Sequence record: PX880100.1
Length of the DNA: 64,000 bases
DNA from: a phage
Direction: 5' to 3' (one strand)
Under the pieces are notes generated by a model. The model searched no databases, had not been told where the DNA came from, and saw nothing but the letters and a program-made list of their open reading frames with translations. Positions 1 to 64,000 of the stretch are shown piece after piece. Numbering within the stretch: the first letter of the stretch is position 1; each line of letters opens with the position of its first letter. The translations under genes and the position numbers were made by a program.

Positions 1-464
1 CCTGGCTCAAACCCAAACCATTTACGAACTTCTGCAGCCCACATTTCACGAATAGATGTATTCGTACAGATTACCAAAGTTTTCTGGCCAAATTTATACG
101 CAAGCGCAAGGGCTAGGATAGTTTTACCAAATCCAGGCTTACCATTAATAATACAGGTATCATCGCATTCTTCGTATATTGGAAGCTGATCTTCTTCACG
201 CAGCTTGAACTTAGGTTCTGGTATATCTACCGGAGCTAATGTGCGTTTATCAACTAATTCGTATTTTACTCCTTTAGCATCTAATAAATCCAGACGCGTG
301 ATAGGAATCCACTTAATCTCTTTAGCAACAACACCACTATTCTTATACATAATAGGGTATTTACTAGTCATTGTCTCTATGTGATAAGTGGTTTGCTTAC
401 TACAATAATCCCAAAGTTCATCATCGGGCTTGAAATAGGCTTTATTAGATATAACAACCTTCAT
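1..464 (-). CDS. helicase-like P-loop ATPase, N-terminal part (gene runs past window start)
   Basis: Reverse-strand translation from ATG at 464..462 gives MKVV...INGKPGFGKTILALALAY (Walker A GxxGxGKT); start overlaps the stop of the upstream ORF (ATGA). Confidence 0.55.
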   Translation of the reverse strand, partial: MKVVISNKAYFKPDDELWDYCSKQTTYHIETMTSKYPIMYKNSGVVAKEIKWIPITRLDLLDAKGVKYELVDKRTLAPVDIPEPKFKLREEDQLPIYEECDDTCIINGKPGFGKTILALALAYKFGQKTLVICTNTSIREMWAAEVRKWFGFEP

Positions 465-958
465 AATTTTATTCTAAGTCTAGGAATTTCAGGCTCCTCT
501 TGATGGACTTGATAAATAACAGGGCTATTATTTACCAGAATATAGCTTATATAAGCTGGAACATAGGATAATACAAATGGATATGGAACTTTAGCTACAT
601 AGCATTGGTATTTTCCGTTATAAATTCTAGCTGAATGCAAAACTTTAGAGGTGACAACATCATAGAACGTAGTTTTCTTCCAGTTAATAAGATTTCCATC
701 AGAATCTATAAATTGGCTACGCTTTGACCCAACTAATTGAGACAACATTGATATTCTACCTCTAATAGGATAGAGCTTGTATGGTAATTCTTTCCGTTTC
801 TCAAATAGAATAAGCCTACGTTGAGAAAAAGTGCCAGGCAACTTCCTGTTATCTAGCACATATTTATTATACCTTGTTGTAATTACGGAATAATCACCTT
901 CTTGTTCAATTGATACAAATGCCCGTAAAGCATATACGGGCAATTTGAAATCAAGCAC
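461..958 (-). CDS. hypothetical protein (165 aa)
   Basis: Track ORF; 8-nt overlap with the polymerase gene and ATGA overlap with the downstream helicase gene; no motif recognised. Confidence 0.5.
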   Translation of the reverse strand: MLDFKLPVYALRAFVSIEQEGDYSVITTRYNKYVLDNRKLPGTFSQRRLILFEKRKELPYKLYPIRGRISMLSQLVGSKRSQFIDSDGNLINWKKTTFYDVVTSKVLHSARIYNGKYQCYVAKVPYPFVLSYVPAYISYILVNNSPVIYQVHQEEPEIPRLRIKL

Positions 959-3518
959 CGAGAATCCTTCTCACGTTATCCAAATCTTTACATACAGCAA
1001 TAAACTTATCATCCTTGTATTTGCTATGATCTGGATGCTCTTTATCCATTGCAGCTAGTTTCTTATACTCGAACTCTGCATCAAGTAATACACCCTTGAC
1101 ATAACGAGTATATTCATCATCATCAATACAAGCGATTGATGGGTGCTGTTTCTTCATCTTACCACAAGAATAGTCACGAGAACCTCCAGCTTCAGAATCT
1201 GAGTCAATACCAATCGGACAACCAGGAATACTGATACCACGGTCTTTCTGAATATTACGAATCAGGATTTCATTGTATTGGTCGATCAAATCCTCACGAA
1301 CAATAGCAACTACGGAGTCGTGAACCAGCATAACAATCTTCATCTCTTGTTCTAGGCCAAGAGAAATGATCTCATTATCTGCATCTACAGCACCTAAAAG
1401 GAGACTATCAGAAGAAGCAGACTGAATGATTGCGTTAAATCCAGAACGGATTTCTTCACCCTGAACACCACGGTCTTCGGAATGGATATTATGCAGACGA
1501 CGTTTACGCCCAAAGTGACTATAGATAAATCCATGATTCTTGATCTGGTCGTGACATTTATCAATCCAACGCTTAAGCTGCGGGAACTGACCGAAGTAAG
1601 TTTCGATATAGTCCTTCGCATCCGCAACAGTACACTCTACAAACGGTTCTCCTGTCTTAGCAGCCTGTTCCAAAAGAGCTTCGTTAACAGAATGAGCTAC
1701 CTTAGCCGGGCCAGAACCATACAAAATACCAAAGGTGATTGCTTTAGCTGCTTGACGCAGAGCTGGGAATAACTTTTTAACATCACGAGGCTCGCATTGG
1801 AGCTTAAATACCATGTGTGCGATGTTAGAGTGGAAGTCAGGGTATTTATCTGGTTCATTTCTCATGTTGATAAATACTTGTTGCATATTTCTATCACCAG
1901 ATAGAACAGCAGCATAATAAACTTCCGCAGTTGTTAAGTCCCATGCAATTACACGATACCCGGGAGGGGCTACTACACAACCCTTGATAATAGATTCATC
2001 ACGAGGTAACTGTTGCAGATTCAGTTTACCAGAAGAACTCAGACGACCAGAAGTAGTCATATGTTCATGGAAGCCAGTACGAATGCAACCATCAGCATCA
2101 ATGCTCAGAAGAATCTTCTCAACGTAAGTAGAGATCAGCTTAGTCAGCTTACGAATCTCTAGTAGGGTCTTAGCAATTGGATGCTGCGTAGACAATTCGT
2201 TCAGAGCTTCTGCATCTGTAGAGTCTGCTCCAGTATCCGTCAATTTACCTGTTGGAGTTAAGCCAACATAATCAAACAGAAGAACACGGAGTTGTTTAAC
2301 AGAGTTTGGGTTAAACGCTTCGTTCTGATCTTTCTCTAGCTGAACGACTTCTGGATAAGTATACAGCTTTTCACGAGCTTTATTCAGATTATGAGTTAAC
2401 TGGTACTGTGCTTCTTTCAAGCGATCAATAGAAATTGGTACACCACGATCTTCAACACGCTGGAGAAATACGCAACCAGGCATTAGAACATCATAATACA
2501 GACTGCAAAGTTTTTCATTCTTCTCAATTTTTGGTAAGAAGAAATTGTGCAAACGTAGGGTGGCATCGGTATCTTTTGCAGCGTAAGGCCACATAATATC
2601 AAACGGAATTAAATCATAGGTGAAATCTTCTTTCTTGATCTTATGTGCTTTGCAGTAATCATCCTTGAACTTATCTAGTTCAAAGTCATAGTCACCCATA
2701 TCGGTATACTTCATTGCTAGAGATTTCAAGCCATGAGTACCACGACGTTCATCTAGAACATAATGCTGCAACATAGTATCATGGAGCCTGCGTTCTTTAT
2801 GCGCTTTATCAAAAGTAAGTCCCAGATGGTACTTATAAAAGTGCATATCAAACTTCAAGTTGTGAAAAACAATAGTGTGGTTTTCACTATCCAGAATTTT
2901 CTGGAGATAATATACTGCAACCTCTGTGAGACAATCAGAATCGATATATACACCCTGATATTCTTGGTGAGACATAGAAACACCAAGCAGATAACCATCT
3001 CGACAGTATAGTGCTGAGGTTTCGGAGTCGAATGCGACAGGTCCGATAACCATATTATACACCATCTTGATATATTCTTCCGCCTCGTCAGGGTCAGTAA
3101 TAGGACGGTAATCACCAGCTTTTGCAATCTTCTCACGACCATTGATAATATCGTGGATATTTTCTACTGTTGCATCGAAAACTGGTTTCATTTCAGGCTT
3201 AAAGTGTAACTGGGCTGGGCTGATACTCGCAATCCAGTTAGCATATCCATTATACTCTACACGTTTACCAGTATAGTCACCAATGCCTTTCTTACCTGCG
3301 AAATACAGGAAAGGTTCAGCACCTACCAGTATAACAAAATCATAATCATTCGGGTCAAATGGGTTTTCCGGAGTCCCAATAGTAATATGCTTTTTGAGCA
3401 AACGACCGGATAACTTCTCGTTACACATATGGAATACATCAACTTCCTCGCCGTATAGCTGGAAATGTTTATCGTAACGAGTGTTATTTAGAGCTTTATC
3501 AACTACTGCGATTTTCAA
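951..3518 (-). CDS. DNA polymerase, family A (Pol I-like) with 3'-5' exonuclease domain
   Basis: 855 aa; exonuclease motif FDSETSALY, polymerase motif B KAITFGILYGSG, motif C-like LVHDSVV; matches T5-type replicative polymerase architecture. Confidence 0.93.
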   Translation of the reverse strand: MKIAVVDKALNNTRYDKHFQLYGEEVDVFHMCNEKLSGRLLKKHITIGTPENPFDPNDYDFVILVGAEPFLYFAGKKGIGDYTGKRVEYNGYANWIASISPAQLHFKPEMKPVFDATVENIHDIINGREKIAKAGDYRPITDPDEAEEYIKMVYNMVIGPVAFDSETSALYCRDGYLLGVSMSHQEYQGVYIDSDCLTEVAVYYLQKILDSENHTIVFHNLKFDMHFYKYHLGLTFDKAHKERRLHDTMLQHYVLDERRGTHGLKSLAMKYTDMGDYDFELDKFKDDYCKAHKIKKEDFTYDLIPFDIMWPYAAKDTDATLRLHNFFLPKIEKNEKLCSLYYDVLMPGCVFLQRVEDRGVPISIDRLKEAQYQLTHNLNKAREKLYTYPEVVQLEKDQNEAFNPNSVKQLRVLLFDYVGLTPTGKLTDTGADSTDAEALNELSTQHPIAKTLLEIRKLTKLISTYVEKILLSIDADGCIRTGFHEHMTTSGRLSSSGKLNLQQLPRDESIIKGCVVAPPGYRVIAWDLTTAEVYYAAVLSGDRNMQQVFINMRNEPDKYPDFHSNIAHMVFKLQCEPRDVKKLFPALRQAAKAITFGILYGSGPAKVAHSVNEALLEQAAKTGEPFVECTVADAKDYIETYFGQFPQLKRWIDKCHDQIKNHGFIYSHFGRKRRLHNIHSEDRGVQGEEIRSGFNAIIQSASSDSLLLGAVDADNEIISLGLEQEMKIVMLVHDSVVAIVREDLIDQYNEILIRNIQKDRGISIPGCPIGIDSDSEAGGSRDYSCGKMKKQHPSIACIDDDEYTRYVKGVLLDAEFEYKKLAAMDKEHPDHSKYKDDKFIAVCKDLDNVRRILGA

Positions 3519-3580
3519 ATTTAATCTCCTCTTGGTAAGTAAGTATAACTTCAGTGTTTCTTCTCTAACTTACCAATATA

Positions 3581-4471
3581 TTATACCAAATCTTTAAGCG
3601 ATTCAGCAACTAAAATTTCAATACGTTTTGCTAACATATCAATTTCATCTTTGTTTAAGTCACCTGGATCTTTGCCTTCTGGTAGAAGAAAGTTAGCAAC
3701 TACAGGTGTTAAACGCGTTTTTGTACGAATTAGCTTAGCCAATGCTTGTGCAGCCTTATTACCAGAAGCATCATTATCTAATAAGATAACAACAACTTTA
3801 ACACCAGCAATAATATAAGGACTGAACTTATCTGCAATGTTATCCGAGGTAAACTGATGTGTACCAAAGCAGCAAGAAGCATAGTCTATACCATTATCCT
3901 CTAGGTTCAGCATATCAAAGATACCTTCAACTAGAATAAGAACTGGAGTATTATATCGTACAGGGAAAATCGGTGGTGAAACTTGTTTTGGTTTTACTAA
4001 GTATTTAGGAGGGGCAGAACTGTTTATAGAACGACCCAAAAATAGGATATTGCGTCCAACAGCATCTGTGATTGGGAATACAATTCTGCCTTCCCAGTCT
4101 GCTTGGTGTTGGAAAGCAAAATATTTCTTCAAGGTCTTAGAACTTATACCTCGGAAATCACCTTCGAAAAGGTAAGCAGATTCAGGAATTGCAAGATTTG
4201 TAGATCCATTCCTAATCTCTGAAATCTTTTTACGTACCTGCGATAGTCTTGGGGACTGTCGGTACTGAGTCTCATTAAAATAATGGTAAATGCTCGGTAT
4301 ACCTTTACCGAAGCCACAACTCAAGCAGTGCATAATACCTGTTTCAGGATCAATACGCAAACTTGGGTGTTTATCGTCATGATCTGGATTGAGACAACAG
4401 ATGAGGATGTCCCCACCTGTGTCTTTATATTCAATGCCTTTCAGATCAAGTAGTTCTGTTATTCTACTCAT
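3581..4471 (-). CDS. DNA primase (DnaG-like: zinc-binding region plus TOPRIM)
   Basis: 296 aa; N-terminal CCLNPDHDDKHPS...HCLSCGFG zinc-ribbon-like motif, C-terminal VVVILLDNDASG TOPRIM-like motif; 4-nt overlap with helicase gene. Confidence 0.8.
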   Translation of the reverse strand: MSRITELLDLKGIEYKDTGGDILICCLNPDHDDKHPSLRIDPETGIMHCLSCGFGKGIPSIYHYFNETQYRQSPRLSQVRKKISEIRNGSTNLAIPESAYLFEGDFRGISSKTLKKYFAFQHQADWEGRIVFPITDAVGRNILFLGRSINSSAPPKYLVKPKQVSPPIFPVRYNTPVLILVEGIFDMLNLEDNGIDYASCCFGTHQFTSDNIADKFSPYIIAGVKVVVILLDNDASGNKAAQALAKLIRTKTRLTPVVANFLLPEGKDPGDLNKDEIDMLAKRIEILVAESLKDLV

Positions 4472-5991
4472 ATATCGCTGGCCTGTTCACCTGTTGAATT
4501 TTCAGTTTTGTCTTTCTTAGCACGTTTAGGTTGAGCCGGCTTATCCTTCTCAATAGGGATAACGAACTCAGCTTCCATTTGAGATATATCTTCCATTGCT
4601 AGGTTGGTAGTGTTATCCATTCGCAGAGTTTCCCAGTTCATTTTAGGCATAAACTTCACGCTATCAGAAGAACGAGTCTTAACGAAGTCAAACATAATAG
4701 CACCTTGACCATTATCAGCTTTTGCAGCGTTAAGATTAGCAGCCATGTCGGCGGAATCAAGAATCCCCTTTGACATACGTGTTCTACCATCTTGATCAAT
4801 CTGGTAAGGAGCTACACCAGCCACGTTATGTTTCTGGCAGATAGATTTGAAAGACGAGCTAACAACCATCTGTTCTTTCCAGTCATACATATCAATGGTT
4901 TTAGAGTCTGGAAGTCGGGTTTGGTTAATATAGTCCAGTAAAGCTACTGTAACTTTATCTCCATATCTAGCAACTAATTTATTTAATTCTACGTCAACTG
5001 TTGTAATAGATAGCTCAGGGTCATAAACAATAATCATAGGAGTATGTAGCTCATACCCTTCTATTAGCTTACTTTCCATATCGTAGAAATCACTCATCTT
5101 AGCCATTGTGTACTGTTTAACGAAGTTATCGAAAAGCTCTTCACCCCCATTAAACATTCTAGCTCTAGTTCTGGCTAATCTCAATAGAGCTGCACCTTCT
5201 AGAGTATTATTACGCATTGCTAATGCTGATACACCAGCTAACATGGCTAGATTACGTCTAAATACTTCATGTTCTTTCATCTCAATTGAGAAGTATGGAG
5301 CAATATCTCCATTCAAATATTGCTGAACCTGTATGTTTGAACAGATAATGGATTTACCAGTACCACGCCAACCACCAAGCAGTAACGTTTCTGTGCGAGC
5401 TAAACCAATTTGAGCGTCGAACTCATTACAAATACCAAGAGCGATTAAGTTCAGTTTGGTATCTTCTTCTCTCTGGAAAATACGCATGTTATCTGCGTTG
5501 AATACTTTTCCAGTATTCGTTACTTTCTCTTCTAATTTTAAGTGAAGGGAGGCAACTCGGTTGAGAATTTCTCCCTGATCCAGCATTGTTAAATCTTGAA
5601 GCACGTCTGTTTCTAGAAGCTTCAGGAATAAATCTTGTGTATATTCGGCTTCTAGGACTTCAAGTGCCTGTTCCATGCTCACTTCTGGAATTTGAGTGTT
5701 AGCTAAGACGACTAGAGCTTGAGAAAGGCGGGCGTTCCTATTAGCTTCAAGCATAAGTGCGTCAATGGACGGCATTGTGTTATATTTTTTATAATAATTC
5801 TGGACGGCTTGGTAAATTGAGGAGAAAGCGTCATTAAAATGATCTTTATGCAGTTTTGAGAATGTTTCCAATGCTATTTGCTTCTGTTCGGAAGCTAGAA
5901 GCATCTTCAACACTACAGCTTGCACGTTAAACAAGGTCATTCTCCTTTGCACGCTTTCGTGCCTTCTAAATGCAAAAAGGGGAAGGAGCAT
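4468..5991 (-). CDS. replicative helicase-like RecA-fold ATPase
   Basis: 507 aa; Walker A LLGGWRGTGKS; GGAGG-type RBS before ATG at 5991 (alternative start at 5940); operon with primase and polymerase. Confidence 0.7.
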   Translation of the reverse strand: MLLPLFAFRRHESVQRRMTLFNVQAVVLKMLLASEQKQIALETFSKLHKDHFNDAFSSIYQAVQNYYKKYNTMPSIDALMLEANRNARLSQALVVLANTQIPEVSMEQALEVLEAEYTQDLFLKLLETDVLQDLTMLDQGEILNRVASLHLKLEEKVTNTGKVFNADNMRIFQREEDTKLNLIALGICNEFDAQIGLARTETLLLGGWRGTGKSIICSNIQVQQYLNGDIAPYFSIEMKEHEVFRRNLAMLAGVSALAMRNNTLEGAALLRLARTRARMFNGGEELFDNFVKQYTMAKMSDFYDMESKLIEGYELHTPMIIVYDPELSITTVDVELNKLVARYGDKVTVALLDYINQTRLPDSKTIDMYDWKEQMVVSSSFKSICQKHNVAGVAPYQIDQDGRTRMSKGILDSADMAANLNAAKADNGQGAIMFDFVKTRSSDSVKFMPKMNWETLRMDNTTNLAMEDISQMEAEFVIPIEKDKPAQPKRAKKDKTENSTGEQASDI

Positions 5992-6022
5992 AGCCCCCTC
6001 CCCTTAGGTTTAATTTACCAGA

Positions 6023-6790
6023 TTATTCAGCAGCCGCAGCTTTTGCATCCAGTTTAGCACGCTTAGCGGCACCATCATAGTCCTTAGCAACCAGACCGCG
6101 ACGAGACAGCATAGATTTAACACCGCGCTCAGACTTACCAGTTTTCTCAGCGATCTCAGCAACAGTCATGTTAACCAGATCCAGACCTTCTAACAGATCT
6201 TCACGAGTTTTAGCACTTGAAGTTTCCTGTACCGGCATAGCAGCGATACGACCTTCACGAAGTAGGCTCAGAGCTTTACCACGGATCTGCTTGATATTAC
6301 GACCGAAGTGAGCAGCGATAGCTTCAATAGTAGCACCAGCAACAACCTGATTAACAAAATCAGTTTCTTCATCCGGAGTGAAGGAACGAACAGCAGCAGC
6401 TTTTTCAGTTGGCTTAACAGAAGCGGTCATTTCCAGACTCAGGATCTTACCCTGTACCTGTTTAGCACCGAACTGACCACCAGCTACAGCAGCAGCGATT
6501 TCAGCATAGGTATACTGACCAGCATGAGCGTTCAGGAAATCAACCAGTTCAGCTTCCTGCTCAGGAGTCCACGGGGATTTCTGCACTTCGTTAGCTTTTT
6601 GTACTTCAAAACCTTCTTTACGCAGTTTAGAGCCAACAGAGCGAGCAGTAACATCTTTGCCAGTTTCAGCAGCCAGTTCAGCAGCAATAGCAGCTACTTG
6701 TTCTTGAGAGATTACAGAAACACCCAGAGCAGTGGCTTTTGCTTTCAGAGACTCGGTTACACCTTCTACGTTCCAGTTCAGTTTAGACAT
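6023..6790 (-). CDS. putative DNA-binding protein (T5 D5-like by size and position)
   Basis: 255 aa Ala/Glu/Lys-rich protein between helicase and ligase genes; assignment by synteny, not by motif. Confidence 0.4.
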   Translation of the reverse strand: MSKLNWNVEGVTESLKAKATALGVSVISQEQVAAIAAELAAETGKDVTARSVGSKLRKEGFEVQKANEVQKSPWTPEQEAELVDFLNAHAGQYTYAEIAAAVAGGQFGAKQVQGKILSLEMTASVKPTEKAAAVRSFTPDEETDFVNQVVAGATIEAIAAHFGRNIKQIRGKALSLLREGRIAAMPVQETSSAKTREDLLEGLDLVNMTVAEIAEKTGKSERGVKSMLSRRGLVAKDYDGAAKRAKLDAKAAAAE

Positions 6791-7556
6791 TATTATTTTT
6801 CTCCAATAGTTCTTTAATCGACAGGATTTCTATCCCATTCGTTTCGGCTTTCTTATAAGATGAGGAAGAACGTTTTGATTCATCCTCACAGATTAGGTAT
6901 TTGACGTCTTTGGTAACGGATTTCTTAACCGTATATCCTAGACCTTCTAAATAGTTTGTTGCATCCGTTCGATTTGCAAAATCTTGCAAAGATCCGGTAA
7001 TACATACCGCGATTCCATTTGGCTGGGCAACTAAATCATCAGTAACGACGGTTTTAGCTTTAGCACCAGTTGAGAATTTCCACGGTAGTTCGATAACATC
7101 CTTGCCTTGTGGGGAATTTAGCCAGGCTTTATAATTTTCTCCAGCCTTGCCGTCAGCCTTCACATCGTGGAAGCTAGTGCAATTTTGGGATAATTTCTTT
7201 GCTGCAACCTCTCCAATTAGAGGGATTCCTAAAGAACCGAGAACTGAACCAAAGTCAATGTCTCCGCGAACTTTAGTATTTAATTCGCTAATTAACTTAG
7301 CGGCAACCTTGCTACCCACGGCTCTAACCAAATCTTCTTCGGTTAGGTAAAATAGTTCTGAAATCTTCGTCAGCTCCAGCTTCTCAATAGTTTTCGGGCC
7401 AAAGCCCTTTAACTTCATTTTTGTACAGAAGTTCTCAATTAACTTACTTGATTGCGCTGAACAGTTGGACTTATTACGACAGAATAATTGTCCGTTGACA
7501 AGATCTAGCTTAGAACCACAAGAGGGACATTGTGTTGGAATTTCGATTTTCATCAA
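6783..7556 (-). CDS. NAD-dependent DNA ligase, C-terminal subunit (Zn-finger/HhH/BRCT part)
   Basis: 257 aa; CPSCGSKLDLVNGQLFCRNKSNC zinc finger, helix-hairpin-helix-like GFGPKTIEKL, BRCT-like tail; separate gene from the adenylation part. Confidence 0.8.
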   Translation of the reverse strand: MMKIEIPTQCPSCGSKLDLVNGQLFCRNKSNCSAQSSKLIENFCTKMKLKGFGPKTIEKLELTKISELFYLTEEDLVRAVGSKVAAKLISELNTKVRGDIDFGSVLGSLGIPLIGEVAAKKLSQNCTSFHDVKADGKAGENYKAWLNSPQGKDVIELPWKFSTGAKAKTVVTDDLVAQPNGIAVCITGSLQDFANRTDATNYLEGLGYTVKKSVTKDVKYLICEDESKRSSSSYKKAETNGIEILSIKELLEKNNNV

Positions 7557-7583
7557 ATTTCTTCCTTATCAATTTATATAGAT

Positions 7584-7612
7584 ATTATAGCAAGTATTTA
7601 AGCATTTAGCAA
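7584..7612 (-). promoter_or_regulatory. early promoter (TTGCTA -35, 17-bp spacer, TATAAT -10) for ligase C-terminal subunit gene
   Basis: Reverse strand reads TTGCTAAATGCTTAAATACTTGCTATAATATCTATATAAATTGATAAGGAAG upstream of ATG 7556; coordinates approximate. Confidence 0.6.
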
Positions 7613-7755
7613 CTACAATTTTAACTAACTTTGCTTACCCTCGCCATAACTTTCTATCCCTCAACTGAATGATAATAGTATATACCTAAGCGGCGAAAAT
7701 GTCAATAACCACTTTATAATTCCGATATGGTAGATGGGTAGCAAAGGGTTATGTA

Positions 7756-8730
7756 TTAATCGTATACTCGTTCTACTATGCATGGGATTACACCACCAGC
7801 ACGAATCACTCGAATCTGGCAACCGATCTCTAGATCAAGAGAGTTAATATAATCAACGTTATTAAGAGTCGCTTTAACAATTGTAGCATCATCAATAATT
7901 ACTGGTTCAAAATAACCTACTGGAGTTACTTTACCAGAAGCCCCTACCTGCCATTCAACTTTAGTAAGAGTTGTAATCTCGCCTTCTTCATCCTCTTTAA
8001 TGGCGAATGCTCCACGAGGGAATTTATTAGTCCAGCCTTCACGGAAGAATTTGTTGTTGTCATTAATACGAACAACTTTACCGTCCGTCGGAATCCATTT
8101 AAAAAAGGAACGCACATTAACAACTGTTAAGAAGTTCTCATTCTCTAGCCAAAGCATATCTTTTAAATATGCTTCTGTAATACCTACAGATTCAGCAGAA
8201 CACTGGATACCGTATGCAACGAAGATTAAGCCACCTTCCCCGATACGTTGTACGAAATCATCGCTATCTTTGAGGTTAATAGCACCAGAGGCAAAGTTAC
8301 GTTTATTTTCTACTTCTTTTGTAATTAGAACTTCACCAGTGATTTGAGTAGGTACTTTTTGGGAAATCTTTTTAGGGATGTTCAGCAATCTTACGTTGCT
8401 TGTGACATCATTTCCCAGAATACCGTTACCACGAGTTAATGCTTGAACAAATTCACCGTTAATATATAATAGAGAAATTGCACAACCATCTAACTTATCT
8501 GTTTCTACCTGACCTAAAGGATTAAATGGTGGTTTATCCCCACGATTATAATAAACTTTCTGTAAAGAATACATACGGTACAGATGTGGAATATCACCCT
8601 TAGGCCCGATCTCTTCTTCTAATGGGAAGCGTTTTACCAGGCAATCATACTCCTCATCAGAGATTAAAGACATGCCTTGATAATATGCTTCTTGACAACG
8701 CTTAATAAAGCCTTTTACATTATTCATCAT
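7756..8730 (-). CDS. NAD-dependent DNA ligase, N-terminal adenylation subunit
   Basis: 324 aa; KxDG adenylation motif (ETDKLDGCAISLLY); lies ~200 bp upstream of the C-terminal ligase gene. Confidence 0.82.
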   Translation of the reverse strand: MMNNVKGFIKRCQEAYYQGMSLISDEEYDCLVKRFPLEEEIGPKGDIPHLYRMYSLQKVYYNRGDKPPFNPLGQVETDKLDGCAISLLYINGEFVQALTRGNGILGNDVTSNVRLLNIPKKISQKVPTQITGEVLITKEVENKRNFASGAINLKDSDDFVQRIGEGGLIFVAYGIQCSAESVGITEAYLKDMLWLENENFLTVVNVRSFFKWIPTDGKVVRINDNNKFFREGWTNKFPRGAFAIKEDEEGEITTLTKVEWQVGASGKVTPVGYFEPVIIDDATIVKATLNNVDYINSLDLEIGCQIRVIRAGGVIPCIVERVYD

Positions 8731-8935
8731 CGGCGATTTCCATCTTGAGTTCTTTATTATATTGTGTAACCATATCCATCAAATCAGCAGATTCTTTCAG
8801 AAACGAATCTTTGTACGCCTTTTGATTTACTGTGCCTATGCTATCTTGATAATTAATACGTGCTGTGGAAAGTAGATTAAGTTTTGCTTGAATCTTGGGA
8901 AGTGTTACTGTCATAGCCATGATTGATCCTCTCAT
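8720..8935 (-). CDS. hypothetical protein (71 aa)
   Basis: Track ORF; promoter immediately upstream; overlaps ligase gene start by 11 nt. Confidence 0.5.
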   Translation of the reverse strand: MRGSIMAMTVTLPKIQAKLNLLSTARINYQDSIGTVNQKAYKDSFLKESADLMDMVTQYNKELKMEIADDE

Positions 8936-8949
8936 TAATTTATATAAAT

Positions 8950-8978
8950 ATTATATAACAAAACTGAGTTGAAAGCAA
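8950..8978 (-). promoter_or_regulatory. PN25-type early promoter
   Basis: Reverse strand: TTGCTT -35, 17-bp spacer, TATAAT -10, then ATTTATATAAATTAATGAGAGG; approximate coordinates. Confidence 0.6.
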
Positions 8979-9005
8979 ATACATTTATAAAGAAAAAGCC
9001 AAGAA

Positions 9006-9314
9006 CTAGGCATTCTTGGCTTTTAGTTCTTCAGCTCGTTTCTGTACTTCATGTAAAACCTCAGATTCACTAAGAATCTGTGTAAACGCATAGAAAAGCT
9101 GTGATGTTGTTTCTAGGGTGTAAGGAAAAGAGAAGCCAGATTTCGTTGGAAACCATTCATCATTAATATCAAGAAGCCAGTAACGAATACCCATGTATAG
9201 ATTCCCACGAAATTCAGATACTGTTAATCTTACTTGTTCCCCCTCCTTCTCCCAAAGTATGATGGACTGGTCATCAACGTGTCCTTCATAGTTTTGATTT
9301 ACCTGTTCGCTCAT
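9006..9314 (-). CDS. hypothetical protein (102 aa)
   Basis: Track ORF co-oriented with neighbours; no motif recognised. Confidence 0.5.
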   Translation of the reverse strand: MSEQVNQNYEGHVDDQSIILWEKEGEQVRLTVSEFRGNLYMGIRYWLLDINDEWFPTKSGFSFPYTLETTSQLFYAFTQILSESEVLHEVQKRAEELKAKNA

Positions 9315-9364
9315 TTACATATCCCAAATACACAAAAAGCCCCATATAGGGGCTAATTGTTTTC

Positions 9365-9661
9365 TTATCGGCCTACTGGAGAAGCACGATCTAACTCTGA
9401 TTGGAGGCTAGTCACACGACGGACTTTCTCGACAGGAATAAAACGGAAGCTATCATTAGTACGAGAGAAGACAAGGATTTCATCATCTTTCGCTTTACGG
9501 ATACGTTCGCGTTTAATACGCTCAGCCAGATATTTATCTTGGGCCGGATCAAATTCCATTGTACCCTGAAGGTACGTGGTTCCTTTCTGACGAAGTTTCT
9601 CGTAATGAAGATAAAACTCACCAAATTTTTCGCACTGTGCAATAATTTCAGCTTTAGTCAT
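9365..9661 (-). CDS. hypothetical protein (98 aa)
   Basis: Track ORF co-oriented with neighbours; no motif recognised. Confidence 0.5.
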   Translation of the reverse strand: MTKAEIIAQCEKFGEFYLHYEKLRQKGTTYLQGTMEFDPAQDKYLAERIKRERIRKAKDDEILVFSRTNDSFRFIPVEKVRRVTSLQSELDRASPVGR

Positions 9662-9698
9662 AGCTATAGTTCCTTTTGTTGGTGGATTTATCTAAATA

Positions 9699-10109
9699 TT
9701 ACTTAGTGATAGCTCGGATTGCTTCTGCCAGATGAGCAGCCGCTTTACCGGTCAGTTTGTCGATAATTGCATCATCCAGAAAATCTGGTGCTAGGCCAGC
9801 ATCAGAGAATGCTGAACGAAGGTCGGCATGAGCTTGGGCTTTGGAAGTACGAGAACCGCCAGAAGCTTTTTCTCCAGTAGATGCGCTAGATTTAGAAGCA
9901 GAGCCAGCAGCTTTCTTGATATACAAACCTGCTTTAGTCAGCTTCATACGAAAACCGTTCGGAGTTACACCATTTTCCTGGGCAATTTCGCTAACAATTT
10001 CCATGCTAACACCCGGACGTTCATCCTCTGGGAATTGCTCCATACGAGCAACGTATTCGGAAGACATTTTTTCGAACAGTTCATCAGTCCACTGAGTTGG
10101 AGTAGTCAT
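9699..10109 (-). CDS. hypothetical protein (136 aa)
   Basis: Track ORF; Ser/Ala/Lys-rich C-terminal half; no motif recognised. Confidence 0.5.
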   Translation of the reverse strand: MTTPTQWTDELFEKMSSEYVARMEQFPEDERPGVSMEIVSEIAQENGVTPNGFRMKLTKAGLYIKKAAGSASKSSASTGEKASGGSRTSKAQAHADLRSAFSDAGLAPDFLDDAIIDKLTGKAAAHLAEAIRAITK

Positions 10110-10212
10110 ATTTTATATTTCCTTAATTAAGAATTAAACAGAATAGTTCTTTCAAACTATGAGAATATTATATCAAGAATTATAGGATTAAGCAACTGAA
10201 ATTTTTCAGTAG

Positions 10213-10488
10213 TTACTCCACCAGGCCAACAGCGAGCATATCATCAATGCTGGCAATCTCCCAATCGTCGGCAATAGCTTCGCATACTGTTAATGTAACA
10301 ATCTCACTATAGGGATAATTACCAGCTACCCAGGTATGTTGGGTAACTACATCCGAATCAGTATCCAAAGTTAATAATACTAAACCGTTATTATCGTTAT
10401 TCCAACTTTTACGATACACGGTTTTTGTTTCACCATCTTTGAGCAAATCTGTTAGTTTACTCACGGCGTTTTCCTTTTTCTTTATCAA
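10213..10488 (-). CDS. hypothetical protein (91 aa)
   Basis: Track ORF co-oriented with neighbours; no motif recognised. Confidence 0.45.
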   Translation of the reverse strand: MIKKKENAVSKLTDLLKDGETKTVYRKSWNNDNNGLVLLTLDTDSDVVTQHTWVAGNYPYSEIVTLTVCEAIADDWEIASIDDMLAVGLVE

Positions 10489-11161
10489 GTTTCAGGGCAG
10501 CCTTAACAGCTTCGTTAATCAACGTAATAATTTCTTCACGAGTCCATTTATACCCCAGAGACTTTACATCAACCCCTAGCTTTTCCAGATGTTTAACAGA
10601 GGCCAACTCGTAATTCATATAATGAACGTTCTGTTGTTTGCCTTCTGATAAAAGCCATACACGGTAGCAACCAACAGGATTATCCATTGCTTTTTTGATT
10701 TCACCGATACACTGGTATCCAGGAACCCAAACAAGCTCACCAACTGCAAATTCTTCTGCTACAGCATCATCAGGAATAATCGGAGGATTCAATGGATCTA
10801 CAATATCATTCAAACGAAGTAGAGCACCGTAGCGTTCCAGAACAGATTTAACCATTGCTACAGAGCGATAATTACGATCGGCAATTTCTTCAAAAGAATC
10901 ACCAGATAAATACTGCTCAATAACGTTGGCTAACTCGATGCCTTCAATAAGTGTGCCACGTTTCTTTTTCTTCATTTCGGCAACTTGAATCTGGCGGTCT
11001 TGCCATTCTTCAATCATCCTTTCCATAGTTGGATTGGATGATACGCCGAGCATTTCACATGCTGCTTTCTTAGTACCACCGTTCTCCAGATGCTCTATAA
11101 CCTTTTTAAAGACTTCATCCGGAATTTCATGGATATGTTTCTTTCTACGAGAACCAGCCAT
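10457..11161 (-). CDS. hypothetical protein (234 aa), possible HTH regulator
   Basis: Track ORF; N-terminal LENGGTKKAACEMLGVSSNPTMERMIEEW resembles a helix-turn-helix; headed by a PN25-like promoter. Confidence 0.5.
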   Translation of the reverse strand: MAGSRRKKHIHEIPDEVFKKVIEHLENGGTKKAACEMLGVSSNPTMERMIEEWQDRQIQVAEMKKKKRGTLIEGIELANVIEQYLSGDSFEEIADRNYRSVAMVKSVLERYGALLRLNDIVDPLNPPIIPDDAVAEEFAVGELVWVPGYQCIGEIKKAMDNPVGCYRVWLLSEGKQQNVHYMNYELASVKHLEKLGVDVKSLGYKWTREEIITLINEAVKAALKLDKEKGKRRE

Positions 11162-11192
11162 ATTTAAACTCCTCTCTCAAATTTATGAATCT

Positions 11193-11222
11193 ATTATACA
11201 GAAATTTTTTGCACTATGCAAA
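11193..11222 (-). promoter_or_regulatory. PN25-like early promoter
   Basis: Reverse strand: AAAAATTTATTTGCATAGTGCAAAAAATTTCTGTATAATAGATTCATAAATTTGAGAGAGGAG just upstream of ATG 11161; approximate coordinates. Confidence 0.65.
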
Positions 11223-11229
11223 TAAATTT

Positions 11230-11514
11230 TTACGATTCCTTGAGTAAAGAAGCAAGTTCAGCATAGACTTTATCTAACTCAAAGCCGATGCGAAGAGACA
11301 CGTTTGTTTTCCGTTGTTTAAGTAACCACTCGGATATGTTAGGGATGCCAGCTAATCTATGCGGTACCACCCTACATAGCTTTTCCGAAGTGTCGTAAAC
11401 AGGAACTTTACGTTCCTTTACTGGGAACTTCCTTGTTTCCCATTTTTTATTCTTCACTGTCATTTCTAGCACCCAGCTCTGCCATTGCTTCATCATGCAT
11501 ATGTTTCTCCTCAT
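11230..11514 (-). CDS. hypothetical protein (94 aa)
   Basis: Track ORF overlapping the 3' end of the large ATPase gene; no motif recognised. Confidence 0.4.
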   Translation of the reverse strand: MRRNICMMKQWQSWVLEMTVKNKKWETRKFPVKERKVPVYDTSEKLCRVVPHRLAGIPNISEWLLKQRKTNVSLRIGFELDKVYAELASLLKES

Positions 11515-14236
11515 CAGTCATAAACTTATACGGGATTGGCATACACTCGATTTTACAATAGGTTCTGTACCAGTCTACAATATTCTCCGTGTTCATATCC
11601 TTACCAATACCCATCATACCAAGATACATTCTTGCATATTTTGGGTTAGCACTCTGACCTGTTTTAAGGAAGAAATCTTTCTTCTTACCTTTCAGAGCTT
11701 CTATGAATGGTTTGATAGTGACATTTGAACACTTCTTAATATCTTCCCAGAACATCTCGTGCATCTTATGGAAGAATGCAGCTCGATCATTCGGTTTATC
11801 CTTGATATATTGTTCAACATGCTCAACTGTTACATCTTTAATAGACTCAAGATGATAGTAGCGAACAAGAAGTAGTTTAGCTTCATACGCATCTGCATGG
11901 CGTGGAGCACAATAATCAGGAGTTGAATACAAAATAGCTTTGATTCGCTCTTCCGTATATTCCTTCCCAGCACCTTCGATAGTTCCCCAGCTTTCACTGA
12001 AAATATCAATAGTTGCACCCTGATCAAGCAAGTAATAACGTAAAGTACTAGTATAATTCCTAGACTCCAGCTCCCTGCGACGTGCGTATAATTGCTGTGC
12101 TAACTCCAGCCAACCTTCATCAATGTTATATTGCTCAGAACCTGCGGAGAATCCACTCGTAGATTTATCAATAAAATAATAAATGTTCTGAGCGCCACGG
12201 TCGCGCCTGATTGCTTGGAAACGCATGTTTGGCGCTTGGTTGCTGGTTCTAGTAATAACGAATACGTTATCAAAATAGTTGAAATCAACACCACTAGTTA
12301 CGGATGGGCTACATAATAAGCAATCAATTTGTTGGTCAATTAGCTCATTAGTTGTGTAATCCAGAATACGTCGAATATCCACATCAGATGTGGAGTTTGA
12401 GTGGATTTCCTTAACTAACGCACCCGTATTACGACGCAGCGCCATGCCCTTCTCATTCAGTTCATCAGGACCACAATCAGATACCAGAATAGATTTCTCA
12501 CCCATTTCTAGAGAAGTCTGAAGTGCAACCCAAATACTGGATTCATCCGGGAACTCATAAGCATGAGCTTTTGACAGCATCTTACGGTGATGATTATAAA
12601 ATGCTACTGGTTTATCAAACTCAATCAAAGAGCCATATGCTTCAATTGTTTCTGCACTAATATCCCCATCAGATAATATAATAATTTTTGCAGTTGCAAG
12701 AATGTCCCGAAGAACCTGAATACATTCACGACGTTGTTTAACAACCGGGGCGAATAATAGGTCATTCATTACAGCATCACATTCATCGATAAAGATTGCA
12801 TCAATTTGACCAATAAAACTCTTGAACTTATGCAAAGAGTGAATAGTTGTGGACATACGGTCAATAGCACCACGCTTAAAATTAAGCATATCTACAGACT
12901 TATCATATTGTCCTGCACTGAATTTCTTAGCATTTGAAGACACCAGCGCTCTAGTATTGGTAATTGCTAAGAAATTACCTTTAATAACTCCCGAATCTAA
13001 CCAACGCACAACCGCCGTAGTTTTACCTGTACCTAGACTTGCTTTTACAAAAGTCATATAACCTTCTGGTGGCACAGTATTTAATTTCAAGAAGTTATCA
13101 GTTTCTAGAGAATTAGTTTCTAGCTTTTTAAGTGGAATACCTTTTAAAACATCTGGTATATCACGTTTAGAATTATTAACAAATGCTTTCAGAGCCTGTT
13201 TACGACCATTATTAAAGTAATCTTGAATATTGCGACTATTATCTTTAGTTGCAATATATTCTGATAAGGCTGGACGAATTTCTTTTTCTAGCCATGCAAA
13301 ATCAACACCATCCTCCAAAGCTCTATGATAGAGTTTAGGGATAATACGTAGATACACCCCATCCTCAGCTTCTTCTAGTTCGCTGATAGTTTCCTCTACT
13401 TTATCAGAGGCAGCTTTTTTACCTTTAATTTGATCGAGTAAAGAGTAAAACTCCTCCTTAAACTCACCTCTAGTTGTTTCATAGTCAACCAGATTATTGG
13501 GTAAATTTACTTTAGAACCCTTAACAAATACCAGACGTGAAGCACCCTCCGCTTTAAACGGATCTACTATACCATCAATAAATAACGGATCTGCAAAATA
13601 ATGGAGCTGTACGGAAGAGTAATAAGCTAAGTCGGCAATATCAAAGCCATACTTTTGTCTACTACTTTCGTTGATAGATGTAAATAAGAATTTGATTTGA
13701 CCCTGAGTTACTTTAACATTAGATTCTAGTATTAAGTGCATTCGGATACCTGGTTTTAGCCCAGCCGAAGACGATGCATGAGCAATAAACCCTGCATCAA
13801 GAGGAAACATATCCTCACTAATACTATTTAACATTCTAATAATATGTCGAGCCATGCCAACAAGATCAAACTTGTTACAACCACCTGTATCTACAATACC
13901 ATCCACGTCCATTGCAATTATATGACTTGGGTTAGATACATTAAAGTTGCCCTTCTTACGTCGCACATTATTTTTAGGTGCAAGACATCGACCTCGTACC
14001 GCAACGATATGAGGGTCAGACGTTAAACGTCTCATAAGAGGAAGCATTTCTACTAGGGTTTGAGGATCAACTTCATCAATTACATCAAACTTGAAGGGCA
14101 TTGAAGCTGGTTTACCTTCAGGATGCTTTGAGGAAAATCTTTTAGCAAAAAGATAGTCTTCTGCTTTAACTTCTCGCCAATTGCCTGTGGCTAAATCGCG
14201 ATGAAATCCTGCATGACCTTGTAGGATTGAGAACAC
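11447..14236 (-). CDS. origin-binding/replication-initiation type P-loop helicase-like ATPase (T5 D2-like by size and position)
   Basis: Track ORF 11447..14314; Walker A SLGTGKTTAVV; GTG at 14236 preceded by ACAGGAG RBS is the likelier start; family assignment tentative. Confidence 0.6.
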   Translation of the reverse strand: MFSILQGHAGFHRDLATGNWREVKAEDYLFAKRFSSKHPEGKPASMPFKFDVIDEVDPQTLVEMLPLMRRLTSDPHIVAVRGRCLAPKNNVRRKKGNFNVSNPSHIIAMDVDGIVDTGGCNKFDLVGMARHIIRMLNSISEDMFPLDAGFIAHASSSAGLKPGIRMHLILESNVKVTQGQIKFLFTSINESSRQKYGFDIADLAYYSSVQLHYFADPLFIDGIVDPFKAEGASRLVFVKGSKVNLPNNLVDYETTRGEFKEEFYSLLDQIKGKKAASDKVEETISELEEAEDGVYLRIIPKLYHRALEDGVDFAWLEKEIRPALSEYIATKDNSRNIQDYFNNGRKQALKAFVNNSKRDIPDVLKGIPLKKLETNSLETDNFLKLNTVPPEGYMTFVKASLGTGKTTAVVRWLDSGVIKGNFLAITNTRALVSSNAKKFSAGQYDKSVDMLNFKRGAIDRMSTTIHSLHKFKSFIGQIDAIFIDECDAVMNDLLFAPVVKQRRECIQVLRDILATAKIIILSDGDISAETIEAYGSLIEFDKPVAFYNHHRKMLSKAHAYEFPDESSIWVALQTSLEMGEKSILVSDCGPDELNEKGMALRRNTGALVKEIHSNSTSDVDIRRILDYTTNELIDQQIDCLLCSPSVTSGVDFNYFDNVFVITRTSNQAPNMRFQAIRRDRGAQNIYYFIDKSTSGFSAGSEQYNIDEGWLELAQQLYARRRELESRNYTSTLRYYLLDQGATIDIFSESWGTIEGAGKEYTEERIKAILYSTPDYCAPRHADAYEAKLLLVRYYHLESIKDVTVEHVEQYIKDKPNDRAAFFHKMHEMFWEDIKKCSNVTIKPFIEALKGKKKDFFLKTGQSANPKYARMYLGMMGIGKDMNTENIVDWYRTYCKIECMPIPYKFMTDEEKHMHDEAMAELGARNDSEE

Positions 14237-14359
14237 AACAATACTCCTGTGTTGGAAATGAAATAAGTTTTCTTTAGGACTATTCAGAAAGAATAGAACA
14301 ACTGTTACTGTCAATTTCTCAACAAATTAATTGCAAATACTGAAGTGGGGTGGCAACTT

Positions 14360-14540
14360 CCACTTTCACGCTACACTGCCGCTTCACTATACCGCACAAA
14401 TCCTTGAGGATGGCCGCTAAGCCAGATTTGCTCACCTAATGCTTCATGTACTAGCTCATACTAGATGTAGTATACCTTACGTCATCACTTCTCAGAGTTT
14501 TTCACTCTTCCCGTCTCACTTCACAACCACCTCACACTAG
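14360..14540. repeat. iteron-like TCAC(T) direct repeats in ORF-free leader
   Basis: CTTTCACG, CTTCACTA, ATCACTTC, TTCACTCT, TCACTTCAC, CTCACACT recur at ~10-20 bp spacing in a GC-richer ORF-free stretch. Confidence 0.4.
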
Positions 14541-14735
14541 GTTGCTTCGAGGCCTTACCAGGGTTCCTACGGGATGTAGATCGCTAAGTATTCTATTAAT
14601 TATTTGTTTAAAAACCAACACGTAACAGTTAAAACAACCCTTAATGGGGCAGCCTAACTGTTCCGTATCGCGGATTGTAAACAAGAAAAATTAGCAAAAT
14701 CAATTTTTACTAATGTCTCTCGATTCAATATAAAT

Positions 14736-14764
14736 ATTATATCAAGATTTTGGGCATCCTGCAA
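14736..14764 (-). promoter_or_regulatory. early promoter driving ~500-nt leader and the large ATPase gene
   Basis: Reverse strand: TTGCAG -35, 17-bp spacer, TATAAT -10, ATTTATATTGAAT; approximate coordinates. Confidence 0.55.
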
Positions 14765-14840
14765 GTAAAATTTTCCGGATGGTGCTATCATTGGTCTTGA
14801 GTACGAGTAAAACCGAGCCAAAATGACTCGGTTATGTAGA

Positions 14841-15038
14841 TTAGACACTTAAAATACTTCTAATCTCTTCTATATACTTATCTACTTTTTTAGCATCTAC
14901 TTTACTTAGTTTTCCTATGTCAAAATCAGGATCAGTAAACATTCTAGCTATCTCTATCTCTAGAGACTTACTAATTTTCCCTGTAGTATTCCACTTAGAA
15001 ATCTTACCTTTTATCTTCCAAAATTCCTTATTCATCAT
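14841..15038 (-). CDS. hypothetical protein (65 aa)
   Basis: Track ORF co-oriented with neighbours. Confidence 0.45.
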   Translation of the reverse strand: MMNKEFWKIKGKISKWNTTGKISKSLEIEIARMFTDPDFDIGKLSKVDAKKVDKYIEEIRSILSV

Positions 15039-15118
15039 TTAACCCCGGAACATATATCCCAACACGGTTTAATTGTTCTTTAGCTTCTTTGAGAATATCT
15101 GGAGTGTACTCCCAAATA

Positions 15119-15421
15119 TCATCTTCCACCTGTAAAAAAATGGGGCGAACAACCATCATCCGGCACACGACATATGGCCAAACAACGTGGATGGAACAAA
15201 GAGAAATTTAGGGCAACAATTAAACCCATAGCAGACAATTCATTCCAATCCAATTCCCATTCCCCGGCGTATCCAGACAGGAAAACGCCAATGCATGGAT
15301 CATCTATTTGCTGCTCAGGAAAAGTGAAAGAGACTTGTCTTACCCCCAACCAACGTTGTAGCAGCTTCTCCGCACGTTTCACCAAACTAGGATCAATCTG
15401 ACGCCAATATACTTGTTCCAT
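15119..15421 (-). CDS. hypothetical protein (100 aa), paralog of the adjacent gene
   Basis: Shares DDPCIGVFLSGYAGEWELDWNELSAMGLIVALNFSLF with DEAPCIGLIVQVEEGLEEIVGWKELDEMGLVFALNYKLF in ORF 15431..15859. Confidence 0.55.
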   Translation of the reverse strand: MEQVYWRQIDPSLVKRAEKLLQRWLGVRQVSFTFPEQQIDDPCIGVFLSGYAGEWELDWNELSAMGLIVALNFSLFHPRCLAICRVPDDGCSPHFFTGGR

Positions 15422-15430
15422 TCTGCCTCC

Positions 15431-15859
15431 TTAAGCAGTTAAACCTGGGATCATATACCCGAAACGGCGAAGTTTTTGGATACCATCATTCACTTCTTCT
15501 GGTGAGTAAGACCAACCATAACGTTCATTAACCTGAAAACCAGGAGATTCACTAGTTTTATAGTTAACAACGAGGCGATGCTTAGCAGACATAAACAGCT
15601 TATAGTTTAACGCAAAAACTAAGCCCATTTCATCTAACTCTTTCCAGCCGACAATCTCTTCAAGGCCCTCTTCTACCTGAACAATTAAACCAATACAGGG
15701 GGCCTCATCAATATCATCTTTAAAAGCAAAGGAGATTTCGTTATTCTCACACCATATTTTCAAGGAGTTAATAGCCTCATTATACAGGCTAGCCGGGAGA
15801 GTACGCCAAAAGTTAACCAAAATTGGGTTAGCTTCTTTAGAGAAGACATTATTAAACAT
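15431..15859 (-). CDS. hypothetical protein (142 aa), paralog of the adjacent gene
   Basis: Track ORF; C-terminal half homologous to ORF 15119..15421 (tandem duplication). Confidence 0.55.
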   Translation of the reverse strand: MFNNVFSKEANPILVNFWRTLPASLYNEAINSLKIWCENNEISFAFKDDIDEAPCIGLIVQVEEGLEEIVGWKELDEMGLVFALNYKLFMSAKHRLVVNYKTSESPGFQVNERYGWSYSPEEVNDGIQKLRRFGYMIPGLTA

Positions 15860-15861
15860 AT

Positions 15862-16374
15862 TTACACCTTAAATTGTTGTAGGGCTTTACACATTTCAAG
15901 ATCTGGACTAAATTCTAACATATAGCTAACAGCTTTTAAATCCTGAAGATTTATCCCGGTCCTACCGTTGACTATAACCGTTGGATACTGATACATCATA
16001 GCACCCCCATCATCAAGCACACACCAATGTTTGAGCTTATGCTTTTCAACGAAGCGAAGAACAGAATTACCCCTAGATAATCCACCCCCAGTAAAATCCG
16101 TTGTACCAAGAAAACGATCGATAAGACCTAATCCGGTCATAATCTGAACGTTCTCCATCTCATTTCTGACAGAGAACCAAGATGATACTCCAACAATCAT
16201 TATCGGAGAAGGACGAATAAAGTCCTGAAAAGCCTTGAGAAGCGGTTTGAAAACCCAGTCACTTCCAAAGAAAATCTTTTCATCATCAGGTGCATGATGG
16301 TGGGAGATGCTTGAATTGAGCACCCCATCAATGTCCAGAAAAATAATTGGAGTATTACTTATTTCCTGACACAT
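15862..16374 (-). CDS. HAD-superfamily hydrolase (phosphatase/nucleotidase-like)
   Basis: 170 aa; N-terminal IIFLDIDGVLNS matches HAD motif I (DxDG[TV]); 20-nt overlap with upstream Sir2-like gene. Confidence 0.6.
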   Translation of the reverse strand: MCQEISNTPIIFLDIDGVLNSSISHHHAPDDEKIFFGSDWVFKPLLKAFQDFIRPSPIMIVGVSSWFSVRNEMENVQIMTGLGLIDRFLGTTDFTGGGLSRGNSVLRFVEKHKLKHWCVLDDGGAMMYQYPTVIVNGRTGINLQDLKAVSYMLEFSPDLEMCKALQQFKV

Positions 16375-17170
16375 GAGGTCTACCCCCTAAATGAGCTTCT
16401 ACACGAGCAATAAAATCAGGATCACTGAAAGCATCTACCGCACCTTTACTCCAGTAAGGGATACCGCGTTCTTCCAGCTGGTACATCTCACTACGAGTCA
16501 TACCTTGATAGCCAGGTTCCGCCGCTAGGGCACTATCATAGTAGTTAACAACCATTAGCTTGGCAGCAGTCAAATTAAGAACAGGAAATAGTTCCCAGTA
16601 GAAGTTAATTACTTGGTTAGAGCAACCAACCACAATGATCATATCTTGACTGGTAATACCATCAAAAACATTGTACATTTCCGCATATGCTGGAGCATGC
16701 TCTCCAAAGAAGATTACATTAGGTTTAACCCATTTATAATCATCTGGATCAATAGAATTGTATCCTACATCAATAATCCGTTTATTGCTACTATTGTAGC
16801 TATCAGCTACAACAACCTCTTTTAAATATCCGTGAATGTGCAGAATGTCACTATGTGGAACGCCAGCACGCTCAATAAGGTCATCAACGTTGGTAGTCAA
16901 GTTTACTACTTGACCTGGATATTGTTTATACCATTCACCAATACGCAAATGCGCAAGATTGGGTTCAACAGTTTTTAGCTCTTCACGACGCCTGTTGTAA
17001 AACATATGGGTTTTATGATAAAAATTACCACGAAAGGCATGAATATTGCATACCTCTTCTAAGTCATAATCATCCCACAATGCTTTACCACTAGCAGTAT
17101 CAGTACGGAAGGCTCGTACACCGCTTTCAACACTCAAACCTGCACCGCTAATAACAATTAATCTACGCAT
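16355..17170 (-). CDS. Sir2-family NAD-dependent enzyme (zinc-ribbon-less sirtuin-like protein)
   Basis: 271 aa; GAGLSVESGVRAFR, TTNVDDL, HIHG and NVIFFGE motifs in Sir2 order; no CxxC zinc-ribbon cysteines after the HG motif. Confidence 0.7.
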   Translation of the reverse strand: MRRLIVISGAGLSVESGVRAFRTDTASGKALWDDYDLEEVCNIHAFRGNFYHKTHMFYNRRREELKTVEPNLAHLRIGEWYKQYPGQVVNLTTNVDDLIERAGVPHSDILHIHGYLKEVVVADSYNSSNKRIIDVGYNSIDPDDYKWVKPNVIFFGEHAPAYAEMYNVFDGITSQDMIIVVGCSNQVINFYWELFPVLNLTAAKLMVVNYYDSALAAEPGYQGMTRSEMYQLEERGIPYWSKGAVDAFSDPDFIARVEAHLGGRPHVSGNK

Positions 17171-17384
17171 TTTTCACCTGTTCTCTGAAGTTTTGCCCAA
17201 TACTGTCTAATAGCTCAGCTAATTCTTTATTGCCTTTCTCCATTAAGGTATTAGCAATAACTTCTAGCATAGTAGCGCAGGATTCAATACCATCCTTATA
17301 GCCAGTTTCCCAGTGCTGCATTAATGCGTTTTCCAAAGCGGCGTTTAAACCCTTATCTGGTAGCATCGGCTTCGAGAATGCCAT
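17163..17384 (-). CDS. hypothetical protein (73 aa)
   Basis: Track ORF, overlapping neighbours in an operon-like chain. Confidence 0.45.
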   Translation of the reverse strand: MAFSKPMLPDKGLNAALENALMQHWETGYKDGIESCATMLEVIANTLMEKGNKELAELLDSIGQNFREQVKNA

Positions 17385-17577
17385 AAAGTTTCTCCTCTAG
17401 TTCCATAACACGATTTTCATAAGAGGCACGCAACTTTTCAATTGCCAGCGCACGCACTGTAACCTCATTAGAATTAATAGCTAACTGGGCCAGATCTTCT
17501 GTTTCCATACGTCCGTTGTAAATTAAGCGATATTTAAGGTGCTTCACATTCTTAGTCATTATTAAACTCCACTGCAA
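17353..17577 (-). CDS. hypothetical protein (74 aa)
   Basis: Track ORF, overlapping neighbours in an operon-like chain. Confidence 0.45.
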   Translation of the reverse strand: MQWSLIMTKNVKHLKYRLIYNGRMETEDLAQLAINSNEVTVRALAIEKLRASYENRVMELEEKLYGILEADATR

Positions 17578-17932
17578 CTGTTTCTAGGTCTTCATCAGAA
17601 AAACTAGAGTATATATCTTTAAGATACTGTTTAATACTCCAAGTAATATCTTCATACCCATTGGGGCTACGTTGGTATACTTTTAACACTCTATTATACA
17701 CAAATTCAAGATTACATTTTACTTCATCTCTGTCTTCATCAAACAAGCAATATGGGTTATAAGGCGATACATCTAGATTTGTTCCTACCCAATCGCCAAT
17801 AATGGTAGGGTATGCAACACCCTCTATACGCGAGTAATCACCTGTGGCAGCAAAGACAGCCTCCGCAATATCATCCACACCCAGATGGAAACTACCACAT
17901 GTAGATTCAACTATATAAGGCTTTAATTTCAT
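17552..17932 (-). CDS. hypothetical protein (126 aa)
   Basis: Track ORF; PN25-like promoter immediately upstream. Confidence 0.5.
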   Translation of the reverse strand: MKLKPYIVESTCGSFHLGVDDIAEAVFAATGDYSRIEGVAYPTIIGDWVGTNLDVSPYNPYCLFDEDRDEVKCNLEFVYNRVLKVYQRSPNGYEDITWSIKQYLKDIYSSFSDEDLETVAVEFNND

Positions 17933-17960
17933 ATTTTTCTCCTCTCAAATTTATAAATCT

Positions 17961-17989
17961 ATTATATATAAATTTTTGGCTGAAAGCAA
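17961..17989 (-). promoter_or_regulatory. PN25-like early promoter
   Basis: Reverse strand: TTTATTTGCTTTCAGCCAAAAATTTATATATAATAGATTTATAAATTTGAGAGGAG; approximate coordinates. Confidence 0.65.
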
Positions 17990-18024
17990 ATAAAATAAAA
18001 GCCAGGTCGACTAGCAACCCGGCT
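17990..18024 (-). terminator. putative rho-independent terminator after nrdD
   Basis: Imperfect GC-rich hairpin (GCCAGGT...ACCCGGC) followed on the reverse strand by a T-run; approximate. Confidence 0.45.
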
Positions 18025-18031
18025 GATTAGC

Positions 18032-19906
18032 TTATTTAGCTCGAATATCCTGATGTTTCACCCTGCCCATAACCTCGTGCTGTTTGCCGGGGTTAAATGG
18101 ACGAGCACCCGGATTTCCAAGATACCCACAAACTCGACGAGTTACTTCAAGAGTTTCGGGGTCATGATTACCACAGATAGGGCACTTAAATCCATCTTCG
18201 GATGCTATTGTTTCACCTAAGAATCCACATTTACCACAAGAATCCACTGGAGTATTAATACCGAAGTAATGAACCTTACTAGCCGCATAATTAATAACCC
18301 ATTCCAGTGCATCTGGGAATCGTTTCATATCCGGTAGTTCTACATAGGAAATGCACCCACCAGAAGCAATCGGAGTAAAGTTAGACTCATAATCAAATTT
18401 CACGTTAGGAGCAACTTTACGTTCCACATCAAGGTGGTGAGAGTTAGTGTAGTATCCTTTGGACAGAATATCTTCATGCTCCGGGAAATATTCACGGTCT
18501 AGACGACAAAAACGGTCGCATAGGGATTCTGATGGTGTAGCATACAGACTATAACCTAGTTTAGTTTCTTCCTTCTTCTGATCGACTCTATCCCGCATGT
18601 ACTGCAATACACGCTGAACAAACTTGATGCAGGTCTCGGACATTGTGTCTACATCTTTGCCAAACATGAACTGTAGCATTTCATGGCAGCCAATATACCC
18701 TAGAGATACAGAAGCACGGTTATAGAAATGATCGAATACATATTCCTCAGGCCCCAAGCGTAACCCAAAGGCTCCTGACATATAGAGGATGGGTGCAGCT
18801 TTAGCTTGAATGTATTTTAAGCGATCAACTCTCCACTCCAACGCTTTTAATGCTGTATCCACACGTAGCTCAAGCAAATCAAAGAATAGGTCAATATTTC
18901 CCTCAGCTTCGATAGCAATTCTAGGCAAGTTTACAGAAACAACACCTAAGTTATTACGACCGGCAGTTTCACCATCTTCTGTAGCAGCTAGGAATGAACG
19001 ACAGCCCATAGAAACTTTGTAGTCCCCAGTAACTTCCACAACCTTATCATAGCTGATATAATCTGGATACATACGTTCAGCAGTACATTTCATAGCTAAC
19101 TTCTTGATGTCATAATTAACATCTCCTGGTTTCATGTTAACACCATCACGAAGTACAAATACCAGTTTCGGGAAGATAGCTGTACGTTTATTGATACCTA
19201 AACCATCCATGCGTACTTTCAGTATTGCTTTCTGTACTAGACGTGCTTCCCAAGAAGTTCCTAGACCAAAACCAAAGGTAATAAATGGACTCTGACCGTT
19301 AGAGTTGAACATTGTATTGATTTCATACTCTAGACCCTGACAGGCATCATAGACTTCCTTTTCAGTCATCTCCGTAGCCATTACTGATGCTTTGGCTTCA
19401 TCCTTAGTCCAACGTTTTGCAAACGCATGATTTTTGTCATAGGATTTACGAACATAAGGGGCTAATACTTCATCAAGGCGATCTACAGAAGTACCACCAT
19501 ACTGATGGGAGCTAACCTGAGTGATAATCTGAGCAGTAATAGCCGCCGCAGTAGTAATAGAGTTTGGAGTGCTAATTTCAGCATTACCAACCTTCATACC
19601 ATTCTTCAACATATCTTCCAGAGCTACCAGACAACAGTTAGTCATGCCTAATGCAGCATAATCAGCATCATGGAAATGAATATCCCCAATCATATGAGCA
19701 TTTCGAATCTGAATTGGCATTTCTTCTAGAATCAGATACTTACTCAATTCACCTGCAAGCATATCCCTTTGTGTAGGGAAACGTTCTGAGGGTTTATTAG
19801 CATTATTAAACAGCAGCTCTTCATCTGCTGACCCTTCGATAATCTCTTTGCAGTTTCTAATTAACGCCTGCATTTCTTTATACTTTAGTTCTTCATTGCG
19901 ATTCAT
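18032..19906 (-). CDS. nrdD: anaerobic ribonucleoside-triphosphate reductase (class III RNR)
   Basis: 624 aa; C-terminal zinc ribbon CGKCGF...CPICG and glycyl-radical motif RVCGYLG. Confidence 0.9.
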   Translation of the reverse strand: MNRNEELKYKEMQALIRNCKEIIEGSADEELLFNNANKPSERFPTQRDMLAGELSKYLILEEMPIQIRNAHMIGDIHFHDADYAALGMTNCCLVALEDMLKNGMKVGNAEISTPNSITTAAAITAQIITQVSSHQYGGTSVDRLDEVLAPYVRKSYDKNHAFAKRWTKDEAKASVMATEMTEKEVYDACQGLEYEINTMFNSNGQSPFITFGFGLGTSWEARLVQKAILKVRMDGLGINKRTAIFPKLVFVLRDGVNMKPGDVNYDIKKLAMKCTAERMYPDYISYDKVVEVTGDYKVSMGCRSFLAATEDGETAGRNNLGVVSVNLPRIAIEAEGNIDLFFDLLELRVDTALKALEWRVDRLKYIQAKAAPILYMSGAFGLRLGPEEYVFDHFYNRASVSLGYIGCHEMLQFMFGKDVDTMSETCIKFVQRVLQYMRDRVDQKKEETKLGYSLYATPSESLCDRFCRLDREYFPEHEDILSKGYYTNSHHLDVERKVAPNVKFDYESNFTPIASGGCISYVELPDMKRFPDALEWVINYAASKVHYFGINTPVDSCGKCGFLGETIASEDGFKCPICGNHDPETLEVTRRVCGYLGNPGARPFNPGKQHEVMGRVKHQDIRAK

Positions 19907-19935
19907 TATACTCTCCTTCTCTAACTAAGACTACT

Positions 19936-19964
19936 ATTATAACTCATTCGAGGGCGGATGTCAA
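19936..19964 (-). promoter_or_regulatory. consensus sigma70 promoter for nrdD
   Basis: Reverse strand: TTGACA, 17-bp spacer, TATAAT, ~40 nt upstream of the nrdD ATG; approximate coordinates. Confidence 0.65.
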
Positions 19965-20156
19965 CAATATTTTACTATAAAGTTCTGTAACATGATCTGA
20001 GTCAAAAAATTTTATTTGCCAATCTCTATTAAAAATTGTATAATCACGCACTCGTGCACGCGATATAAAATGATTATCTAGTATCACACATCTCACGTTA
20101 AAAGCAAGCAAATTTTTTATTTAAATGCAATATCATAGGCTTATTTAAAATTGTAG

Positions 20157-20185
20157 TTGCTTTTTACTGTATATATTGGTATAAT
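20157..20185 (+). promoter_or_regulatory. early promoter for phoH operon (divergent from the nrdD promoter)
   Basis: TTGCTT, 17-bp spacer, TATAAT, then ATATTTGTAAGTTGATAAAC; approximate coordinates. Confidence 0.6.
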
Positions 20186-20258
20186 ATATTTGTAAGTTGA
20201 TAAACAAGATCTTTTTGTTGATCCTCTGTTAGCGAAGTACACTATAGGAGTGTTATTT

Positions 20259-21011
20259 ATGGGAAAAGCACGTCAAAAAAGAGAGAACCGCAATGGTTCA
20301 AGAAAGCGTGGCAACAAGTATGAGAATAACGTAATTCAGGCTGATTTTTCTAATGATTACGCTAACCCAGTTGCTAAATCCCTAGTAGGTAAAAACCGCG
20401 AGCAAAAATCATATATCAATATGATCAAGAACAACACAGTGACTGTGGGTATTGGTGAGCCAGGTACAGGTAAAACCTTTATTCCGTCTGTTCTTGCAGC
20501 TCAGGAACTTGTAGACATTCACTCAGATATTGAGCAAGTGATCCTCGTACGTCCTAATGAACCTCTAGGTAAGTCTCTTGGTATGCTTCCTGGTGATCTA
20601 GCGGAAAAGCTAGAGCCTTGGTTGGAGCCAATAGCTGATGGTATGAAATGGGCCATCGGCGATCATGCATATAAAGGATATGTCGAACGTCAGAAAATTA
20701 AATTTTTGGCTATCGAACATGCTCGTGGCAGAACTTTCAACAACTCCTATGTAATTGTCGACGAAGCTCAGAATATTTCCGTTGAGGCAATGATTTGTCT
20801 CCTAACTCGTGTAGGGCAAGACTGCCGTTTAATTATCTGCGGAGATATAGCTCAGAAAGACATTAAAGGTGACTCAGGTCTAGCACTCCTTATGGAAGTC
20901 TATGAGAAATACGAAAATGCCCCCTTCTCAATGATCGAATTGATTGATAACGTTCGTTCTGTTGAGTCTAAAGCATTCTATGATATTTTTAAAGACATGG
21001 GGAAGGTGTAA
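20259..21011 (+). CDS. phoH: PhoH-like P-loop ATPase
   Basis: Walker A GIGEPGTGKTF; ATG at 20259 with AGGAG RBS (track ORF starts at in-frame GTG 20250). Confidence 0.8.
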   Translation: MGKARQKRENRNGSRKRGNKYENNVIQADFSNDYANPVAKSLVGKNREQKSYINMIKNNTVTVGIGEPGTGKTFIPSVLAAQELVDIHSDIEQVILVRPNEPLGKSLGMLPGDLAEKLEPWLEPIADGMKWAIGDHAYKGYVERQKIKFLAIEHARGRTFNNSYVIVDEAQNISVEAMICLLTRVGQDCRLIICGDIAQKDIKGDSGLALLMEVYEKYENAPFSMIELIDNVRSVESKAFYDIFKDMGKV

Positions 21012-21012
21012 T

Positions 21013-21255
21013 ATGGGAAACGTCGTTCATCTGAGCCGTAAAACTAAAATACATCGTACTTCACTGAGTGCTGCTAATATGATTACACGTAAGGAAGGGG
21101 AAGAAAGTCCTAAGACAACCCTAGCGTGGAAAATTGTAACCTCAAATCCAAATAAACCATTCAATTATAACGAGCTAAGCACCTCTATAGATATTCTATT
21201 AAAAGAAGTAGCTAGAGCTAAAGTAATTGAACAAGCTAAAAAGCTAGACTGGTAA
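21013..21255 (+). CDS. hypothetical protein (80 aa)
   Basis: ATG at 21013 directly after the phoH stop, GGAAGGTG RBS; track lists a longer overlapping frame from 20944. Confidence 0.5.
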   Translation: MGNVVHLSRKTKIHRTSLSAANMITRKEGEESPKTTLAWKIVTSNPNKPFNYNELSTSIDILLKEVARAKVIEQAKKLDW

Positions 21256-21376
21256 TATACAGGGCCTGGGTATGAAAATACTCGGGCCTTTTCTATCAGA
21301 AAATTTTATTTGCCTAATGACCGATAATAAAGTAGAATATTCCTTAAATCCTGATAACTATAAAAAGGAAAGCCAA

Positions 21377-23707
21377 ATGAGCCATCGCATTGAAAAAGTA
21401 ATTAAACGTGACGGTACTGTAGAAGACTTTGCTCCTGAAAAACTCAATGGTTGGGCAGAGTATGGTTGCAAAACAGTTGATGTAAGTTGGTCAGCCATTA
21501 CTATGGCTGCTCAAAAAACTCTACCTAAAGGGGTTGTAGATTCCGATACTCTGATGGACGCATTAATTAAGGCTGCCGAAAGTCTTATCAAAGATAACCC
21601 AGCATATGATGTGCCCGCAAAGGAATTACGTCTTGCGCAAATGCGTAAACGTCTTTATGACTCTTTCGAACCGCCTTCTCTGCGCTTCTTCCACGACCAT
21701 ATGGTTAGCGTAGGTGCATGGGAAGACATGAGTGCATGGATTACCGATGAGCAATTTGAAGCTCTGAATCAGGTTATCGACCATGATCGTGACCGTCTTT
21801 TTACTAGTGGTGGACTGAAGCAGTTCTTTGATAAGTATTCCCGGCGTAACATAGCCACTGGTGAAATTTATGAAACTCCGCAGTTTGCCTACATGGGTAT
21901 GGCAATGGCGATGCTATCTCAACCTAACTGGACAATTCTAGATGCAATCGACCTCTACAACGCAATGTCACTCCACAAAATCAACGTTCCTACGCCGCCA
22001 CTGGTTGGTCTGCGCTCTAGTGACCGTGGATTTGCTAGTTGCTGCCTCGTGGATTCCACTGACACGTTGGATTCAATCGACACCGCCGAGCACATCGTCT
22101 TCAAAATGGTCGCAGCCAGAGCGGGAATCGGGTATCATCTTGAAAGCCGATCAATTGCTGATCCGGTGCGAAATGGGGCATTCCCGCATTCCGGAAAACT
22201 GCCATATTATCGACACATTGACCGCTCAGTAAAGGCTAATACTCAGCAAACTCGTGGTGGTTCTGCTACAGTGTCTTATCCATACTTCGATCCTGAAATC
22301 ATTCAATTGATGCAGGTTAAGCAACAACGTGCTACAGATGAGAATAAAATCGATAAGATGGATTATTCTCTGAGCTTCAACAATCTTTTGTTAAAACGTT
22401 ATCTGAAAAATGAAGATATTACGCTAATGTCATACTTCTATGCTCCAGAAGTTCATGAAGCGTTTTATAGTGATGACGAGGCTAAATTTGAAGAAATCTA
22501 CGTGGCAGCGGAGAAACGTGTGGCATCTCTTACAAAGATCGACCACGAAGGAAAAACAGTTCCAGCAGCTCCTAAAGTCTGTGCAAAAGAAATCCTAGAT
22601 ACTTGGCTACGTATCCGAATGGAAACAGGACGTATGTATGCTCATCACATCGGGGAATCTAATCGTCACGGTAACTTCCTTGATCCGATCCGTATGACAA
22701 ACCTTTGTGTTGAAATTACTCAGCCTACACGCCCGTTCCATCATATCACAGAGCTGTATAAGACAAAAGAGCAGCTTGATCAAATGAAGCCGGAGGATAT
22801 TGGTGAAGTATCTCTGTGTAACTTAGGTGGTGTTGTACTTGGACGCATGGAATCTCTGGCTGAGTGGGAAAAAACTTGCTACATCCTTCTGAAATTCGTT
22901 GATACAATTATTGAAATTCAGGATTATCCATTCCCAACTATGGAATATACGGCTAAGAAACGTCGTAATGTTGGTATTGGCCTGATGAACGCAGCAGGTG
23001 CAATGGCAGCAGAAGGTCTGGCTTATGAAGGTATTGAAGCCCGTAACTGGATTCACCGTGAGGCTGAAAAACTGTCTTACTTTCTGCATAAAGCCTCTGT
23101 ACGCCTAGCTAAAGAACAGGGTGCATGTGAGTGGTTTGATCGTACTAAACCATCTAAAGGAATTCTGGTAATCGACACTTACAAGAAAACTGTTGATGAA
23201 CTGGTATCCGTAGGTCTAGAAATGGATTGGGAGTCTCTGCGTGCAGATATTCTGAAATATGGTATGCGTAACTCTGTTCTGACTGCTCAGATGCCGGGAG
23301 AAAGTTCTTCTGTTCTGTTAGGTGTTACTAACTCTATTGAACCGCCTCGTAAGATTGTATCTATCAAAGGTAGTGCAGTGAATAAAGTAATTGCAATTGC
23401 TCCGGGTGCAACCGATTGGGAAACGTTAATGAGCTATAAACTGGCTTATGATGTAGATCGTATTGAGTGGATCAAATGGGTAGCAACTATGCAGAAATTC
23501 TTCAGTCAGTCTATCAGTACGAATATGTACTATGACTACACCAAGTTTGAGAATGAAATCATTCCTGGCCCAGTAGTAGTTCGTGATTTCATGACTGCTG
23601 TTAAGTATGGTTGGAAGACTTTCTATTACGCAAACTTCAACACCGCTAATGGTGGTGGTGCAGGAGAAGAATCCGCAGGCTGCGCTTCTGGTGGTTGTAC
23701 CATCTAA
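21377..23707 (+). CDS. nrdA: ribonucleoside-diphosphate reductase large subunit (class Ia)
   Basis: ATG at 21377 (MSHRIEKVIKRDG, ATP-cone-like start) with AAGGAAAG RBS; long RNR-alpha-like ORF; track lists an extended N-terminus from 21272. Confidence 0.85.
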   Translation: MSHRIEKVIKRDGTVEDFAPEKLNGWAEYGCKTVDVSWSAITMAAQKTLPKGVVDSDTLMDALIKAAESLIKDNPAYDVPAKELRLAQMRKRLYDSFEPPSLRFFHDHMVSVGAWEDMSAWITDEQFEALNQVIDHDRDRLFTSGGLKQFFDKYSRRNIATGEIYETPQFAYMGMAMAMLSQPNWTILDAIDLYNAMSLHKINVPTPPLVGLRSSDRGFASCCLVDSTDTLDSIDTAEHIVFKMVAARAGIGYHLESRSIADPVRNGAFPHSGKLPYYRHIDRSVKANTQQTRGGSATVSYPYFDPEIIQLMQVKQQRATDENKIDKMDYSLSFNNLLLKRYLKNEDITLMSYFYAPEVHEAFYSDDEAKFEEIYVAAEKRVASLTKIDHEGKTVPAAPKVCAKEILDTWLRIRMETGRMYAHHIGESNRHGNFLDPIRMTNLCVEITQPTRPFHHITELYKTKEQLDQMKPEDIGEVSLCNLGGVVLGRMESLAEWEKTCYILLKFVDTIIEIQDYPFPTMEYTAKKRRNVGIGLMNAAGAMAAEGLAYEGIEARNWIHREAEKLSYFLHKASVRLAKEQGACEWFDRTKPSKGILVIDTYKKTVDELVSVGLEMDWESLRADILKYGMRNSVLTAQMPGESSSVLLGVTNSIEPPRKIVSIKGSAVNKVIAIAPGATDWETLMSYKLAYDVDRIEWIKWVATMQKFFSQSISTNMYYDYTKFENEIIPGPVVVRDFMTAVKYGWKTFYYANFNTANGGGAGEESAGCASGGCTI

Positions 23708-23716
23708 TATTAACAA

Positions 23717-23738
23717 GGGGACGTATGTCCCCTTTATT
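23717..23738 (+). terminator. rho-independent terminator after nrdA
   Basis: GGGGAC-GTAT-GTCCCC hairpin followed by TTTATT; approximate coordinates. Confidence 0.6.
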
Positions 23739-23766
23739 AGGCCTTTTATGGCTGTAATTTTAAATT

Positions 23767-24249
23767 ATGGAAGAAAAATACAAAGAAATAGCGGGGTTAT
23801 TTGATTATAATCCAGAAACAGGGATATTTACCCATAAAGCTAGAGAAGATAAATCCTTCAATACTAGATTTGCTGGCAAAGAGGCTGGTTCTCTAGAAAA
23901 ATGCTCTGGATATATTGTAATGCAAGTAAAAGGCACTAAGTATTACGCGCATATCCTAGCATTCCTTATCGTTAATGGGTATATTCCAAAAGAAGTAGAT
24001 CACGATAATAGAATACGGCATGATAACCGAGCTATTAATTTAAAGGCCTCTGACAGACACAGTAATGGTAAAAATGTCGGGGCGCACAAAGATAATAAAT
24101 TAGGTATTAAAAATATTCACCAAAAAGCTAGTGGATCTTACCAGGTACAGATAGCCCGTAAAGGTGTAAAATATACTAAAACATTCAAAGAACTTGAGGA
24201 TGCTATAGAGTGGCGCGATATGAAACTATTGGAGCTTGATAGTTTATAA
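23767..24249 (+). CDS. HNH homing endonuclease-like protein with AP2-like DNA-binding domain
   Basis: 160 aa; HNH-type region EVDHDNRIRHDNRAINL and AP2-like segment GIKNIHQKASGSYQVQIARKGVKYTKTF; free-standing between nrdA and nrdB. Confidence 0.65.
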   Translation: MEEKYKEIAGLFDYNPETGIFTHKAREDKSFNTRFAGKEAGSLEKCSGYIVMQVKGTKYYAHILAFLIVNGYIPKEVDHDNRIRHDNRAINLKASDRHSNGKNVGAHKDNKLGIKNIHQKASGSYQVQIARKGVKYTKTFKELEDAIEWRDMKLLELDSL

Positions 24250-24255
24250 TTTTAC

Positions 24256-24284
24256 TTGCTAATCGCTACCTGATTTGCTATAAT
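24256..24284 (+). promoter_or_regulatory. early promoter upstream of nrdB
   Basis: TTGCTA, 17-bp spacer, TATAAT; approximate coordinates. Confidence 0.55.
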
Positions 24285-24315
24285 ATTCCTGAAATAGTGA
24301 GAAAGAGGAAAATCA

Positions 24316-25461
24316 ATGACTACTTTACTAAACCTGAATTGGGATCATACTAACGCTGATCTTTTCCTGGGCGATTCTCTAGGTATCGCAGATTATGTAC
24401 GTGTAGCACATCCAGAACTAGAACGTCTGGCACTTCTGCAACGCTCTCAATTTTGGACTGAAACTGAAATCAGTCTGGAAGCAGATAAGAAACAATGGCC
24501 CAATCTCCCACGTGAAATCCAGGAAATCACACTCCTGAACTTAGCATGGCAGACTCAAACAGATTCCTTTATCAGTCGTGCTCCTGAAGCAGCTATTATG
24601 CCGCTTGTAAGCCGTCCAGAATTGGAAGGTATGCTCAAGCAGTGGAGCTATTTTGAAGACCTGCATAGTCGTGCTTATAGTAATATTATTCGTAATGTGC
24701 TGACTGATCCAGCAGAATTTATTGATTCTGTAACCAAAAACCAAGAAGCATTCGCACGTATCGCTGATTCTGTTGAGCTGTTCGATGAACTGTACCAGTT
24801 AGGTCAGTATTTCATCGCGGTACGTGATCATCGTGGTGACAATACATATCCAGAAACTGAGTTCCCTGAAGTTAAGCGTGAAACTCAGGCTAAACTGTTA
24901 GATGCTTATTTTGCAATCTACGGTCTGGAAGCAATGCAGTTCTACGCATCCTTTGCATGTACTTTTGCTCTAGCAGAGAACGATATTCTGCAAGGTATTG
25001 CTAAAAATCTGCAATTAATCGCTAAAGATGAGGCTCTGCACACCCAGATGTCTAAAACAATCATCCAGATTATGTTCCAGCAGTTTGACAAAGATCTGGT
25101 AGATGAAGCAGTGGCTAAAGCACCAGCACAGCTCCTGAAAACTCTAAAAACTGAGATTGAATGGGGTCATTTCATTTTCAAAGGTCGTAGTCTGATTGGT
25201 TTGAATGCAGAACTTCTAGAAGAATACTTGTACTTTGTGGGGCGTAATGCATTTATGCACATTGGTGTAGAATGGCCTAGTCACTTACCAGTAATCACTA
25301 AAAACCCTATTCCGTGGATCATGAACTGGTTGGATACTACTTCTCTACAGCCTGCTCCACAAGAAATCCAGATTGGTGCAGCCTACCGTGTAGGTCAGGT
25401 AACTGAGACCTCTACTGATACTCTGGAAGATCTGGGCAATGAATTTGGAGATTTCCTATGA
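24316..25461 (+). CDS. nrdB: ribonucleoside-diphosphate reductase small subunit
   Basis: 381 aa; position after nrdA, iron-ligand-like EALH segment; 4-nt overlap with the DHFR gene. Confidence 0.8.
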   Translation: MTTLLNLNWDHTNADLFLGDSLGIADYVRVAHPELERLALLQRSQFWTETEISLEADKKQWPNLPREIQEITLLNLAWQTQTDSFISRAPEAAIMPLVSRPELEGMLKQWSYFEDLHSRAYSNIIRNVLTDPAEFIDSVTKNQEAFARIADSVELFDELYQLGQYFIAVRDHRGDNTYPETEFPEVKRETQAKLLDAYFAIYGLEAMQFYASFACTFALAENDILQGIAKNLQLIAKDEALHTQMSKTIIQIMFQQFDKDLVDEAVAKAPAQLLKTLKTEIEWGHFIFKGRSLIGLNAELLEEYLYFVGRNAFMHIGVEWPSHLPVITKNPIPWIMNWLDTTSLQPAPQEIQIGAAYRVGQVTETSTDTLEDLGNEFGDFL

Positions 25462-25991
25462 TTACAGCAATGTATGCAGTTGGGCCGAATGGGGAGTTCG
25501 GCCTCCGAGGTAAGCTTCCCTGGGGTTCTTTTAAAGAAGAACTAGATGCTTTTTATTCACAATTAGATGTACTAAATCCTGATAATATTATTATTGGGGC
25601 AGGTACTTATTTAGCTCTTCCATATGCCGTTAGGGAACGTATGATTGGAGCTTCTGACCTATTTATTCGTGCTGATCGTCCACTGCCAGATGATATTACA
25701 CATGATATTTACACTCCCATATCAATGATAGGTGATACATTACCTACTTTTCTAAAAGATCAGCAAACAGTAGTTCTAGGTGGAGCTAATCTTCTTCTAG
25801 AAATGTATCAACATGGGCATATTGAAAGTGCTTTTGTATCTACAATCTTTAGTGAACAGAAGCTAGAGGCAGATACACACCTAGATAGTATGATACTGGA
25901 TTATAACTATGAATCCACTCGATTAGTCTATGCAGTTGGCGCAAACAGTGATAACAGCCTGCGATTTGTACAGGAATTGGTTACTTATTAA
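25458..25991 (+). CDS. frd: dihydrofolate reductase
   Basis: 177 aa; N-terminal MITAMYAVGPNGEFGLRGKLPW typical of DHFR; start overlaps nrdB stop and end overlaps thyA start. Confidence 0.8.
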   Translation: MITAMYAVGPNGEFGLRGKLPWGSFKEELDAFYSQLDVLNPDNIIIGAGTYLALPYAVRERMIGASDLFIRADRPLPDDITHDIYTPISMIGDTLPTFLKDQQTVVLGGANLLLEMYQHGHIESAFVSTIFSEQKLEADTHLDSMILDYNYESTRLVYAVGANSDNSLRFVQELVTY

Positions 25992-26830
25992 TGCAACAAT
26001 ACTTAAAAATTTTGACAGATGTAATTTTACTAGGTGAACCCCGTAATGACCGTACAGGAACAGGCACAGTTTCAATTTTTGATTCCTATGCTAAGTTTGA
26101 CCTACGTGAAGGGTTCCCGGCTGTAACTACTAAACGCCTGGCCTGGAAATCAGTAGTAGGAGAACTCTTATGGTTCCTATCTGGGTCTACAAATCTCCAT
26201 GATCTGCGTGTATTCACATTTGGTCGTGACGAAGGACAGTGGACTATCTGGACCCCAAATTATGAAGACCAAGCTATAAGTATGGGGTATGATAAGGGTA
26301 ACCTAGGACCAGTATATGGTAAACAGTGGCGTAACTTTGGTGGGCGAGATCAGATTCTAGAACTTATTGAAGGACTCAAGAATAATCCTCATGGCCGCAG
26401 ACATCTAGTTTCTGCATGGAACGTAGCTGAACTAGACAAAATGGCGTTACCACCATGTCACTACGGCTTCCAGTGTTATGTAAGTAACGATGGATACCTA
26501 GATCTTAAATGGACACAACGTTCTGTAGATTGTTTCCTCGGTTTACCTTTCAATATTGCTAGTTATGCTTTATTAACGCATATATTAGCAAAACTGACAG
26601 GATTAAAACCTCGTTATCTTATCTTTAGTGGCGGTGATACTCATATCTATAATGACCACATGGAACAGGTAGAAGAACAGGTAAAACGTAAACCTCGTGC
26701 TTTACCTACTCTAGTAATGCCAGAGTTTGTAGATCTTTACGATTTATTAGAAAATAATACGGCAGCTTGGTCATTCCATTTAGAGGGGTATGATCCTCAC
26801 CCAGCTCTTAAAGCTAAGATGTCTTCTTAA
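25991..26830 (+). CDS. thyA: thymidylate synthase
   Basis: 279 aa; catalytic-cysteine motif ALPPCHYGFQCYV. Confidence 0.9.
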   Translation: MQQYLKILTDVILLGEPRNDRTGTGTVSIFDSYAKFDLREGFPAVTTKRLAWKSVVGELLWFLSGSTNLHDLRVFTFGRDEGQWTIWTPNYEDQAISMGYDKGNLGPVYGKQWRNFGGRDQILELIEGLKNNPHGRRHLVSAWNVAELDKMALPPCHYGFQCYVSNDGYLDLKWTQRSVDCFLGLPFNIASYALLTHILAKLTGLKPRYLIFSGGDTHIYNDHMEQVEEQVKRKPRALPTLVMPEFVDLYDLLENNTAAWSFHLEGYDPHPALKAKMSS

Positions 26831-26835
26831 CTCAA

Positions 26836-26860
26836 ATAGCCCTTCGGGGCTATTATATTT
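26836..26860 (+). terminator. rho-independent terminator after thyA
   Basis: ATAGCCC-TTCG-GGGCTAT hairpin followed by a T-rich tract; approximate. Confidence 0.55.
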
Positions 26861-26869
26861 AAATTTCAT

Positions 26870-26898
26870 TTGCTTACTGAGTGAAATTTAGATATAAT
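26870..26898 (+). promoter_or_regulatory. early promoter
   Basis: TTGCTT, 17-bp spacer, TATAAT; approximate. Confidence 0.55.
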
Positions 26899-26922
26899 AT
26901 ATTTTATAAATCGGAGACAACT

Positions 26923-27177
26923 ATGGGACTCTTTAAAAAGAAAGTTTATTTAACACAAAGTCAAGAACGTAGGTTCTTAGCTCTGTCTCAATATTATCAC
27001 TTACCTTTCGATCATTTTGTAGAACGGGCGTTAGAACAATTCCTAGAAAAGGAATTAAAGGCAATTAGACCTGAACCGCCAAGAGTACCAAATGATGCAC
27101 AGAGAGGTCATCCATGTATTCCTCCTATGCCGCCAATTCCTCCAGCGACTAGGGTAATTATAGAAGGCGAAAACTAA
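26923..27177 (+). CDS. hypothetical protein (84 aa)
   Basis: ATG at 26923 with GGAGA RBS downstream of the promoter; track ORF extends upstream to 26881. Confidence 0.5.
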   Translation: MGLFKKKVYLTQSQERRFLALSQYYHLPFDHFVERALEQFLEKELKAIRPEPPRVPNDAQRGHPCIPPMPPIPPATRVIIEGEN

Positions 27178-27446
27178 TGTCTATTCTTTTATCTGCTTTA
27201 GAAGCAAAACAAAATACTATTGCTGTTATTAAACAGGAAGTACTTAATCTAGAGTCACTTATTGCCGTAGAGATTGATAAAGCAATCAAAGAAAAAGAAT
27301 TTAACTGCCATATTCAGGGATTAACTGAATATTCAGAAAACGCCAGAAACAGCGTTATGCAACGACTCACTAAACTAGGCTATGTCGTAGAAGCTAAGTA
27401 TGAGCAGCGTGAAGGTTTTTGGCTTGAAATTGACTGGAGCAAATAA
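27177..27446 (+). CDS. hypothetical protein (89 aa)
   Basis: Track ORF, start overlapping the upstream stop. Confidence 0.5.
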   Translation: MSILLSALEAKQNTIAVIKQEVLNLESLIAVEIDKAIKEKEFNCHIQGLTEYSENARNSVMQRLTKLGYVVEAKYEQREGFWLEIDWSK

Positions 27447-27922
27447 TGTCGGTTTTCCACATTTACACAGATGGTGCTTGTAAGTCTAACCCAGGTCCAG
27501 GTGCTTGGGGTTTTATTGTCTATGATGATAACGACGATCGTTTAGGTTCTAAATCTGGTTATAATCCTAAAACTACAAATAATGAGATGGAACTCACAGC
27601 TATTGTAGAAGCTCTACGTTGGTCTGTTAAAAAAGATAATAGACCAATTGCTATCTATACTGACTCTGCTTATTGCAAAAATGGCATGGAAAGTTGGATG
27701 TTTTCTTGGCAAAAGAAAGGCTGGAAGAAAGCAGATGGTGAAGTTCCTCTTAATCTAGAACTTTGGCAGGAAGCATTTAAATTAACACAGCAGTATATCA
27801 ACTTTCATAATACTAATCCTACCTTTATTAAGGTTAAAGGGCATTCTGGTATTAGTGGTAATGAAGCTGTAGATGCATTGTGTAATACAGTTATTACCGA
27901 GCAAGAACTTGCCGATATGTAA
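27446..27922 (+). CDS. rnhA: ribonuclease H (RNase HI-like)
   Basis: 158 aa; MSVFHIYTDGACKSNPGPGAWG N-terminal motif typical of RNase HI. Confidence 0.85.
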   Translation: MSVFHIYTDGACKSNPGPGAWGFIVYDDNDDRLGSKSGYNPKTTNNEMELTAIVEALRWSVKKDNRPIAIYTDSAYCKNGMESWMFSWQKKGWKKADGEVPLNLELWQEAFKLTQQYINFHNTNPTFIKVKGHSGISGNEAVDALCNTVITEQELADM

Positions 27923-27942
27923 TAAATAAATTAAAAATTTTC

Positions 27943-27971
27943 TTGCTTAAAGCCCTCTAATTTAGTATAAT
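27943..27971 (+). promoter_or_regulatory. early promoter
   Basis: TTGCTT, 17-bp spacer, TATAAT; approximate. Confidence 0.55.
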
Positions 27972-27998
27972 ATTCGTATTGAAAGTGAGGAGGGCTTT

Positions 27999-28277
27999 AT
28001 GCGAATTTATAACTCAAATTCACTAGGATTTAAACCATTGAGAAAACGTGCACAATCACCTCGTCAAATAAGAAAGGCTAATATTGGTGAGCCAGAAACA
28101 CGTCTTCCACCCCCTCCAGAACAACGTTTAGTTTATCTGGACGAAGAATTAGCTAAACGCGAAAGAAAAGCTCAAGAAGAGATTGAGCGTAAGAAAATGT
28201 GTACTGCTCCGGCGTATAATAAAGGAGCGTATCAATATGTCTCAGATGCTGAACAAGCTAAGATGGTTGGTAGATAA
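27999..28277 (+). CDS. hypothetical protein (92 aa)
   Basis: Track ORF directly downstream of promoter and RBS. Confidence 0.5.
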   Translation: MRIYNSNSLGFKPLRKRAQSPRQIRKANIGEPETRLPPPPEQRLVYLDEELAKRERKAQEEIERKKMCTAPAYNKGAYQYVSDAEQAKMVGR

Positions 28278-28293
28278 TTTTTAAAAAATTCAT

Positions 28294-28322
28294 TTGCTAA
28301 ACGCTTCAAATTCTCGTATAAT
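28294..28322 (+). promoter_or_regulatory. PN25-type early promoter
   Basis: TTGCTA, 17-bp spacer, TATAAT, then ATACTTCATAAATTGATAAAC; approximate. Confidence 0.6.
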
Positions 28323-28360
28323 ATACTTCATAAATTGATAAACAAAAAGGAAAACAAATA

Positions 28361-28876
28361 ATGGCTAAGCAGAAAAACGCAAAAACTCAAGCAGCTCCGG
28401 CAGTTAAAACTTTCCCGCAGACTGAGGCTAATCGCAAAGCTCGTCTGGAACGTCACCTGCGTAAGCATCCTACCGATGCTCAGGCTGCTCAAGCACTGAA
28501 TAATCCGGCTCCGATTCGTCAGAAGCCTAAAGCTAAAAATGCCACCCGTAAATCCTACAAAATGGTTATGTATGTAGAAAATTACGGACACAAATCTGTC
28601 CCAGTTTCCCTGAGCTTCAACGCTGGGGCTGAATTGTTCTCTCGTAATGGTATGTCTATGAAAGACTATGAGAAGGCAGTTAACCAGAAACGTAAACCAA
28701 CAGCAGATGTATTGCGTGATACTCGTGGACAGTTTGGTTCTGTTAAGCCAAATATCTTTGGCGTAGAGTATAGTAAAGATAATGTTCGTGCTCTGTGTTA
28801 CGGTGTAGGCATTAAGTTCACGGGTGATTCTGCTCGTAAATCTGCTAAACCAGCTCGCAAGCGTAAAGCGAAGTAA
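28361..28876 (+). CDS. hypothetical basic protein (171 aa)
   Basis: Track ORF; Lys/Arg/Ala-rich, possibly nucleic-acid binding; no specific motif. Confidence 0.5.
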   Translation: MAKQKNAKTQAAPAVKTFPQTEANRKARLERHLRKHPTDAQAAQALNNPAPIRQKPKAKNATRKSYKMVMYVENYGHKSVPVSLSFNAGAELFSRNGMSMKDYEKAVNQKRKPTADVLRDTRGQFGSVKPNIFGVEYSKDNVRALCYGVGIKFTGDSARKSAKPARKRKAK

Positions 28877-28939
28877 TAGATAAATAGGGGCAGAAGCCCC
28901 TACAATCTACTAATTCTCTAACTAATCAAGGATATTTTT

Positions 28940-29155
28940 ATGTTCTCTAAGAAACCACGCTCCGTTACTGAAATCGTTGCTTCCTTTACCACTATCACTG
29001 ATGAGCTTCAAGCTCGTATTGAGGCTGATCAAAAAATTGCTGCGGATATTCAGAAACAGCAGGAAGAACTCGCTTTAAAGTTGGCTGAAACCAACAAGAG
29101 TGAAAAATCTGCCCAAACTATTATGGAAAATATCCTTAAACTGCTGGGCAAGTGA
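28940..29155 (+). CDS. hypothetical protein (71 aa)
   Basis: Track ORF followed by a terminator hairpin. Confidence 0.5.
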   Translation: MFSKKPRSVTEIVASFTTITDELQARIEADQKIAADIQKQQEELALKLAETNKSEKSAQTIMENILKLLGK

Positions 29156-29163
29156 TTTAAATC

Positions 29164-29188
29164 AGGGGGCGAAAGCCCCTCTTATTTG
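29164..29188 (+). terminator. rho-independent terminator
   Basis: AGGGGGC-GAAA-GCCCCT hairpin followed by CTTATTTGG; approximate. Confidence 0.55.
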
Positions 29189-29196
29189 GAGAAACT

Positions 29197-29433
29197 ATGC
29201 GTAATTTTGTAGCAAAGAATGATTTTAACCGTGCTAGCACTCATAAGTCCGCTAGAGATTATACACGACTTTCTAGTCATGAGGTAATGGATACCTGTTA
29301 TGAAGAGCTGGAAGGTAGCTGGAATGAGTGGCCCGACTTCTCTATGGAAGAGAACTGGGATGTCAGTGAGGATATGCTTCCTGGTTTTAAAGACCCCAAG
29401 AAGTGGGAGTCTATTAAAGAGACAGCTCTTTAA
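29197..29433 (+). CDS. hypothetical protein (78 aa)
   Basis: Track ORF, no motif. Confidence 0.45.
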   Translation: MRNFVAKNDFNRASTHKSARDYTRLSSHEVMDTCYEELEGSWNEWPDFSMEENWDVSEDMLPGFKDPKKWESIKETAL

Positions 29434-29461
29434 TAGTTTTCTACACAATAAAGGATAAGTT

Positions 29462-30163
29462 ATGAAAGTAAAACCATTTGGTATGCTAGATATTGAATCT
29501 CTGGGAACTCCAGGAGATTGTGGTACTACTCATATCGCAATGCCTTCTTTCGCTTTTGTGGCTATGCATGGAATTGATAAAGACCCTGATCTAATATTTG
29601 TTACTTTGGATGTACAAGATCAGCTTAATTCTGGTGCCAAAGTTACAGCATCTACTCTAGCATTCTGGATGGATCAAGCTAAAAATAGCCCGTCTGCTAT
29701 CCACATTATGGAAGCTATGAAGGAACGTAATCCAAAACTGATTGCCTTCCAAAATGGTAAACATCATTGCACTAATAAACTCGGCTCTAACTATGCTGCC
29801 TACTCTATGGCTAAAAATATTATGGAGTTGGCTTTAGGCGAAAATGCTTTGTATTATGGCAACGGTCCAGAGTTTGATATGACTATCTACTCTGCAAACA
29901 CGTTCCATGCTGGAACCAATGAAGAGGTAGTTCCGTGGAAATTCTGGAATTTGGGTAATGTTCGATCTCTTCGTAACCTCTGGATGCAAGCTGGATACAG
30001 TTATAAAGCTCTAGAGACCGAAGGTATTAGCTGGGCAATAGCTAAAATGGAGAAGATGGACACCATTCGTTATGGGATCTATCCGGTTAAGCACGACCCA
30101 GCATTTGATGCCTTAGTTGAAAGCTATTGTGTTGCAGCTATGATCGAAAAAATGAAAATTTGA
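29462..30163 (+). CDS. putative DEDDh-type 3'-5' exonuclease
   Basis: 233 aa; N-terminal FGMLDIESLG (exo motif I-like D-x-E) and C-terminal YPVKHDPAFDALVE (H-x4-D motif III-like); tentative. Confidence 0.4.
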   Translation: MKVKPFGMLDIESLGTPGDCGTTHIAMPSFAFVAMHGIDKDPDLIFVTLDVQDQLNSGAKVTASTLAFWMDQAKNSPSAIHIMEAMKERNPKLIAFQNGKHHCTNKLGSNYAAYSMAKNIMELALGENALYYGNGPEFDMTIYSANTFHAGTNEEVVPWKFWNLGNVRSLRNLWMQAGYSYKALETEGISWAIAKMEKMDTIRYGIYPVKHDPAFDALVESYCVAAMIEKMKI

Positions 30164-30164
30164 T

Positions 30165-30193
30165 TTGCTTCCGGCCCCAAAATTCTGTATAAT
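30165..30193 (+). promoter_or_regulatory. PN25-type early promoter
   Basis: TTGCTT, 17-bp spacer, TATAAT, then ATATTCATAAATTTGAGAAAAC; approximate. Confidence 0.6.
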
Positions 30194-30233
30194 ATATTCA
30201 TAAATTTGAGAAAACAACAAAAGGAAAACAAAT

Positions 30234-30416
30234 ATGCCAGTATCTAAAAATGTTCGTAAAAATGGTAAGAAAGCTACTCGTAATCTGGGTATCCGTCGTA
30301 TGGCTGAACGTCAATCAGGTGTCCAGAAAATCTTTGATCTGCTAAATCGTGCTAATCCTAAAATTGATAACAGTAAAGATACTGTTCTGCGTACCTTACT
30401 GGCAATGGGTCTGTAA
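30234..30416 (+). CDS. hypothetical protein (60 aa)
   Basis: Track ORF directly downstream of promoter. Confidence 0.45.
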   Translation: MPVSKNVRKNGKKATRNLGIRRMAERQSGVQKIFDLLNRANPKIDNSKDTVLRTLLAMGL

Positions 30417-30468
30417 TAGACCAACTTTAAACAAATTCAAATCTTAAACTTCATATAAGGAAGAAACA

Positions 30469-31107
30469 ATGACCACTCGTATTTCTAAAACTCGTGCTCT
30501 GGCAACCATCAAATCTCTGGAAGCTAAAATCCGTAAAGCTACTGAACAACAGCTTCTGATCGCTGTTGGTGAAGGTAAGGATAAAAACCAGGTTGTAGTT
30601 GGCGCTGCAATCGAAGTAGCTGATCTGTCTACTCGTATTAAGACTGATTTCCAGTCTCTGCTGGATATGATGTCCCAGCGCGATCGTATCAAAGCTGCTC
30701 TGATTAAAAGCAATGCGGAAACAATCGTTGAGATTGGCTCTCGTAAGATGACTGTTGCGGAAGCAATTGAAGCTAAGCGTTCTATGGAACTTAAAGCTCA
30801 ACTGCTGGCTAACATGCGTAAGCAGTTCCATGCCGCTACAGTTAAGTTTAATGCGCAGAAAGCACAGTTTGATGCTAAATATGAGCGTTTGCAGGATAGC
30901 ATGGCTACCCGCGATAAGAAAACTTCCGAAGATGAAGTTAAAATGCAGCTCAACCTGCTGGAACTCAAGAATACTCCATTCTTGATTGATCCGCTGGAAC
31001 TGGAGAAGCTGATTAAGCAGCATGACGAGGAATACCAGGACTTTGCAACAAATGTTGACTTTGTTCTGTCCGAGTCTAACGCCTCTACCTTCATTGAAGT
31101 AGAGTAA
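30469..31107 (+). CDS. hypothetical coiled-coil protein (212 aa)
   Basis: Track ORF; Ala/Glu/Lys-rich helical sequence. Confidence 0.5.
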   Translation: MTTRISKTRALATIKSLEAKIRKATEQQLLIAVGEGKDKNQVVVGAAIEVADLSTRIKTDFQSLLDMMSQRDRIKAALIKSNAETIVEIGSRKMTVAEAIEAKRSMELKAQLLANMRKQFHAATVKFNAQKAQFDAKYERLQDSMATRDKKTSEDEVKMQLNLLELKNTPFLIDPLELEKLIKQHDEEYQDFATNVDFVLSESNASTFIEVE

Positions 31108-31490
31108 TAATTTAAAAGCTAGTAAATCGGTAGACGAAAGCCCAAGCATCTTACCTCGCAGCAGCGGTTGAAATACGAGGTTAAATAAGACCGCTGACCA
31201 TACTATAAAGTATAATCTATTGGAGATTATGTTTATTACACCAGCCTTTTAAGCTGACACGTAAGAACAAAGCGTCGTTGATATTACCGACACAACTTCA
31301 AAGATCAACATTTAAGTATGAAAGCTGAAAAGTTTAAAGAACTCAAACTTCTAAACTTCTAAAGCTAAAAGATGCAAAGTATTCGTTGATGATTCAAACC
31401 CTAGATCAAAGGTACATGGCTCATAAGATATGGCCTGTGGCGCCTCTAGGCTGTTTATCGGTTTACTAGTTTCACAATTTAAAAATGTAT

Positions 31491-31519
31491 TTGCTAATTT
31501 ATTAAGTTATCTGTATAAT
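31491..31519 (+). promoter_or_regulatory. early promoter
   Basis: TTGCTA, 17-bp spacer, TATAAT; approximate. Confidence 0.55.
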
Positions 31520-31549
31520 ATATTTTTAAATTGATGAAACGAGGCTATT

Positions 31550-31867
31550 ATGACTTTTCATATTTTGATTGATGATGTGCGTAATCTTCACGGAATGGAC
31601 ATTATCATTCGAACCCCAGAAGCCGCTGTAGAGTTTCTGAATAAAACTGATACCACCGGCCATTTCGTTTATATGGATAATGACTTGGCTGTAGATGGTA
31701 TGGAAGGTTATCAAATTCTTCGTTTACTCTTAGAATTTGGGCAGAGACCAAAGAAAGTGGTACTAGTAACCTCGAACCCAGTAGCTAAGCAAAATATGCG
31801 TAATGATTTGCTTGACTTAGGGTATAAAGAAAATCCCAATCGTGTTGAATATGATTGGCAGGAGTAA
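31550..31867 (+). CDS. hypothetical protein (105 aa)
   Basis: Track ORF downstream of promoter. Confidence 0.5.
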   Translation: MTFHILIDDVRNLHGMDIIIRTPEAAVEFLNKTDTTGHFVYMDNDLAVDGMEGYQILRLLLEFGQRPKKVVLVTSNPVAKQNMRNDLLDLGYKENPNRVEYDWQE

Positions 31868-31872
31868 AAAGA

Positions 31873-32322
31873 ATGAAGGCAGCTTTGCTTTTAGTAGCTG
31901 CCCTTACCTTCAGCTTTAGTAGTCAGGCATCGCACGATGCAAAAGAAATAGATTGCATTGCTAAAAATATCTATTTCGAAAGTCGTGGTGAGGGCATAAA
32001 GGGAATGACGGCGATTGCACATGTTACTAAAAACCGTGTAAACTCCGGTAAATTCCCAGATTCCTACTGTAAAGTAGTATATCAGTCTAACCAGTTCTCT
32101 TGGGTATCTAAGAGACCAAAAGTTGATAAAACTGATGAGGCTTGGCAAACCGCTAAGAATTTAGCTAGAGTGATATACTACGTTGATTTACCACAAGATC
32201 CTACATATGGAGCACTTTACTTCCATAGTGGTAAAGATAAACCTTACTGGACAAAGAAGTTTAAGAAAACAACTAAGATTAAGGGACATACGTTTTATAA
32301 ACCTGTTGTCACTAAAACTTAA
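31873..32322 (+). CDS. secreted SleB/CwlJ-like cell-wall hydrolase
   Basis: ATG at 31873 with GGAG RBS; signal peptide MKAALLLVAALTFSFSSQA; conserved segment IAKNIYFESRGEGIKGMTAIAHVTKNRVNSGKFPDSYCKVVYQSNQFSW. Confidence 0.6.
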   Translation: MKAALLLVAALTFSFSSQASHDAKEIDCIAKNIYFESRGEGIKGMTAIAHVTKNRVNSGKFPDSYCKVVYQSNQFSWVSKRPKVDKTDEAWQTAKNLARVIYYVDLPQDPTYGALYFHSGKDKPYWTKKFKKTTKIKGHTFYKPVVTKT

Positions 32323-32330
32323 AAATTTAC

Positions 32331-32359
32331 TTGCTTAAATACTTAAATTTCCGTATAAT
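32331..32359 (+). promoter_or_regulatory. early promoter
   Basis: TTGCTT, 17-bp spacer, TATAAT; approximate. Confidence 0.55.
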
Positions 32360-32390
32360 ACTTCCATAAATTAATGAGAGGAAGCGAAAT

Positions 32391-32561
32391 ATGAAATCAG
32401 TTGTAATTATTGGTGTTAACACTCGCGGTATTCGTACTACGAAAACTGTTAAAACTTCCAACGTTGCTGAGATCACTACGAACCCTAAAAAGTTTGATTT
32501 CGCCAAAGTCTCAGCAGTTATGACAGAACAATCTTTTAACCAAGCGTTAGGAATGAAATAA
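32391..32561 (+). CDS. hypothetical small protein (56 aa, below track cutoff)
   Basis: ATG at 32391 with GAGAGGAAG RBS after the promoter; stop overlaps ATG of next gene (TAATG). Confidence 0.5.
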   Translation: MKSVVIIGVNTRGIRTTKTVKTSNVAEITTNPKKFDFAKVSAVMTEQSFNQALGMK

Positions 32562-33004
32562 TGGAAGAGAATATTTTAGATGTTTTGCGTAGAGCTTTGC
32601 AGGATTCTAAGTTTAATGGTTCTGATAAAGAAGTCGCTAAAAGCTATCAGACCATAATCGGGGATCTTCAGCGTATTGATAAAGATTTCATCACTTCTGA
32701 ACAATTTGTGTCTTATCTCAAAGCTCAACTAAAAAGCATTAACCAGATGAAAGCTAAACTTCATGGTCAAGATCTTGATAGTTATAGCTTGCAGTCCGCT
32801 CAGTATGAATACATTCTAAATAAGTGGTTGCAGGAGTATCTGCCTCCTCAGTTATCTGATACTGAGATTCGTAAATACTTTGCAGAATTAGTTAAGCTAA
32901 ACCCTGGAATTACAAAAGGTATGCTGATGAAAGCGATTAAGGAAGAATTTCCTGGGCGTTATGATGGTGGTACTGCTGCTCAGATTGCTGGCGAATTTAA
33001 TTAA
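32561..33004 (+). CDS. hypothetical protein (147 aa)
   Basis: Track ORF; translationally coupled to the upstream small ORF. Confidence 0.5.
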   Translation: MEENILDVLRRALQDSKFNGSDKEVAKSYQTIIGDLQRIDKDFITSEQFVSYLKAQLKSINQMKAKLHGQDLDSYSLQSAQYEYILNKWLQEYLPPQLSDTEIRKYFAELVKLNPGITKGMLMKAIKEEFPGRYDGGTAAQIAGEFN

Positions 33005-33012
33005 AAATTTAT

Positions 33013-33041
33013 TTGCTAAATGCTTATAAATTCTGTATAAT
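33013..33041 (+). promoter_or_regulatory. PN25-type early promoter feeding an ORF-free RNA region
   Basis: TTGCTA, 17-bp spacer, TATAAT, ATATTCATAAATTAGAGAAC; no ORF for the next ~800 bp; approximate. Confidence 0.6.
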
Positions 33042-33264
33042 ATATTCATAAATTAGAGAACAGCGAGCCGATTACGCTGAGTGCAGAATCCCAACCGGAG
33101 CGCATTGAATAGAGTCGGTGGGTTAGTTGTAAAACTAGTACACAGGGGGCGGCAATCCCGGTTAGTGGCTAGAACGTGTAAAATGAGGCGTCTGAAACCT
33201 CTCCCCTAAACTCTTCTCTAATTTATAAATAGTGGGGTGTGGAAATCACTTATGTAGTAACACT

Positions 33265-33336
33265 GCCGTCCTAGTATAATTGGTATTATCAAGCCGTAAC
33301 TGGTGGAAGATGTAGGTTCGAATCCTACGGTCGGTA
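33265..33336 (+). ncRNA. tRNA-like element (T-arm and acceptor stem present, anticodon arm not foldable by eye)
   Basis: GTAGG-TTCGAAT-CCTAC T-arm and GCCGTCC/GGTCGGT acceptor pairing (one mismatch); no convincing anticodon stem; possible pseudo-tRNA. Confidence 0.3.
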
Positions 33337-33838
33337 AGAACTGGATAACTGATGCTTTTAACGTAAAAGCTTCCGAGGTTAGTTGCGCACTGCCTAAACC
33401 ACGCGGTAGTTGGTTCCAGACTAACCAACCAGTCTGCTGAATAGTTTTATTACGATTTAACTATGTCCAGGCTAAAGAAGAACTTTAGAAGGTATTCTAG
33501 GATAGTGAAGTTCTTTCTCCACATCGGAGTAGTTTTTCAAGCTATCCACAAAGTGGGAAATGCTGACATGAGAGATGTCACTAATGGTGCACAATAGCAC
33601 AGGTAATTCGCGATAATTCCTGTTGAGTAGCAGCAAAAGGCGGGAAGTCATGACCCCAAGCCTAACCGAGTCCTCAATATACCGCAGGACATAACCACTA
33701 AGTCACCCTGACTTAAACTGGAAAATAATAGACGTTACTGTATTTTGTCTTGAAATACTTAATGAGTGAGACTTATGACTCTCCCGGTATCGTCTGTATT
33801 TTTAAGAGTTTTTACGAGAGTTCTTAAAAATACTTAAA

Positions 33839-33913
33839 CGGGGTGTAGTCTAAGGGAGAGGCAGGAGTCTTCTAAATTCCTTTATGCAGGTTCGAATCCT
33901 GTCACCTCGGCCA
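33839..33913 (+). tRNA. tRNA-Arg (anticodon UCU)
   Basis: Acceptor CGGGGTG/CACCTCG, D-arm GTCT..AGGC, anticodon arm GGAGT-CTTCTAA-ATTCC, T-arm GCAGG-TTCGAAT-CCTGT, encoded CCA. Confidence 0.7.
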
Positions 33914-33947
33914 ATTTTATTAACTGTAACTAAAACAAAGGAAATAT

Positions 33948-34895
33948 ATGTTTAATACTAAAAATATGAAAGAACTGACTTCTGAGCAGAAAGTAATTCG
34001 TACTATTAAACGTTGGGGGATTGGTGCTGTAGTTGGTTTAGCAGGTTTAGTTCTAGCTCTTAACTCCTATACCGTTGTTCAAGACGGTACTGTTAAGACC
34101 CAGACTTTCTTGGGTAAAGTTGATCCTAATCCAGTATTACCTGGTTTCCATGTTGTAAATCCTTTTGCTTCTTTTGATACTTTTAGTACTAAAGATATTG
34201 CTCTAAAATTAGATAAACTTCAGGTTCCTAGTCAGGATAAGTTTAAATCCACTGTTGACCTGACTGTTATGTTGCAGTTTGATGGTTCTAAAGCACCGAT
34301 TAACCGTATTAATGCAGGTAATCAGGATCAAGCGTTAGACAAATATGTAACTGAAAAATTACTGTCTACTATTCGTGAGTTTGGTAAGTCTGTACCTAAA
34401 GCACAAGATTTATTTGATGCTAAAATTCAGGCTCAATTGCAAACTGCAATTCAACAGGAAGTTGAAGAGTATGCACGCCCATATGGTTACACAGTTAAGC
34501 AGGTGTTCCTTCAGGATATTACTTTGCCACCGGTAATCATGGAACAGGTACAGAATACCAAAGTTCGTGAAGAACAGGTTAATGCTGCTAAAGCTGAATT
34601 AGCTCGTGTTGAACAGGAAGCACAGCAAAAAGTTAAACAAGCAGAAGCAGATCGTGAAGCTCGCAACAACCAAGCTATTGCTAATGAACGTGACGCAGAT
34701 GCTAAACTGTACGCAGCTAAGAAAGAAGCTGAAGCTAACGCCGCATTGCAACGTACCATTACTCCTGAGATGATTCGCTGGAAGCAACTGGAAGTTGAAA
34801 TGATCCGTGCTCAGAAGTATCAAGGTGGTGTACCACAGACGGTAGTTGGTACTGGTTATGATGGCCAAATGATCATGGATATGCGTAATAAATAA
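33948..34895 (+). CDS. SPFH/band-7 (prohibitin/HflC-like) membrane protein
   Basis: 315 aa; N-terminal TM helix (WGIGAVVGLAGLVLALN), central SPFH-like region, C-terminal coiled coil rich in A/E/Q/K/R. Confidence 0.6.
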   Translation: MFNTKNMKELTSEQKVIRTIKRWGIGAVVGLAGLVLALNSYTVVQDGTVKTQTFLGKVDPNPVLPGFHVVNPFASFDTFSTKDIALKLDKLQVPSQDKFKSTVDLTVMLQFDGSKAPINRINAGNQDQALDKYVTEKLLSTIREFGKSVPKAQDLFDAKIQAQLQTAIQQEVEEYARPYGYTVKQVFLQDITLPPVIMEQVQNTKVREEQVNAAKAELARVEQEAQQKVKQAEADREARNNQAIANERDADAKLYAAKKEAEANAALQRTITPEMIRWKQLEVEMIRAQKYQGGVPQTVVGTGYDGQMIMDMRNK

Positions 34896-34919
34896 TACCC
34901 GCATGTAACATCTGAAGTA

Positions 34920-34954
34920 AGCCCTGCGTTTCCTGGAGAGCGCAGGGCTTTTCT
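34920..34954 (+). terminator. rho-independent terminator
   Basis: AGCCCTGCG...CGCAGGGCT hairpin followed by TTTCT; approximate. Confidence 0.6.
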
Positions 34955-34991
34955 ATATAATGTAATTATAAAACTAACTAGGAGATTAAAC

Positions 34992-35510
34992 ATGGGTGTT
35001 GATGAATTAACACAGCATCTTCTATCTAGAGGATTTGATGCAGATAAATATCATTGCTGGTTAAGTCCGGAAGGATGGCTAACAGTCCCGTTGTATGATT
35101 TCTCTGGGATGTTGAGGGGCTATCAAACTTATAATCCTTCTGCTCCAAAAGGTCATGGTAAGTATCCCTTTGAAGCTAAATATTTTACCTATTCTACTAC
35201 CCAGTGTGTATGGGGATTAGAAACTCTCAATGGAGATGAAAAAGTAGTATTGATCGCTGAATCTGTATTTAAGGCAGTTGCGTTACATAACGCTGGTTAT
35301 CCAGCCCTAGCAATGTTGGGTTCTTCTCCAGGAAAAGCGTTATTAAAGCAACTGAAATTATTACCTTTTAAATTGGTAGCTGTCGGGGATAACGATCCTG
35401 CGGGTGAAAAATTTGCTAGAAAATTAAACGGCTTTGTTTCTCCTGTAGATGTGGATGAGATGTCTACCGAAAACTTGAAAAATTTTCTTGCTATGAAGCT
35501 AAATTTCTAA
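34992..35510 (+). CDS. hypothetical protein (172 aa)
   Basis: Track ORF with GGAGA RBS. Confidence 0.5.
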   Translation: MGVDELTQHLLSRGFDADKYHCWLSPEGWLTVPLYDFSGMLRGYQTYNPSAPKGHGKYPFEAKYFTYSTTQCVWGLETLNGDEKVVLIAESVFKAVALHNAGYPALAMLGSSPGKALLKQLKLLPFKLVAVGDNDPAGEKFARKLNGFVSPVDVDEMSTENLKNFLAMKLNF

Positions 35511-35531
35511 TATAATATATCTTATAAATTC

Positions 35532-35620
35532 GGAAGAATAGCATAACGGTATTGCAGCAGATTGCTAATCTGTCGGTTTGAAATATAGCCTTGTGGGTTC
35601 GATTCCCACTTCTTCCGCCA
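35532..35620 (+). tRNA. tRNA-Ser (anticodon GCU), class II
   Basis: Acceptor GGAAGAA/TTCTTCC, 3-bp D-stem, anticodon arm GCAGA-TTGCTAA-TCTGT, long variable arm, T-arm GTGGG-TTCGATT-CCCAC, encoded CCA. Confidence 0.7.
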
Positions 35621-35626
35621 AATTCT

Positions 35627-35704
35627 GGTTCTCAAGCTCATATGGTATGAGCACCCAGCTCATAACTGGAAGGTACGTAGGTTCGAATCCTCGGGGAGCC
35701 ACCA
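35627..35704 (+). tRNA. tRNA with CAU anticodon (Met or Ile2 type)
   Basis: Acceptor GGTTCTC/GGGAGCC with G-U pairs, D-arm GCTC..GAGC, anticodon loop CTCATAA, encoded CCA; T-stem has two mismatches, so fold is uncertain. Confidence 0.5.
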
Positions 35705-35922
35705 ACTTAATTAGGGGATTACAAGTGGAATTATACATAGTTTATGTTGTGTTTATTCAAGATAGAGAATACCCTGATGAATATAAAAAAGGATATAGGT
35801 TAGCCAGAGCTACCTCTGAAGTCCAAGCTATGGATAAAGTGGCAGATTATATGATTACGGTAGAAAACGTACACTATATCGACTACCTTGAGGCCTCAAA
35901 AGTAATTGACTAAGGAGACTAT

Positions 35923-36108
35923 ATGTCCAAGTTTCAAGAACTCAAGCAAGAGCTAGAAGAATGTGCCTGCCCTGAGTGTAGGGGAATTGGTGAAAGTTCT
36001 GATGCAGAAGCAGGAGATACTTTTTGCAATATCTGGGTTTGCCCAAATTGCAATGGTACAGGTATTAATCCTAACTGTGGTATTTCTCTAGATATTGAAA
36101 GAGGGTAA
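35923..36108 (+). CDS. small zinc-ribbon-like protein (61 aa)
   Basis: Track ORF; CxxC...CxxC cysteine pairs (CACPECRG, CPNCNG); AAGGAG RBS. Confidence 0.5.
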   Translation: MSKFQELKQELEECACPECRGIGESSDAEAGDTFCNIWVCPNCNGTGINPNCGISLDIERG

Positions 36109-36209
36109 TATCTGTGAAACTAAAAGATTATTATATTGGTTGGTTTGTGGGACTAGTAGTAGGATTTTCACTAGGCTATAATATGTATCAACTAATAAAC
36201 TGATTACAC

Positions 36210-36286
36210 GGGGGTGTAATCGAATTGGCATAGGTACTGGACTTAAAATTCAGGTTTTGTGGGTTCGAATCCCACCACCCCTACCA
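36210..36286 (+). tRNA. tRNA with UAA anticodon (Leu-type anticodon, short variable arm)
   Basis: Acceptor GGGGGTG/CACCCCT, anticodon arm CTGGA-CTTAAAA-TTCAG, T-arm GTGGG-TTCGAAT-CCCAC, encoded CCA; D-arm not cleanly resolved. Confidence 0.5.
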
Positions 36287-36301
36287 AATTAAGGAAATAA
36301 G

Positions 36302-36469
36302 ATGTATAGACCTCCACCTCCGCCAACACGTCGTTCTAGAGAAGTTATCCTCATGGAATTGACTAAAAACTTCAAGGCAACTCTTGAAGATAGAGATTTA
36401 GGCACGGATGAAGACATTGATTTTATTTGTAGACTATTAAAGATGAAACTGGAGAAACAACATGGCTAA
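36302..36469 (+). CDS. hypothetical small protein (55 aa, below track cutoff)
   Basis: ATG at 36302 with AAGGAAATAAG RBS right after the tRNA; proline-rich N-terminus; overlaps the next ORF start. Confidence 0.5.
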   Translation: MYRPPPPPTRRSREVILMELTKNFKATLEDRDLGTDEDIDFICRLLKMKLEKQHG

Positions 36470-36668
36470 TCCTGAAATTACCGCACAACGTTTCATGCTT
36501 AAAGGCATGATTGCTGAAGCAGGTATGACTCAAGAGGTTGCAGACTTTCATAAGCAAATTCTTGATATTATAACTCTAGCTAAAGAGACTGGAGAAAAAG
36601 AGCACGCAGCAGCAATTATGGCTATATCTCTTATTAGTCTAGACTTGGCTGAAGAATCTGGAGTTTAG
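36462..36668 (+). CDS. hypothetical protein (68 aa)
   Basis: Track ORF. Confidence 0.5.
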   Translation: MANPEITAQRFMLKGMIAEAGMTQEVADFHKQILDIITLAKETGEKEHAAAIMAISLISLDLAEESGV

Positions 36669-36698
36669 CTCCTCCAAATAGAATTTTTAAAAATGTAC

Positions 36699-36728
36699 TT
36701 GCCTTTTGCTTTAAATTTCTGATATAAT
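36699..36728 (+). promoter_or_regulatory. early promoter
   Basis: TTGCCT, 18-bp spacer, TATAAT, then AGTTATATAAATTGATGAAGGAG; approximate. Confidence 0.55.
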
Positions 36729-36758
36729 AGTTATATAAATTGATGAAGGAGTTAACTA

Positions 36759-37034
36759 ATGCAAAATCGTGTTATAGCAACTGGTATTGAAAGTGCAATC
36801 TGTAAATCCTGGGAAGGCTGGGAAGGTGAGATTGAATGGCTTTATTTCTATGATGTAGAACTTCTGCCGGAAGTTAAAGCTAAATGTGTTGAAGCTGGAA
36901 TGGCTCCAGATGCAAAAGCTGATATTGATATTTCAATGTCTGAACTTAAAGGCCGTGTAATTACTGTTAGTGATGAGGGTGAAGAAGTTTTCGAACTTCC
37001 ATTCTCCTTAACTGTCACTCCTAAGTTCGACTAA
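36759..37034 (+). CDS. hypothetical protein (91 aa)
   Basis: Track ORF downstream of promoter. Confidence 0.5.
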   Translation: MQNRVIATGIESAICKSWEGWEGEIEWLYFYDVELLPEVKAKCVEAGMAPDAKADIDISMSELKGRVITVSDEGEEVFELPFSLTVTPKFD

Positions 37035-37070
37035 CTAATACAGCACTGAGCAAGTTCTTTAAAATTTGAC

Positions 37071-37099
37071 TTGCTCAGTGCCTTAAAACTTGGTATAAT
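37071..37099 (+). promoter_or_regulatory. early promoter feeding a tRNA block
   Basis: TTGCTC, 17-bp spacer, TATAAT; followed by a 14-bp inverted-repeat leader hairpin and tRNAs; approximate. Confidence 0.5.
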
Positions 37100-37161
37100 A
37101 GTTATCTAATTTGGAAACATATTTAAAAGTGTTTAAACTAGTATTTGAATACTTTTAAATA

Positions 37162-37267
37162 TGTTGGATTAGTATCGTAGAGGTAGCGAAGCAGACTGTA
37201 AATCTGCCGACTCGGAAGGGTCTCGGGTGGTTCGACTCCATCATCCATCATCCATCATCCAACACCA
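37162..37267 (+). tRNA. tRNA-Tyr-like (anticodon GUA), class II, atypically long; boundaries uncertain
   Basis: Perfect anticodon arm GCAGA-CTGTAAA-TCTGC, D-stem TCG/CGA, T-arm GGTGG-TTCGACT-CCATC; 3' region carries ATCCATC-ATCCATC-ATCCAAC then ACCA; GTTGGAT pairs with the last copy. Confidence 0.5.
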
Positions 37268-37274
37268 AATTTAA

Positions 37275-37351
37275 GTCCTGTTAGACAAACTGGTAAAGTC
37301 ACTACCCTTTCAAGGTAGGATTTGCGGGTTCGATCCCCGCACAGGACGCCA
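37275..37351 (+). tRNA. tRNA-Glu (anticodon UUC)
   Basis: Acceptor GTCCTGT/ACAGGAC, anticodon arm CTACC-CTTTCAA-GGTAG, T-arm GCGGG-TTCGATC-CCCGC, encoded CCA. Confidence 0.8.
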
Positions 37352-37360
37352 ATTTCTGCA

Positions 37361-37436
37361 TTCCTAGAGTGTTACTGGACAGCATGTCGGTCTCCAAAAT
37401 CGTACGGTCTAGGTTCGAGTCCTAGTAGGTTTGCCA
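37361..37436 (+). tRNA. tRNA-Trp-like (anticodon CCA), acceptor pairing unresolved
   Basis: Anticodon arm TCGGT-CTCCAAA-ATCGT and T-arm CTAGG-TTCGAGT-CCTAG with encoded CCA; spacing to neighbouring tRNAs fits, but 5' acceptor strand could not be paired by eye. Confidence 0.4.
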
Positions 37437-37442
37437 AAATTT

Positions 37443-37517
37443 GCACCTTTAGCTGAGATGGATTAGCGCTTGCCTGAAGAGCTTGAGAGGTTCGTTCGAT
37501 ACGAACAGGGTGCACCA
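37443..37517 (+). tRNA. tRNA-Phe-like (anticodon GAA)
   Basis: Acceptor GCACCTT/AGGGTGC, D-arm GCTG..TAGC, T-arm GTTCG-TTCGATA-CGAAC, encoded CCA; anticodon loop CTGAAGA but stem has two U-U mismatches. Confidence 0.55.
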
Positions 37518-37519
37518 AA

Positions 37520-37807
37520 TTGAGGGGGCTGCTGATGCATCCTGAAAACTTCTTTATTTACTGCGCTGATAAGTCGCTGAAACGTAGAATTAACAAAGTC
37601 TATCATTATCGTGCTAGTCAACAGCCTTATGTATATGCTTTTGACGGTGATCACATTCCATTAGAACAATTATCTTGTGATTACATGATATTGAAGAACT
37701 TTGACGAGACAAAGATCTCAAGCGTTCATAATCGACAGAATCCCTTAACGTGGAAATATAAGAAGAAAAAGAAAGGCATCAAATTCTTAAAAAATGTAGT
37801 TGCTTAG
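37520..37807 (+). CDS. hypothetical protein (95 aa)
   Basis: Track ORF starting 3 nt after the tRNA; TTG start. Confidence 0.45.
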   Translation: MRGLLMHPENFFIYCADKSLKRRINKVYHYRASQQPYVYAFDGDHIPLEQLSCDYMILKNFDETKISSVHNRQNPLTWKYKKKKKGIKFLKNVVA

Positions 37808-37828
37808 TTTCCAAAAGTTCTGTATAAT
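37800..37828 (+). promoter_or_regulatory. PN25-type early promoter
   Basis: TTGCTT, 17-bp spacer, TATAAT, then AATTACATAAATTGAACTGGAG; approximate. Confidence 0.55.
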
Positions 37829-37857
37829 AATTACATAAATTGAACTGGAGAAGCAAC

Positions 37858-38082
37858 ATGACAGAACAAGAATTGAATGAACGTAAGCTGGTAATGCTCC
37901 GCTTACTAAACATTTTCTCTGGTATGGATGGGGGTATTGACTTTGTTCATCTACGTTCTTTTGTAGAAGAAGCAGAAGGTGAATCTATCACTAAAATCCT
38001 TAAACATATGGGTTTACTATTAGATGCTGCTGGTGTAGCAACGGAATATAACCTCGAAGATCTACCGGAGCGTATTAAATGA
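37858..38082 (+). CDS. hypothetical protein (75 aa)
   Basis: ATG at 37858 with GGAG RBS; track lists an extended frame from 37840. Confidence 0.5.
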   Translation: MTEQELNERKLVMLRLLNIFSGMDGGIDFVHLRSFVEEAEGESITKILKHMGLLLDAAGVATEYNLEDLPERIK

Positions 38083-38267
38083 AGAAGCCAAAAGCTAAAT
38101 TAGTTAAGTTCGACTGTTGTGACACAGAAATCTTATTCACTAAGTTTGGTGAATTTAAGATGTGTGAATGTGGAACATGTGGTTATGATCATGGTGATGG
38201 ATATTATTGCAGGACTCTTGGACCAGCAAATCTAATCCACTTTTCATGGCCGGAAGATAAAGAATAA
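38079..38267 (+). CDS. small zinc-ribbon-like protein (62 aa)
   Basis: Track ORF; cysteine clusters FDCCDTE and CECGTCGYDHGDGYYC; 4-nt overlap with upstream gene. Confidence 0.5.
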   Translation: MKKPKAKLVKFDCCDTEILFTKFGEFKMCECGTCGYDHGDGYYCRTLGPANLIHFSWPEDKE

Positions 38268-38269
38268 TT

Positions 38270-38344
38270 GCATCCTTGTCCGAGTGGCTTAGGTGACGGT
38301 CTGCAAAATCGTCTAGGTTGGTTCAATTCCAGCAGGGTGCTCCA
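38270..38344 (+). tRNA. tRNA-Cys (anticodon GCA)
   Basis: Acceptor GCATCCT/AGGGTGC, anticodon arm ACGGT-CTGCAAA-ATCGT, T-arm GTTGG-TTCAATT-CCAGC, encoded CCA. Confidence 0.7.
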
Positions 38345-38350
38345 AATTCA

Positions 38351-38433
38351 GGGTCGTTAGCCAAGCGGTTTGGCGGTGGACTGTTAATCCATGTCGAAAG
38401 ACAACGTAGGTTCGAATCCTACACGGCCCGCCA
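38351..38433 (+). tRNA. tRNA-Asn (anticodon GUU) with an enlarged (~13-nt) variable region
   Basis: Acceptor GGGTCGT/ACGGCCC, D-arm GCCA..TGGC, anticodon arm GTGGA-CTGTTAA-TCCAT, T-arm GTAGG-TTCGAAT-CCTAC, encoded CCA. Confidence 0.65.
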
Positions 38434-38535
38434 AATTCTGTGTAGAGTTAAGTAAACCGGTAGCCAACCAGCTATCATTGCTGACATCGAATTCAGCCAC
38501 AGATACCATTTTCATTAATAACTGAGGAAACAAGC

Positions 38536-38721
38536 ATGTCCAAGAATGTAATTGCGCAGCTAGAAGTTCATCGTGATAGCACTATCAACAATATTGAAGT
38601 TGAGAAGAAATACATCGAAGAACTTAAACATGATATACTAGTAAGTCTCAACCGTCTTAATGTACGAAAAGAGTTTCTTAAAGAACTTAATGCAGCTATT
38701 GAAAAACTCAAAGCTGAGTAA
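38536..38721 (+). CDS. hypothetical protein (61 aa)
   Basis: Track ORF with GAGGAAAC RBS. Confidence 0.5.
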   Translation: MSKNVIAQLEVHRDSTINNIEVEKKYIEELKHDILVSLNRLNVRKEFLKELNAAIEKLKAE

Positions 38722-38730
38722 ATGAATTAT

Positions 38731-38807
38731 GCGACCGGGGCTGGCTTGGTAATGGTACTCCCCTGTCACGGGAGGGAATGTGGGTTCAAATCCCATCGGT
38801 CGCGCCA
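38731..38807 (+). tRNA. tRNA-Asp (anticodon GUC)
   Basis: Acceptor GCGACCG/CGGTCGC, anticodon arm CTCCC-CTGTCAC-GGGAG, T-arm GTGGG-TTCAAAT-CCCAT, encoded CCA. Confidence 0.8.
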
Positions 38808-38824
38808 AATAAGGTAGGTTAGCT

Positions 38825-38983
38825 ATGGAACGTAGAGAGTTTACTCCAGAAGAGATAGAGCAGATAAAAGAATCTGCTACGAAAAATGCTAGAATATCTC
38901 TGTCACTAGAAGGTATCATTATTAGTGATGTAAACTTTGAAAAAATCAAAGCCATAGCTGATGAACTGGAAAAAGTAATTTAA
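38825..38983 (+). CDS. hypothetical small protein (52 aa, below track cutoff)
   Basis: ATG at 38825 with AAGGTAGG RBS between two tRNAs; acidic helical peptide. Confidence 0.45.
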   Translation: MERREFTPEEIEQIKESATKNARISLSLEGIIISDVNFEKIKAIADELEKVI

Positions 38984-38984
38984 T

Positions 38985-39060
38985 ACATCCATAGCTCAAT
39001 GGTTAGAGCTACCGCCTCTTAAGCGGAGGGTTCTAGGTTCAAGTCCTAGTGGGTGTACCA
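38985..39060 (+). tRNA. tRNA-Lys (anticodon CUU)
   Basis: Acceptor ACATCCA/TGGGTGT, D-arm GCTC..GAGC, anticodon arm CCGC-CTCTTAA-GCGG, T-arm CTAGG-TTCAAGT-CCTAG, encoded CCA. Confidence 0.65.
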
Positions 39061-39086
39061 AACTAAACTAGCACGAGAAATATACT

Positions 39087-39434
39087 ATGCGTAATGCTAA
39101 AGAAGAGTTGTTACTTGCCTTAAAAAATACTAATTCTGAAGTTAAGTGTATTAAAATAGAATTCGGGTATTATGGGGACAAAAAAGTTTGGGTATTACCT
39201 CTGGGGTATACAGAAGAAGATATTGGGGATTTTCTTAATAACCTAGACTTTGAGTATGATTCTGGTTATGGTGGACAACTACTTTATGGTAATGTATGGT
39301 TTGCCGATGGAACCTGGCTAGAACGTGGGGAATATGATGGAGCTGAGTGGTGGGAATACAAGGCTACTCCAGCAATTCCAGAGGAATGCCGAACAATTAA
39401 TGGTGAAGTAGATAATACTTTAAGGTTAAACTAA
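39087..39434 (+). CDS. hypothetical protein (115 aa)
   Basis: Track ORF. Confidence 0.5.
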   Translation: MRNAKEELLLALKNTNSEVKCIKIEFGYYGDKKVWVLPLGYTEEDIGDFLNNLDFEYDSGYGGQLLYGNVWFADGTWLERGEYDGAEWWEYKATPAIPEECRTINGEVDNTLRLN

Positions 39435-39438
39435 TAAA

Positions 39439-39538
39439 ATTTCAGTGCAGAACACGGAGCTAGCAATTCGGAAGTGCTGACTCATGATAAGCTGCCTATG
39501 TACTTGCAAAGCGGTCGTGTCCAAGACTCGGACTCTTG
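39439..39538 (+). ncRNA. structured ORF-free element closed by a ~10-bp long-range stem
   Basis: TTCAGTGCAG at the 5' end pairs with CTTGCACTGAA at the 3' end, enclosing internal hairpins (GTCC-AAGACTC-GGAC); no ORF. Confidence 0.35.
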
Positions 39539-39556
39539 CACTGAAAACAATCAAAC

Positions 39557-39684
39557 ATTCTAGCGTGGTTGATGGGGAAACCAGCTTGGCTAGGGCAGAA
39601 GCTCGTTCGATTCGAGTGAAAGAATGGTTCTCGTAAGTCCGCACAAGTGATAATAGGTTCGAGTCCTGTCTAGAATGACACTAT
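39557..39684 (+). ncRNA. tRNA-like element of atypical length (~128 nt)
   Basis: ATTCTAG...CTAGAAT acceptor-like pairing, D-arm-like GGTT-GATGGGGA-AACC, two T-arm-like motifs; too long for a canonical tRNA. Confidence 0.3.
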
Positions 39685-39826
39685 AAAGTTTACTTATTAT
39701 GTAGGTTCCGATAGATCGGCGGGTCTATTCTGGCATTTAAGAGAGGTCTCGCAAACTTCTTTGTCAGCCGTGGGGTTGGTAGCCTCCAGGTGGCCTACAC
39801 AATAAGTAAATTTATTAAAAATTCAT

Positions 39827-39855
39827 TTGCTATTTCTCTTAATTATCTGTATAAT
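39827..39855 (+). promoter_or_regulatory. PN25-type early promoter
   Basis: TTGCTA, 17-bp spacer, TATAAT, then ATATTTTATAAAGTGAAGAGAAGG; approximate. Confidence 0.55.
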
Positions 39856-39887
39856 ATATTTTATAAAGTGAAGAGAAGGAAAGCAAA

Positions 39888-40046
39888 ATGAAACACAAGA
39901 TAGCTCAAGTTTTTATGGCATTATGGTGTATGCCAATAGCTATAACAGCATTTAATCTAGATACTTTTACTATAGAAGAAAAATGTATCGGATTAGTTAG
40001 TGGCTTTAGTATGCTTGGCTTATCTTTGTTGTGGTTGAAGAAATAA
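39888..40046 (+). CDS. hypothetical small membrane peptide (52 aa, below track cutoff)
   Basis: ATG at 39888 with GAAGGAAAG RBS after the promoter; hydrophobic sequence; stops 4 nt before tRNA-Pro. Confidence 0.5.
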   Translation: MKHKIAQVFMALWCMPIAITAFNLDTFTIEEKCIGLVSGFSMLGLSLLWLKK

Positions 40047-40050
40047 TATT

Positions 40051-40128
40051 CTCCGTGTAGCTCAGTTTGGCCAGAGCGTTTCGTTTGGGGCGATAGGGTC
40101 GGGGGTTCAAATCCTCCCACGGAGACCA
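40051..40128 (+). tRNA. tRNA-Pro (anticodon UGG)
   Basis: Acceptor CTCCGTG/CACGGAG, D-arm GCTC..GAGC, anticodon loop TTTGGGG (stem with one U-U), T-arm GGGGG-TTCAAAT-CCTCC, encoded CCA. Confidence 0.7.
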
Positions 40129-40134
40129 AACAAT

Positions 40135-40212
40135 TGCGGGTTAGATCTCTGGTAGAGATCGCTAGTCTCATAAGCTAGAAAGAGGTAGGTTCGATTCCTG
40201 CACCCGCTTCCA
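40135..40212 (+). tRNA. tRNA with CAU anticodon (Met-type; T-T mismatch at pair 1-72)
   Basis: Acceptor TGCGGGT/ACCCGCT, D-arm GATC..GATC, anticodon arm CTAGT-CTCATAA-GCTAG, T-arm GTAGG-TTCGATT-CCTGC, encoded CCA. Confidence 0.6.
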
Positions 40213-40232
40213 TTTTAATAGAGGATTTCGAA

Positions 40233-40400
40233 ATGAAAGTATTTCGATTAGTAGTAAGTGACAAACGCTTAGGTAAGAATACATCAAAATCCTTACTTGC
40301 TCATTATGGTAGAAATTGGGATGAAGTAATGGCAGAGTTTAGTACTAATCACTCTTACTTGAAAGTTCACTCTATTAAAGAAGTATACAATGGTTACTAA
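40233..40400 (+). CDS. hypothetical small protein (55 aa, below track cutoff)
   Basis: ATG at 40233 with GAGGA RBS between tRNAs. Confidence 0.45.
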   Translation: MKVFRLVVSDKRLGKNTSKSLLAHYGRNWDEVMAEFSTNHSYLKVHSIKEVYNGY

Positions 40401-40401
40401 T

Positions 40402-40480
40402 AGATCGCTAGCTCAATAGGTTTAGTAGCATCCGACTTTTAATCGGAAGGTTCTGGGTTCAAGTCCCAGGCGATCTACCA
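40402..40480 (+). tRNA. tRNA-Lys (anticodon UUU)
   Basis: Acceptor AGATCGC/GCGATCT, anticodon arm TCCGA-CTTTTAA-TCGGA, T-arm CTGGG-TTCAAGT-CCCAG, encoded CCA. Confidence 0.8.
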
Positions 40481-40484
40481 ATTT

Positions 40485-40558
40485 GCTCGGTTAGTTTAAT
40501 GGGAGAACCCCGTCTTTACATGGCGGTTGAGATAGTTCGATTCTATCACCGGGTACCA
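40485..40558 (+). tRNA. tRNA-Val (anticodon UAC)
   Basis: Acceptor GCTCGGT/ACCGGGT, anticodon arm CCGTC-TTTACAT-GGCGG, T-arm GATAG-TTCGATT-CTATC, encoded CCA. Confidence 0.8.
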
Positions 40559-40577
40559 ATTAACTCAAAATAAGGAA

Positions 40578-40937
40578 TTGCAAATGCAATTATCAAGCAA
40601 GATTCAAGGTTATTTCGGTCATGTGACAATGGAGTTCGCTATCTCTAAAGGTTGGGACTTCGAACAAGATTTAGCTGAGTTCTACAAAGATATTGATCTG
40701 AACGTACCGTACATGGGACTTTCTACTGGTCAGGAGATCACAGAAGCCGATGTATTCAAGGCAAGTCAAGGTGAGGTAACACCTAGTTTTGCCGAGTTCT
40801 GGTTAGGCATTACGTTAAAAGAAGATGCACCAGATAGTGGTGTACTAATGTCTAGTATGCACTCTGGAAGTTCCGATTACCTTTTCATTAGCGATGTTAA
40901 GGAAATACAAGAAGTCTGCAAAAATGTACTTGCTTGA
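40578..40937 (+). CDS. hypothetical protein (119 aa)
   Basis: Track ORF (TTG start; in-frame ATG at 40584) with AAGGAATTG RBS. Confidence 0.5.
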   Translation: MQMQLSSKIQGYFGHVTMEFAISKGWDFEQDLAEFYKDIDLNVPYMGLSTGQEITEADVFKASQGEVTPSFAEFWLGITLKEDAPDSGVLMSSMHSGSSDYLFISDVKEIQEVCKNVLA

Positions 40938-40957
40938 TGCTTAATTTCTTGTTATAA
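40929..40957 (+). promoter_or_regulatory. PN25-type early promoter feeding an ORF-free leader and tRNAs
   Basis: TTGCTT, 17-bp spacer, TATAAT, then ATTTATATAAATTGATGAGGAG; approximate. Confidence 0.55.
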
Positions 40958-41195
40958 TATTTATATAAATTGATGAGGAGAAATCCTCATCATAGTTCAC
41001 TAAGGTATTAGCTCGACCTAGGACTGGCTGCCAAAAAGCACGATCCCTACGATTCGGGAGAAGTTCTAGATTGGTCCACTAGATTCAGCGGCAACTGAAT
41101 AGTGTATTGGGTTTGCGAGATGACGTAGTTCCTTCCGCTCTAAGCGAAGGTGCTGTAGTTACGCCGAGCTAATAGCCTTAGTAAACTAAAGAATT

Positions 41196-41274
41196 TGGGG
41201 AATGGGTCTGCATGGAGTGGACACCTCGCTTGCACCGAGGACATCAGAACGGTTCGATTCCGTTATTCTCCACC
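41196..41274 (+). tRNA. tRNA-Ala (anticodon UGC)
   Basis: Acceptor GGGGAAT/ATTCTCC, D-arm GTCT..GGAC, anticodon arm CCTCG-CTTGCAC-CGAGG, T-arm AACGG-TTCGATT-CCGTT, encoded CCA. Confidence 0.8.
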
Positions 41275-41279
41275 AAATA

Positions 41280-41356
41280 CGCGTGATTGATGGAATTGGC
41301 ATACATACCGTCCTTAGAAGTCGGGTTTTGAGGGTTCGAATCCCTTGTCACGCACC
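41280..41356 (+). tRNA. tRNA with UAG anticodon (Leu-type anticodon, short variable arm)
   Basis: Acceptor GCGTGAT/GTCACGC, anticodon arm CCGTC-CTTAGAA-GTCGG (one mismatch), T-arm GAGGG-TTCGAAT-CCCTT, encoded CCA. Confidence 0.5.
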
Positions 41357-41468
41357 AAATTTGATGGTCAGAGTAAATTAAACCTACTATCTCGGTTGAG
41401 CTGTTTTAATGGGTTCGAATCCCAGCGAGGCGTAACTGCCTGGTGTGATAGAGGCATCATCTTATTAT

Positions 41469-41559
41469 TGGAAGAGCAAATCGAATTGGCGACGAAAACC
41501 GCTTGGAAAGTGGCTGACTGGTAAAACGGCTTGAGAGTTCAAATCTCTCCTCTTCCGCC
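41469..41559 (+). tRNA. tRNA-Ser (anticodon GGA), class II
   Basis: Acceptor GGAAGAG/CTCTTCC, anticodon arm ACCGC-TTGGAAA-GTGGC, long variable arm, T-arm GAGAG-TTCAAAT-CTCTC, encoded CCA. Confidence 0.7.
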
Positions 41560-41571
41560 AAACAATTTATA

Positions 41572-41666
41572 TGGTAGGTCAATCCAATGGCTGGCGTGGG
41601 ACTCCGACTTGAAATCGGTTGATCGTAGTGATACGGTGTAAGGGTTCGATCCCCTTACCTACCTCC
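41572..41666 (+). tRNA. tRNA-Ser (anticodon UGA), class II
   Basis: Acceptor GGTAGGT/ACCTACC, anticodon arm TCCGA-CTTGAAA-TCGGT, long variable arm, T-arm AAGGG-TTCGATC-CCCTT, encoded CCA. Confidence 0.7.
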
Positions 41667-42032
41667 AAATCTTGAAGTATGCCGGAATCGGTAGACGGGG
41701 CTGCCTAAAAGGTTTATAGGGAACATCCACTCCCTGCAACATACCCCATAAAGCGGCTGAGATAAATGGTCTATCTCGTGAAGGTTCAAGTCCTTCTGCT
41801 TCTTGATACATCAATGGCTCAAAGTGTAACGGCGCTATTTGATGCGCTTAGTAAGACTTCCCCGACATGCGTTCGGGAGTAAGCTGCTAAGGCTAGAGTA
41901 GAAGAGTTTCTGAGAGCCGCCACAATTGAAGATTCGTACTCGTCTTGAGCTGCGTGCAATAGGAGATAACTTGATTAGTATTCTAGAACATGCTAATTGA
42001 GGAAGGTTTCGCTAACCCTGCGAGTTTTCAAT

Positions 42033-42109
42033 TGTGGCTATATCATAATTGGTTAATGATCCTGATTGTGAATCAGGCCTATGTGGATTCGAATTCCACT
42101 AGCCACCCC
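42033..42109 (+). tRNA. tRNA-His (anticodon GUG)
   Basis: Acceptor GTGGCTA/TAGCCAC, D-arm TCAT..ATGA, anticodon arm CCTGA-TTGTGAA-TCAGG, T-arm GTGGA-TTCGAAT-TCCAC, encoded CCA. Confidence 0.85.
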
Positions 42110-42135
42110 AAATTAACTTAAATAGGAAATAAAAT

Positions 42136-42330
42136 ATGGCTGATTTCTGCAAACAATGCTCCATTGATATGTGGGGCAGAGATACTGGTGATCTTTCTGG
42201 TTTGATTACAGAAGCTGAAGTTAAAGAAGGCTACGGTGCTGTTGTGATTTGCGAGGGATGCGGAGTTATTCGAGTAGATCATGAAGGCAAACGTTTGGAA
42301 GAATCTGAGCCAACAACAATTTTTCCGTAG
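42136..42330 (+). CDS. small zinc-ribbon-like protein (64 aa)
   Basis: Track ORF; CKQCS...CEGCG cysteine pairs; AGGAAATAAA RBS. Confidence 0.5.
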   Translation: MADFCKQCSIDMWGRDTGDLSGLITEAEVKEGYGAVVICEGCGVIRVDHEGKRLEESEPTTIFP

Positions 42331-42342
42331 AATAAAAATTAT

Positions 42343-42418
42343 TGGGATGTAGATCAATTGGCAGATCGTCGGCCTCTGACTCCGAAGGCTCCACGTTCGA
42401 TCCGTGGCATCCCAGCCA
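42343..42418 (+). tRNA. tRNA-Gln (anticodon CUG)
   Basis: Acceptor TGGGATG/CATCCCA, D-arm GATC..GATC, anticodon loop CTCTGAC, T-arm CCACG-TTCGATC-CGTGG, encoded CCA. Confidence 0.7.
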
Positions 42419-42424
42419 AATAAT

Positions 42425-42500
42425 TGGAGAGTAGTGTAACGGTTAGCACAACGGCCTTTGACTCCGTTAATGGTAGGTTCGATTCCTCCTTCTCCAGCCA
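42425..42500 (+). tRNA. tRNA-Gln (anticodon UUG)
   Basis: Acceptor TGGAGAG/TTCTCCA, D-arm GTGT..GCAC, anticodon loop CTTTGAC, T-arm GTAGG-TTCGATT-CCTCC, encoded CCA. Confidence 0.7.
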
Positions 42501-42508
42501 AATAATAA

Positions 42509-42584
42509 GCGGTTAAGCACACGGGTTGTGTCGCAGGCCTTCCAAGCCTCGCTGAGTAGGGTTCGATTCCCTCTAGCCGCTCCA
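42509..42584 (+). tRNA. tRNA-Gly (anticodon UCC)
   Basis: Acceptor GCGGTTA/TAGCCGC, anticodon arm AGGC-CTTCCAA-GCCT, T-loop TTCGATT, encoded CCA. Confidence 0.65.
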
Positions 42585-42600
42585 ACTTTAAGGGGACATT

Positions 42601-42822
42601 ATGCACGTTTTTGAGTTTCGTAATAAAAGTACCGATAAACGAGTTATTGTTATCGGGGAAACATACCGAGCATACGAACAAACTGACGGCTCTGTTATCC
42701 TGAATGACGAAAAAGGAGGTTTTAGCTTTTATCCCAAAGAAACTTACGAAGAATTTCGTACAAAGTTTCTTCTACCAGACTGGCTAGAAGTAGCGCAGCA
42801 ACGAGAACCCGAAGATGGCTGA
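42601..42822 (+). CDS. hypothetical protein (73 aa)
   Basis: Track ORF with AAGGGGAC RBS. Confidence 0.5.
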   Translation: MHVFEFRNKSTDKRVIVIGETYRAYEQTDGSVILNDEKGGFSFYPKETYEEFRTKFLLPDWLEVAQQREPEDG

Positions 42823-42979
42823 TAACCTAAAAGTCAAGATCGATAAACAAAAGAAACGTGTCGAAGTAGAGATTGGTGAAGAACGTGTAGCCTTCACCTT
42901 TGAATTTCTACAACAAATGGCAATGACAGTTATGACTGATAAGTCTCCTGTTATTGAAAAAGAAATCCCGTTGAAATAA
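42815..42979 (+). CDS. hypothetical small protein (54 aa, below track cutoff)
   Basis: ATG at 42815 overlapping the upstream stop; ends 10 nt before tRNA-Thr. Confidence 0.4.
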   Translation: MADNLKVKIDKQKKRVEVEIGEERVAFTFEFLQQMAMTVMTDKSPVIEKEIPLK

Positions 42980-42988
42980 CGGGCTATC

Positions 42989-43063
42989 GCTCCTAAAGCA
43001 TTGTTGGCGATGCAGTTGCCTTGTAAGCATCTGAACCGGGTTCGATTCCTGGTGGGAGCACCA
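42989..43063 (+). tRNA. tRNA-Thr (anticodon UGU)
   Basis: Acceptor GCTCCTA/TGGGAGC, D-arm GCAT..ATGC, anticodon loop CTTGTAA, T-arm CCGGG-TTCGATT-CCTGG, encoded CCA. Confidence 0.75.
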
Positions 43064-43078
43064 AATTTAAAAATTCAT

Positions 43079-43107
43079 TTGCTTTCTCTCTTATTTCTTG
43101 TTATAAT
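43079..43107 (+). promoter_or_regulatory. PN25-type early promoter
   Basis: TTGCTT, 17-bp spacer, TATAAT, then ATTTATATAAATTAATGAGAGGG; approximate. Confidence 0.55.
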
Positions 43108-43137
43108 ATTTATATAAATTAATGAGAGGGAAGCCAA

Positions 43138-43431
43138 ATGAAACGTTATCTTTCTGTTGTGTTCCAAACTGGTGGTCAGCGCTATACTTACGAATTTCCT
43201 GGCTCTTGGAAAGTCAAAGAAGGTGATCAAGTAGTTGTATTAACACCGCGTGACGGGTATAAGGTAGTAACGGTTAAGCAAGTATTTTCAAAAGACTATG
43301 AACCGTCTAAGTCTATTAACTATAAGATGATTCATGGTGTAGTTCGTCAAGTACCACGAGCGGAAGTCGAAATCAAAGTAGATAAAGATGATAAACTTAA
43401 ATATACCTCTTGCATAGACGAGTTGCTATAA
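43138..43431 (+). CDS. hypothetical protein (97 aa)
   Basis: Track ORF downstream of promoter. Confidence 0.5.
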   Translation: MKRYLSVVFQTGGQRYTYEFPGSWKVKEGDQVVVLTPRDGYKVVTVKQVFSKDYEPSKSINYKMIHGVVRQVPRAEVEIKVDKDDKLKYTSCIDELL

Positions 43432-43637
43432 TGAGGATTACTTTTACAGAAAAGATTATGAGTAATGGTGTTATGATCATTACCGCATGGGACAGTAATC
43501 AGTGGTGTAGTGTTTCAGGTATTAAGCCTGAAGAACAAACACTAGAAAATATCTCAAAGATTAAGCGAAGAATGGCAGAACGTGCACGACTTCCAGGTGC
43601 ACCTAGAAATGGCAAACGTTCTGCTGTGAAATGTTAA
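43431..43637 (+). CDS. hypothetical protein (68 aa)
   Basis: ATG at 43431 overlapping the upstream TAA (TAATG); track lists a longer frame from 43410. Confidence 0.45.
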   Translation: MRITFTEKIMSNGVMIITAWDSNQWCSVSGIKPEEQTLENISKIKRRMAERARLPGAPRNGKRSAVKC

Positions 43638-43638
43638 T

Positions 43639-43715
43639 GCTTCGGTAGCTTAGCGATCTAAAGCACTCGGCTGATAACCGAGAGATCGGGGGTTTAAATC
43701 CCTCCCGGAGTACCA
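43639..43715 (+). tRNA. tRNA-Ile (anticodon GAU)
   Basis: Acceptor GCTTCGG/CCGGAGT, D-arm GCTT..AAGC, anticodon arm CTCGG-CTGATAA-CCGAG, T-arm GGGGG-TTTAAAT-CCCTC, encoded CCA. Confidence 0.8.
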
Positions 43716-43811
43716 AATTTAGGAATTAAGACTATGCGTCCAGGAAAGTTTAGAAAAGCTAATTGGTCTAAAGAGTATAAAGAATACTTACTTAGTCTAG
43801 TAAAACATAAC

Positions 43812-43887
43812 AGTTAGTTGGCAGAGTGGTTATGCACCTCCTTCATACGGAGCGACTACAGTGGTTCAAATCCACTACTAACTACCA
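43812..43887 (+). tRNA. tRNA-Met (anticodon CAU)
   Basis: Acceptor AGTTAGT/ACTAACT, anticodon loop TTCATAC, T-arm AGTGG-TTCAAAT-CCACT, encoded CCA. Confidence 0.7.
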
Positions 43888-43924
43888 TTAAAACAGCTAG
43901 AGATAGCTAAATATAGGAGCAATT

Positions 43925-44119
43925 ATGTTAACAGTTAAAATAATGTCCACTGATGGTGGTGAGCAGATTCATGTTGGTAAAAGCGTAGGGTTTAACCCCA
44001 GAAATAAAAGCATAGCTATTTCTGGAATAGATCAAGCAATCTTCTTAAAAGAAGATGAAGTAGCATACGTTATGAACCAAACCGGTAAGACAGTTTCTGT
44101 ATATCGTGGTAAACTATAG
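43925..44119 (+). CDS. hypothetical protein (64 aa)
   Basis: Track ORF with AGGAG RBS. Confidence 0.5.
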   Translation: MLTVKIMSTDGGEQIHVGKSVGFNPRNKSIAISGIDQAIFLKEDEVAYVMNQTGKTVSVYRGKL

Positions 44120-44161
44120 AGAATAAAGAGCTGAGCCAATTTCTAACATCAGGGAGATCTA

Positions 44162-44530
44162 ATGAAAGCATATCAAAATCTTAAATCTGGAGTAATCAAC
44201 CTCGTTCATGAAAATCAGATCATTCAACTATACTCCGATAACGGTGAACTTAAACAGAAAGTTCTAGTTGAAGACCTAGAAGGTATCACACCACAATTCG
44301 ATCCCGAAGCCTTCCGTGAGGTCAAAGTGGAAGTCGCCCCTCAAATCGAAGGTGGTCAACACCTAAACGTCAATGTGTTAAGCCGTGATCAGCTTTTGGA
44401 TGCGCAGAAACATCCTGAAAAATACCCTCAATTAACTATCCGTGTTTCAGGGTACGCTGTACGTTTTAACGCACTGACGCGTGAACAACAGAACGACGTT
44501 ATTAGTCGTACATTTACTCAGGCGATGTAA
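44162..44530 (+). CDS. autonomous glycyl-radical cofactor-like protein (GrcA/YfiD-like)
   Basis: 122 aa; C-terminal [31 protein letters not shown] closely resembles the glycyl-radical motif RVSGYAVRF of GrcA and pyruvate formate-lyase C-termini. Confidence 0.7.
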
Positions 44531-44611
44531 TGGGGTTTGGATACGGTTTCTCCGAACTACGCAAGGTAGTCGAGCAAACTCCATTTATCTCTCAAGTTTT
44601 AGGAGAAATGT

Positions 44612-44926
44612 GTGGATCGAGCATTAAGACGTCATCACCGCCAACGTGTGAAGAACAACCGCAAGAAGTATTGGACAGTCTTTCCACATGAAGAAAGCCC
44701 TAAGCGGTTAGGTATTATCACTACTACTCCTTGCATCTGTTCTTGTTGGATGTGTGGGGACCCTCGCAAATACTATAAGAATAGTAAAGCAGGCATGAAA
44801 ATTTCGGAGATTAGAAAAATGGAAGCAATGATTATGGGCATCTCAAATGATGAATTTGATGGCTTTGTAGGATTCGGAGAAGGAATTAGCTCAGGCTGTT
44901 TCGAAGATGAACGCCCCGATCTGTAA
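44612..44926 (+). CDS. hypothetical protein (104 aa)
   Basis: Track ORF (GTG start) followed by a terminator. Confidence 0.45.
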   Translation: MDRALRRHHRQRVKNNRKKYWTVFPHEESPKRLGIITTTPCICSCWMCGDPRKYYKNSKAGMKISEIRKMEAMIMGISNDEFDGFVGFGEGISSGCFEDERPDL

Positions 44927-44934
44927 TTAATAAC

Positions 44935-44971
44935 AAACCCCAGCTATTGAATAAGTAGTCTGGGGTTTTTC
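44935..44971 (+). terminator. rho-independent terminator
   Basis: ACCCCAG...CTGGGGT hairpin followed by TTTTTCT; approximate. Confidence 0.6.
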
Positions 44972-45047
44972 TGTATACAGGTAAATAATCTATGTATAAT
45001 AAAATTCATCCACATTAGGTTAATTTAAAAGACTTAATGGAGGTAAT

Positions 45048-45395
45048 ATGAGCCGTACTTATCGTAAACAATCTGGTGATCAGTGGTGGAAGTCTAAAGA
45101 ACACTTCTCTCAAGAATATTCTTTCTTCAAAGAAAATGGCTACTGGATTCGTGTTATTTATGCCAAATCCTGGGACGACATCAAAAAAGAAATGAAGGAA
45201 GCAACCATTCGTAATGAGAAAAAGGATGGTTATAACTGGAATTCCATTAGTAAGAATGTTAAGTGGCACTCTAATAAAATGGTTCGTCAAGGGAATCGTC
45301 AAGAACTCCACCGCGTGATGAAAGATCCAGAAAATTACGATTATAATCGCGATCATGACATGCGTAAGCGTGGGTTATGGTGGTGCTATGACTAA
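45048..45395 (+). CDS. hypothetical protein (115 aa)
   Basis: Track ORF with GGAGG RBS. Confidence 0.5.
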   Translation: MSRTYRKQSGDQWWKSKEHFSQEYSFFKENGYWIRVIYAKSWDDIKKEMKEATIRNEKKDGYNWNSISKNVKWHSNKMVRQGNRQELHRVMKDPENYDYNRDHDMRKRGLWWCYD

Positions 45396-45412
45396 ATTCT
45401 GAAATAATTCAT

Positions 45413-45441
45413 TTGCTAAACCTCTCTTTTCTTGCTATAAT
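45413..45441 (+). promoter_or_regulatory. PN25-type early promoter
   Basis: TTGCTA, 17-bp spacer, TATAAT, then ATATTTATAAATTGATGAGAGAGG; approximate. Confidence 0.55.
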
Positions 45442-45471
45442 ATATTTATAAATTGATGAGAGAGGTTTGAA

Positions 45472-45753
45472 ATGAAAAATCGCCTAGACTGTGCCATTCA
45501 TGTTCTTGAACATGATGTTACTGGAACCTGTATGTCCTACCATGAAGCAGGTCGTTTAATTAAAGAACGTGTGGCAGATGTGTGCGGATTGAAGATTACT
45601 GCTGAGGAAGCTGATGATCTTTTAGGTCAAGCACTGGAGAAAACCGAAATGTTCCTCTGCGATTCTTGTTCTTGGTGGTGTGAAGCTCACGAACGTTCTT
45701 TCAACGATTATGATGTATGTCGTGATTGTAGTGGGGAGGATGAAGATGAATAA
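45472..45753 (+). CDS. hypothetical Cys-rich protein (93 aa)
   Basis: Track ORF; CDSCSWWC...CRDCSG cysteine pairs; acidic C-terminal tail GEDEDE. Confidence 0.5.
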   Translation: MKNRLDCAIHVLEHDVTGTCMSYHEAGRLIKERVADVCGLKITAEEADDLLGQALEKTEMFLCDSCSWWCEAHERSFNDYDVCRDCSGEDEDE

Positions 45754-46045
45754 GTTTATTATTGCACTGATGATCTCCGCAGTTAGTTTCGGTTCTCTGG
45801 CGTCTACCAAAGTTTCTATGAAAAATGGTAATGTTAAAGTCCAACAGAGCGGCATTATTACCGAGTATGGTAAAGTTCGTGATGTTAAAGAACGTAATGG
45901 TAAGGTAGAAATCTATACTAATAAAAACTTCTCTACTCCAGCCGTTACTATTAGCAAACGCGGTGAAATAACCACTCAACGTACTAATAGCTCCAGTTCT
46001 TTTACTTGTCGTTATGATTGCGACTTTGAAGGTGAAGATGAATAA
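45746..46045 (+). CDS. hypothetical secreted protein with signal peptide (99 aa)
   Basis: ATG at 45746 inside GAAGATGAATAA junction; N-terminal MNKFIIALMISAVSFGSLAS signal-like sequence; track frame extends upstream to 45680. Confidence 0.5.
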   Translation: MNKFIIALMISAVSFGSLASTKVSMKNGNVKVQQSGIITEYGKVRDVKERNGKVEIYTNKNFSTPAVTISKRGEITTQRTNSSSSFTCRYDCDFEGEDE

Positions 46046-46433
46046 TTTAGACCCTAGAATTAAATTTGCAATTACAGAAATCCAAGATCAAATTGATGAG
46101 GACTTCACTGTTTGGTCAAGGTCTGGTAATGGAGAATATTGCCAGCTTTATAGCATGAAAATGGGTATCTCAATTGAGCTTAATATCAACTCTGAAGGCA
46201 GAGTAGAAGCCCAACCCATGTTCAGTGTTCCAGGCTTCTCTGGATTTGTTGCAGGTATAAAATTGTGTCTACCAAATAACCATCTTCATCGAGTTATTTG
46301 TCAGCTAGAGACTATTAAGCATTTCTTGCCAGAAGATAACATTAATGACTACTACCACGAAGTTGTAGCAGCTCATATGATGAAAGAATCTAAACGTCGG
46401 AGAGAAGAACGTGAAAAGACTAAACATCAATAG
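46038..46433 (+). CDS. hypothetical protein (131 aa)
   Basis: ATG at 46038 inside a second GAAGATGAATAA junction; track frame starts at 46014. Confidence 0.5.
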   Translation: MNNLDPRIKFAITEIQDQIDEDFTVWSRSGNGEYCQLYSMKMGISIELNINSEGRVEAQPMFSVPGFSGFVAGIKLCLPNNHLHRVICQLETIKHFLPEDNINDYYHEVVAAHMMKESKRRREEREKTKHQ

Positions 46434-46707
46434 CACAGTGCAGATTCCAGCAACTAAGGATGTTTTAACATTCCTACGGAGTGAAAACGCTCAGTTTTGG
46501 CATGATCATGTTGTAAAGAACGGTAGTACTCCAGATGTAGTTGCCTTTGCTAAAAAACGTATCGAAGAATATAAAGATCCAGAGATTAAAGATGGGATGA
46601 TTACTATGCAATTGTGGGTAGCCATGAATACGTTTGGACCTACTATGAGTCTAGGAGTTACTCCACTGTTTACTAATATTCTAATTAATGAAAAGGATCT
46701 GAAATGA
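46411..46707 (+). CDS. hypothetical protein (98 aa)
   Basis: Track ORF overlapping neighbours. Confidence 0.45.
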   Translation: MKRLNINSTVQIPATKDVLTFLRSENAQFWHDHVVKNGSTPDVVAFAKKRIEEYKDPEIKDGMITMQLWVAMNTFGPTMSLGVTPLFTNILINEKDLK

Positions 46708-46988
46708 TTATCTCTCCATTTGCTCTTTGGTTCGTCATTGGATCTATAGTAGCTATTTACAGCTTGGTTGATGATCTGTATATTTCTAAGAATAAAGATG
46801 TAATATTATACGTTATACATAAAACTCGACCGTTAGATCTGCCTCCTCTTGATGATAAAACATTACTCAGATGTGCTAGATCTATGATATTTATTGTGGA
46901 TATTCTTCTAGGCCCAACATCTGTATTTTTCTTTTATAGAAAGACTCGTAATATGAAAAAATTTAAAGCTGAAATGCAGAATACCTAA
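46704..46988 (+). CDS. hypothetical membrane protein (94 aa)
   Basis: Track ORF; hydrophobic N-terminus ISPFALWFVIGSIVAIYSL. Confidence 0.45.
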   Translation: MIISPFALWFVIGSIVAIYSLVDDLYISKNKDVILYVIHKTRPLDLPPLDDKTLLRCARSMIFIVDILLGPTSVFFFYRKTRNMKKFKAEMQNT

Positions 46989-47098
46989 AGAACTCGCGTA
47001 GGACCGAGTTGCGTCACCTGCAGCTGTTACGGATAAGGGAGTCGTGCCCCTTAGTGCGGTAAGTGGTGAGGTGGCTGCTAGCCATAACTGGAGATAAT

Positions 47099-47443
47099 AT
47101 GACTACATTACTAATTCTTGTTACAACTTGGTTTTTAATCGGTGCTGGATATGCGATAGCTATTATTAGACATCTGGACGAATATTCTGCTGAATGGTTT
47201 GTTAAGTATCTACGTATTGATGATCAAGAACAGAAGTTTAAAGATGAAAAGCAGAAAAAAGCAGTAAATAATATGACAGCCAAAGAATGCTTGTTCTACA
47301 TGCGTATTGTAGGGTTCTTTGGACTATTAGTTGCTGGCCCAATTGGTTCTACCATTGCCCCGTATAAAGAAACAGTTGCTGACATCAAATTGTGGAGAAA
47401 TGCAGGGGTACTACGCAAAGCTAGAGAAACTAATATTACATAA
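47099..47443 (+). CDS. hypothetical membrane protein (114 aa)
   Basis: ATG at 47099 with GGAGATAAT RBS; two predicted TM segments; track frame starts at 47063. Confidence 0.5.
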   Translation: MTTLLILVTTWFLIGAGYAIAIIRHLDEYSAEWFVKYLRIDDQEQKFKDEKQKKAVNNMTAKECLFYMRIVGFFGLLVAGPIGSTIAPYKETVADIKLWRNAGVLRKARETNIT

Positions 47444-47538
47444 GATTGATATTAAAATCAACTTACTAGCAAAAGCAAATAATGACAAAGCCCAGCCTGC
47501 AAAGTTGCGACTGGGCTATTTTTATAATAAAATTTTAG

Positions 47539-47567
47539 TTGCTTAGATGCCCAAACTTTTGTATAAT
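47539..47567 (+). promoter_or_regulatory. early promoter
   Basis: TTGCTT, 17-bp spacer, TATAAT; approximate. Confidence 0.55.
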
Positions 47568-47598
47568 ATGTTTATAGATTGAGGCAAGAGGATTAAAT

Positions 47599-48297
47599 AT
47601 GAGGATTATTTCTAAGTTCGCCGATGTGTATGATTTGCAGAACAGTTTGTTAGACCCAGATCGTGTTTGGGAACGTAAAACTGAAGAGTTGCTGGTTAAA
47701 GTAACCGATGATGCAGAAAAGAACATTGTGCACACTCGCCAGGTATTTCGTGATGGTTCGCTATCTTTCCGTGGTGATTTCGAATATTTTGTAAACCCAC
47801 TATTTGTTGCAGGTGAAGTTTACTGGTTACACGAGCTATACTGCTGGCATCCAGCATTTAGCTTCAAAACGTTTAATCTCGACACTATGTTCGATAAAAT
47901 GGAAGAGATGGGATTGCATGCTCGTTCTTACTTAATGGATAAGAGTCGCGGAGATGTTCGTGAAACAATGCGTGATTTGCTCGCTGAAGCAAAACCTAAA
48001 GCAGAACGTATCTTATCCGAACTGCGTGTACCGATTGCATATGTGAAAGGTATTAAAAAGAACGATAACGATGATGTTCGTAACTTCGTGATTCAGACTA
48101 ACATTCGTTTCCATCAGTCAGGTATTCCGTGGCAGGAAATTGAAAGTAACTTATACCGTTTACACCAAGTTCTCGAACAGTATATCTTTGGAGTACTAGG
48201 AACTGGTGAGCCTGATATGATTAAAGTATCAGATAAAGACAGGTTAGCAGCGCATGGATTTGATACAAAAACTTCTTTCAGGAATATGGCACGGTAA
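47599..48297 (+). CDS. hypothetical protein (232 aa)
   Basis: Track ORF with AGAGGAT RBS. Confidence 0.5.
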   Translation: MRIISKFADVYDLQNSLLDPDRVWERKTEELLVKVTDDAEKNIVHTRQVFRDGSLSFRGDFEYFVNPLFVAGEVYWLHELYCWHPAFSFKTFNLDTMFDKMEEMGLHARSYLMDKSRGDVRETMRDLLAEAKPKAERILSELRVPIAYVKGIKKNDNDDVRNFVIQTNIRFHQSGIPWQEIESNLYRLHQVLEQYIFGVLGTGEPDMIKVSDKDRLAAHGFDTKTSFRNMAR

Positions 48298-48703
48298 GTG
48301 GTATATCCTGGGAGCAGGTCTAGCGATAGGCATCGGGTTTGGTACTTATCACTTAGTAGATAAAGTGGAGACTCTAGCAGGTGATCTTGCAGTAGCTACT
48401 AAAAAGATCTCTTCTCTAGAGACTTCGCTTAATAAGGTGAAAGCTGAAAGCGAACTTCGTGAGACTAGAATGAATCAGTATTTCACGATGAATAACATTT
48501 CGCAAACAGATCTAGACAAAAAGATTAAGCAGTTAGATAAAGCTCTTAGTCGACAAGATATTATAGCTGCAAAGCCTGGATTGGTAACATTAATTGCTAA
48601 AAAGCAGAGTAAAGAGTTCGAGGAAAGATTAGCGTGTTTAACTGGAAACTTGGAATACTGCTCGCAGCCGCAATCACAATCACAGGCTGTGCAGAAGAAA
48701 TAA
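48254..48703 (+). CDS. candidate i-spanin (TM anchor plus coiled coil)
   Basis: 149 aa; one N-terminal TM helix (WYILGAGLAIGIGFGTY) followed by helical, charged periplasmic-type sequence; lipoprotein gene embedded in its 3' end. Confidence 0.45.
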   Translation: MDLIQKLLSGIWHGKWYILGAGLAIGIGFGTYHLVDKVETLAGDLAVATKKISSLETSLNKVKAESELRETRMNQYFTMNNISQTDLDKKIKQLDKALSRQDIIAAKPGLVTLIAKKQSKEFEERLACLTGNLEYCSQPQSQSQAVQKK

Positions 48704-48987
48704 AACCAGAGCCATCTCATGAGTTAAAGCAAGCTCATGTAGACTGGCCTAAAGGACTTCAACCGTGTAGCTTTGACTTTAAGTTTGAAAAGAAATTAGC
48801 TACAAATGGAGAAGATGGCGTAGTAGTTGTTGTACCATATAAAGATTGGAATATGTTGGCAAAATGCCGTGAGGCAGAATATTCATATATTTCACGACTG
48901 ACTGGTATGGTTTGCTTCTATCGCCAAGATTTACAAGAAAAACGTTGCTTAGTTTACTATCCACCAATTAACAATAGGAAAGATTAA
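48634..48987 (+). CDS. candidate o-spanin (outer-membrane lipoprotein)
   Basis: 117 aa; GTG start with GAGGAAAG RBS inside the preceding gene; signal peptide with lipobox-like LAAAITITGC; stop overlaps dNMP kinase ATG. Confidence 0.45.
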   Translation: MFNWKLGILLAAAITITGCAEEIKPEPSHELKQAHVDWPKGLQPCSFDFKFEKKLATNGEDGVVVVVPYKDWNMLAKCREAEYSYISRLTGMVCFYRQDLQEKRCLVYYPPINNRKD

Positions 48988-49739
48988 TGTCAGTATTAGT
49001 CGGTTTACATGGTGAAGCTGGTTCGGGAAAAGATACCGTTGCAAAATTAATTATCGATTGGTGTAATGACACGTATCCAACGTGTTTATCCCGTCGTTAT
49101 AGTTTTGCTAAGCCCGTTTATGAACTTGCATCCGTAATCCTCGGTGTAACTCCAGAGTTTCTAGGAGAGCGCAGGGGAAAAGAGATTGACCAATGGTTTA
49201 CGGTCACACAATCTCAGTTGGAGCGAGCCAGGGATGTATGGTTTAAGTACGGTATCGATAAGTTCGAAGATTTCTCGTACGTTTGGCCTATTTTTGAGGA
49301 AAAATATCTTAATCCTCAACAACTTATATCAGAGAATAAAGAAGACGGTCTTTATAGTTTATTTATTTCTCCGAGAAAAATGTTACAGCTCGTAGGAACA
49401 GAGCTAGGAAGGCAGCTGGTGCATGAACGCATTTGGCTCATAATTCTGGAGCAATCCATCTCTAAAGACGACCCAGATGTCGCCGTAATAACAGATGTTA
49501 GATTCCCCAATGAAGGAGAGCTACTCAGAGAAACAAACCATTTAGATATGGATTCTTTGATAGTAAATGTAGTACCAGCTGAGCAGAAGTTCACTATTAA
49601 ATCAGATCATCCATCTGAAAGTGGTATTCCTGCAAAATATATTACTCACGAATTAGTTAATAAATTCGATGGTATCAATAACCTTAAACTAGAAGTTTAT
49701 AACTTCTGTGACTTAGAGCTAGAACCACTAGTTGGATAA
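48987..49739 (+). CDS. dnk: deoxynucleoside monophosphate kinase
   Basis: 250 aa; P-loop LVGLHGEAGSGKDT at the N-terminus. Confidence 0.7.
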   Translation: MSVLVGLHGEAGSGKDTVAKLIIDWCNDTYPTCLSRRYSFAKPVYELASVILGVTPEFLGERRGKEIDQWFTVTQSQLERARDVWFKYGIDKFEDFSYVWPIFEEKYLNPQQLISENKEDGLYSLFISPRKMLQLVGTELGRQLVHERIWLIILEQSISKDDPDVAVITDVRFPNEGELLRETNHLDMDSLIVNVVPAEQKFTIKSDHPSESGIPAKYITHELVNKFDGINNLKLEVYNFCDLELEPLVG

Positions 49740-49751
49740 TCAAGGATCGCT

Positions 49752-50351
49752 ATGACTAATAAAAAAGAAGAAAAGACTAACCTGTTTCACTCCATTCGCC
49801 AATCTAATGAGTATACCTTTTTCTTTGATGAAGAATTAGGCCCGCCGGATGAATACCGTGATTTATCAATGGTACTTATGCAGGCAAATGAGGACGACGA
49901 AATTAATCTGATGATTAATGGCCCAGGTGGTTATGTTGATACTGCTGCACAGTTATCTAACTTAATTGCTAATTGCCGTGGAACAGTTATAGGGCATCTG
50001 GTTGGTCCTAGTGCTTCTGCTTACTGTACAATTTTCCTATCCTGTCATGGATGGGTAGTACATCCACATGCTACGCTAATGGGACACACGTTCTCTGGCG
50101 GATTCTGTGAGAAGGGTCAAGAAATCAAGAAAGCCTATGAATCTTACAACAAGTTCGTAGAAGATATGATGCTAGATGTCTACTATCCGTTCTTCTCAAT
50201 AGACGAAATCGACGAGATGGTAAAAGACAACAAAAATATCTATCTAGATAGCAAAGAAATCCATAAGCGTATTGAAATCTTGGCGAAATATCGATCTGAG
50301 CAGTATAATAAAGCCCAGTTACCTCAATCCGAGGAGTATAACGAAGAGTAA
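49752..50351 (+). CDS. ClpP-like serine peptidase (S14 family-like)
   Basis: 199 aa; INGPGGYVDTAAQ (cf. ClpP INSPGG), GPSASAYCTIF (catalytic Ser context), VVHPH (His). Confidence 0.55.
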   Translation: MTNKKEEKTNLFHSIRQSNEYTFFFDEELGPPDEYRDLSMVLMQANEDDEINLMINGPGGYVDTAAQLSNLIANCRGTVIGHLVGPSASAYCTIFLSCHGWVVHPHATLMGHTFSGGFCEKGQEIKKAYESYNKFVEDMMLDVYYPFFSIDEIDEMVKDNKNIYLDSKEIHKRIEILAKYRSEQYNKAQLPQSEEYNEE

Positions 50352-50360
50352 GTAGTTTTA

Positions 50361-50393
50361 AGCCAGGGTTTAACGACCCTGGCTTTTCTTTTA
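50361..50393 (+). terminator. rho-independent terminator
   Basis: AGCCAGGG...CCCTGGCT hairpin followed by TTTCTTTTAT; approximate. Confidence 0.6.
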
Positions 50394-50454
50394 TCTAAAA
50401 TTCTTCTTGACAACGACAAAATTTTGTGCTCCAAAGAAAATCTTTAAAAACACA

Positions 50455-50482
50455 TTGTAATTTTCCTCCAAAATTAGTATAA
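50455..50482 (+). promoter_or_regulatory. promoter for the holin-endolysin pair
   Basis: TTGTAA -35-like, 16-bp spacer, TATAAT; approximate. Confidence 0.45.
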
Positions 50483-50507
50483 TGGTACTGGTTAGAGGAG
50501 GTTACAA

Positions 50508-51164
50508 TTGGAAAAGTTCTTACAATTATTAACGGTACTGCTCCAAGAAGCGAAAGATCCAGCATCGCTTCTTAAACGTCTGCTAACTATCTTAGTTGCT
50601 GTCATTATTTTCTTATTTGTTAGTAATACTAGCGAGGTGATGTCATTCTTAAAGACTTTCTCCACGTCTGCGGTTCTACAGGATGTTCAAACTCAAAGGA
50701 TAGATAACTTTCCTAATGTAGCTAGAGAAAAGAGCATGGTACTCTTTTCTCAAACGGGTGCGGATGCTGTTTTTGTAGTCAAGTATAAACCCGATGCCAT
50801 TAATGATTATTCTAACATTATTGCATGGGAAAGCAATGCGCAATTAGATAGGGCTGACTTGGCCGATAAAGCAGTAAATAAAACGTCTGAGCTATACAGA
50901 CGTCACTTAGAGGGCTTTAACTACGCATCGGATTTAAGTGTAAGAGTAAATAAATATACGGGGTTAAATATACCTGCGTTTAAGAATGTTACTTTTAATT
51001 ACATATACACTTGTCCATATTTCAATCTAAACAATATCTATGCTGGATATATTGGTATTGCTTGGAAAGATAATCCTGTAGATGCAGCCGATTCTGAGAA
51101 ATTCAAGGAATATTTAACAAAGCTCTGTTCCCCACAACAGAGATCTTTAGGTAGATCAATATGA
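50508..51164 (+). CDS. holin-like membrane protein
   Basis: 218 aa; TTG start after GAGGAGG RBS; TM segment LLTILVAVIIFLFV; stop overlaps endolysin ATG (ATGA). Confidence 0.5.
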   Translation: MEKFLQLLTVLLQEAKDPASLLKRLLTILVAVIIFLFVSNTSEVMSFLKTFSTSAVLQDVQTQRIDNFPNVAREKSMVLFSQTGADAVFVVKYKPDAINDYSNIIAWESNAQLDRADLADKAVNKTSELYRRHLEGFNYASDLSVRVNKYTGLNIPAFKNVTFNYIYTCPYFNLNNIYAGYIGIAWKDNPVDAADSEKFKEYLTKLCSPQQRSLGRSI

Positions 51165-51574
51165 GTTTTAAATTTGGTAAAAACAGCGAAAAACAATTAG
51201 CTACCGTTAAGCCAGAGCTACAAAAAGTAGCTCGTAGAGCTTTAGAATTATCTCCATATGATTTCACGATCGTACAGGGTATTCGTACAGTAGCACAAAG
51301 TGCCCAGAATATTGCTAATGGTACCTCATTTTTAAAAGATCCTAGTAAAAGCAAGCATATTACTGGGGATGCGCTTGATTTTGCTCCATATATTAATGGC
51401 AAAATTGATTGGAATGACTTAGAAGCATTTTGGGCGGTTAAAAAGGCTTTTGAACAAGCGGGTAAAGAACTAGGTATTAAACTTCGTTTTGGTGCTGATT
51501 GGAATAACTCCGGAGACTATCACGATGAAATAAAACGTGGTACCTATGACGGCGGTCATGTCGAACTAGTTTAA
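51161..51574 (+). CDS. lys: endolysin, L-alanyl-D-glutamate peptidase (M15 family)
   Basis: 137 aa; zinc-ligand pattern SKHITGDALDF ... GDYHDEIKRGTYDGGHVE typical of M15/VanY-type peptidases. Confidence 0.8.
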   Translation: MSFKFGKNSEKQLATVKPELQKVARRALELSPYDFTIVQGIRTVAQSAQNIANGTSFLKDPSKSKHITGDALDFAPYINGKIDWNDLEAFWAVKKAFEQAGKELGIKLRFGADWNNSGDYHDEIKRGTYDGGHVELV

Positions 51575-51585
51575 TTAATAACTGA

Positions 51586-51608
51586 GGCGGGAATATTCCC
51601 GCCTTTTT
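51586..51608 (+). terminator. rho-independent terminator after endolysin
   Basis: GGCGGG-AATATT-CCCGCC hairpin followed by TTTTT. Confidence 0.65.
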
Positions 51609-51651
51609 AGGCAAAGGGGGCTTTAATAATTTTTGAAGATAGGAGAAAGCC

Positions 51652-52068
51652 ATGTTTGCAGAACTATTCACTATGATGCTGCTAGGTATCTGGAAAATAA
51701 GTCTAGTAGTATTCGTTTTAATGATAGTCTTCACTATCATTGCATTAACTACCCGAAATAGCTTATTAATAAAGGTTATTCACGGACTAGAGTATATAAT
51801 TATGGGTTCATTCGGCGTTTGTAAATGCAATTGCCATAGAGATACGAAATATTGTTGGTTATGGATGGAACTAGAGAATCCTATATCCATAGCTTTGGCT
51901 GTTTCATTCGGTATGATTCTTATGGCCCTTACTCTAGCATTAATACCTTTGATGTTAGCTGGGGGAGTTACAGCGTATTTCACCCTTTTCTCCCCGATAC
52001 TTATGTACTCAATTTACCCAGTAACTATGTATCTAGTTAGGAAAAAATTTATACATGCAGTAGATTAA
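51652..52068 (+). CDS. hypothetical multi-pass membrane protein (138 aa)
   Basis: Track ORF; several hydrophobic segments. Confidence 0.5.
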   Translation: MFAELFTMMLLGIWKISLVVFVLMIVFTIIALTTRNSLLIKVIHGLEYIIMGSFGVCKCNCHRDTKYCWLWMELENPISIALAVSFGMILMALTLALIPLMLAGGVTAYFTLFSPILMYSIYPVTMYLVRKKFIHAVD

Positions 52069-52081
52069 GATAAAAAAGTAG

Positions 52082-52110
52082 TTGACTTTTAGCCCTAGTT
52101 ATTATATAAT
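52082..52110 (+). promoter_or_regulatory. early promoter
   Basis: TTGACT, 17-bp spacer, TATAAT, then ATATACATAAATTAGTTAAGAGAGG; approximate. Confidence 0.55.
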
Positions 52111-52143
52111 ATATACATAAATTAGTTAAGAGAGGTATATATT

Positions 52144-52575
52144 ATGTCTGATCGTTTCTATACTCAAATGGCGGAGCATTTTCGTATACCACATTACGAG
52201 CTAAACATTGCACTCCGTGATCATGACTCTCCTGAGTACAAAAAGCTCGAAAAGAAAGCGGAAAAATCTATTGATACAAAGGTAGGTGCATCTATGTCTA
52301 AGGGCAAAAAGTTAACTCGTCTTGATCTTAATAAAATTTTAACTGAACTTTTGGGTACTGATATTGAGGGTGCTAAATTACCGCTTATTGTACTAGAGAC
52401 TATGATTAAAAAGGTCAAAAATAAAGAATATAAGAAGGTAGAAGTCCCAGAAGGCAGATTAAAGGCTCCTTATCAGGAAGCATTAACCGAGTGTTTGGGT
52501 GTAAATCTTGATCTGAGCACCGCAACCGTAAAAACTATGAAAAACTTCTTAGAGGCCATTAATAACTATGAGTAA
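52144..52575 (+). CDS. hypothetical protein (143 aa)
   Basis: Track ORF downstream of promoter. Confidence 0.5.
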   Translation: MSDRFYTQMAEHFRIPHYELNIALRDHDSPEYKKLEKKAEKSIDTKVGASMSKGKKLTRLDLNKILTELLGTDIEGAKLPLIVLETMIKKVKNKEYKKVEVPEGRLKAPYQEALTECLGVNLDLSTATVKTMKNFLEAINNYE

Positions 52576-52858
52576 ATTAGTATATCTATTGAAAGGTTCC
52601 ACCTGCAATCCTTGCAAGATGTTTGAGCCAGTATTTGATAAAGTAGTCAGTGACTATAATTTGGAAATCCATAAAGAGACTGATAATACAGAATTAATGC
52701 AGAAATTTGGTGTGCGCCAAGTTCCTGTAGTAGTTCTAGCAGATCGCTTACCTAATGGTCGAGTAGAAGCCAATCATATTTTGATTGGACGTCAGCTTCG
52801 TAAAGAAACTATGCACGAAGCTATTAAAAATTTCCTGGATGATAATCCAGAGGACTAA
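52568..52858 (+). CDS. thioredoxin/glutaredoxin-like protein
   Basis: 96 aa; N-terminal CxxC active-site-like motif STCNPCK. Confidence 0.55.
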   Translation: MSKLVYLLKGSTCNPCKMFEPVFDKVVSDYNLEIHKETDNTELMQKFGVRQVPVVVLADRLPNGRVEANHILIGRQLRKETMHEAIKNFLDDNPED

Positions 52859-52865
52859 TAAACAA

Positions 52866-52896
52866 AGCCTGATCTTAGCGGATCAGGCTTTTATTT
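52866..52896 (+). terminator. rho-independent terminator
   Basis: AGCCTGATC...GATCAGGCT hairpin followed by TTTATTTTAC; approximate. Confidence 0.6.
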
Positions 52897-52899
52897 TAC

Positions 52900-52928
52900 T
52901 TGCTTTTTGCTAAAAATTTTGGTATAAT
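52900..52928 (+). promoter_or_regulatory. early promoter
   Basis: TTGCTT, 17-bp spacer, TATAAT; approximate. Confidence 0.55.
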
Positions 52929-52955
52929 ACTTATATAAATTGATTGGAGGATTAA

Positions 52956-53201
52956 ATGTTAGCGGAACAGGCAAAACGTTTAGCCAGGATAAATAGAGCT
53001 GCCCTTCTTAAGAGCAGAAAGAAACCATATAAATATGTTAAAAAGAGAATAGTTTCTTCTGTGGGGATTGGAGGTTCTTTTGTACAGTTTAATCGTGATG
53101 AAATCAGTTATGAGGCTATAAAAGCCCTCTATAAAGAGGGTTATACTCTACAACTATCTAATGATTATGGCACAACTATTTTAACTGTTATTTGGGAATA
53201 A
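52956..53201 (+). CDS. hypothetical protein (81 aa)
   Basis: Track ORF. Confidence 0.5.
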   Translation: MLAEQAKRLARINRAALLKSRKKPYKYVKKRIVSSVGIGGSFVQFNRDEISYEAIKALYKEGYTLQLSNDYGTTILTVIWE

Positions 53202-53203
53202 TT

Positions 53204-54067
53204 ATGAAAAAAGAATTTAATGTACATAAAACTCTAGTAGTGCCAGATGACGCCAACTTGTTTTTCGTCGGTGATATTCATGGATGCAATGATTTGCTAG
53301 AAGATGCACTGAAATTAGCTGGGTATAATAGCAAAAAAGATTGCTTAGTATGTGTTGGTGACTTAATTGACCGAGGCACACAAAACCTACAAGTTTTAGC
53401 CAAATTCCTGTATAATCCACATTTTGTCAGTGTCCGTGGTAATCACGACCAGTTTATGATTGCAGGAGATTGGGCTAATTGGATGTATAACGGTGGTATA
53501 TGGGCTATGGAAGAGCTGGATGCAGACACCATTAAAAATATCGCCGAAGATATGGCTGAAAAAATGCCAGTATTCCTAACTGTTAGACATCGTGGTAAGA
53601 AGTATGGTGTTGTTCATGGTGGTGTACCTTTTACATACAAAGAATGCGGTAATGAGGTAGAAACCCCAGTATGGGATAATCTTATTGCACAAGTAGAAGC
53701 AGCTAAGGAAGACCCACATGACCATCCTGGATACCATATTGAACCATATTTATGGGATCGAGATGTAATCCAAGAAATAGGCTTCTACTTGTCCAAAAAC
53801 GGTGAGGAACATCCGTATTTTCAGCGTTATGCAGGATTTAAAGAAAAATACATGGTAGAAGTGCCCGAAGTTAAAGGGGTAGATTTCGTGTTTCATGGAC
53901 ATACTGGAGTACCTTACCCACTTCTTTATAAAAACCGTGTTTACCTTGATACTGGCGGTGTTTTCAACGGGCAGTTGACGGTTGCGCAAGTTAACGATGA
54001 AACTGGCAAAATCACCACATTTACCACAGACAAAAATAATAGCTGCGGTGTACAGAGGATTCTTTAA
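53204..54067 (+). CDS. Ser/Thr protein phosphatase (calcineurin-like metallophosphoesterase)
   Basis: Motifs GDIHGC, GDLIDRG, GNHD in canonical order; ATG at 53204 (track frame begins at TTG 53192). Confidence 0.8.
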   Translation: MKKEFNVHKTLVVPDDANLFFVGDIHGCNDLLEDALKLAGYNSKKDCLVCVGDLIDRGTQNLQVLAKFLYNPHFVSVRGNHDQFMIAGDWANWMYNGGIWAMEELDADTIKNIAEDMAEKMPVFLTVRHRGKKYGVVHGGVPFTYKECGNEVETPVWDNLIAQVEAAKEDPHDHPGYHIEPYLWDRDVIQEIGFYLSKNGEEHPYFQRYAGFKEKYMVEVPEVKGVDFVFHGHTGVPYPLLYKNRVYLDTGGVFNGQLTVAQVNDETGKITTFTTDKNNSCGVQRIL

Positions 54068-54366
54068 TGAATGATAGAATGAAAGAGGTACGAGAAGAAT
54101 TACAAGCCATGCATATTGATGCCCTTCGTTGGAGGGCATTAGTTAATGCTTTCGTCAAAGGAGATACCGGAGTAATATATTCTGGAATAGCAGTCAATTT
54201 TTGTTTTAATTCTCCTGCTGAAATAGAGATAGAGACAAGGCTTACTACCTATCTTAATGAGGTAGACCTTAAGGAAGGAGAGACTCCTGAGGAGTTTAAA
54301 ACCAAAGTGTTAACCTCTTGGGTTGATAGTTTAATACAGAATAAGGAAAAGAGTAATGAAAGTTAA
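54067..54366 (+). CDS. hypothetical protein (99 aa)
   Basis: Track ORF, start overlapping upstream stop. Confidence 0.5.
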   Translation: MNDRMKEVREELQAMHIDALRWRALVNAFVKGDTGVIYSGIAVNFCFNSPAEIEIETRLTTYLNEVDLKEGETPEEFKTKVLTSWVDSLIQNKEKSNES

Positions 54367-54946
54367 ATTCTGGTCAGACTTGCACTTAGACCACCCTGGA
54401 GCGTTACGTTTCCGTCCGTGGTTTAAGAACATGAAAGAGCACGATGAGTATATTCTAGATACTTTGTCCAAGCATATTGGTAAGCGAACAAAACTTATTT
54501 TGCTAGGGGATATTGCAGTAGGTCGTGAAGGTCTGGCCAAATTAAAGTCGGTTATCCACAATGTTCCTAACCAACTCATTATGGGTAATCATGATGCGGA
54601 ACGTCAAGGACTGAGCATTAGGGACTTAGCAGAAGTTTATGATGATATTCAGGCTCTAGGTAAACAGACTGGAGGTGGCAAAAAGTTTTGGCTATCTCAC
54701 TGCCCTTTACATCCTAATGAACTTCGTGGCAAACTAAATATTCACGGACATGTACATACTATTTCTTTACGTGACCCACGTTATATTAATGTCTCATTTG
54801 AAATGAGTAAAACTCCAGTTCCACTAGAGGATATTGTGTCTGGTAAGTTTACTAGCTATGACAGAGTAGTTAATTGTACTACCGGTGAAGTATTACAAAT
54901 AGGGGAAGATGTAGCTGCTGTATTACGTGGTGATATAAATGTCTGA
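54356..54946 (+). CDS. metallophosphoesterase (second calcineurin-like phosphatase)
   Basis: 196 aa; LGDIAVGREG and MGNHD motifs, GHVH near C-terminus. Confidence 0.65.
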   Translation: MKVKFWSDLHLDHPGALRFRPWFKNMKEHDEYILDTLSKHIGKRTKLILLGDIAVGREGLAKLKSVIHNVPNQLIMGNHDAERQGLSIRDLAEVYDDIQALGKQTGGGKKFWLSHCPLHPNELRGKLNIHGHVHTISLRDPRYINVSFEMSKTPVPLEDIVSGKFTSYDRVVNCTTGEVLQIGEDVAAVLRGDINV

Positions 54947-55054
54947 GTATATAGCTGAGGCTATTATTAAACGAATCATACAAGCGATAGCAATACTTAT
55001 AATCCTTTGTATTGCTATTGGTACGGGATTAGGCATTTTAATTAAAAGTTTTAT

Positions 55055-55083
55055 TTGCTAAAATGCTTAAGTTTCTGTATAAT
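55055..55083 (+). promoter_or_regulatory. early promoter
   Basis: TTGCTA, 17-bp spacer, TATAAT; approximate. Confidence 0.55.
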
Positions 55084-55113
55084 TACTTTATAAATTGATG
55101 AGAAGGAATCAAA

Positions 55114-55545
55114 ATGAACAAAGTTGATAAAGCTCTAGTTTTCGCAGCAGCAGATAAGTTTGAACAAGTTAAGGCAACTTTCCGAACCCTGTTCCAGTCT
55201 TACGTTCAGGATAAGTCTAATCCTATTTCTGAACGTTTGATGGTCTGGGAATGCCATGCCTGCAATGCCCTATTAATTGCGGATTATCGTAGCGATATAG
55301 ATAAAGATCTGTGCGAAATCCTTATCCCTGAGGAGGCAGAACGTTATCAGTTAATCTCTTTCCAAGATTTGGCGGAACATATCATTCCTGATGATCTTTG
55401 GGATAAATACTACGGTGATCCTGAGGACGAAGGAATGACTCCAGAAGCCTGTATTGAGCTGATCTGCAAAGATCATCCTGAAATTGCAGAGAAATTTGAA
55501 AAAGTTTTTGCTTCTGAGTTCTCCGGCGTTGTTAACGATTGGTAA
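55114..55545 (+). CDS. hypothetical acidic protein (143 aa)
   Basis: Track ORF downstream of promoter. Confidence 0.5.
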   Translation: MNKVDKALVFAAADKFEQVKATFRTLFQSYVQDKSNPISERLMVWECHACNALLIADYRSDIDKDLCEILIPEEAERYQLISFQDLAEHIIPDDLWDKYYGDPEDEGMTPEACIELICKDHPEIAEKFEKVFASEFSGVVNDW

Positions 55546-55562
55546 GTAATTAAAAAATTCAG

Positions 55563-55591
55563 TTGCTTTAAGCCTTAAAATTCTGTATAAT
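55563..55591 (+). promoter_or_regulatory. PN25-type early promoter
   Basis: TTGCTT, 17-bp spacer, TATAAT, then AAGTTCATAAATTAATGAGAGAGG; approximate. Confidence 0.55.
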
Positions 55592-55623
55592 AAGTTCATA
55601 AATTAATGAGAGAGGAAATTCTA

Positions 55624-55875
55624 ATGGAAAACATGACTAAAAACGAAATGGCTAACGTTCTGGCAATTCTCCTCGACATGCAGGGTTTTGAGGGTCAGCT
55701 CATGAAGATGTCTATTCCGGCAATGAAAAAGATGTATGATTCTCTGAATAAGAATGCTATGGCGTTCAACCTCGCAAAACAGGAAGCACGTTTTGCGAAA
55801 GAGCATCAAGCGACTGCCGAACGTCGTGCAGCATCTTTTGAGCGTGAAGTTAAGCAACTGAAAGGTAAGAAATAA
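55624..55875 (+). CDS. hypothetical protein (83 aa)
   Basis: ATG at 55624; track frame begins at 55606. Confidence 0.5.
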   Translation: MENMTKNEMANVLAILLDMQGFEGQLMKMSIPAMKKMYDSLNKNAMAFNLAKQEARFAKEHQATAERRAASFEREVKQLKGKK

Positions 55876-56039
55876 TGGAAAGGGTATCAATTGCACTCCT
55901 ATCATTACTTATAGGAATACTAGTATATAATATGGTTGCTCTTAACATACACTTAACCGAAGTAGACAAGTCTCTCCATGAGCTAAATGTAGAGATTTGC
56001 AAAGTAACTCCAAATAACGAAAAATGTAAGGGTATTTAA
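55875..56039 (+). CDS. hypothetical small membrane peptide (54 aa, below track cutoff)
   Basis: ATG overlapping the upstream TAA (TAATG) and stop overlapping the next ATG; hydrophobic core IALLSLLIGILVYNMVAL. Confidence 0.45.
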   Translation: MERVSIALLSLLIGILVYNMVALNIHLTEVDKSLHELNVEICKVTPNNEKCKGI

Positions 56040-56320
56040 TGTTAATTGAAATTCTTATTGGATTGTTAGTGCTTATGACACTAGCAGCGATTGGTGGGAT
56101 TATTGGTATTGTAAGCATACGAAAAAATATGGAGAGTATGCTTATTACTAATAGTGGACTCCACTGTCGCTTAATAGAACAAGAACAAGATATTGAACTA
56201 GCACAAAGACGCTCAGATATTCTAAAAGAAAAACTAAACAATATTGAAGCAATAGTTGGGAATACAAAATTACCTAATAAAGTGATGCGTGCACAGATAA
56301 TTACGGAGATTAAAAAATGA
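56039..56320 (+). CDS. hypothetical membrane protein (93 aa)
   Basis: Track ORF; N-terminal TM segment. Confidence 0.5.
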   Translation: MLIEILIGLLVLMTLAAIGGIIGIVSIRKNMESMLITNSGLHCRLIEQEQDIELAQRRSDILKEKLNNIEAIVGNTKLPNKVMRAQIITEIKK

Positions 56321-56562
56321 TGATGTTTATTCTAGCGTTTTATCTAATTGTGGTTGGTGTACTGGTTACTAAATACCACACATGGACGCCAAAGAATGTT
56401 GTTAAGGTAGCCTTATTTGTTATCCCAGTTCCACTTATTATCTTTTCTATGTTACTGGTGATGTTAGTTGGTAAAGTAACAAAAACCGATATTAAACGTA
56501 TTGCTGATGAATTACAACAGTCTTGTGATATGGTAGAGGATATTCTCAAAGATGAAGCTTAA
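56317..56562 (+). CDS. hypothetical membrane protein (81 aa)
   Basis: Track ORF; two hydrophobic segments. Confidence 0.5.
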   Translation: MMMFILAFYLIVVGVLVTKYHTWTPKNVVKVALFVIPVPLIIFSMLLVMLVGKVTKTDIKRIADELQQSCDMVEDILKDEA

Positions 56563-56878
56563 TTTTAATGAATTAAATACCTTACATGAGATACTACAGT
56601 TTGTAAATAATAATATTAGTATTCCAGATGATACATTAGAAGTTCTCACGTTAATCGAGAAAAAGGTAGGAATTGAGATTGAGGACTCTTGGAAACCACT
56701 CTCTGTATTAACACCACTTAATATGAAAGTGATAGTTAAAAATATTGATACTGGTGAAGAGTGTGAAATGATTCGTAAAGAACTAGCTGATAGCTATTCA
56801 CCAAAGTCTGTAGTAATGTACCATGATGATACCGCTAAGACTCTACAGACAGCTAATTACGTATGGCGTCTCCCATGA
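56552..56878 (+). CDS. hypothetical protein (108 aa)
   Basis: Track ORF. Confidence 0.5.
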   Translation: MKLNFNELNTLHEILQFVNNNISIPDDTLEVLTLIEKKVGIEIEDSWKPLSVLTPLNMKVIVKNIDTGEECEMIRKELADSYSPKSVVMYHDDTAKTLQTANYVWRLP

Positions 56879-56977
56879 TTGATTTAGTACCAATTACTGC
56901 GGGGCTACTAGCACTATTAGTGCTCGCAGTTTTTATTATTGTGGAGCAGGCCAAAGTAATAAGGAGACTTAAAAACA

Positions 56978-57178
56978 ATGATAAAACGTCTTGTTTATCA
57001 GGCACCAAAGATTGTAACTGAGTATTTTGTATTACTGCCTCAGATTGTATTTCTAACAGCGTTATTTAATATACTTTTTCAACATCTAGGAATAACGGAA
57101 AATATCTTCTACACTTCTGAACTACTTCCTTTTATGTACGAAGGCATCATCGTGGCAATTAACGGAGTTCGTAAATGA
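56978..57178 (+). CDS. hypothetical membrane protein (66 aa)
   Basis: Track ORF; hydrophobic. Confidence 0.45.
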   Translation: MIKRLVYQAPKIVTEYFVLLPQIVFLTALFNILFQHLGITENIFYTSELLPFMYEGIIVAINGVRK

Positions 57179-57636
57179 CAGCACTACAACAACTACAGAA
57201 TTACTGGTTTGATAACCAATTTAACGATCTCTTTATCCAGTTATTTGTCGAAACGAACGGACGCTTCAACTACCGATTCTTTAATAAGTTTCACGAAACA
57301 AAATTCTCGCATACAGAAATTAATGCAGCGATCCAAGACCTAACTGGTTCTAAAGTAATCCAGTATCGTGAAGTCTACTTCACACCAGATTGTTTTGGGT
57401 TTGAATTGTTTAAGAAAGCATATAAATTTGGTAAGTTTGAAGATGCTCGTCAATGGGTTTACGATTTCTGGTACAACACTGATATTGTTCCTAGTCGTGT
57501 GCTGATTCTTAACTGGATTGCTAAGCAACATCCACCTAAAGCTCAATCGTCCTTCTTACCAACTGACACAGGAAATCTCTACCATGACAGAAAAGAAAAA
57601 TCCATTGCTGGAGCAGATGAAGGAATGGGAGAGTAA
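57175..57636 (+). CDS. hypothetical protein (153 aa)
   Basis: Track ORF. Confidence 0.5.
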   Translation: MTALQQLQNYWFDNQFNDLFIQLFVETNGRFNYRFFNKFHETKFSHTEINAAIQDLTGSKVIQYREVYFTPDCFGFELFKKAYKFGKFEDARQWVYDFWYNTDIVPSRVLILNWIAKQHPPKAQSSFLPTDTGNLYHDRKEKSIAGADEGMGE

Positions 57637-57955
57637 TATTGAATCTGGTCTAGTAGACGGAGAAGATATTGTTAACTCTATGTTAGAAGTAACAATAGAT
57701 AATATTAACCCTATTTTGGCCAGTGAAACCTCAGATCTTATAGGACTTTCTAGTACTTTCGATTCTTTAGCTAAATTAGCTTTAGATGATGAAGAGATAA
57801 CCAAAGAAGATCTCGCCTCAGCTATGAATATGGCTATTAACGCTTACATTGGCAAACGTACCGATGAACTTGACAAACAAATCAAAAAGCGTGATACAAC
57901 GTTAAATCTTATGGAAACGGCCACTATTTTAAGAAGTGGTAAACAACTTCATTAA
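57584..57955 (+). CDS. hypothetical acidic protein (123 aa)
   Basis: ATG at 57584 with AGGAAA RBS, in frame with track ORF 57518..57955. Confidence 0.45.
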   Translation: MTEKKNPLLEQMKEWESNIESGLVDGEDIVNSMLEVTIDNINPILASETSDLIGLSSTFDSLAKLALDDEEITKEDLASAMNMAINAYIGKRTDELDKQIKKRDTTLNLMETATILRSGKQLH

Positions 57956-57960
57956 TTCTA

Positions 57961-57994
57961 GAGGCCAGGACTTAATTGTTCTGGCCTTTTGTGT
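57961..57994 (+). terminator. rho-independent terminator
   Basis: GGCCAGGA...TCTGGCC hairpin followed by TTTTGTGTTT; approximate. Confidence 0.55.
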
Positions 57995-58009
57995 TTCAAG
58001 GAACTTCAA

Positions 58010-58213
58010 ATGCAAGTATATGTCCTTACTAGAGATATAAATGAGTATAATCAGGATGGAGAGTATTTTGTAAAAGTATTCGCTGAAAAGCCAAGTAAAC
58101 AACAATTATTAGATGCTGGAGTACCAGAAGACCAGGCTAAGTGTATACTACAAGATAAAGAGTTTACTGGTGATGCTTACGAATGTTTCTACCTTAGCTG
58201 TGAGAATATCTAA
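58010..58213 (+). CDS. hypothetical protein (67 aa)
   Basis: ATG in frame with track ORF 57989..58213. Confidence 0.45.
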   Translation: MQVYVLTRDINEYNQDGEYFVKVFAEKPSKQQLLDAGVPEDQAKCILQDKEFTGDAYECFYLSCENI

Positions 58214-58214
58214 T

Positions 58215-58661
58215 ATGAGAGAAAAAGTAAATGAATTATTAATCGAGGAAGCTAACAACTTCCCAATAAATAGGTTTATCAAATCGGATGGATCTATTAA
58301 TAGAACTAAGATTAAGCAGCTACATCCCGACTTTCAACAAGAAGCGCTAAACCTTATATTTATCAAGAAAGCTGTTGCAGCTCATGGAGTTTTCTTTGGG
58401 TATGAACGTGTAAATTATAAGACAATGCAACAGCAAGTAGAGATCTATTGTCCAGATCATGATGGTTATTACTGGCAAACTGCTAGATCTCATTTAGAAG
58501 GGCATGGTTGTCGACTGTGTGCACACAAGGTTGTGCAGCGTGTCACGGATTATGGAACTTATACAGTACCAGCATGTTATCATAAATTTGTAATTGACGA
58601 TAATCATATAGTTTGGTATAATAAGTTTTCAAAGTTAAGAATGGAGATAAATAGTGAGTAG
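58215..58661 (+). CDS. hypothetical protein (148 aa)
   Basis: ATG at 58215 in frame with track ORF 58113..58661; Cys/His cluster CPDHDGYYW...HGCRLCAHK. Confidence 0.45.
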   Translation: MREKVNELLIEEANNFPINRFIKSDGSINRTKIKQLHPDFQQEALNLIFIKKAVAAHGVFFGYERVNYKTMQQQVEIYCPDHDGYYWQTARSHLEGHGCRLCAHKVVQRVTDYGTYTVPACYHKFVIDDNHIVWYNKFSKLRMEINSE

Positions 58662-58944
58662 CTATATTATATGGTCAAACCCATTAGCAGCACTTAGTAA
58701 CAAACTATTTAAAACAACGTGGGGATATAATGAAATAGACTTAAGCAGTCGCCCAATATCAAATACATGCTCTCTAGTCCCAGATCTGTATAAAGTAGTA
58801 ATAAATAGCGTAGAATATTTGGTTGACGAATTTGATAGAAGACATATACTAGAGGGCATTTATGATAACAATACATCAATGAATGAATTGATAGAACATG
58901 CCCAAATGTGTGATAAAAGCTGGATGTTAATATGGAAGTCATAG
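58654..58944 (+). CDS. hypothetical protein (96 aa)
   Basis: Track ORF. Confidence 0.45.
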   Translation: MSSYIIWSNPLAALSNKLFKTTWGYNEIDLSSRPISNTCSLVPDLYKVVINSVEYLVDEFDRRHILEGIYDNNTSMNELIEHAQMCDKSWMLIWKS

Positions 58945-59165
58945 CAATTATTTTAGTAATTATGTTATTCATCGTAATACTTGTATCTTTTGCTATTATG
59001 CATAGAGCCAGAGAATTAGCAGAAGATGTAGTAAAATTACGGGGTGAGTTGGCCGCTCTCAAACTACAACGTGAAGCTCTCAAGCTATTCGTAGCTCAAG
59101 GTAGCGTGGAGCATACAGCGGAAGACTTCATCATATATCTCAAACGTTACATGGGAATCAAATAA
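58932..59165 (+). CDS. hypothetical membrane protein (77 aa)
   Basis: Track ORF; N-terminal TM segment. Confidence 0.45.
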   Translation: MEVIAIILVIMLFIVILVSFAIMHRARELAEDVVKLRGELAALKLQREALKLFVAQGSVEHTAEDFIIYLKRYMGIK

Positions 59166-59350
59166 TGGAAACTCTTTTTCTTTTAATGCTCGTAGGTTCA
59201 CTGCTATTAATACTAGCACTTCTGCTAATCTGCAACATTCTTAATAATAAGAATCTAGAGTTAAAGTGTGAGAACCAAATCCTTAACCGTGAACTTAAAC
59301 AATATAATCTAGCAGCCCATAAACTGTTAGACAAACTGGAGAATAAATAA
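59165..59350 (+). CDS. hypothetical membrane protein (61 aa)
   Basis: Track ORF; N-terminal TM segment. Confidence 0.45.
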   Translation: METLFLLMLVGSLLLILALLLICNILNNKNLELKCENQILNRELKQYNLAAHKLLDKLENK

Positions 59351-59964
59351 TGTTTACACAACAACCTATTCAAGTAGTACCAGACCATGAACTGAACACA
59401 TGGGATTATAGCTTTAAAGATTTAACTGCTACTGTACAATTCAAATCTATGAAGCTAACATTTGCACACACTGACCTTAGAGCCTGTAAAGATCTTGAAA
59501 GTAAGCTCGAAGATGCTCGTAAGATTTTTGGCACGGCTCGCATCCCGGCTGATAACCTGATTAATGCACTGATCGATGCAGGGTACAAACTTGTGAAGAC
59601 TGAGGTAAATCGTCCCAGTACCCCAGTGACTATTAGAGATCCGTGGCAATCAGGGCCAATCGCAATGCTAAATAACTCCGATAAAAGATTAATGTCGGAT
59701 ATGCACAATGTTCCTTGTGGGGGTGTGATAAGTAGTACGCAGTCATATAAGTTTGCGGAAGATTACGGCCCATCTGTGCAGTTAAAACATACTCAAGAAG
59801 CTTTTGAATCTGATATACGAAGCGCAGCACCTGCGGATGCTGGAGTTTCTAGGAGTTCTGTTTGTACTACTCATTTTAATAATCCTAGTAAACATGGAAG
59901 TTTAGAGGATGCTATTATGGAGGCGTTAGGAGCTGCTCTTAATGAAGATAAGAGAGGTAATTAA
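59350..59964 (+). CDS. hypothetical protein (204 aa)
   Basis: Track ORF, start overlapping upstream stop. Confidence 0.5.
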   Translation: MFTQQPIQVVPDHELNTWDYSFKDLTATVQFKSMKLTFAHTDLRACKDLESKLEDARKIFGTARIPADNLINALIDAGYKLVKTEVNRPSTPVTIRDPWQSGPIAMLNNSDKRLMSDMHNVPCGGVISSTQSYKFAEDYGPSVQLKHTQEAFESDIRSAAPADAGVSRSSVCTTHFNNPSKHGSLEDAIMEALGAALNEDKRGN

Positions 59965-60854
59965 TGGGATTTTATAGTAATAGAAAACCAAAAGGTGTAA
60001 CTGGTAAATTCGCAGTTGAAGAAAGACCTTTTCCACCAGTAGATGTAGAGAAACTACGTGAACTTCTAGAAATGCTAGAAGGTTGCCATGAACGTTGTTA
60101 TTCTGAACTCTCTTTAAATGAGAAACGTGTTGTTGAGATGTTCTGTATTCGTTCAGCTAGAACAGCTAAAGGTACTTCTCCAAAAGATGAAGTAAAAGAA
60201 TACAGAGTTCTAGTGATGCATGCTTGGGCACAACGTTTTGCAGTTCATTCACTTCAGGAATGGTTTAATCTTCCAGCATATAAAGATTTCCATGTTTATG
60301 AAGATGAAGTTATGAATTATAATGAGTTGTATGGTTTGTCTTTCAAAAAGACAGGCTCACCGATGCATGATGCACTCAATTCATTCCCTGATCATTACCT
60401 TCCAGTTCGTGAATACAGAGATCGTGAAGGAAATAAACCCTGCTTCACTATTTGGAACAAGTCTAAGACGATATCTGATCTAGATAATTATTGGTTCCGC
60501 ACAAAAGAAGGATTCCTAGGAACAGAGCCTTTACCTAAGGATCTCAAACCTATCCTTCCGCCTGCGAAACCTAAGCATGAAGTAACGATTGCTATTAATA
60601 GAATAATTCTAGGAGCAGATGATCTTACTAAACAAATCGCCGCAGTTATCGCAGTTCTATTTGATGGTACAAATTCTTCTGCACGTTATGAGAAGCTAAC
60701 AGGTAACAAATTGCAGATACCTAACGAGTTATATGAGAGTTCGTGCAAGATCTATGATAATTTTAGTAAAGTAGATTACCCCGTGAGGTCCATCAAAGAA
60801 CTCATGGAGTATGCGGAGATGGGGATGAAAGGAAATCTCATGTTCGATGAATAA
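59964..60854 (+). CDS. hypothetical protein (296 aa)
   Basis: Track ORF; last rightward gene before the repeat region. Confidence 0.5.
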   Translation: MGFYSNRKPKGVTGKFAVEERPFPPVDVEKLRELLEMLEGCHERCYSELSLNEKRVVEMFCIRSARTAKGTSPKDEVKEYRVLVMHAWAQRFAVHSLQEWFNLPAYKDFHVYEDEVMNYNELYGLSFKKTGSPMHDALNSFPDHYLPVREYRDREGNKPCFTIWNKSKTISDLDNYWFRTKEGFLGTEPLPKDLKPILPPAKPKHEVTIAINRIILGADDLTKQIAAVIAVLFDGTNSSARYEKLTGNKLQIPNELYESSCKIYDNFSKVDYPVRSIKELMEYAEMGMKGNLMFDE

Positions 60855-60861
60855 ACTCTAC

Positions 60862-60890
60862 TTGACGTTATGATTTCTGCATGTTATAAT
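60862..60890 (+). promoter_or_regulatory. promoter directed into the ORF-free repeat region
   Basis: TTGACG, 17-bp spacer, TATAAT; no ORF downstream; approximate. Confidence 0.45.
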
Positions 60891-61193
60891 AACTCTATGA
60901 AATAACATAGAATAAAGAGATCCACCCGGATACGGATAGTGGATGGGAAACTTCTATTTCCCCCGTAGCTTGTCGGAGGGCTAGGGAAATCTTAAGAAGT
61001 TTTGTACCATCTCACGCAATTCGTATCCCAGGGGTGGAGCATCTCTTCCAATCTTTGGGGGATCTTATATTTAAATTAAAGGTAAAACTTTTGACCACAT
61101 AATTTACATTCAAGATGATACACTTGTTGCCACCGCTCTTCCTAGGATGGCACGACACTTTCTAGTAGACTCCTAAGTTTCTAGGAAAATCCT

Positions 61194-61930
61194 GTCGTAT
61201 TTGCACATATTATAGGGCAGTTTCTCTCCTGCTATAAATATCCTAGGCCGGTTTTCCTACACAGGGCGGTTATTGGGAGGGCGGTTATTTCTAGAAGACA
61301 TTTTTCCAAAACACATTTCCAGAATTCATTGTCGGATTCGCACATTGTGTTTCTAGAAATTTATGGTCGGATTTGCACAATCGCCTAAGTTTTTAGGAAC
61401 ATATAATCTCCTGAAAATGGCAGCATTATTTCGGGCCGAAGGCCCATGATTGCCTGAGTTTTTAGAGCCACAAGAATTTTCGCTTGTCAAGCTATTTTGC
61501 CCCATTTAGCTAATAAAATTTTACCTTTTCTGCACTTATCTCAAATTAACCCAAATCTTCTCAACTCTTCCCCAAAATCCCCGCAAATCAGGTGCTCCGC
61601 ACCAAACATGCACCTCTCTCACAGTTCTCTCAAATTTTTCTCGCTCTCTCAACTTCTCCCCGAACTCATACAATCACACACCCTCTAATCGAAGTCACAA
61701 AAATCTTGTCGGATTCGCACAAATAAACCCATGTCGGATCTGCACATACTCTAGCTAATTCCACAGGATTGATGCGCAGCATCGGATTGCTGGAGTTTTT
61801 GGGAAAATTCATTGTCGGATTTGCACACTATAAAAATTTTTCGGGTCGGATTTGCACACTACCAAAAATTGTCGGATTTGCACATACACGCCCACGCGTA
61901 ATCCATGGGGGCAAATGTCGGATTTGCACA
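61194..61930. repeat. nine dispersed copies of a 14-bp motif GTCGGAT(T/C)(T/C)GCACA
   Basis: Copies at about 61194, 61331, 61366, 61708, 61733, 61814, 61845, 61871, 61917, all in the same orientation with irregular spacing (25-342 bp). Confidence 0.7.
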
Positions 61931-61934
61931 AAAG

Positions 61935-61952
61935 CGCAGGGCAATTGCCCTG
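61935..61952. repeat. perfect 18-bp palindrome GCAGGGCAATTGCCCTGC
   Basis: Read directly; could form a hairpin or cruciform. Confidence 0.7.
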
Positions 61953-61972
61953 CTCGCCTGAATGCGAATAAA

Positions 61973-62150
61973 AATGAGAATGATTCTCATTTAAAAAGCG
62001 GAATGCGAATGATAATGATTCGTATTTAAGAATGGAAATGAGAATTATTCAGGAAGTGAAACGATTCTCATTTAAAAAGTGGAATGATTATTAGTTACAT
62101 AGTAAAACGCGAATGATAATGATTCGTATTTAAGAATGGAAGAGAGAAAC
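61973..62150. repeat. interleaved direct repeats and palindromes
   Basis: Unit GATTCTCATTTAAAAAG(C/T)GGAATG occurs twice and unit GCGAATGATAATGATTCGTATTTAAGAATGGAA twice; palindromes AATGAGAATGATTCTCATT and CGAATGATAATGATTCG inside. Confidence 0.65.
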
Positions 62151-62163
62151 ACTATTATTTAAG

Positions 62164-62172
62164 TTATCCACA
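62164..62172 (+). promoter_or_regulatory. DnaA box (TTATCCACA)
   Basis: Exact 9-mer consensus; second copy 73 bp downstream. Confidence 0.55.
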
Positions 62173-62236
62173 GACTTATTAACAGCACGATTTGACTTGA
62201 CAGAATCCTAGCCATTTTGAGGCGTTATTAACAGAC

Positions 62237-62245
62237 TTATCCACA
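62237..62245 (+). promoter_or_regulatory. DnaA box (TTATCCACA)
   Basis: Exact 9-mer consensus; flanked by permuted CAGACTTAT / TTAACAG motifs shared with the first box. Confidence 0.55.
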
Positions 62246-62263
62246 GCTTATCCTACTGTATAA

Positions 62264-62283
62264 ATATACAGTATTCCTACGCA
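62264..62283. promoter_or_regulatory. LexA (SOS) box-like palindrome TACTGTATAAATATACAGTA
   Basis: CTGT-N8-ACAG with AT-rich spacer and palindromic flanks, matching the E. coli LexA-box consensus pattern. Confidence 0.45.
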
Positions 62284-62467
62284 GTGAATAATTCTAATAT
62301 AGCGTTAAAACGTCCTAGATCGCATTCTAACGCGTTTAATTTTGTTGGGGATACTAAAACAAGGGCAAAATTGGAGGAGGCTTAGAAATTAGTTAGCTCG
62401 CTAACGATCACACAAGGCGACACGTAACACCCTAACCATTAGCAGGCTAACCATCGCGGGCGCGGTC

Positions 62468-62488
62468 AAATGAGAATCATTCTCATTT
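62468..62488. repeat. palindrome AAATGAGAATCATTCTCATTT
   Basis: Read directly; related to the AATGAGAATGATTCTCATT palindrome ~500 bp upstream. Confidence 0.65.
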
Positions 62489-62639
62489 GAGAATTGGGGG
62501 CACTTCCCGATAGTTGCGCCCCGTGATTATTACAGTAGTGGGCAACCGTTACGTTTTGCCCACTCCCGCCACTCATCTTGATACCTAGACTTGCGACGGC
62601 GTACTAAAAACCGTTTATACCAGTGATTAAACCATTGTT

Positions 62640-62873
62640 TCATAAATCCTCCTCCGGTAGTCGATGCGTGATTTTTTCCTCCTCCCCGTAGGAATCCGCC
62701 AAATGCTGATAATAACCATCGTGATCATAAATCACTTTATCATACTCGCCACGCTCGACCGCTTGCCGATTCTCCGGCGTATCGGGCACATAAAAAACAT
62801 CAACCATTGTACTAGTTTTGGTCACAATAATTTTATTGCTCATAATAACTCCTAGTAAATATATTTTTGCCAA
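62640..62873 (-). CDS. hypothetical protein (77 aa)
   Basis: Track ORF; higher GC than the rest of the window; GGAGG-type RBS upstream on the reverse strand. Confidence 0.5.
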   Translation of the reverse strand: MAKIYLLGVIMSNKIIVTKTSTMVDVFYVPDTPENRQAVERGEYDKVIYDHDGYYQHLADSYGEEEKITHRLPEEDL

Positions 62874-62943
62874 TAGTGGCGAACGTTATCGCCACCAGCG
62901 GAATCATTAGCTGCCTCAACATTACCAACGAAAATATATAATT

Positions 62944-63327
62944 TCATTGCGCCACCTTTCGAAACGCTGTTTCAATACTATCAGCGGTGGATTGAATATA
63001 CGCGCCTTTCATTATCAGGCGCTCGGTGCACACCTTGCGGAAAATATTAATAAAATCATCTTCATTTTCTGCAATTAACGCTTCACCCATAACCTGAACA
63101 TCACAAGATGCAAAGGTCAAAAATTGAAACGCTAGTTCACGGGCAACGACCGCATTGATTTTATAATGCGCCTTGCCCTCATAAATATTAATAACGCCCT
63201 TATAAGCGGGTGAAAGCTGATTCAAATAGTTTGCTAGTAATGCCGGACGGCAATTAGCAACAAAACGATTGCCTTCATAAATAACCATTTTATAACACCC
63301 CACGAAACGCAGCGTAAAAGGTGGCAA
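62944..63327 (-). CDS. hypothetical protein (127 aa; alternative start at 63288)
   Basis: Track ORF; the ATG at 63288 lies 1 nt after the upstream gene stop, suggesting coupling. Confidence 0.5.
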   Translation of the reverse strand: MPPFTLRFVGCYKMVIYEGNRFVANCRPALLANYLNQLSPAYKGVINIYEGKAHYKINAVVARELAFQFLTFASCDVQVMGEALIAENEDDFINIFRKVCTERLIMKGAYIQSTADSIETAFRKVAQ

Positions 63328-63502
63328 AGTGTTTAACCGTTTCAGCGATCACGTTGCCGCGCTTGTCGAATTTTTTCTCAGTAACACGAAAGGCATTTTT
63401 ATTACGTGCTACATATTCGATTTTACAGTCTTCACGCTCGAACGTGTTAACGTCCACCAGCTTAAAGCCTTTCGAACGTGCAAGGGAAACGTTACGAATC
63501 AT
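63290..63502 (-). CDS. hypothetical protein (70 aa)
   Basis: Track ORF with reverse-strand GGAGA RBS. Confidence 0.5.
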   Translation of the reverse strand: MIRNVSLARSKGFKLVDVNTFEREDCKIEYVARNKNAFRVTEKKFDKRGNVIAETVKHFATFYAAFRGVL

Positions 63503-63519
63503 TTTTATTCTCCTTTACC

Positions 63520-63652
63520 AGTCATGCAGCCCAGCAGATAAGAAAACGCAGCAATTACCGCGCCAATAATAACGGCGTGAACACCGAAAGCTATTGCAAA
63601 CAACGATAAAATAGCGCCCAAGATACCCGCCAGAATAGCTCGAAAAATAATC
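63520..63652 (-). CDS. hypothetical small membrane peptide (about 44 aa, below track cutoff)
   Basis: Reverse-strand ATG with AGGAGA RBS; product MIIFRAILAGILGAILSLFAIAFGVHAVIIGAVIAAF is one TM helix; coordinates approximate. Confidence 0.4.
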
Positions 63653-63700
63653 ATTTTTATTCTCCTAGTCAGTGGGGGATATAATATCCCCCGTTACTAA

Positions 63701-63931
63701 TTACATTAAAACAATTTTTGCAGCTTGTTTTTTAGTACAGTGTTCCGCTTTCAGCGTGTCCAGCAAAAAGCCCGCCGTTTGCTGATCGATTTTATCGGCG
63801 TTGTATAGTTCTTGGATGGTGTTATAAGTTTTAGCAATGCCGAACTCCTGCACCATTTCATGAATGATTACGCGATTAGACACCCAACCTTGAGCGGTGA
63901 ACAGATGACTAGCAGAAGAGTATGCAACCAT
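63701..63931 (-). CDS. hypothetical protein (76 aa)
   Basis: Track ORF; followed on the reverse strand by the GGGGGATAT-A-ATATCCCCC hairpin. Confidence 0.5.
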   Translation of the reverse strand: MVAYSSASHLFTAQGWVSNRVIIHEMVQEFGIAKTYNTIQELYNADKIDQQTAGFLLDTLKAEHCTKKQAAKIVLM

Positions 63932-64000
63932 TTTAAGCCTCCAAATTTTTGGGAAATTTTCAATCCACCGTTTTGGTGTAAAGGCATTATAACAAAAAAG

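What the first reader, a model, noticed from the sequence alone, without database searches (positions are those of the whole stretch)
62264..62283. LexA-box-like palindrome in the terminal repeat region
TACTGTATAAATATACAGTA fits the E. coli SOS-box pattern (CTGT, 8-bp AT-rich spacer, ACAG, palindromic flanks) almost ideally, yet no co-oriented gene start lies just downstream. It may regulate a non-coding transcript, act with the neighbouring DnaA boxes, titrate LexA, or be coincidental in AT-rich palindromic DNA.
Basis: partly seen in the sequence, partly recalled or inferred. Interest (0 to 1): 0.5.

Follow-up and report, generated by a model that had tools for sequence, protein, structure and literature searches.

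The report
Conserved LexA box in T5 injection-stop DNA
A near-perfect binding site for the bacterial DNA-damage repressor LexA sits beside DnaA boxes in the stretch of T5-like phage DNA where genome injection pauses, and its conservation from E. coli to Vibrio phages points to an overlooked host factor in a mechanism unexplained for over 50 years.

Summary
The palindrome TACTGTATAAATATACAGTA is real but lies at 62254-62273, 10 nt left of the reported coordinates. The window is a T5-like phage (Demerecviridae). The site sits in the non-coding injection-stop (iss) end of the terminal repeat, 8 nt from a pair of DnaA boxes.

- **Match:** it fits the LexA consensus at 19 of 20 positions. My approximate heterology index is about 0.8, better than any E. 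coli operator I compared.
- **Chance:** excluded, at roughly 5e-7 per position for far weaker matches.
- **Conservation:** the same box occurs at the same one or two positions per terminal repeat in phages of Escherichia, Salmonella, Klebsiella, Proteus and Vibrio, whose A1 proteins are only 31-42% identical at the extremes. It is the only long invariant block in a cross-genus alignment. The substitutions it tolerates are those real LexA operators tolerate.
- **Not a classic operator:** no conserved promoter, ORF or known RNA adjoins it.
- **Status:** GenBank records leave it unannotated, and the T5 literature I could read treats it only as part of the IRD' repeat.

Best reading: a genuine high-affinity LexA site that works architecturally with DnaA on first-step-transfer DNA. 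LexA binding and its role remain untested.

The parts
62254..62273 (.). LexA-box palindrome TACTGTATAAATATACAGTA (distal copy, 'copy B'), homologous to T5 NC_005859 9410-9429
   Evidence: sequence; approximate HI 0.8; conservation
62237..62245 (+). Consensus DnaA box TTATCCACA, 8 nt from the LexA box
   Evidence: The 8-nt gap is found in 24 of 38 diverse loci; most other loci have a degenerate adjacent box
62225..62233 (+). DnaA-like box TTATTAACA, paired with the previous box across a 3-nt gap
   Evidence: pairing as described by Davison (10.1101/866236)
62164..62184 (+). Second DnaA box pair, TTATCCACA-gac-TTATTAACA
62143..62273 (.). Homologue of the T5 131-bp IRD'-spacer-IRC' inverted-repeat arm. 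The LexA box forms its inner end
   Evidence: T5 coordinates
62274..62333 (.). Conserved flank continuing the inverted repeat (ttcctacgcagtgaataattctaatata...taaaacg...ttctaacg). No convincing promoter
   Evidence: promoter scan
60855..62639 (.). Non-coding injection-stop (iss) region between convergent genes. Homologues of T5.018 end at 60854 (+) and of T5.017 at 62640 (-). By homology the terminal-repeat boundary lies near 61460
   Evidence: the distal box lies 777-819 bp from the boundary in most close relatives, 583 and 883 in two

Best explanation
The palindrome is a genuine, near-maximal-affinity binding site for the host LexA repressor. It is kept by selection as a fixed component of the DnaA-box module (the IRD/IRD' arms) of first-step-transfer DNA in T5-like phages. 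This part is inferred, not shown: a LexA dimer, abundant in every uninduced cell, occupies the site within seconds of entry, next to DnaA bound at the adjacent box pair. LexA would be on roughly the same DNA face, about two helical turns centre to centre by my own arithmetic from the 8-nt gap. Together they would form a stable host-protein complex about 290 bp before the point where DNA transfer pauses. The complex would act architecturally rather than as a classical SOS operator of a gene. It could be a roadblock or insulator at the end of the rightward pre-early operon, or an anchor at the injection-stop boundary. The second, inverted copy brackets the same operon on its other side.
For: Shown by computation:
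- The site matches TACTG(TA)5CAGTA at 19 of 20 positions (consensus from PMC6590174). Approximate HI is 0.8, against 2.3-12 for 23 E. coli operators.
- HI is reported as a reliable predictor of LexA binding (PMC12527982).
- The chance rate for HI below 6.5 is about 5e-7 per position. In 1.03 Mb of loci anchored on A1 rather than on the box, every hit (up to two per locus) falls in the same two zones upstream of A1.
- The box is present in Escherichia, Salmonella, Klebsiella, Proteus and Vibrio phages whose A1 is 31-100% identical. All these hosts are Gammaproteobacteria, the class that holds 99.3% of bacteria carrying canonical SOS boxes in the PSOSP survey.
- In 37 unique distal sites, positions 2-5 (ACTG) and 16-18 (CAG) are invariant. 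The centre is free A/T. The only arm changes are T6>G and A15>C, the CTGG and CCAG variants of real operators, plus rare single changes.
- It is the only long invariant block in the cross-genus alignment.
- Sites stay near consensus (HI 0.8-2.8). I read that as selection for tight occupancy rather than tuned regulation.
- The gap to the DnaA pair is fixed at 8 nt. The arrangement is mirrored in both copies.
- The distal box always lies 0.5-1.0 kb from the repeat boundary.
- Davison places the calculated FST shear point at 9618 and a second reported FST band at about 5846, near the two module copies.
Against: - No LexA binding data exist.
- My HI matrix was built from operators recalled from memory.
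- No mechanism is known by which cytoplasmic LexA or DnaA could halt DNA translocation.
- One Vibrio-phage lineage (L088-L090) lost the distal boxes and degraded the proximal one, yet keeps the DnaA boxes, A1 and A2. The box is therefore not universally essential.
- The proximal copy lies between divergent promoters, where a roadblock has no obvious target.
- To my knowledge (memory, unverified) T5 plates on recA strains, so LexA cleavage cannot be required.
Confidence: 0.55

Rival explanations
1. It is a classical SOS operator. LexA represses an unannotated promoter overlapping or adjoining the box, driving a non-coding or antisense RNA or an auxiliary pre-early promoter that fires when the host is SOS-induced.
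For: Weak sigma-70-like hits use the right half of the box as a -35 element. These are TATACA-N16-AATAAT in the window and TATACA-N16-TATTAT with an adjacent TATAAT in T5 copy A. In Vibrio relatives, strict sigma-54-type promoters lie 10-105 nt from the boxes, some pointing at them. A -10-like TAATAT lies at a conserved distance of about 21 nt in T5-like and Klebsiella phages.
Against: The -35 matches are poor. The T5 TATAAT is absent from most relatives' copy A. The centre dinucleotide of copy B flips AA/TT among relatives, so no strand-fixed -10 can lie inside the box. The flanking genes converge on the site. The 33-aa ORF has no Shine-Dalgarno sequence and ends at different points in T5 and the window phage. 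No Rfam family matches. No strict sigma-54 match occurs in any enterobacterial locus scanned.
Confidence: 0.15
2. The palindrome is the target of a phage-encoded dimeric DNA-binding protein, for example A2 or a small pre-early protein. The LexA resemblance is coincidence, or deliberate competition with LexA.
For: The T5 record annotates A2 as a DNA-binding protein required with A1 for second-step transfer, and it is conserved family-wide. One 64-aa ORF is shared by two box-containing Vibrio phages and missing from the box-less lineage.
Against: A 16-20 bp identity to the host LexA consensus is maintained while A2 diverges to 35-42% identity, which is hard to explain by a co-evolving phage protein. 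No pre-early protein has a LexA-type or any other recognisable DNA-binding Pfam domain. The box-less lineage keeps A2 (86% identity) and A1 (80%). The tolerated substitutions mirror LexA operators.
Confidence: 0.12
3. It works as a DNA structure or cleavage site: a hairpin or cruciform, or the palindromic cut site that Davison's model proposes for an A1/A2 'restriction' activity releasing the FST block.
For: It is a perfect 9+2+9 palindrome. The single strand folds better than shuffles (-4.6 kcal/mol, z = -3.8). Davison proposes cleavage at a palindrome in this region. The invariant A1 motifs look like an Mre11/SbcD-type phosphoesterase (my reading from memory, with no Pfam hit).
Against: The stem is short, AT-rich and weak, so cruciform extrusion from duplex DNA is unlikely. 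In the proximal copy the outer flank bases no longer pair (CA...GG) while the LexA core stays intact; this is conservation of sequence, not of pairing. Davison's model places the cut to the right of the block, whereas this box lies to its left.
Confidence: 0.08

Closest known systems
E. coli chromosomal SOS boxes (for example umuDC, dinD, sulA, recA operators)
   Same: Same 20-bp motif TACTG(TA)5CAGTA. The CTG/CAG triplets are invariant and the centre is AT-rich. The variants seen in relatives (CTGG, CCAG) also occur in real operators.
   Different: It is closer to consensus than any operator I compared. It is not placed over a recognisable promoter or start site. It lies between convergent genes in phage DNA and is coupled at fixed spacing to DnaA boxes.
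LexA operators of temperate phages and plasmids (from memory: CTXphi rstA, coliphage 186 tum, colicin genes; GIL01 gp7-LexA is cited within PMC5114364)
   Same: A mobile element uses the host LexA repressor through a canonical box.
   Different: Those elements use LexA to couple induction or toxin expression to SOS at a promoter. T5-like phages are strictly virulent and no controlled promoter is evident here.
T5 injection-stop signal repeats (IRD'-spacer-IRC' and IRC-spacer-IRD with DnaA boxes; Wang 2005 and Davison 2020 nomenclature)
   Same: This is the same locus. The box forms the inner end of each 131-bp inverted-repeat arm, and the window copy is the orthologue of T5 9410-9429.
   Different: The published descriptions I could read list it only as repeat or palindrome sequence and discuss DnaA. 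LexA and SOS are not mentioned.
DnaA-box/DnaA transcription roadblocks and promoter-less LexA targets from ChIP studies (both from memory: Schaefer and Messer 1988; Wade et al. 2005)
   Same: A host DNA-binding protein site located away from promoters, which could block elongating RNA polymerase or have no regulatory target.
   Different: A combined DnaA-plus-LexA module duplicated in inverted orientation around an operon has not, to my knowledge, been described.

Membership tests
Gammaproteobacterial LexA operator (SOS box) | 20-bp palindromic motif TACTG(TA)5CAGTA with a CTGT-N8-ACAG core | tested here: met
   19 of 20 positions match; the only mismatch is at central position 10
Gammaproteobacterial LexA operator (SOS box) | Low heterology index, within or below the range of validated operators | tested here: met
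   Approximate HI is 0.8, against 2.3-12 for 23 operators. The matrix was built from memory-recalled sites, so the value is approximate. The use of HI is supported by PMC12527982
Gammaproteobacterial LexA operator (SOS box) | Conserved in orthologous regions, with substitutions confined to positions LexA tolerates | tested here: met
Gammaproteobacterial LexA operator (SOS box) | Overlaps or adjoins the promoter or start site of a regulated gene | tested here: not met
   No conserved sigma-70 promoter, gene start or known RNA lies nearby, and the flanking genes converge. Sigma-54-like promoters adjoin the box only in Vibrio relatives
Gammaproteobacterial LexA operator (SOS box) | Bound by LexA in vitro or in vivo, with RecA/LexA-dependent derepression | not testable with these tools
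   Needs EMSA, ChIP or reporter assays
T5 iss module (IRD'-spacer-IRC') | Located in the non-coding inner end of the terminal repeat and orthologous to the T5 sequence | tested here: met
T5 iss module (IRD'-spacer-IRC') | Paired DnaA boxes separated by 3 bp, with an inverted second copy upstream of the rightward pre-early operon | tested here: met
   The DnaA pairs are in the window. The second copy was seen in T5 and relatives but lies beyond the window's end
T5 iss module (IRD'-spacer-IRC') | Cis-acting role in stopping first-step DNA transfer | not testable with these tools
   The literature assigns this only by position

The most novel reading that the evidence does not exclude
LexA, acting with DnaA, is the long-sought pre-existing host factor of the T5 injection stop. 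The incoming DNA is held when the LexA/DnaA module is loaded. Transfer resumes when the complex is removed, either by A1/A2 or by LexA self-cleavage after A1-triggered host DNA breakdown. That would make a virulent phage's genome delivery gated by the host SOS repressor.
Probability: 0.12. Interest if true: 0.9.

Novelty: new variant of a known kind. Interest (0 to 1): 0.68.

Why it matters
How T5 stops DNA injection at 8% of its genome has been unexplained since the 1960s. The current proposal rests on DnaA boxes alone. A second host-protein site, more conserved than anything else in the region and of near-maximal predicted affinity, gives a concrete candidate that is easy to manipulate. lexA(Def), lexA(Ind-) and box-mutant phages are all feasible with existing T5 editing methods. 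It would also be an unusual case of a strictly virulent phage family keeping LexA sites with no apparent gene to regulate. That would widen the range of uses phages make of the SOS repressor.

Tried and rejected
- **Chance palindrome:** rejected by shuffles and Markov simulations.
- **Promoter overlap:** the sigma-70 scan gave only weak hits (9 of 12 positions) that are not conserved.
- **Small ORF 62284-62385:** it has no Shine-Dalgarno sequence and its stop position is not conserved.
- **Known RNA:** Rfam gave only sub-threshold noise.
- **Host or plasmid origin of the module:** no match in 5,426 complete E. coli genomes or in PLSDB plasmids.
- **LexA-like phage protein:** Pfam found no DNA-binding domain in 16 T5 pre-early proteins or in the two window proteins beyond the repeat (T5.018/T5.019 homologues).
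- **Co-loss test for a phage-encoded binder in the box-less lineage:** inconclusive, because small pre-early genes turn over too fast.
- **Fur-box reading of the neighbouring AATGAGAATGATTCTCATTT repeats:** only 13-14 of 19 positions match, so this is not convincing.
- **A1-homologue loci outside Demerecviridae** (Shewanella 1/4, metagenomic L084, L085, L097-L099): they have no box and no module, so they say nothing either way.
- **Davison's 2015 review:** could not be retrieved.
- **Heusterspreute 1987 and Wang 2005:** not in the library, so an old mention of LexA cannot be excluded.

Full report
**Observation.** The 20-mer TACTGTATAAATATACAGTA occurs once in the window, at 62254-62273. The finding's coordinates (62264-62283) are 10 nt too far right. 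The rest of the description is accurate:
- It has a CTGT-N8-ACAG core with an A/T-only spacer and palindromic TA flanks.
- DnaA boxes lie immediately to its left: TTATCCACA at 62164 and 62237, and TTATTAACA at 62176 and 62225.
- No gene start follows on either strand. The nearest genes converge on the region, ending at 60854 (+) and 62640 (-).

**Where this is.** The window is a T5-like phage. A 2-kb query around the site matches 457 phage records, nearly all Escherichia or Salmonella Demerecviridae. The window runs in reverse orientation relative to the T5 reference. In T5 NC_005859 the homologous stretch is the non-coding 'injection stop signal (iss)' at the inner end of the 10.2-kb left terminal repeat. 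T5 carries the same palindrome at 9410-9429. Wang and Davison call this sequence the start of the 131-bp IRD'-spacer-IRC' repeat.

**Strength of the match.** The published consensus is TACTG(TA)5CAGTA (PMC6590174). The site matches 19 of 20 positions, the exception being central position 10. I built a heterology-index matrix from 23 E. coli operators recalled from memory, so values are approximate. The site scores about 0.8, against 2.3-2.4 for umuDC and dinD, 4.9 for recA and 12 for polB. It is the only site below 8 in the 64-kb window. HI is reported to separate binders from non-binders reliably (PMC12527982). In Markov-random sequence of the window's composition, sites below 6.5 occur about 3 times in 6.4 Mb. 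None appeared in two further 3-Mb runs.

**Conservation: two copies per repeat.**
- All 26 loci anchored on the neighbouring T5.017-like gene have the box at the homologous place, with HI 0.8-2.8.
- Most also have a second box about 3 kb further into the repeat, typically TACTGTATAAATATACAGGG. In T5 it lies at 6211-6230, between the divergent pre-early promoters annotated at 5938-6012 and 6411-6489.
- The two copies are mirror images, each adjoining a DnaA-box pair. Together they bracket the rightward pre-early operon (T5.011-T5.017).
- The second copy lies beyond the end of this window.

**Conservation: across subfamilies.** To avoid selecting on the box itself, I anchored on the pre-early protein A1.
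- tblastn followed by an A1 alignment gave 64 IMG/VR loci totalling 1.03 Mb.
- Every locus whose A1 is at least 43% identical to T5's and that has enough upstream sequence, and most Vibrio-phage loci at 31-35%, has a box with HI below 6.5.
- Every such hit, up to two per locus, lies in the same two zones upstream of A1. About 0.5 hits would be expected by chance.
- Individually fetched genomes agree. Klebsiella Sugarlandvirus has two HI-0.8 boxes. Proteus Novosibvirus (A1 42% identical) has boxes of HI 2.1 and 5.8 flanking the same operon. Vibrio phages JSF10, GRLPWR and 70E35.2 (A1 31-35% identical) have boxes of HI 2.1-3.7.
- In an eight-sequence alignment spanning five host genera, ACTGTATA and TACAG of the box form the only long invariant block.

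**Substitution pattern.**
- In 37 unique distal sites, positions 2-5 and 16-18 never change.
- Positions 10-11 are free A or T.
- The arm changes seen are T6>G and A15>C, the CTGG and CCAG variants of genuine operators, plus rare single changes.
- The box carries 1.73 bits per position, against 1.0-1.2 in the flanks.
- All hosts involved are Gammaproteobacteria, the class that holds nearly all bacteria with canonical SOS boxes.
- Sequence identity to a host-factor consensus, held while the phage's own proteins diverge to 31-42% identity, is what a host-protein site predicts.

**Geometry.**
- The gap between the last DnaA box and the LexA 20-mer is 8 nt in 24 of 38 diverse loci and 7-9 nt in four more. 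Most of the rest have a degenerate adjacent box.
- The distal box lies 520-1030 bp from the inner repeat boundary in every contig that carries both repeats, and 791 bp in T5. By homology this places the boundary near window 61460.
- Davison's calculated FST shear point is at 9618 in AY587007 numbering, where IRD' starts at 9332. That is about 290 bp beyond the box, or roughly window 61985.
- Davison also cites a second FST band at about 5846, near the other module copy.

**Is it a classical operator?** The evidence says probably not, at least in the enterobacterial phages.
- Promoter scans give only weak hits (9 of 12 positions) that use TATACA of the box as a -35 element.
- A good TATAAT downstream of T5 copy A is absent from most relatives.
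- The centre dinucleotide of the distal copy is AA in 22 sites and TT in 13-15 sites, so a strand-specific -10 inside the box is excluded.
- The 33-aa GTG ORF lacks a ribosome-binding site, and its stop position is not conserved.
- Rfam finds nothing.
- In Vibrio relatives, however, strict sigma-54-type promoters (TGGCAY-N5-TTGCW) lie 10-105 nt from the boxes. An operator or roadblock role towards those promoters is possible in that subfamily.

**Could a phage protein read the site?**
- No T5 pre-early protein, A2 included, shows a LexA-type or any other DNA-binding Pfam domain.
- A2 is only 35-42% identical between T5 and the Vibrio phages.
- One Vibrio lineage (L088-L090) has lost the distal boxes and degraded the proximal one to CCATG.../CTATG... 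It still retains the DnaA boxes, A2 (86% identity) and A1 (80%).
- So the box is separable from the DnaA boxes and is not obligatory for A1/A2 function. This also cautions against calling it essential.

**Could it be a structural element?** The single strand forms only a -4.6 kcal/mol hairpin. In the proximal copy the outer flanks no longer pair while the LexA core is intact. Selection therefore acts on sequence rather than on pairing.

**Status in databases and literature.**
- The module is absent from 5,426 complete E. coli genomes and from PLSDB plasmids.
- It is present in 542 phage records, usually at two places per repeat. The features listed under it are 'none', 'hypothetical protein' or repeat annotations.
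- The T5 RefSeq record annotates the iss, a terminator and a nick there, but no LexA site.
- Davison's 25-phage analysis of this region discusses repeats, palindromes and DnaA boxes and never mentions LexA or SOS.
- Two 2026 T5 papers do not mention LexA or SOS either.
- Full-text searches pairing LexA or 'SOS box' with 'first-step transfer' or 'Demerecviridae' return nothing. The hits for LexA with 'T5-like' or 'bacteriophage T5' looked unrelated; one was checked directly.
- The 1987 iss paper and the 2005 genome paper are not in the library, so an early remark cannot be excluded.

**Mechanism: shown and inferred.**
- *Shown:* a near-consensus LexA motif, under strong purifying selection, fixed next to DnaA boxes, at conserved positions in first-step-transfer DNA.
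- *Inferred:* LexA (about 1300 molecules per uninduced cell) binds it on entry. With DnaA it builds a stable complex just inside the point where transfer pauses. This complex acts as a roadblock, insulator or anchor rather than a tunable operator. Persistence near consensus fits a need for tight, long-lived occupancy.
- *Speculative:* the complex contributes to the injection stop itself, or gates transcription-driven DNA entry.

**Verdict.** The feature is real, non-random and deeply conserved, and apparently unrecognised as a LexA site. It is a known kind of element (an SOS box) in an unusual, promoter-less, DnaA-coupled context within a virulent phage. LexA binding and its function need experiments.

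Noticed in passing
L032 395; L033 5656 and 8457; L034 555 and 3745; L081, L086, L088, L092, L093, L094: Strict sigma-54-type promoter motifs (TGGCAY-N5-TTGCW) occur 2-4 times per pre-early region in most Vibrio T5-like phage loci scanned. My own estimate of the chance rate is about 0.04 per locus. Several sit next to the LexA-like boxes. None occurs in the T5, Klebsiella or Proteus loci or in the window; two loci with A1 66-68% identical to T5 (hosts not identified) have one each.
   Followed up: partly
window 61148-61163: A near-match to a sigma-54 promoter, TGGCACGacacTTTCT, with a perfect -24 element and TC instead of GC at -12. It is conserved in T5 (TGGCACAacacTTTCT) and lies just outside the terminal repeat.
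   Followed up: no
window 61970-62136 and 62466-62490: Six copies of a palindromic unit, AAATGAGAATGATTCTCATTT or GAATGATAATGATTCGTATTT (the DRE/DRC/pal repeats of the T5 literature). They loosely resemble the Fur box, but only 13-14 of 19 positions match, so this is not convincing.
   Followed up: partly
window 61327-61937: Seven or more copies of TGTCGGATTTGCACA (the DRD repeats). Together with the DnaA boxes and AT-rich repeats, the region has the look of an iteron-type replication origin. Davison discounts this because T5 origins map mid-genome.
   Followed up: no
L088, L089, L090 (IMG/VR Vibrio-phage contigs): This lineage keeps the DnaA boxes, A1 and A2. It has replaced the distal LexA-like boxes with unrelated sequence, and its proximal box is degenerate (CCATG.../CTATG...). 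It is a natural box-less variant that could be used for comparison.
   Followed up: partly
Alignment A1 (A1 proteins of T5, Klebsiella, Proteus and Vibrio phages): The invariant motifs GDxH, HD, SNH, HGH and GHTH look like a calcineurin/Mre11-SbcD-type metallophosphoesterase. This is my reading from memory; Pfam returns no hit for A1.
   Followed up: no
window 2349-2368: A weak LexA-like site, TTCTGGATAAGTATACAGCT (approximate HI 8.3), lies inside an 855-aa ORF. Sites this weak are expected about 0.06 times per window by chance, so it is probably fortuitous.
   Followed up: partly
window 62274-62333; T5 L028 6231-6290; Klebsiella, Proteus and Vibrio loci: A recurring CTAAAACG...TCTAACG-like motif and a TCT-NN-TATA element lie at a conserved distance of about 21 nt outside the LexA box, in both copies and across genera. 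Their function is unknown.
   Followed up: no

Follow-up and report, generated by a model that had tools for sequence, protein, structure and literature searches.

The closest described counterpart of the locus analysed here is the pre-early region of phage T5, in which genes T5.012–T5.017 are located in the left terminal repeat (NC_005859, 7624–9157). According to Annor et al. (2026), more than 75% of Tequintavirus genomes carry genes 012–015 and 017. The T5.015 protein of T5 is toxic, binds Ung and nicks AP sites, and it is no longer toxic in an ung mutant (Mahata et al. 2021, PMC8201957). The toxicity of 015 was reproduced by Annor 2026, where T5 Gp013 was also found to be toxic, with a lysis-like phenotype, while 012, 014 and 017 were non-toxic (PMC8201957; Annor 2026). 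T5 tolerates loss of the hegG-017 block in E. coli F, as observed in a multi-deletion mutant with smaller plaques (Annor et al. 2026). Furthermore, T5-like phages have been described as carrying mosaic small-gene cassettes (Davison 2020, bioRxiv 10.1101/866236). According to the literature, the pre-early block is expressed by host RNA polymerase during first-step transfer in T5 and in its relative Bas33, in which pre-early transcripts and proteins have been detected. The class I genes of T7 (0.4, 0.7) and the immediate-early small genes of T4 are likewise small, mostly dispensable and often toxic, and are transcribed by the host polymerase from first-entering DNA. They share no known homology with the T5 block, which, unlike them, lies in a terminal repeat and is set apart by two-step injection.

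The window analysed here is the whole 64,000-nucleotide stretch of phage sequence record PX880100.1. Its last 1.4 kb is very probably the right-hand arm of the pre-early genes, the first-step-transfer block, in a T5-like phage (Tequintavirus). Sequence comparison identified this segment as a reverse-oriented homologue of the T5 left terminal repeat at ~7.55–9.3 kb, and counterparts of T5.012, T5.013, T5.014, T5.015 and T5.017 were found in T5 order (Table 1). All genes of the block lie on the strand pointing to the injection-stop-signal repeats, which adjoin it; window 61055–62365 aligns with T5 9317–10661 at 87% identity (the T5 iss annotation covers 9140–10149). The earlier note had placed the cluster, by position, in the pre-early, terminal-repeat part of a T5-like genome, right where the homologue of T5.012–T5.017 is now located, immediately before these repeats. 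Relative to the injection stop signal, the genes keep the order and direction they have in T5; they are likewise tightly coupled, and a stem-loop occupies the matching intergenic position. The differences from T5 comprise the deletion of T5.016 (85 aa), which is also missing in most relatives, a 49-aa allele of 013 without the polar loop, a GGGGGATAT hairpin allele where T5 carries a GGGGCG allele, and a distal terminator without the T-run of T5.

Table 1. Features of the pre-early block and its borders, in order of decreasing window position
Feature	Position	Strand	Remarks
T-run of the terminator 3' of gene 011, cut by the window end	63986..64000	-	matching T5 hairpin is annotated as terminator 7534-7559
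Extended -10 promoter-like element TGTTATAAT	63994-63986	-	overlaps the gene-011 terminator T-run
Small 5'-leader hairpin CACC-AAAAC-GGTG	63966..63978	-	upstream of gene 012
Gene 012 homologue, 76 aa	63701..63931	-	84% amino-acid identity to full-length T5.012; phrog_5145 E=5e-50
Perfect hairpin GGGGGATAT-N-ATATCCCCC	63674..63692	.	between 012 and 013; without U-tract
Gene 013 homologue, 49-aa allele, small hydrophobic membrane peptide	63505..63654	-	63% amino-acid identity to T5.013 (59 aa), 10 residues deleted in the polar loop; phrog_5607 E=3e-29
Gene 014 homologue, 70 aa, basic, pI 10.0	63290..63502	-	100% amino-acid identity to T5.014; phrog_4227
Gene 015 homologue, 114 aa, predicted Ung-dependent nickase of abasic (AP) sites	62944..63288	-	94% amino-acid identity to full-length T5.015; phrog_4379 E=2e-64
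31-aa micro-ORF	62852..62947	-	start overlaps 015 stop (ATGA); 100% amino-acid identity to T5 8641-8733; phrog_22819
Gene 017 homologue, 67 aa, acidic, pI 4.6	62640..62843	-	91% amino-acid identity to T5.017; phrog_6973 E=7e-42
37-aa very basic micro-ORF, pI 11, candidate unannotated gene	62530..62643	-	start overlaps 017 stop (ATGA)
GC-rich hairpin GGGGCGC...GTGCCCC	62497..62522	-	at the T5 operon-terminator position; injection-stop-signal repeats start beyond

Homology and profile searches of the products, as proposed in that note, matched T5.012–T5.017 and T5-type PHROGs at E-values from 1e-27 to 1e-64, with no PHROGs match for the 37-aa ORF, and the homologues are confined to T5-like phages. 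None of the seven products gave a significant match in scans with Pfam, NCBIfam and PADLOC, and an Rfam scan of 61000–64000 at E<=1 gave no match. Block DNA was matched by 458 phage records, 180 of which covered at least 80% of the query; in relatives with annotated terminal repeats, the match falls inside the LTR, at two places. The window holds one copy of the block and ends at T5 position ~7553, so that repeat status and the operon promoter lie beyond direct view. Among T5-like phages the block is a mosaic of varying small-gene cassettes, with gains and losses at 014/015 and 015/017, and patchiness among relatives concerns individual cassettes only (016, inserts). Since the same genes occur in phage T5 and in hundreds of relatives, this T5.012–T5.017-type small-gene block is real yet ordinary, already known and not a foreign insertion. 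The present finding adds one more copy of it; because the block is on record for hundreds of Tequintavirus genomes and its genetics have been dissected in T5, that picture is unchanged.

The cluster had been described as visibly GC-richer than the rest of the window, with a composition suggesting horizontal acquisition. The first statement was not borne out as worded, and the second found no support. GC content of the cluster is 41.2%; the window averages 39.0% (sd 2.1 among windows of equal size), and 13% of those windows reach or exceed the value of the cluster. The difference at synonymous sites is real yet subtler: GC3 is 0.415 versus 0.321 ± 0.059, and the proposed codon-usage comparison, run against the other window genes, gave a chi-square of 157 versus 53 ± 19, a value reached by 0 of 2000 resamples. 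A compositionally foreign island, acquired by recent horizontal transfer from outside the T5-like lineage, would account for this significantly unlike codon usage, for the mosaic with cassettes inserted or lost at 014/015 and 015/017, and for the high divergence of T5 6209–9194, which shows little homology to Type 2 and 3 T5-like phages (Davison 2020, bioRxiv 10.1101/866236). Such an origin is nevertheless highly improbable. Bulk GC lies only ~1 sd over the window mean, the family of each product is confined to T5-like phages, 458 records carry this DNA, most of the genes are reported from more than 75% of Tequintavirus genomes (Annor et al. 2026), and no flanking integrase, transposase or homing-endonuclease gene was found within the window. 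Composition-matched close homologues in unrelated phages or bacteria, or a block missing from most Markadamsvirinae, were looked for, and neither was found. The GC3 shift is also observed in the core pre-early genes of T5, namely A1 (0.44), A2 (0.45) and 007 (0.42), as well as in 002, with 0.27 in early genes 018–021. Within the T5 repeat, it is the rare, AT-rich genes hegG and 003 that deviate in composition (Annor 2026). Because A1, A2 and 007 share the shift, we infer that it marks a temporal class and not recent horizontal acquisition.

The cluster avoids AGA, GGA, GTA, ACA, CCA and ATA, most of which are codons read by phage tRNAs; 24 tRNA genes are located at 33.8–43.9 kb of the window. 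Of the relevant codons in the cluster, 16.3% are NNA codons cognate to phage U34 tRNAs, versus 31.5% elsewhere (Fisher p=1e-5), and in T5 001–011 the effect is weaker (27% vs 31.5%, p=0.01). The argument from timing to codon choice is a partial one: GGA is without a cognate among the 24 phage tRNAs found, ATA has one only if one of two CAT-anticodon tRNAs is of the Ile2 type, and the host-adaptation index is average for 015 (0.42) and 017 (0.38) compared with the window mean of 0.40. The shift might alternatively stem from a distinct regime of mutation or recombination in the terminal repeats (for example repeat-to-repeat conversion, or exchange between co-infecting phages) and not from tRNA timing, as it spans much of the repeat and the adaptation of 015 and 017 to highly expressed E. 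coli genes does not exceed that of the average phage gene. We consider this unlikely. Repeat position alone does not set composition, because T5 hegG and 003 have low GC3 (0.24 and 0.26) inside the same repeat, and most of the depleted codons are cognates of phage U34 tRNAs. Under the temporal-class reading, the bias of pre-early genes relative to the codons read by phage tRNAs would tie two-step injection to the carriage of phage tRNAs in a simple way that can be tested.

All five of the small leftward ORFs listed in the earlier note are present (Table 1, genes 012–015 and 017), and some of their lengths required correction. The listed lengths of 77 and 127 aa count from the most distant TTG start, and the ATG-started forms of 67 and 114 aa equal the lengths of T5.017 and T5.015 exactly; the ORF given as ~44 aa is 49 aa long. 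The tight coupling was confirmed, with spacers of 2 nt (013/014) and 1 nt (014/015) and ATGA overlaps at 015/31-aa ORF and 017/37-aa ORF. Chance ORFs were rejected because variation among relatives is biased to the third codon position, with variable alignment columns by codon position of 14/9/51 for 012, 11/6/48 for 014 and 36/19/93 for 015.

The two micro-ORFs were compared among relatives in the same way. The 31-aa ORF is ATG-open in 10 distinct relatives, with variable columns of 9/8/16; its T5 counterpart is unannotated in NC_005859 and appears as 'ORF017' in AY692264. At this site the body of T5.016 is deleted, and the match to T5.016 spans residues 1–19 only. The 37-aa ORF shares 84% identity with T5 9154–9264, an unannotated stretch inside the 'iss' feature, is an annotated CDS in phage vB_EcoS_MM-1, and is ATG-open in 6 distinct relatives (variable columns 6/5/12). 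Beyond it, T5 carries a canonical terminator, GACGGGGATCAGCTCCCCGTTTTT, annotated at 9275–9296; the window version is without a clear T-run.

By sequence, the 114-aa product is a full-length member of the T5.015 Ung-dependent AP endonuclease family. T5.015 (locus tag T5.015 = AAS77062.1) bears the UniProt name 'DNA-(apurinic or apyrimidinic site) endonuclease', and precomputed Pfam PF26847 was observed on 17 of 17 homologues of 015. The window product shares this narrow family with the T5 nickase, and the biochemistry belongs to the T5 protein (PMC8201957). A PDB sequence search with 015 and 014 profiles reached a best E of ~1, and the AlphaFold2 model of 015, based on a 15-sequence alignment, was unusable (pLDDT 43). 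Like Gp015, the phage proteins PBS2 Ugi and phi29 p56 are small, appear early and bind the uracil-DNA glycosylase of the host. Both are DNA mimics that block Ung; Gp015 instead requires active Ung and uses its product, and no sequence similarity was found between Gp015 and Ugi or p56.

In public annotation, the name of this enzyme is attached to its neighbour. In RefSeq and PHROGs, the 'Ung-dependent endonuclease' label sits on the 70-aa T5.014 homologue. T5.014 is named 'ORF015' in the AY692264 numbering only, and the nickase label on 014 is probably an off-by-one error. Automatic annotation will label the 70-aa 014, probably wrongly, as the Ung-dependent nickase, and the error is apparently spreading (RefSeq, PHROGs, pharokka-derived records). 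Mahata et al. state no length for the cloned protein in their main text (PMC8201957). An exhaustive HMMER search with 014 returned just 3 further ~70-aa clusters (50% identity; 1.84 billion representatives); matches to long multi-stretch, probably repetitive, proteins were regarded as spurious.

The proposal that host-takeover genes reside here is supported by the experimental toxicity of two of the products, 013 and 015, in T5 (PMC8201957; bioRxiv 10.64898/2026.04.02.716235). The window 013 peptide is hydrophobic (GRAVY 1.8), and its residues 1–44 are continuously so, with G-V-H as the sole break; the T5 allele has two hydrophobic segments with a polar loop between them, and both alleles are common among relatives. 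The earlier description as a single-TM peptide is probably wrong, because a 44-residue stretch is too long for one span and the T5 allele is two-segmented. Toxicity of the window allele is extrapolated from the T5 protein, since the two differ considerably (63% identity, loop deleted). For 012, the AF2 model reached a pLDDT of 63, and a Foldseek search against the PDB gave no significant fold (best E=1.1), which leaves a helix-turn-helix assignment without support.

The perfect hairpin noted earlier between genes, GGGGGATAT-A-ATATCCCCC, was located between 012 and 013. It has perfect 9-bp arms, and a folding energy of -20.8 kcal/mol (z = -3.9) was obtained for its 71-nt context. Relatives carry other alleles at the same site (GGGGCG-7nt-CGCCCC, GGGGCGA-5nt-TCGCCCC, GGGGATA-3nt-TATCCCC and GGGGGATA-3nt-TATCCCCC), all of them perfect stems in which both arms have changed in a compensatory manner. 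A GC-rich stem-loop just past a stop codon resembles an intrinsic (Rho-independent) terminator, and this structure, perfect, directly behind the 012 stop codon and kept through compensatory alleles, could end a monocistronic 012 message as a terminator or attenuator. The U-tract that defines such terminators is, by contrast, missing here, and none of the relatives examined has it: no T/U run follows the stem on either strand in 18 of 18 distinct relatives. In the window the stem is followed by ACTGACTAGGAG, relatives are alike, and the terminator scan gave no call because there is no T-run. In addition, no separate promoter is evident for the downstream genes, and we regard a terminator here as quite unlikely.

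Combining these observations, the block DNA would enter first and be transcribed by unmodified host RNA polymerase, either by read-through from a promoter upstream of gene 011 or from the conserved extended -10 element at the window edge. A single tightly coupled message would then give seven small products (012, 013, 014, 015, the 31-aa ORF, 017 and the 37-aa ORF). As judged from the T5 proteins, Gp015 would bind host uracil-DNA glycosylase and nick the resulting abasic sites, arresting host replication and division, and Gp013, a putative small two-segment membrane peptide, would harm cell integrity when expressed; 012, 014 and 017 would be non-toxic accessory proteins. The conserved 012/013 stem-loop most likely acts as RNA, controlling the stability or dosage of the toxic genes that follow it, and raised GC3 and codon avoidance may reflect translation before the phage tRNA genes arrive with the second-step DNA. 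Taken jointly, a codon shift that is a temporal-class signature tuned to the host tRNA pool, two more coupled micropeptides (31 and 37 aa) omitted by the T5 annotation, and a U-less stem-loop dosing toxic 013–015 form a tentative reading, to which we give somewhat less than an even chance. The structure models of the products (pLDDT 43 for 015, 63 for 012) provided no structural support.

The block may also consist mainly of exchangeable counter-defence cassettes, in which the non-toxic products (of 012, 014, 017 and the micro-ORFs) would block particular immunity or repair systems and make a difference only where the host has such systems, a possibility also raised by Annor et al. This role would explain both the dispensability of hegG-017 in laboratory strains, as seen for the T5 mutant in E. 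coli F, and the turnover of cassettes. It also agrees with the mosaic gene content, with the position in first-entering DNA, and with the classical T5 pre-early phenotypes (restriction insensitivity, RecBCD and Ung inactivation) that are still without assigned genes. It is a possible but doubtful reading, as no sequence, profile or fold match to known anti-defence or defence proteins was obtained. It is compatible with, and not exclusive of, the main explanation of a coupled, host-transcribed pre-early block.

At the window edge, the extended -10 element is conserved, with TTTTTTGTTATAATGC in nearly all of 24 distinct relatives and GCTATAAT in one, and its promoter function is predicted. A promoter scan inside the cluster gave 5 promoter-like sites versus 4.4 ± 2.0 in shuffles, that is, no excess. 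The T5 reference annotation may miss this promoter-like element as well as the two conserved micro-ORFs. Upstream of gene 012, the site of the small 5'-leader hairpin carries one of two self-complementary alleles in relatives, CACCAAAACGGTG or ACCGTTTGAGGACGGT.

The small leftward genes at the right end of the window correspond to an already-known, widely conserved and experimentally studied operon, the pre-early genes T5.012-T5.017 of phage T5. A Megablast search with positions 61400-64000 matched 458 phage records, 180 of them with at least 80% query cover; nearly all were Tequintavirus and relatives with Escherichia or Salmonella as hosts, and the top matches were ~93% identical. Where terminal repeats are annotated, the matching DNA falls within the left repeat and each genome has two copies. 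Compared with the T5 reference, the products of 012, 013, 014, 015 and 017 were 84, 63, 100, 94 and 91% identical, respectively, in the T5 gene order. The body of T5.016 (~200 bp) is absent from the window; this gene is found in <15% of Demerecviridae genomes, while 012-015 and 017 occur in >75% of Tequintavirus genomes (Annor et al., bioRxiv 10.64898/2026.04.02.716235). Furthermore, window positions 61055-62365 align with T5 9317-10661, an interval that takes in the greater part of the injection stop signal as annotated in T5 (9140-10149). All products except that of the 37-aa ORF gave T5-type PHROG matches (E 1e-27 to 1e-64), and scans of the cluster products against Pfam, NCBIfam and PADLOC returned no match. 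The earlier note, based on sequence alone, had described a largely real feature, except for its GC claim, its ORF lengths and its call of a single-TM peptide; its guess of a pre-early position and host-takeover role was correct, given the T5.012-.017 homology and published function. The by-products are minor but checkable: a mislabelled nickase, a codon signature related to tRNA timing, two micro-ORFs and a promoter-like element.

The gene layout was established on the minus strand by reading 61500-64000 together with the ORF listing. Leftward small ORFs are present as had been noted, with lengths of 114 and 67 aa from ATG for 015 and 017 in place of those first stated. The tight coupling was confirmed: spacers of 2 nt (49-aa to 70-aa ORF) and 1 nt (70-aa to 114-aa ORF) are followed by ATGA overlaps at 62944-62947 and 62640-62643, which join the starts of the 31-aa and 37-aa ORFs to the stop codons of 015 and 017, and Shine-Dalgarno-like GGAG/AGGAG motifs lie inside the 3' ends of the preceding genes.

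Features of the leftward cluster and associated elements in the window
Feature	Coordinates	Strand	Remarks
Gene-011 terminator, part in window	63986-64000	-	
Extended -10 element, TGTTATAAT	63994-63986	-	
012 homologue	63931-63701	-	76 aa (ORF listing)
Hairpin between 012 and 013	63674-63692		GGGGGATAT-A-ATATCCCCC, perfect
013 homologue	63654-63505	-	49 aa (ORF listing)
014 homologue	63502-63290	-	70 aa (ORF listing)
015 homologue	63288-62944	-	114 aa from ATG; 127 aa from upstream TTG
Micro-ORF, 31 aa	62947-62852	-	ORF listing
017 homologue	62843-62640	-	67 aa from ATG; 77 aa from TTG
Micro-ORF, 37 aa	62643-62530	-	ORF listing
Injection-stop-signal region	61700-62490		87% identity to the T5 region
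24 tRNA genes	33839-43887	+	many with U34 anticodons

Coding capacity was assessed in 36 IMG/VR loci with a 015 homologue. Variable columns fell mainly at third codon positions in 012 (14/9/51), 014 (11/6/48) and 015 (36/19/93), and these genes are clearly coding. In all relatives carrying them, both micro-ORFs begin with ATG and remain uninterrupted, and a milder third-position excess was observed (9/8/16 for 31 aa; 6/5/12 for 37 aa), evidence that is suggestive of genes, short of conclusive. The 31-aa ORF is 100% identical to T5 frame 8641-8733, unannotated in the T5 RefSeq and listed as "ORF017" in the alternative record AY692264; the 37-aa ORF is 84% identical to T5 frame 9154-9264, also unannotated in RefSeq. 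Among the same loci the cluster is a mosaic, with two 013 alleles (49 and 59 aa), a variable segment between 015 and 017, and a 37-aa ORF found in only some relatives. Many relatives carry added small ORFs between 014 and 015, absent from the window and T5; this insert measures 120-245 bp, with a 40-aa CDS annotated in phage vB_EcoS_MM-1. Earlier work described T5 6209-9194 as a region of high divergence with numerous insertions and deletions (Davison, bioRxiv 10.1101/866236).

The toxicity assays proposed in the earlier note already exist in the literature. T5.002-.017 were cloned, and 008, 011 and 015 were toxic; 015 binds host Ung, which must be active, and nicks the abasic sites that Ung generates, leading to replication and division arrest (Mahata et al., PMC8201957). 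Annor et al., using NC_005859.1 numbering, reproduced 015 toxicity, showed that 013, with two predicted transmembrane segments, is toxic in a lysis-like manner, and reported 012, 014, 016 and 017 as non-toxic; a multi-deletion mutant lacking hegG through 017 was viable with smaller plaques. Infection by the relative Bas33, arrested after first-step transfer, yielded pre-early transcripts together with ten proteins of the pre-early class. Attempts to go further yielded little: the homologues found fall into few clusters (17, 8 and 38), every one T5-like; exhaustive HMMER searching from 014 brought in just three more, of ~70 aa; AlphaFold2 models were poor (pLDDT 43 for 015, 63 for 012); and no significant match to the 012 model came from Foldseek. 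Predicted pI values are 10.0 for 014 (strongly basic), 4.6 for 017 (acidic) and 11 for the 37-aa product (very basic).

The annotation of the Ung-dependent nickase is in conflict. In RefSeq NC_005859, phrog_4227 and many derived records, the 70-aa T5.014 family is labelled [quoted passage not shown]. T5.015 is the locus tag of a 114-aa protein (AAS77062.1) named "DNA-(apurinic or apyrimidinic site) endonuclease" in UniProt, and the precomputed Pfam family PF26847 is assigned to all its homologues. Only the "ORFnnn" scheme of AY692264 numbers the 70-aa protein 015, and both laboratories, working independently in T5.0xx / NC_005859.1 numbering, saw toxicity with 015 and none with 014. We therefore conclude that the 015 homologue is the predicted nickase gene of the window, and that the label on the 014 homologue is probably a propagating off-by-one error.

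The visible GC-richness described earlier is weak: the cluster region has 41.2% GC against a window mean of 39.0% (sd 2.1%, equal-sized windows), and 13% of such windows reach or exceed it. The codon-usage comparison that had been suggested nevertheless revealed a real compositional difference at synonymous sites. GC3 was 0.415 for the concatenated cluster vs 0.321 ± 0.059 for the rest of the window (73 ORF-proxy genes). The synonymous-codon chi-square was 157, where runs of other genes matched in size gave 53 ± 19, and 0 of 2000 resamples reached the cluster value; AGA/AGG, GGA, GTA, ACA, CCA and ATA codons are much rarer in the cluster. Horizontal acquisition, previously proposed from composition, is very unlikely to be the explanation, since raised GC3 is common to the T5 core pre-early genes (A1 0.44, A2 0.45, 007 0.42, 002 0.39; 012-017 0.41), against 0.27 in the first early genes 018-021. 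Within the terminal repeat, T5 hegG (5411-5929, GC3 0.24) and 003 (1371-1649, GC3 0.26) are better candidates for recent insertion, being AT-rich and reportedly rare among relatives, and are probably mobile.

The tRNA genes lie on second-step DNA. Within the cluster, 16.3% of the relevant codons were of the NNA type cognate to phage U34 tRNAs (AGA, TTA, CTA, GTA, GCA, TCA, ACA, CCA), against 31.5% in the rest of the window (Fisher p = 1e-5), with an intermediate 27% in T5 001-011 (p = 0.01). On a host-adaptation index for which 31 highly expressed E. coli genes served as reference, 015 and 017 were average, and 012, 014 and the 31-aa ORF ranked among the highest 4-7% of the window's genes. The codon shift may thus be a partial signature of temporal class, as translation would precede phage tRNAs in the cell. 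No paper stating such a signature for T5 was found in the literature.

The perfect hairpin noted between 012 and 013 is present, and the 71 nt around it fold with an energy of -20.8 kcal/mol (z = -3.9). It is one of several and not unique, as ~11 different perfect hairpins with stems of 9 bp or more were counted across the window (17 overlapping hits; shuffles gave 2.8 ± 1.8 hits). Among 18 distinct relatives, at least four stem-loop versions were observed (GGGGGATAT.., GGGGCG.., GGGGCGA.., GGGGATA..), each a perfect stem with both arms changed, which argues that the structure is selected. A role as intrinsic terminator is unlikely, as the defining T-run follows the stem on neither strand. The hairpin would most likely act as an RNA element, placed before the toxic genes, that affects stability or dosage.

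At its right end, the window stops within the gene-011 terminator, whose stem lies outside together with any -35 element. The T-run of this terminator overlaps the extended -10 element; the promoter-like sequence is conserved in nearly all of 24 distinct relatives and lacks annotation in T5. At the opposite end, T5 has a canonical terminator 3' of the 37-aa ORF; the GC hairpin found there in the window shows no clear T-run. The injection-stop-signal region beyond contains about six TGTCGGATTTGCACA-like repeat copies, perfect palindromes CAAATGAGAAT..ATTCTCATTTG at 61972-61992 and 62466-62490, and DnaA-box-like TTATCCACA motifs near 62167 and 62240.
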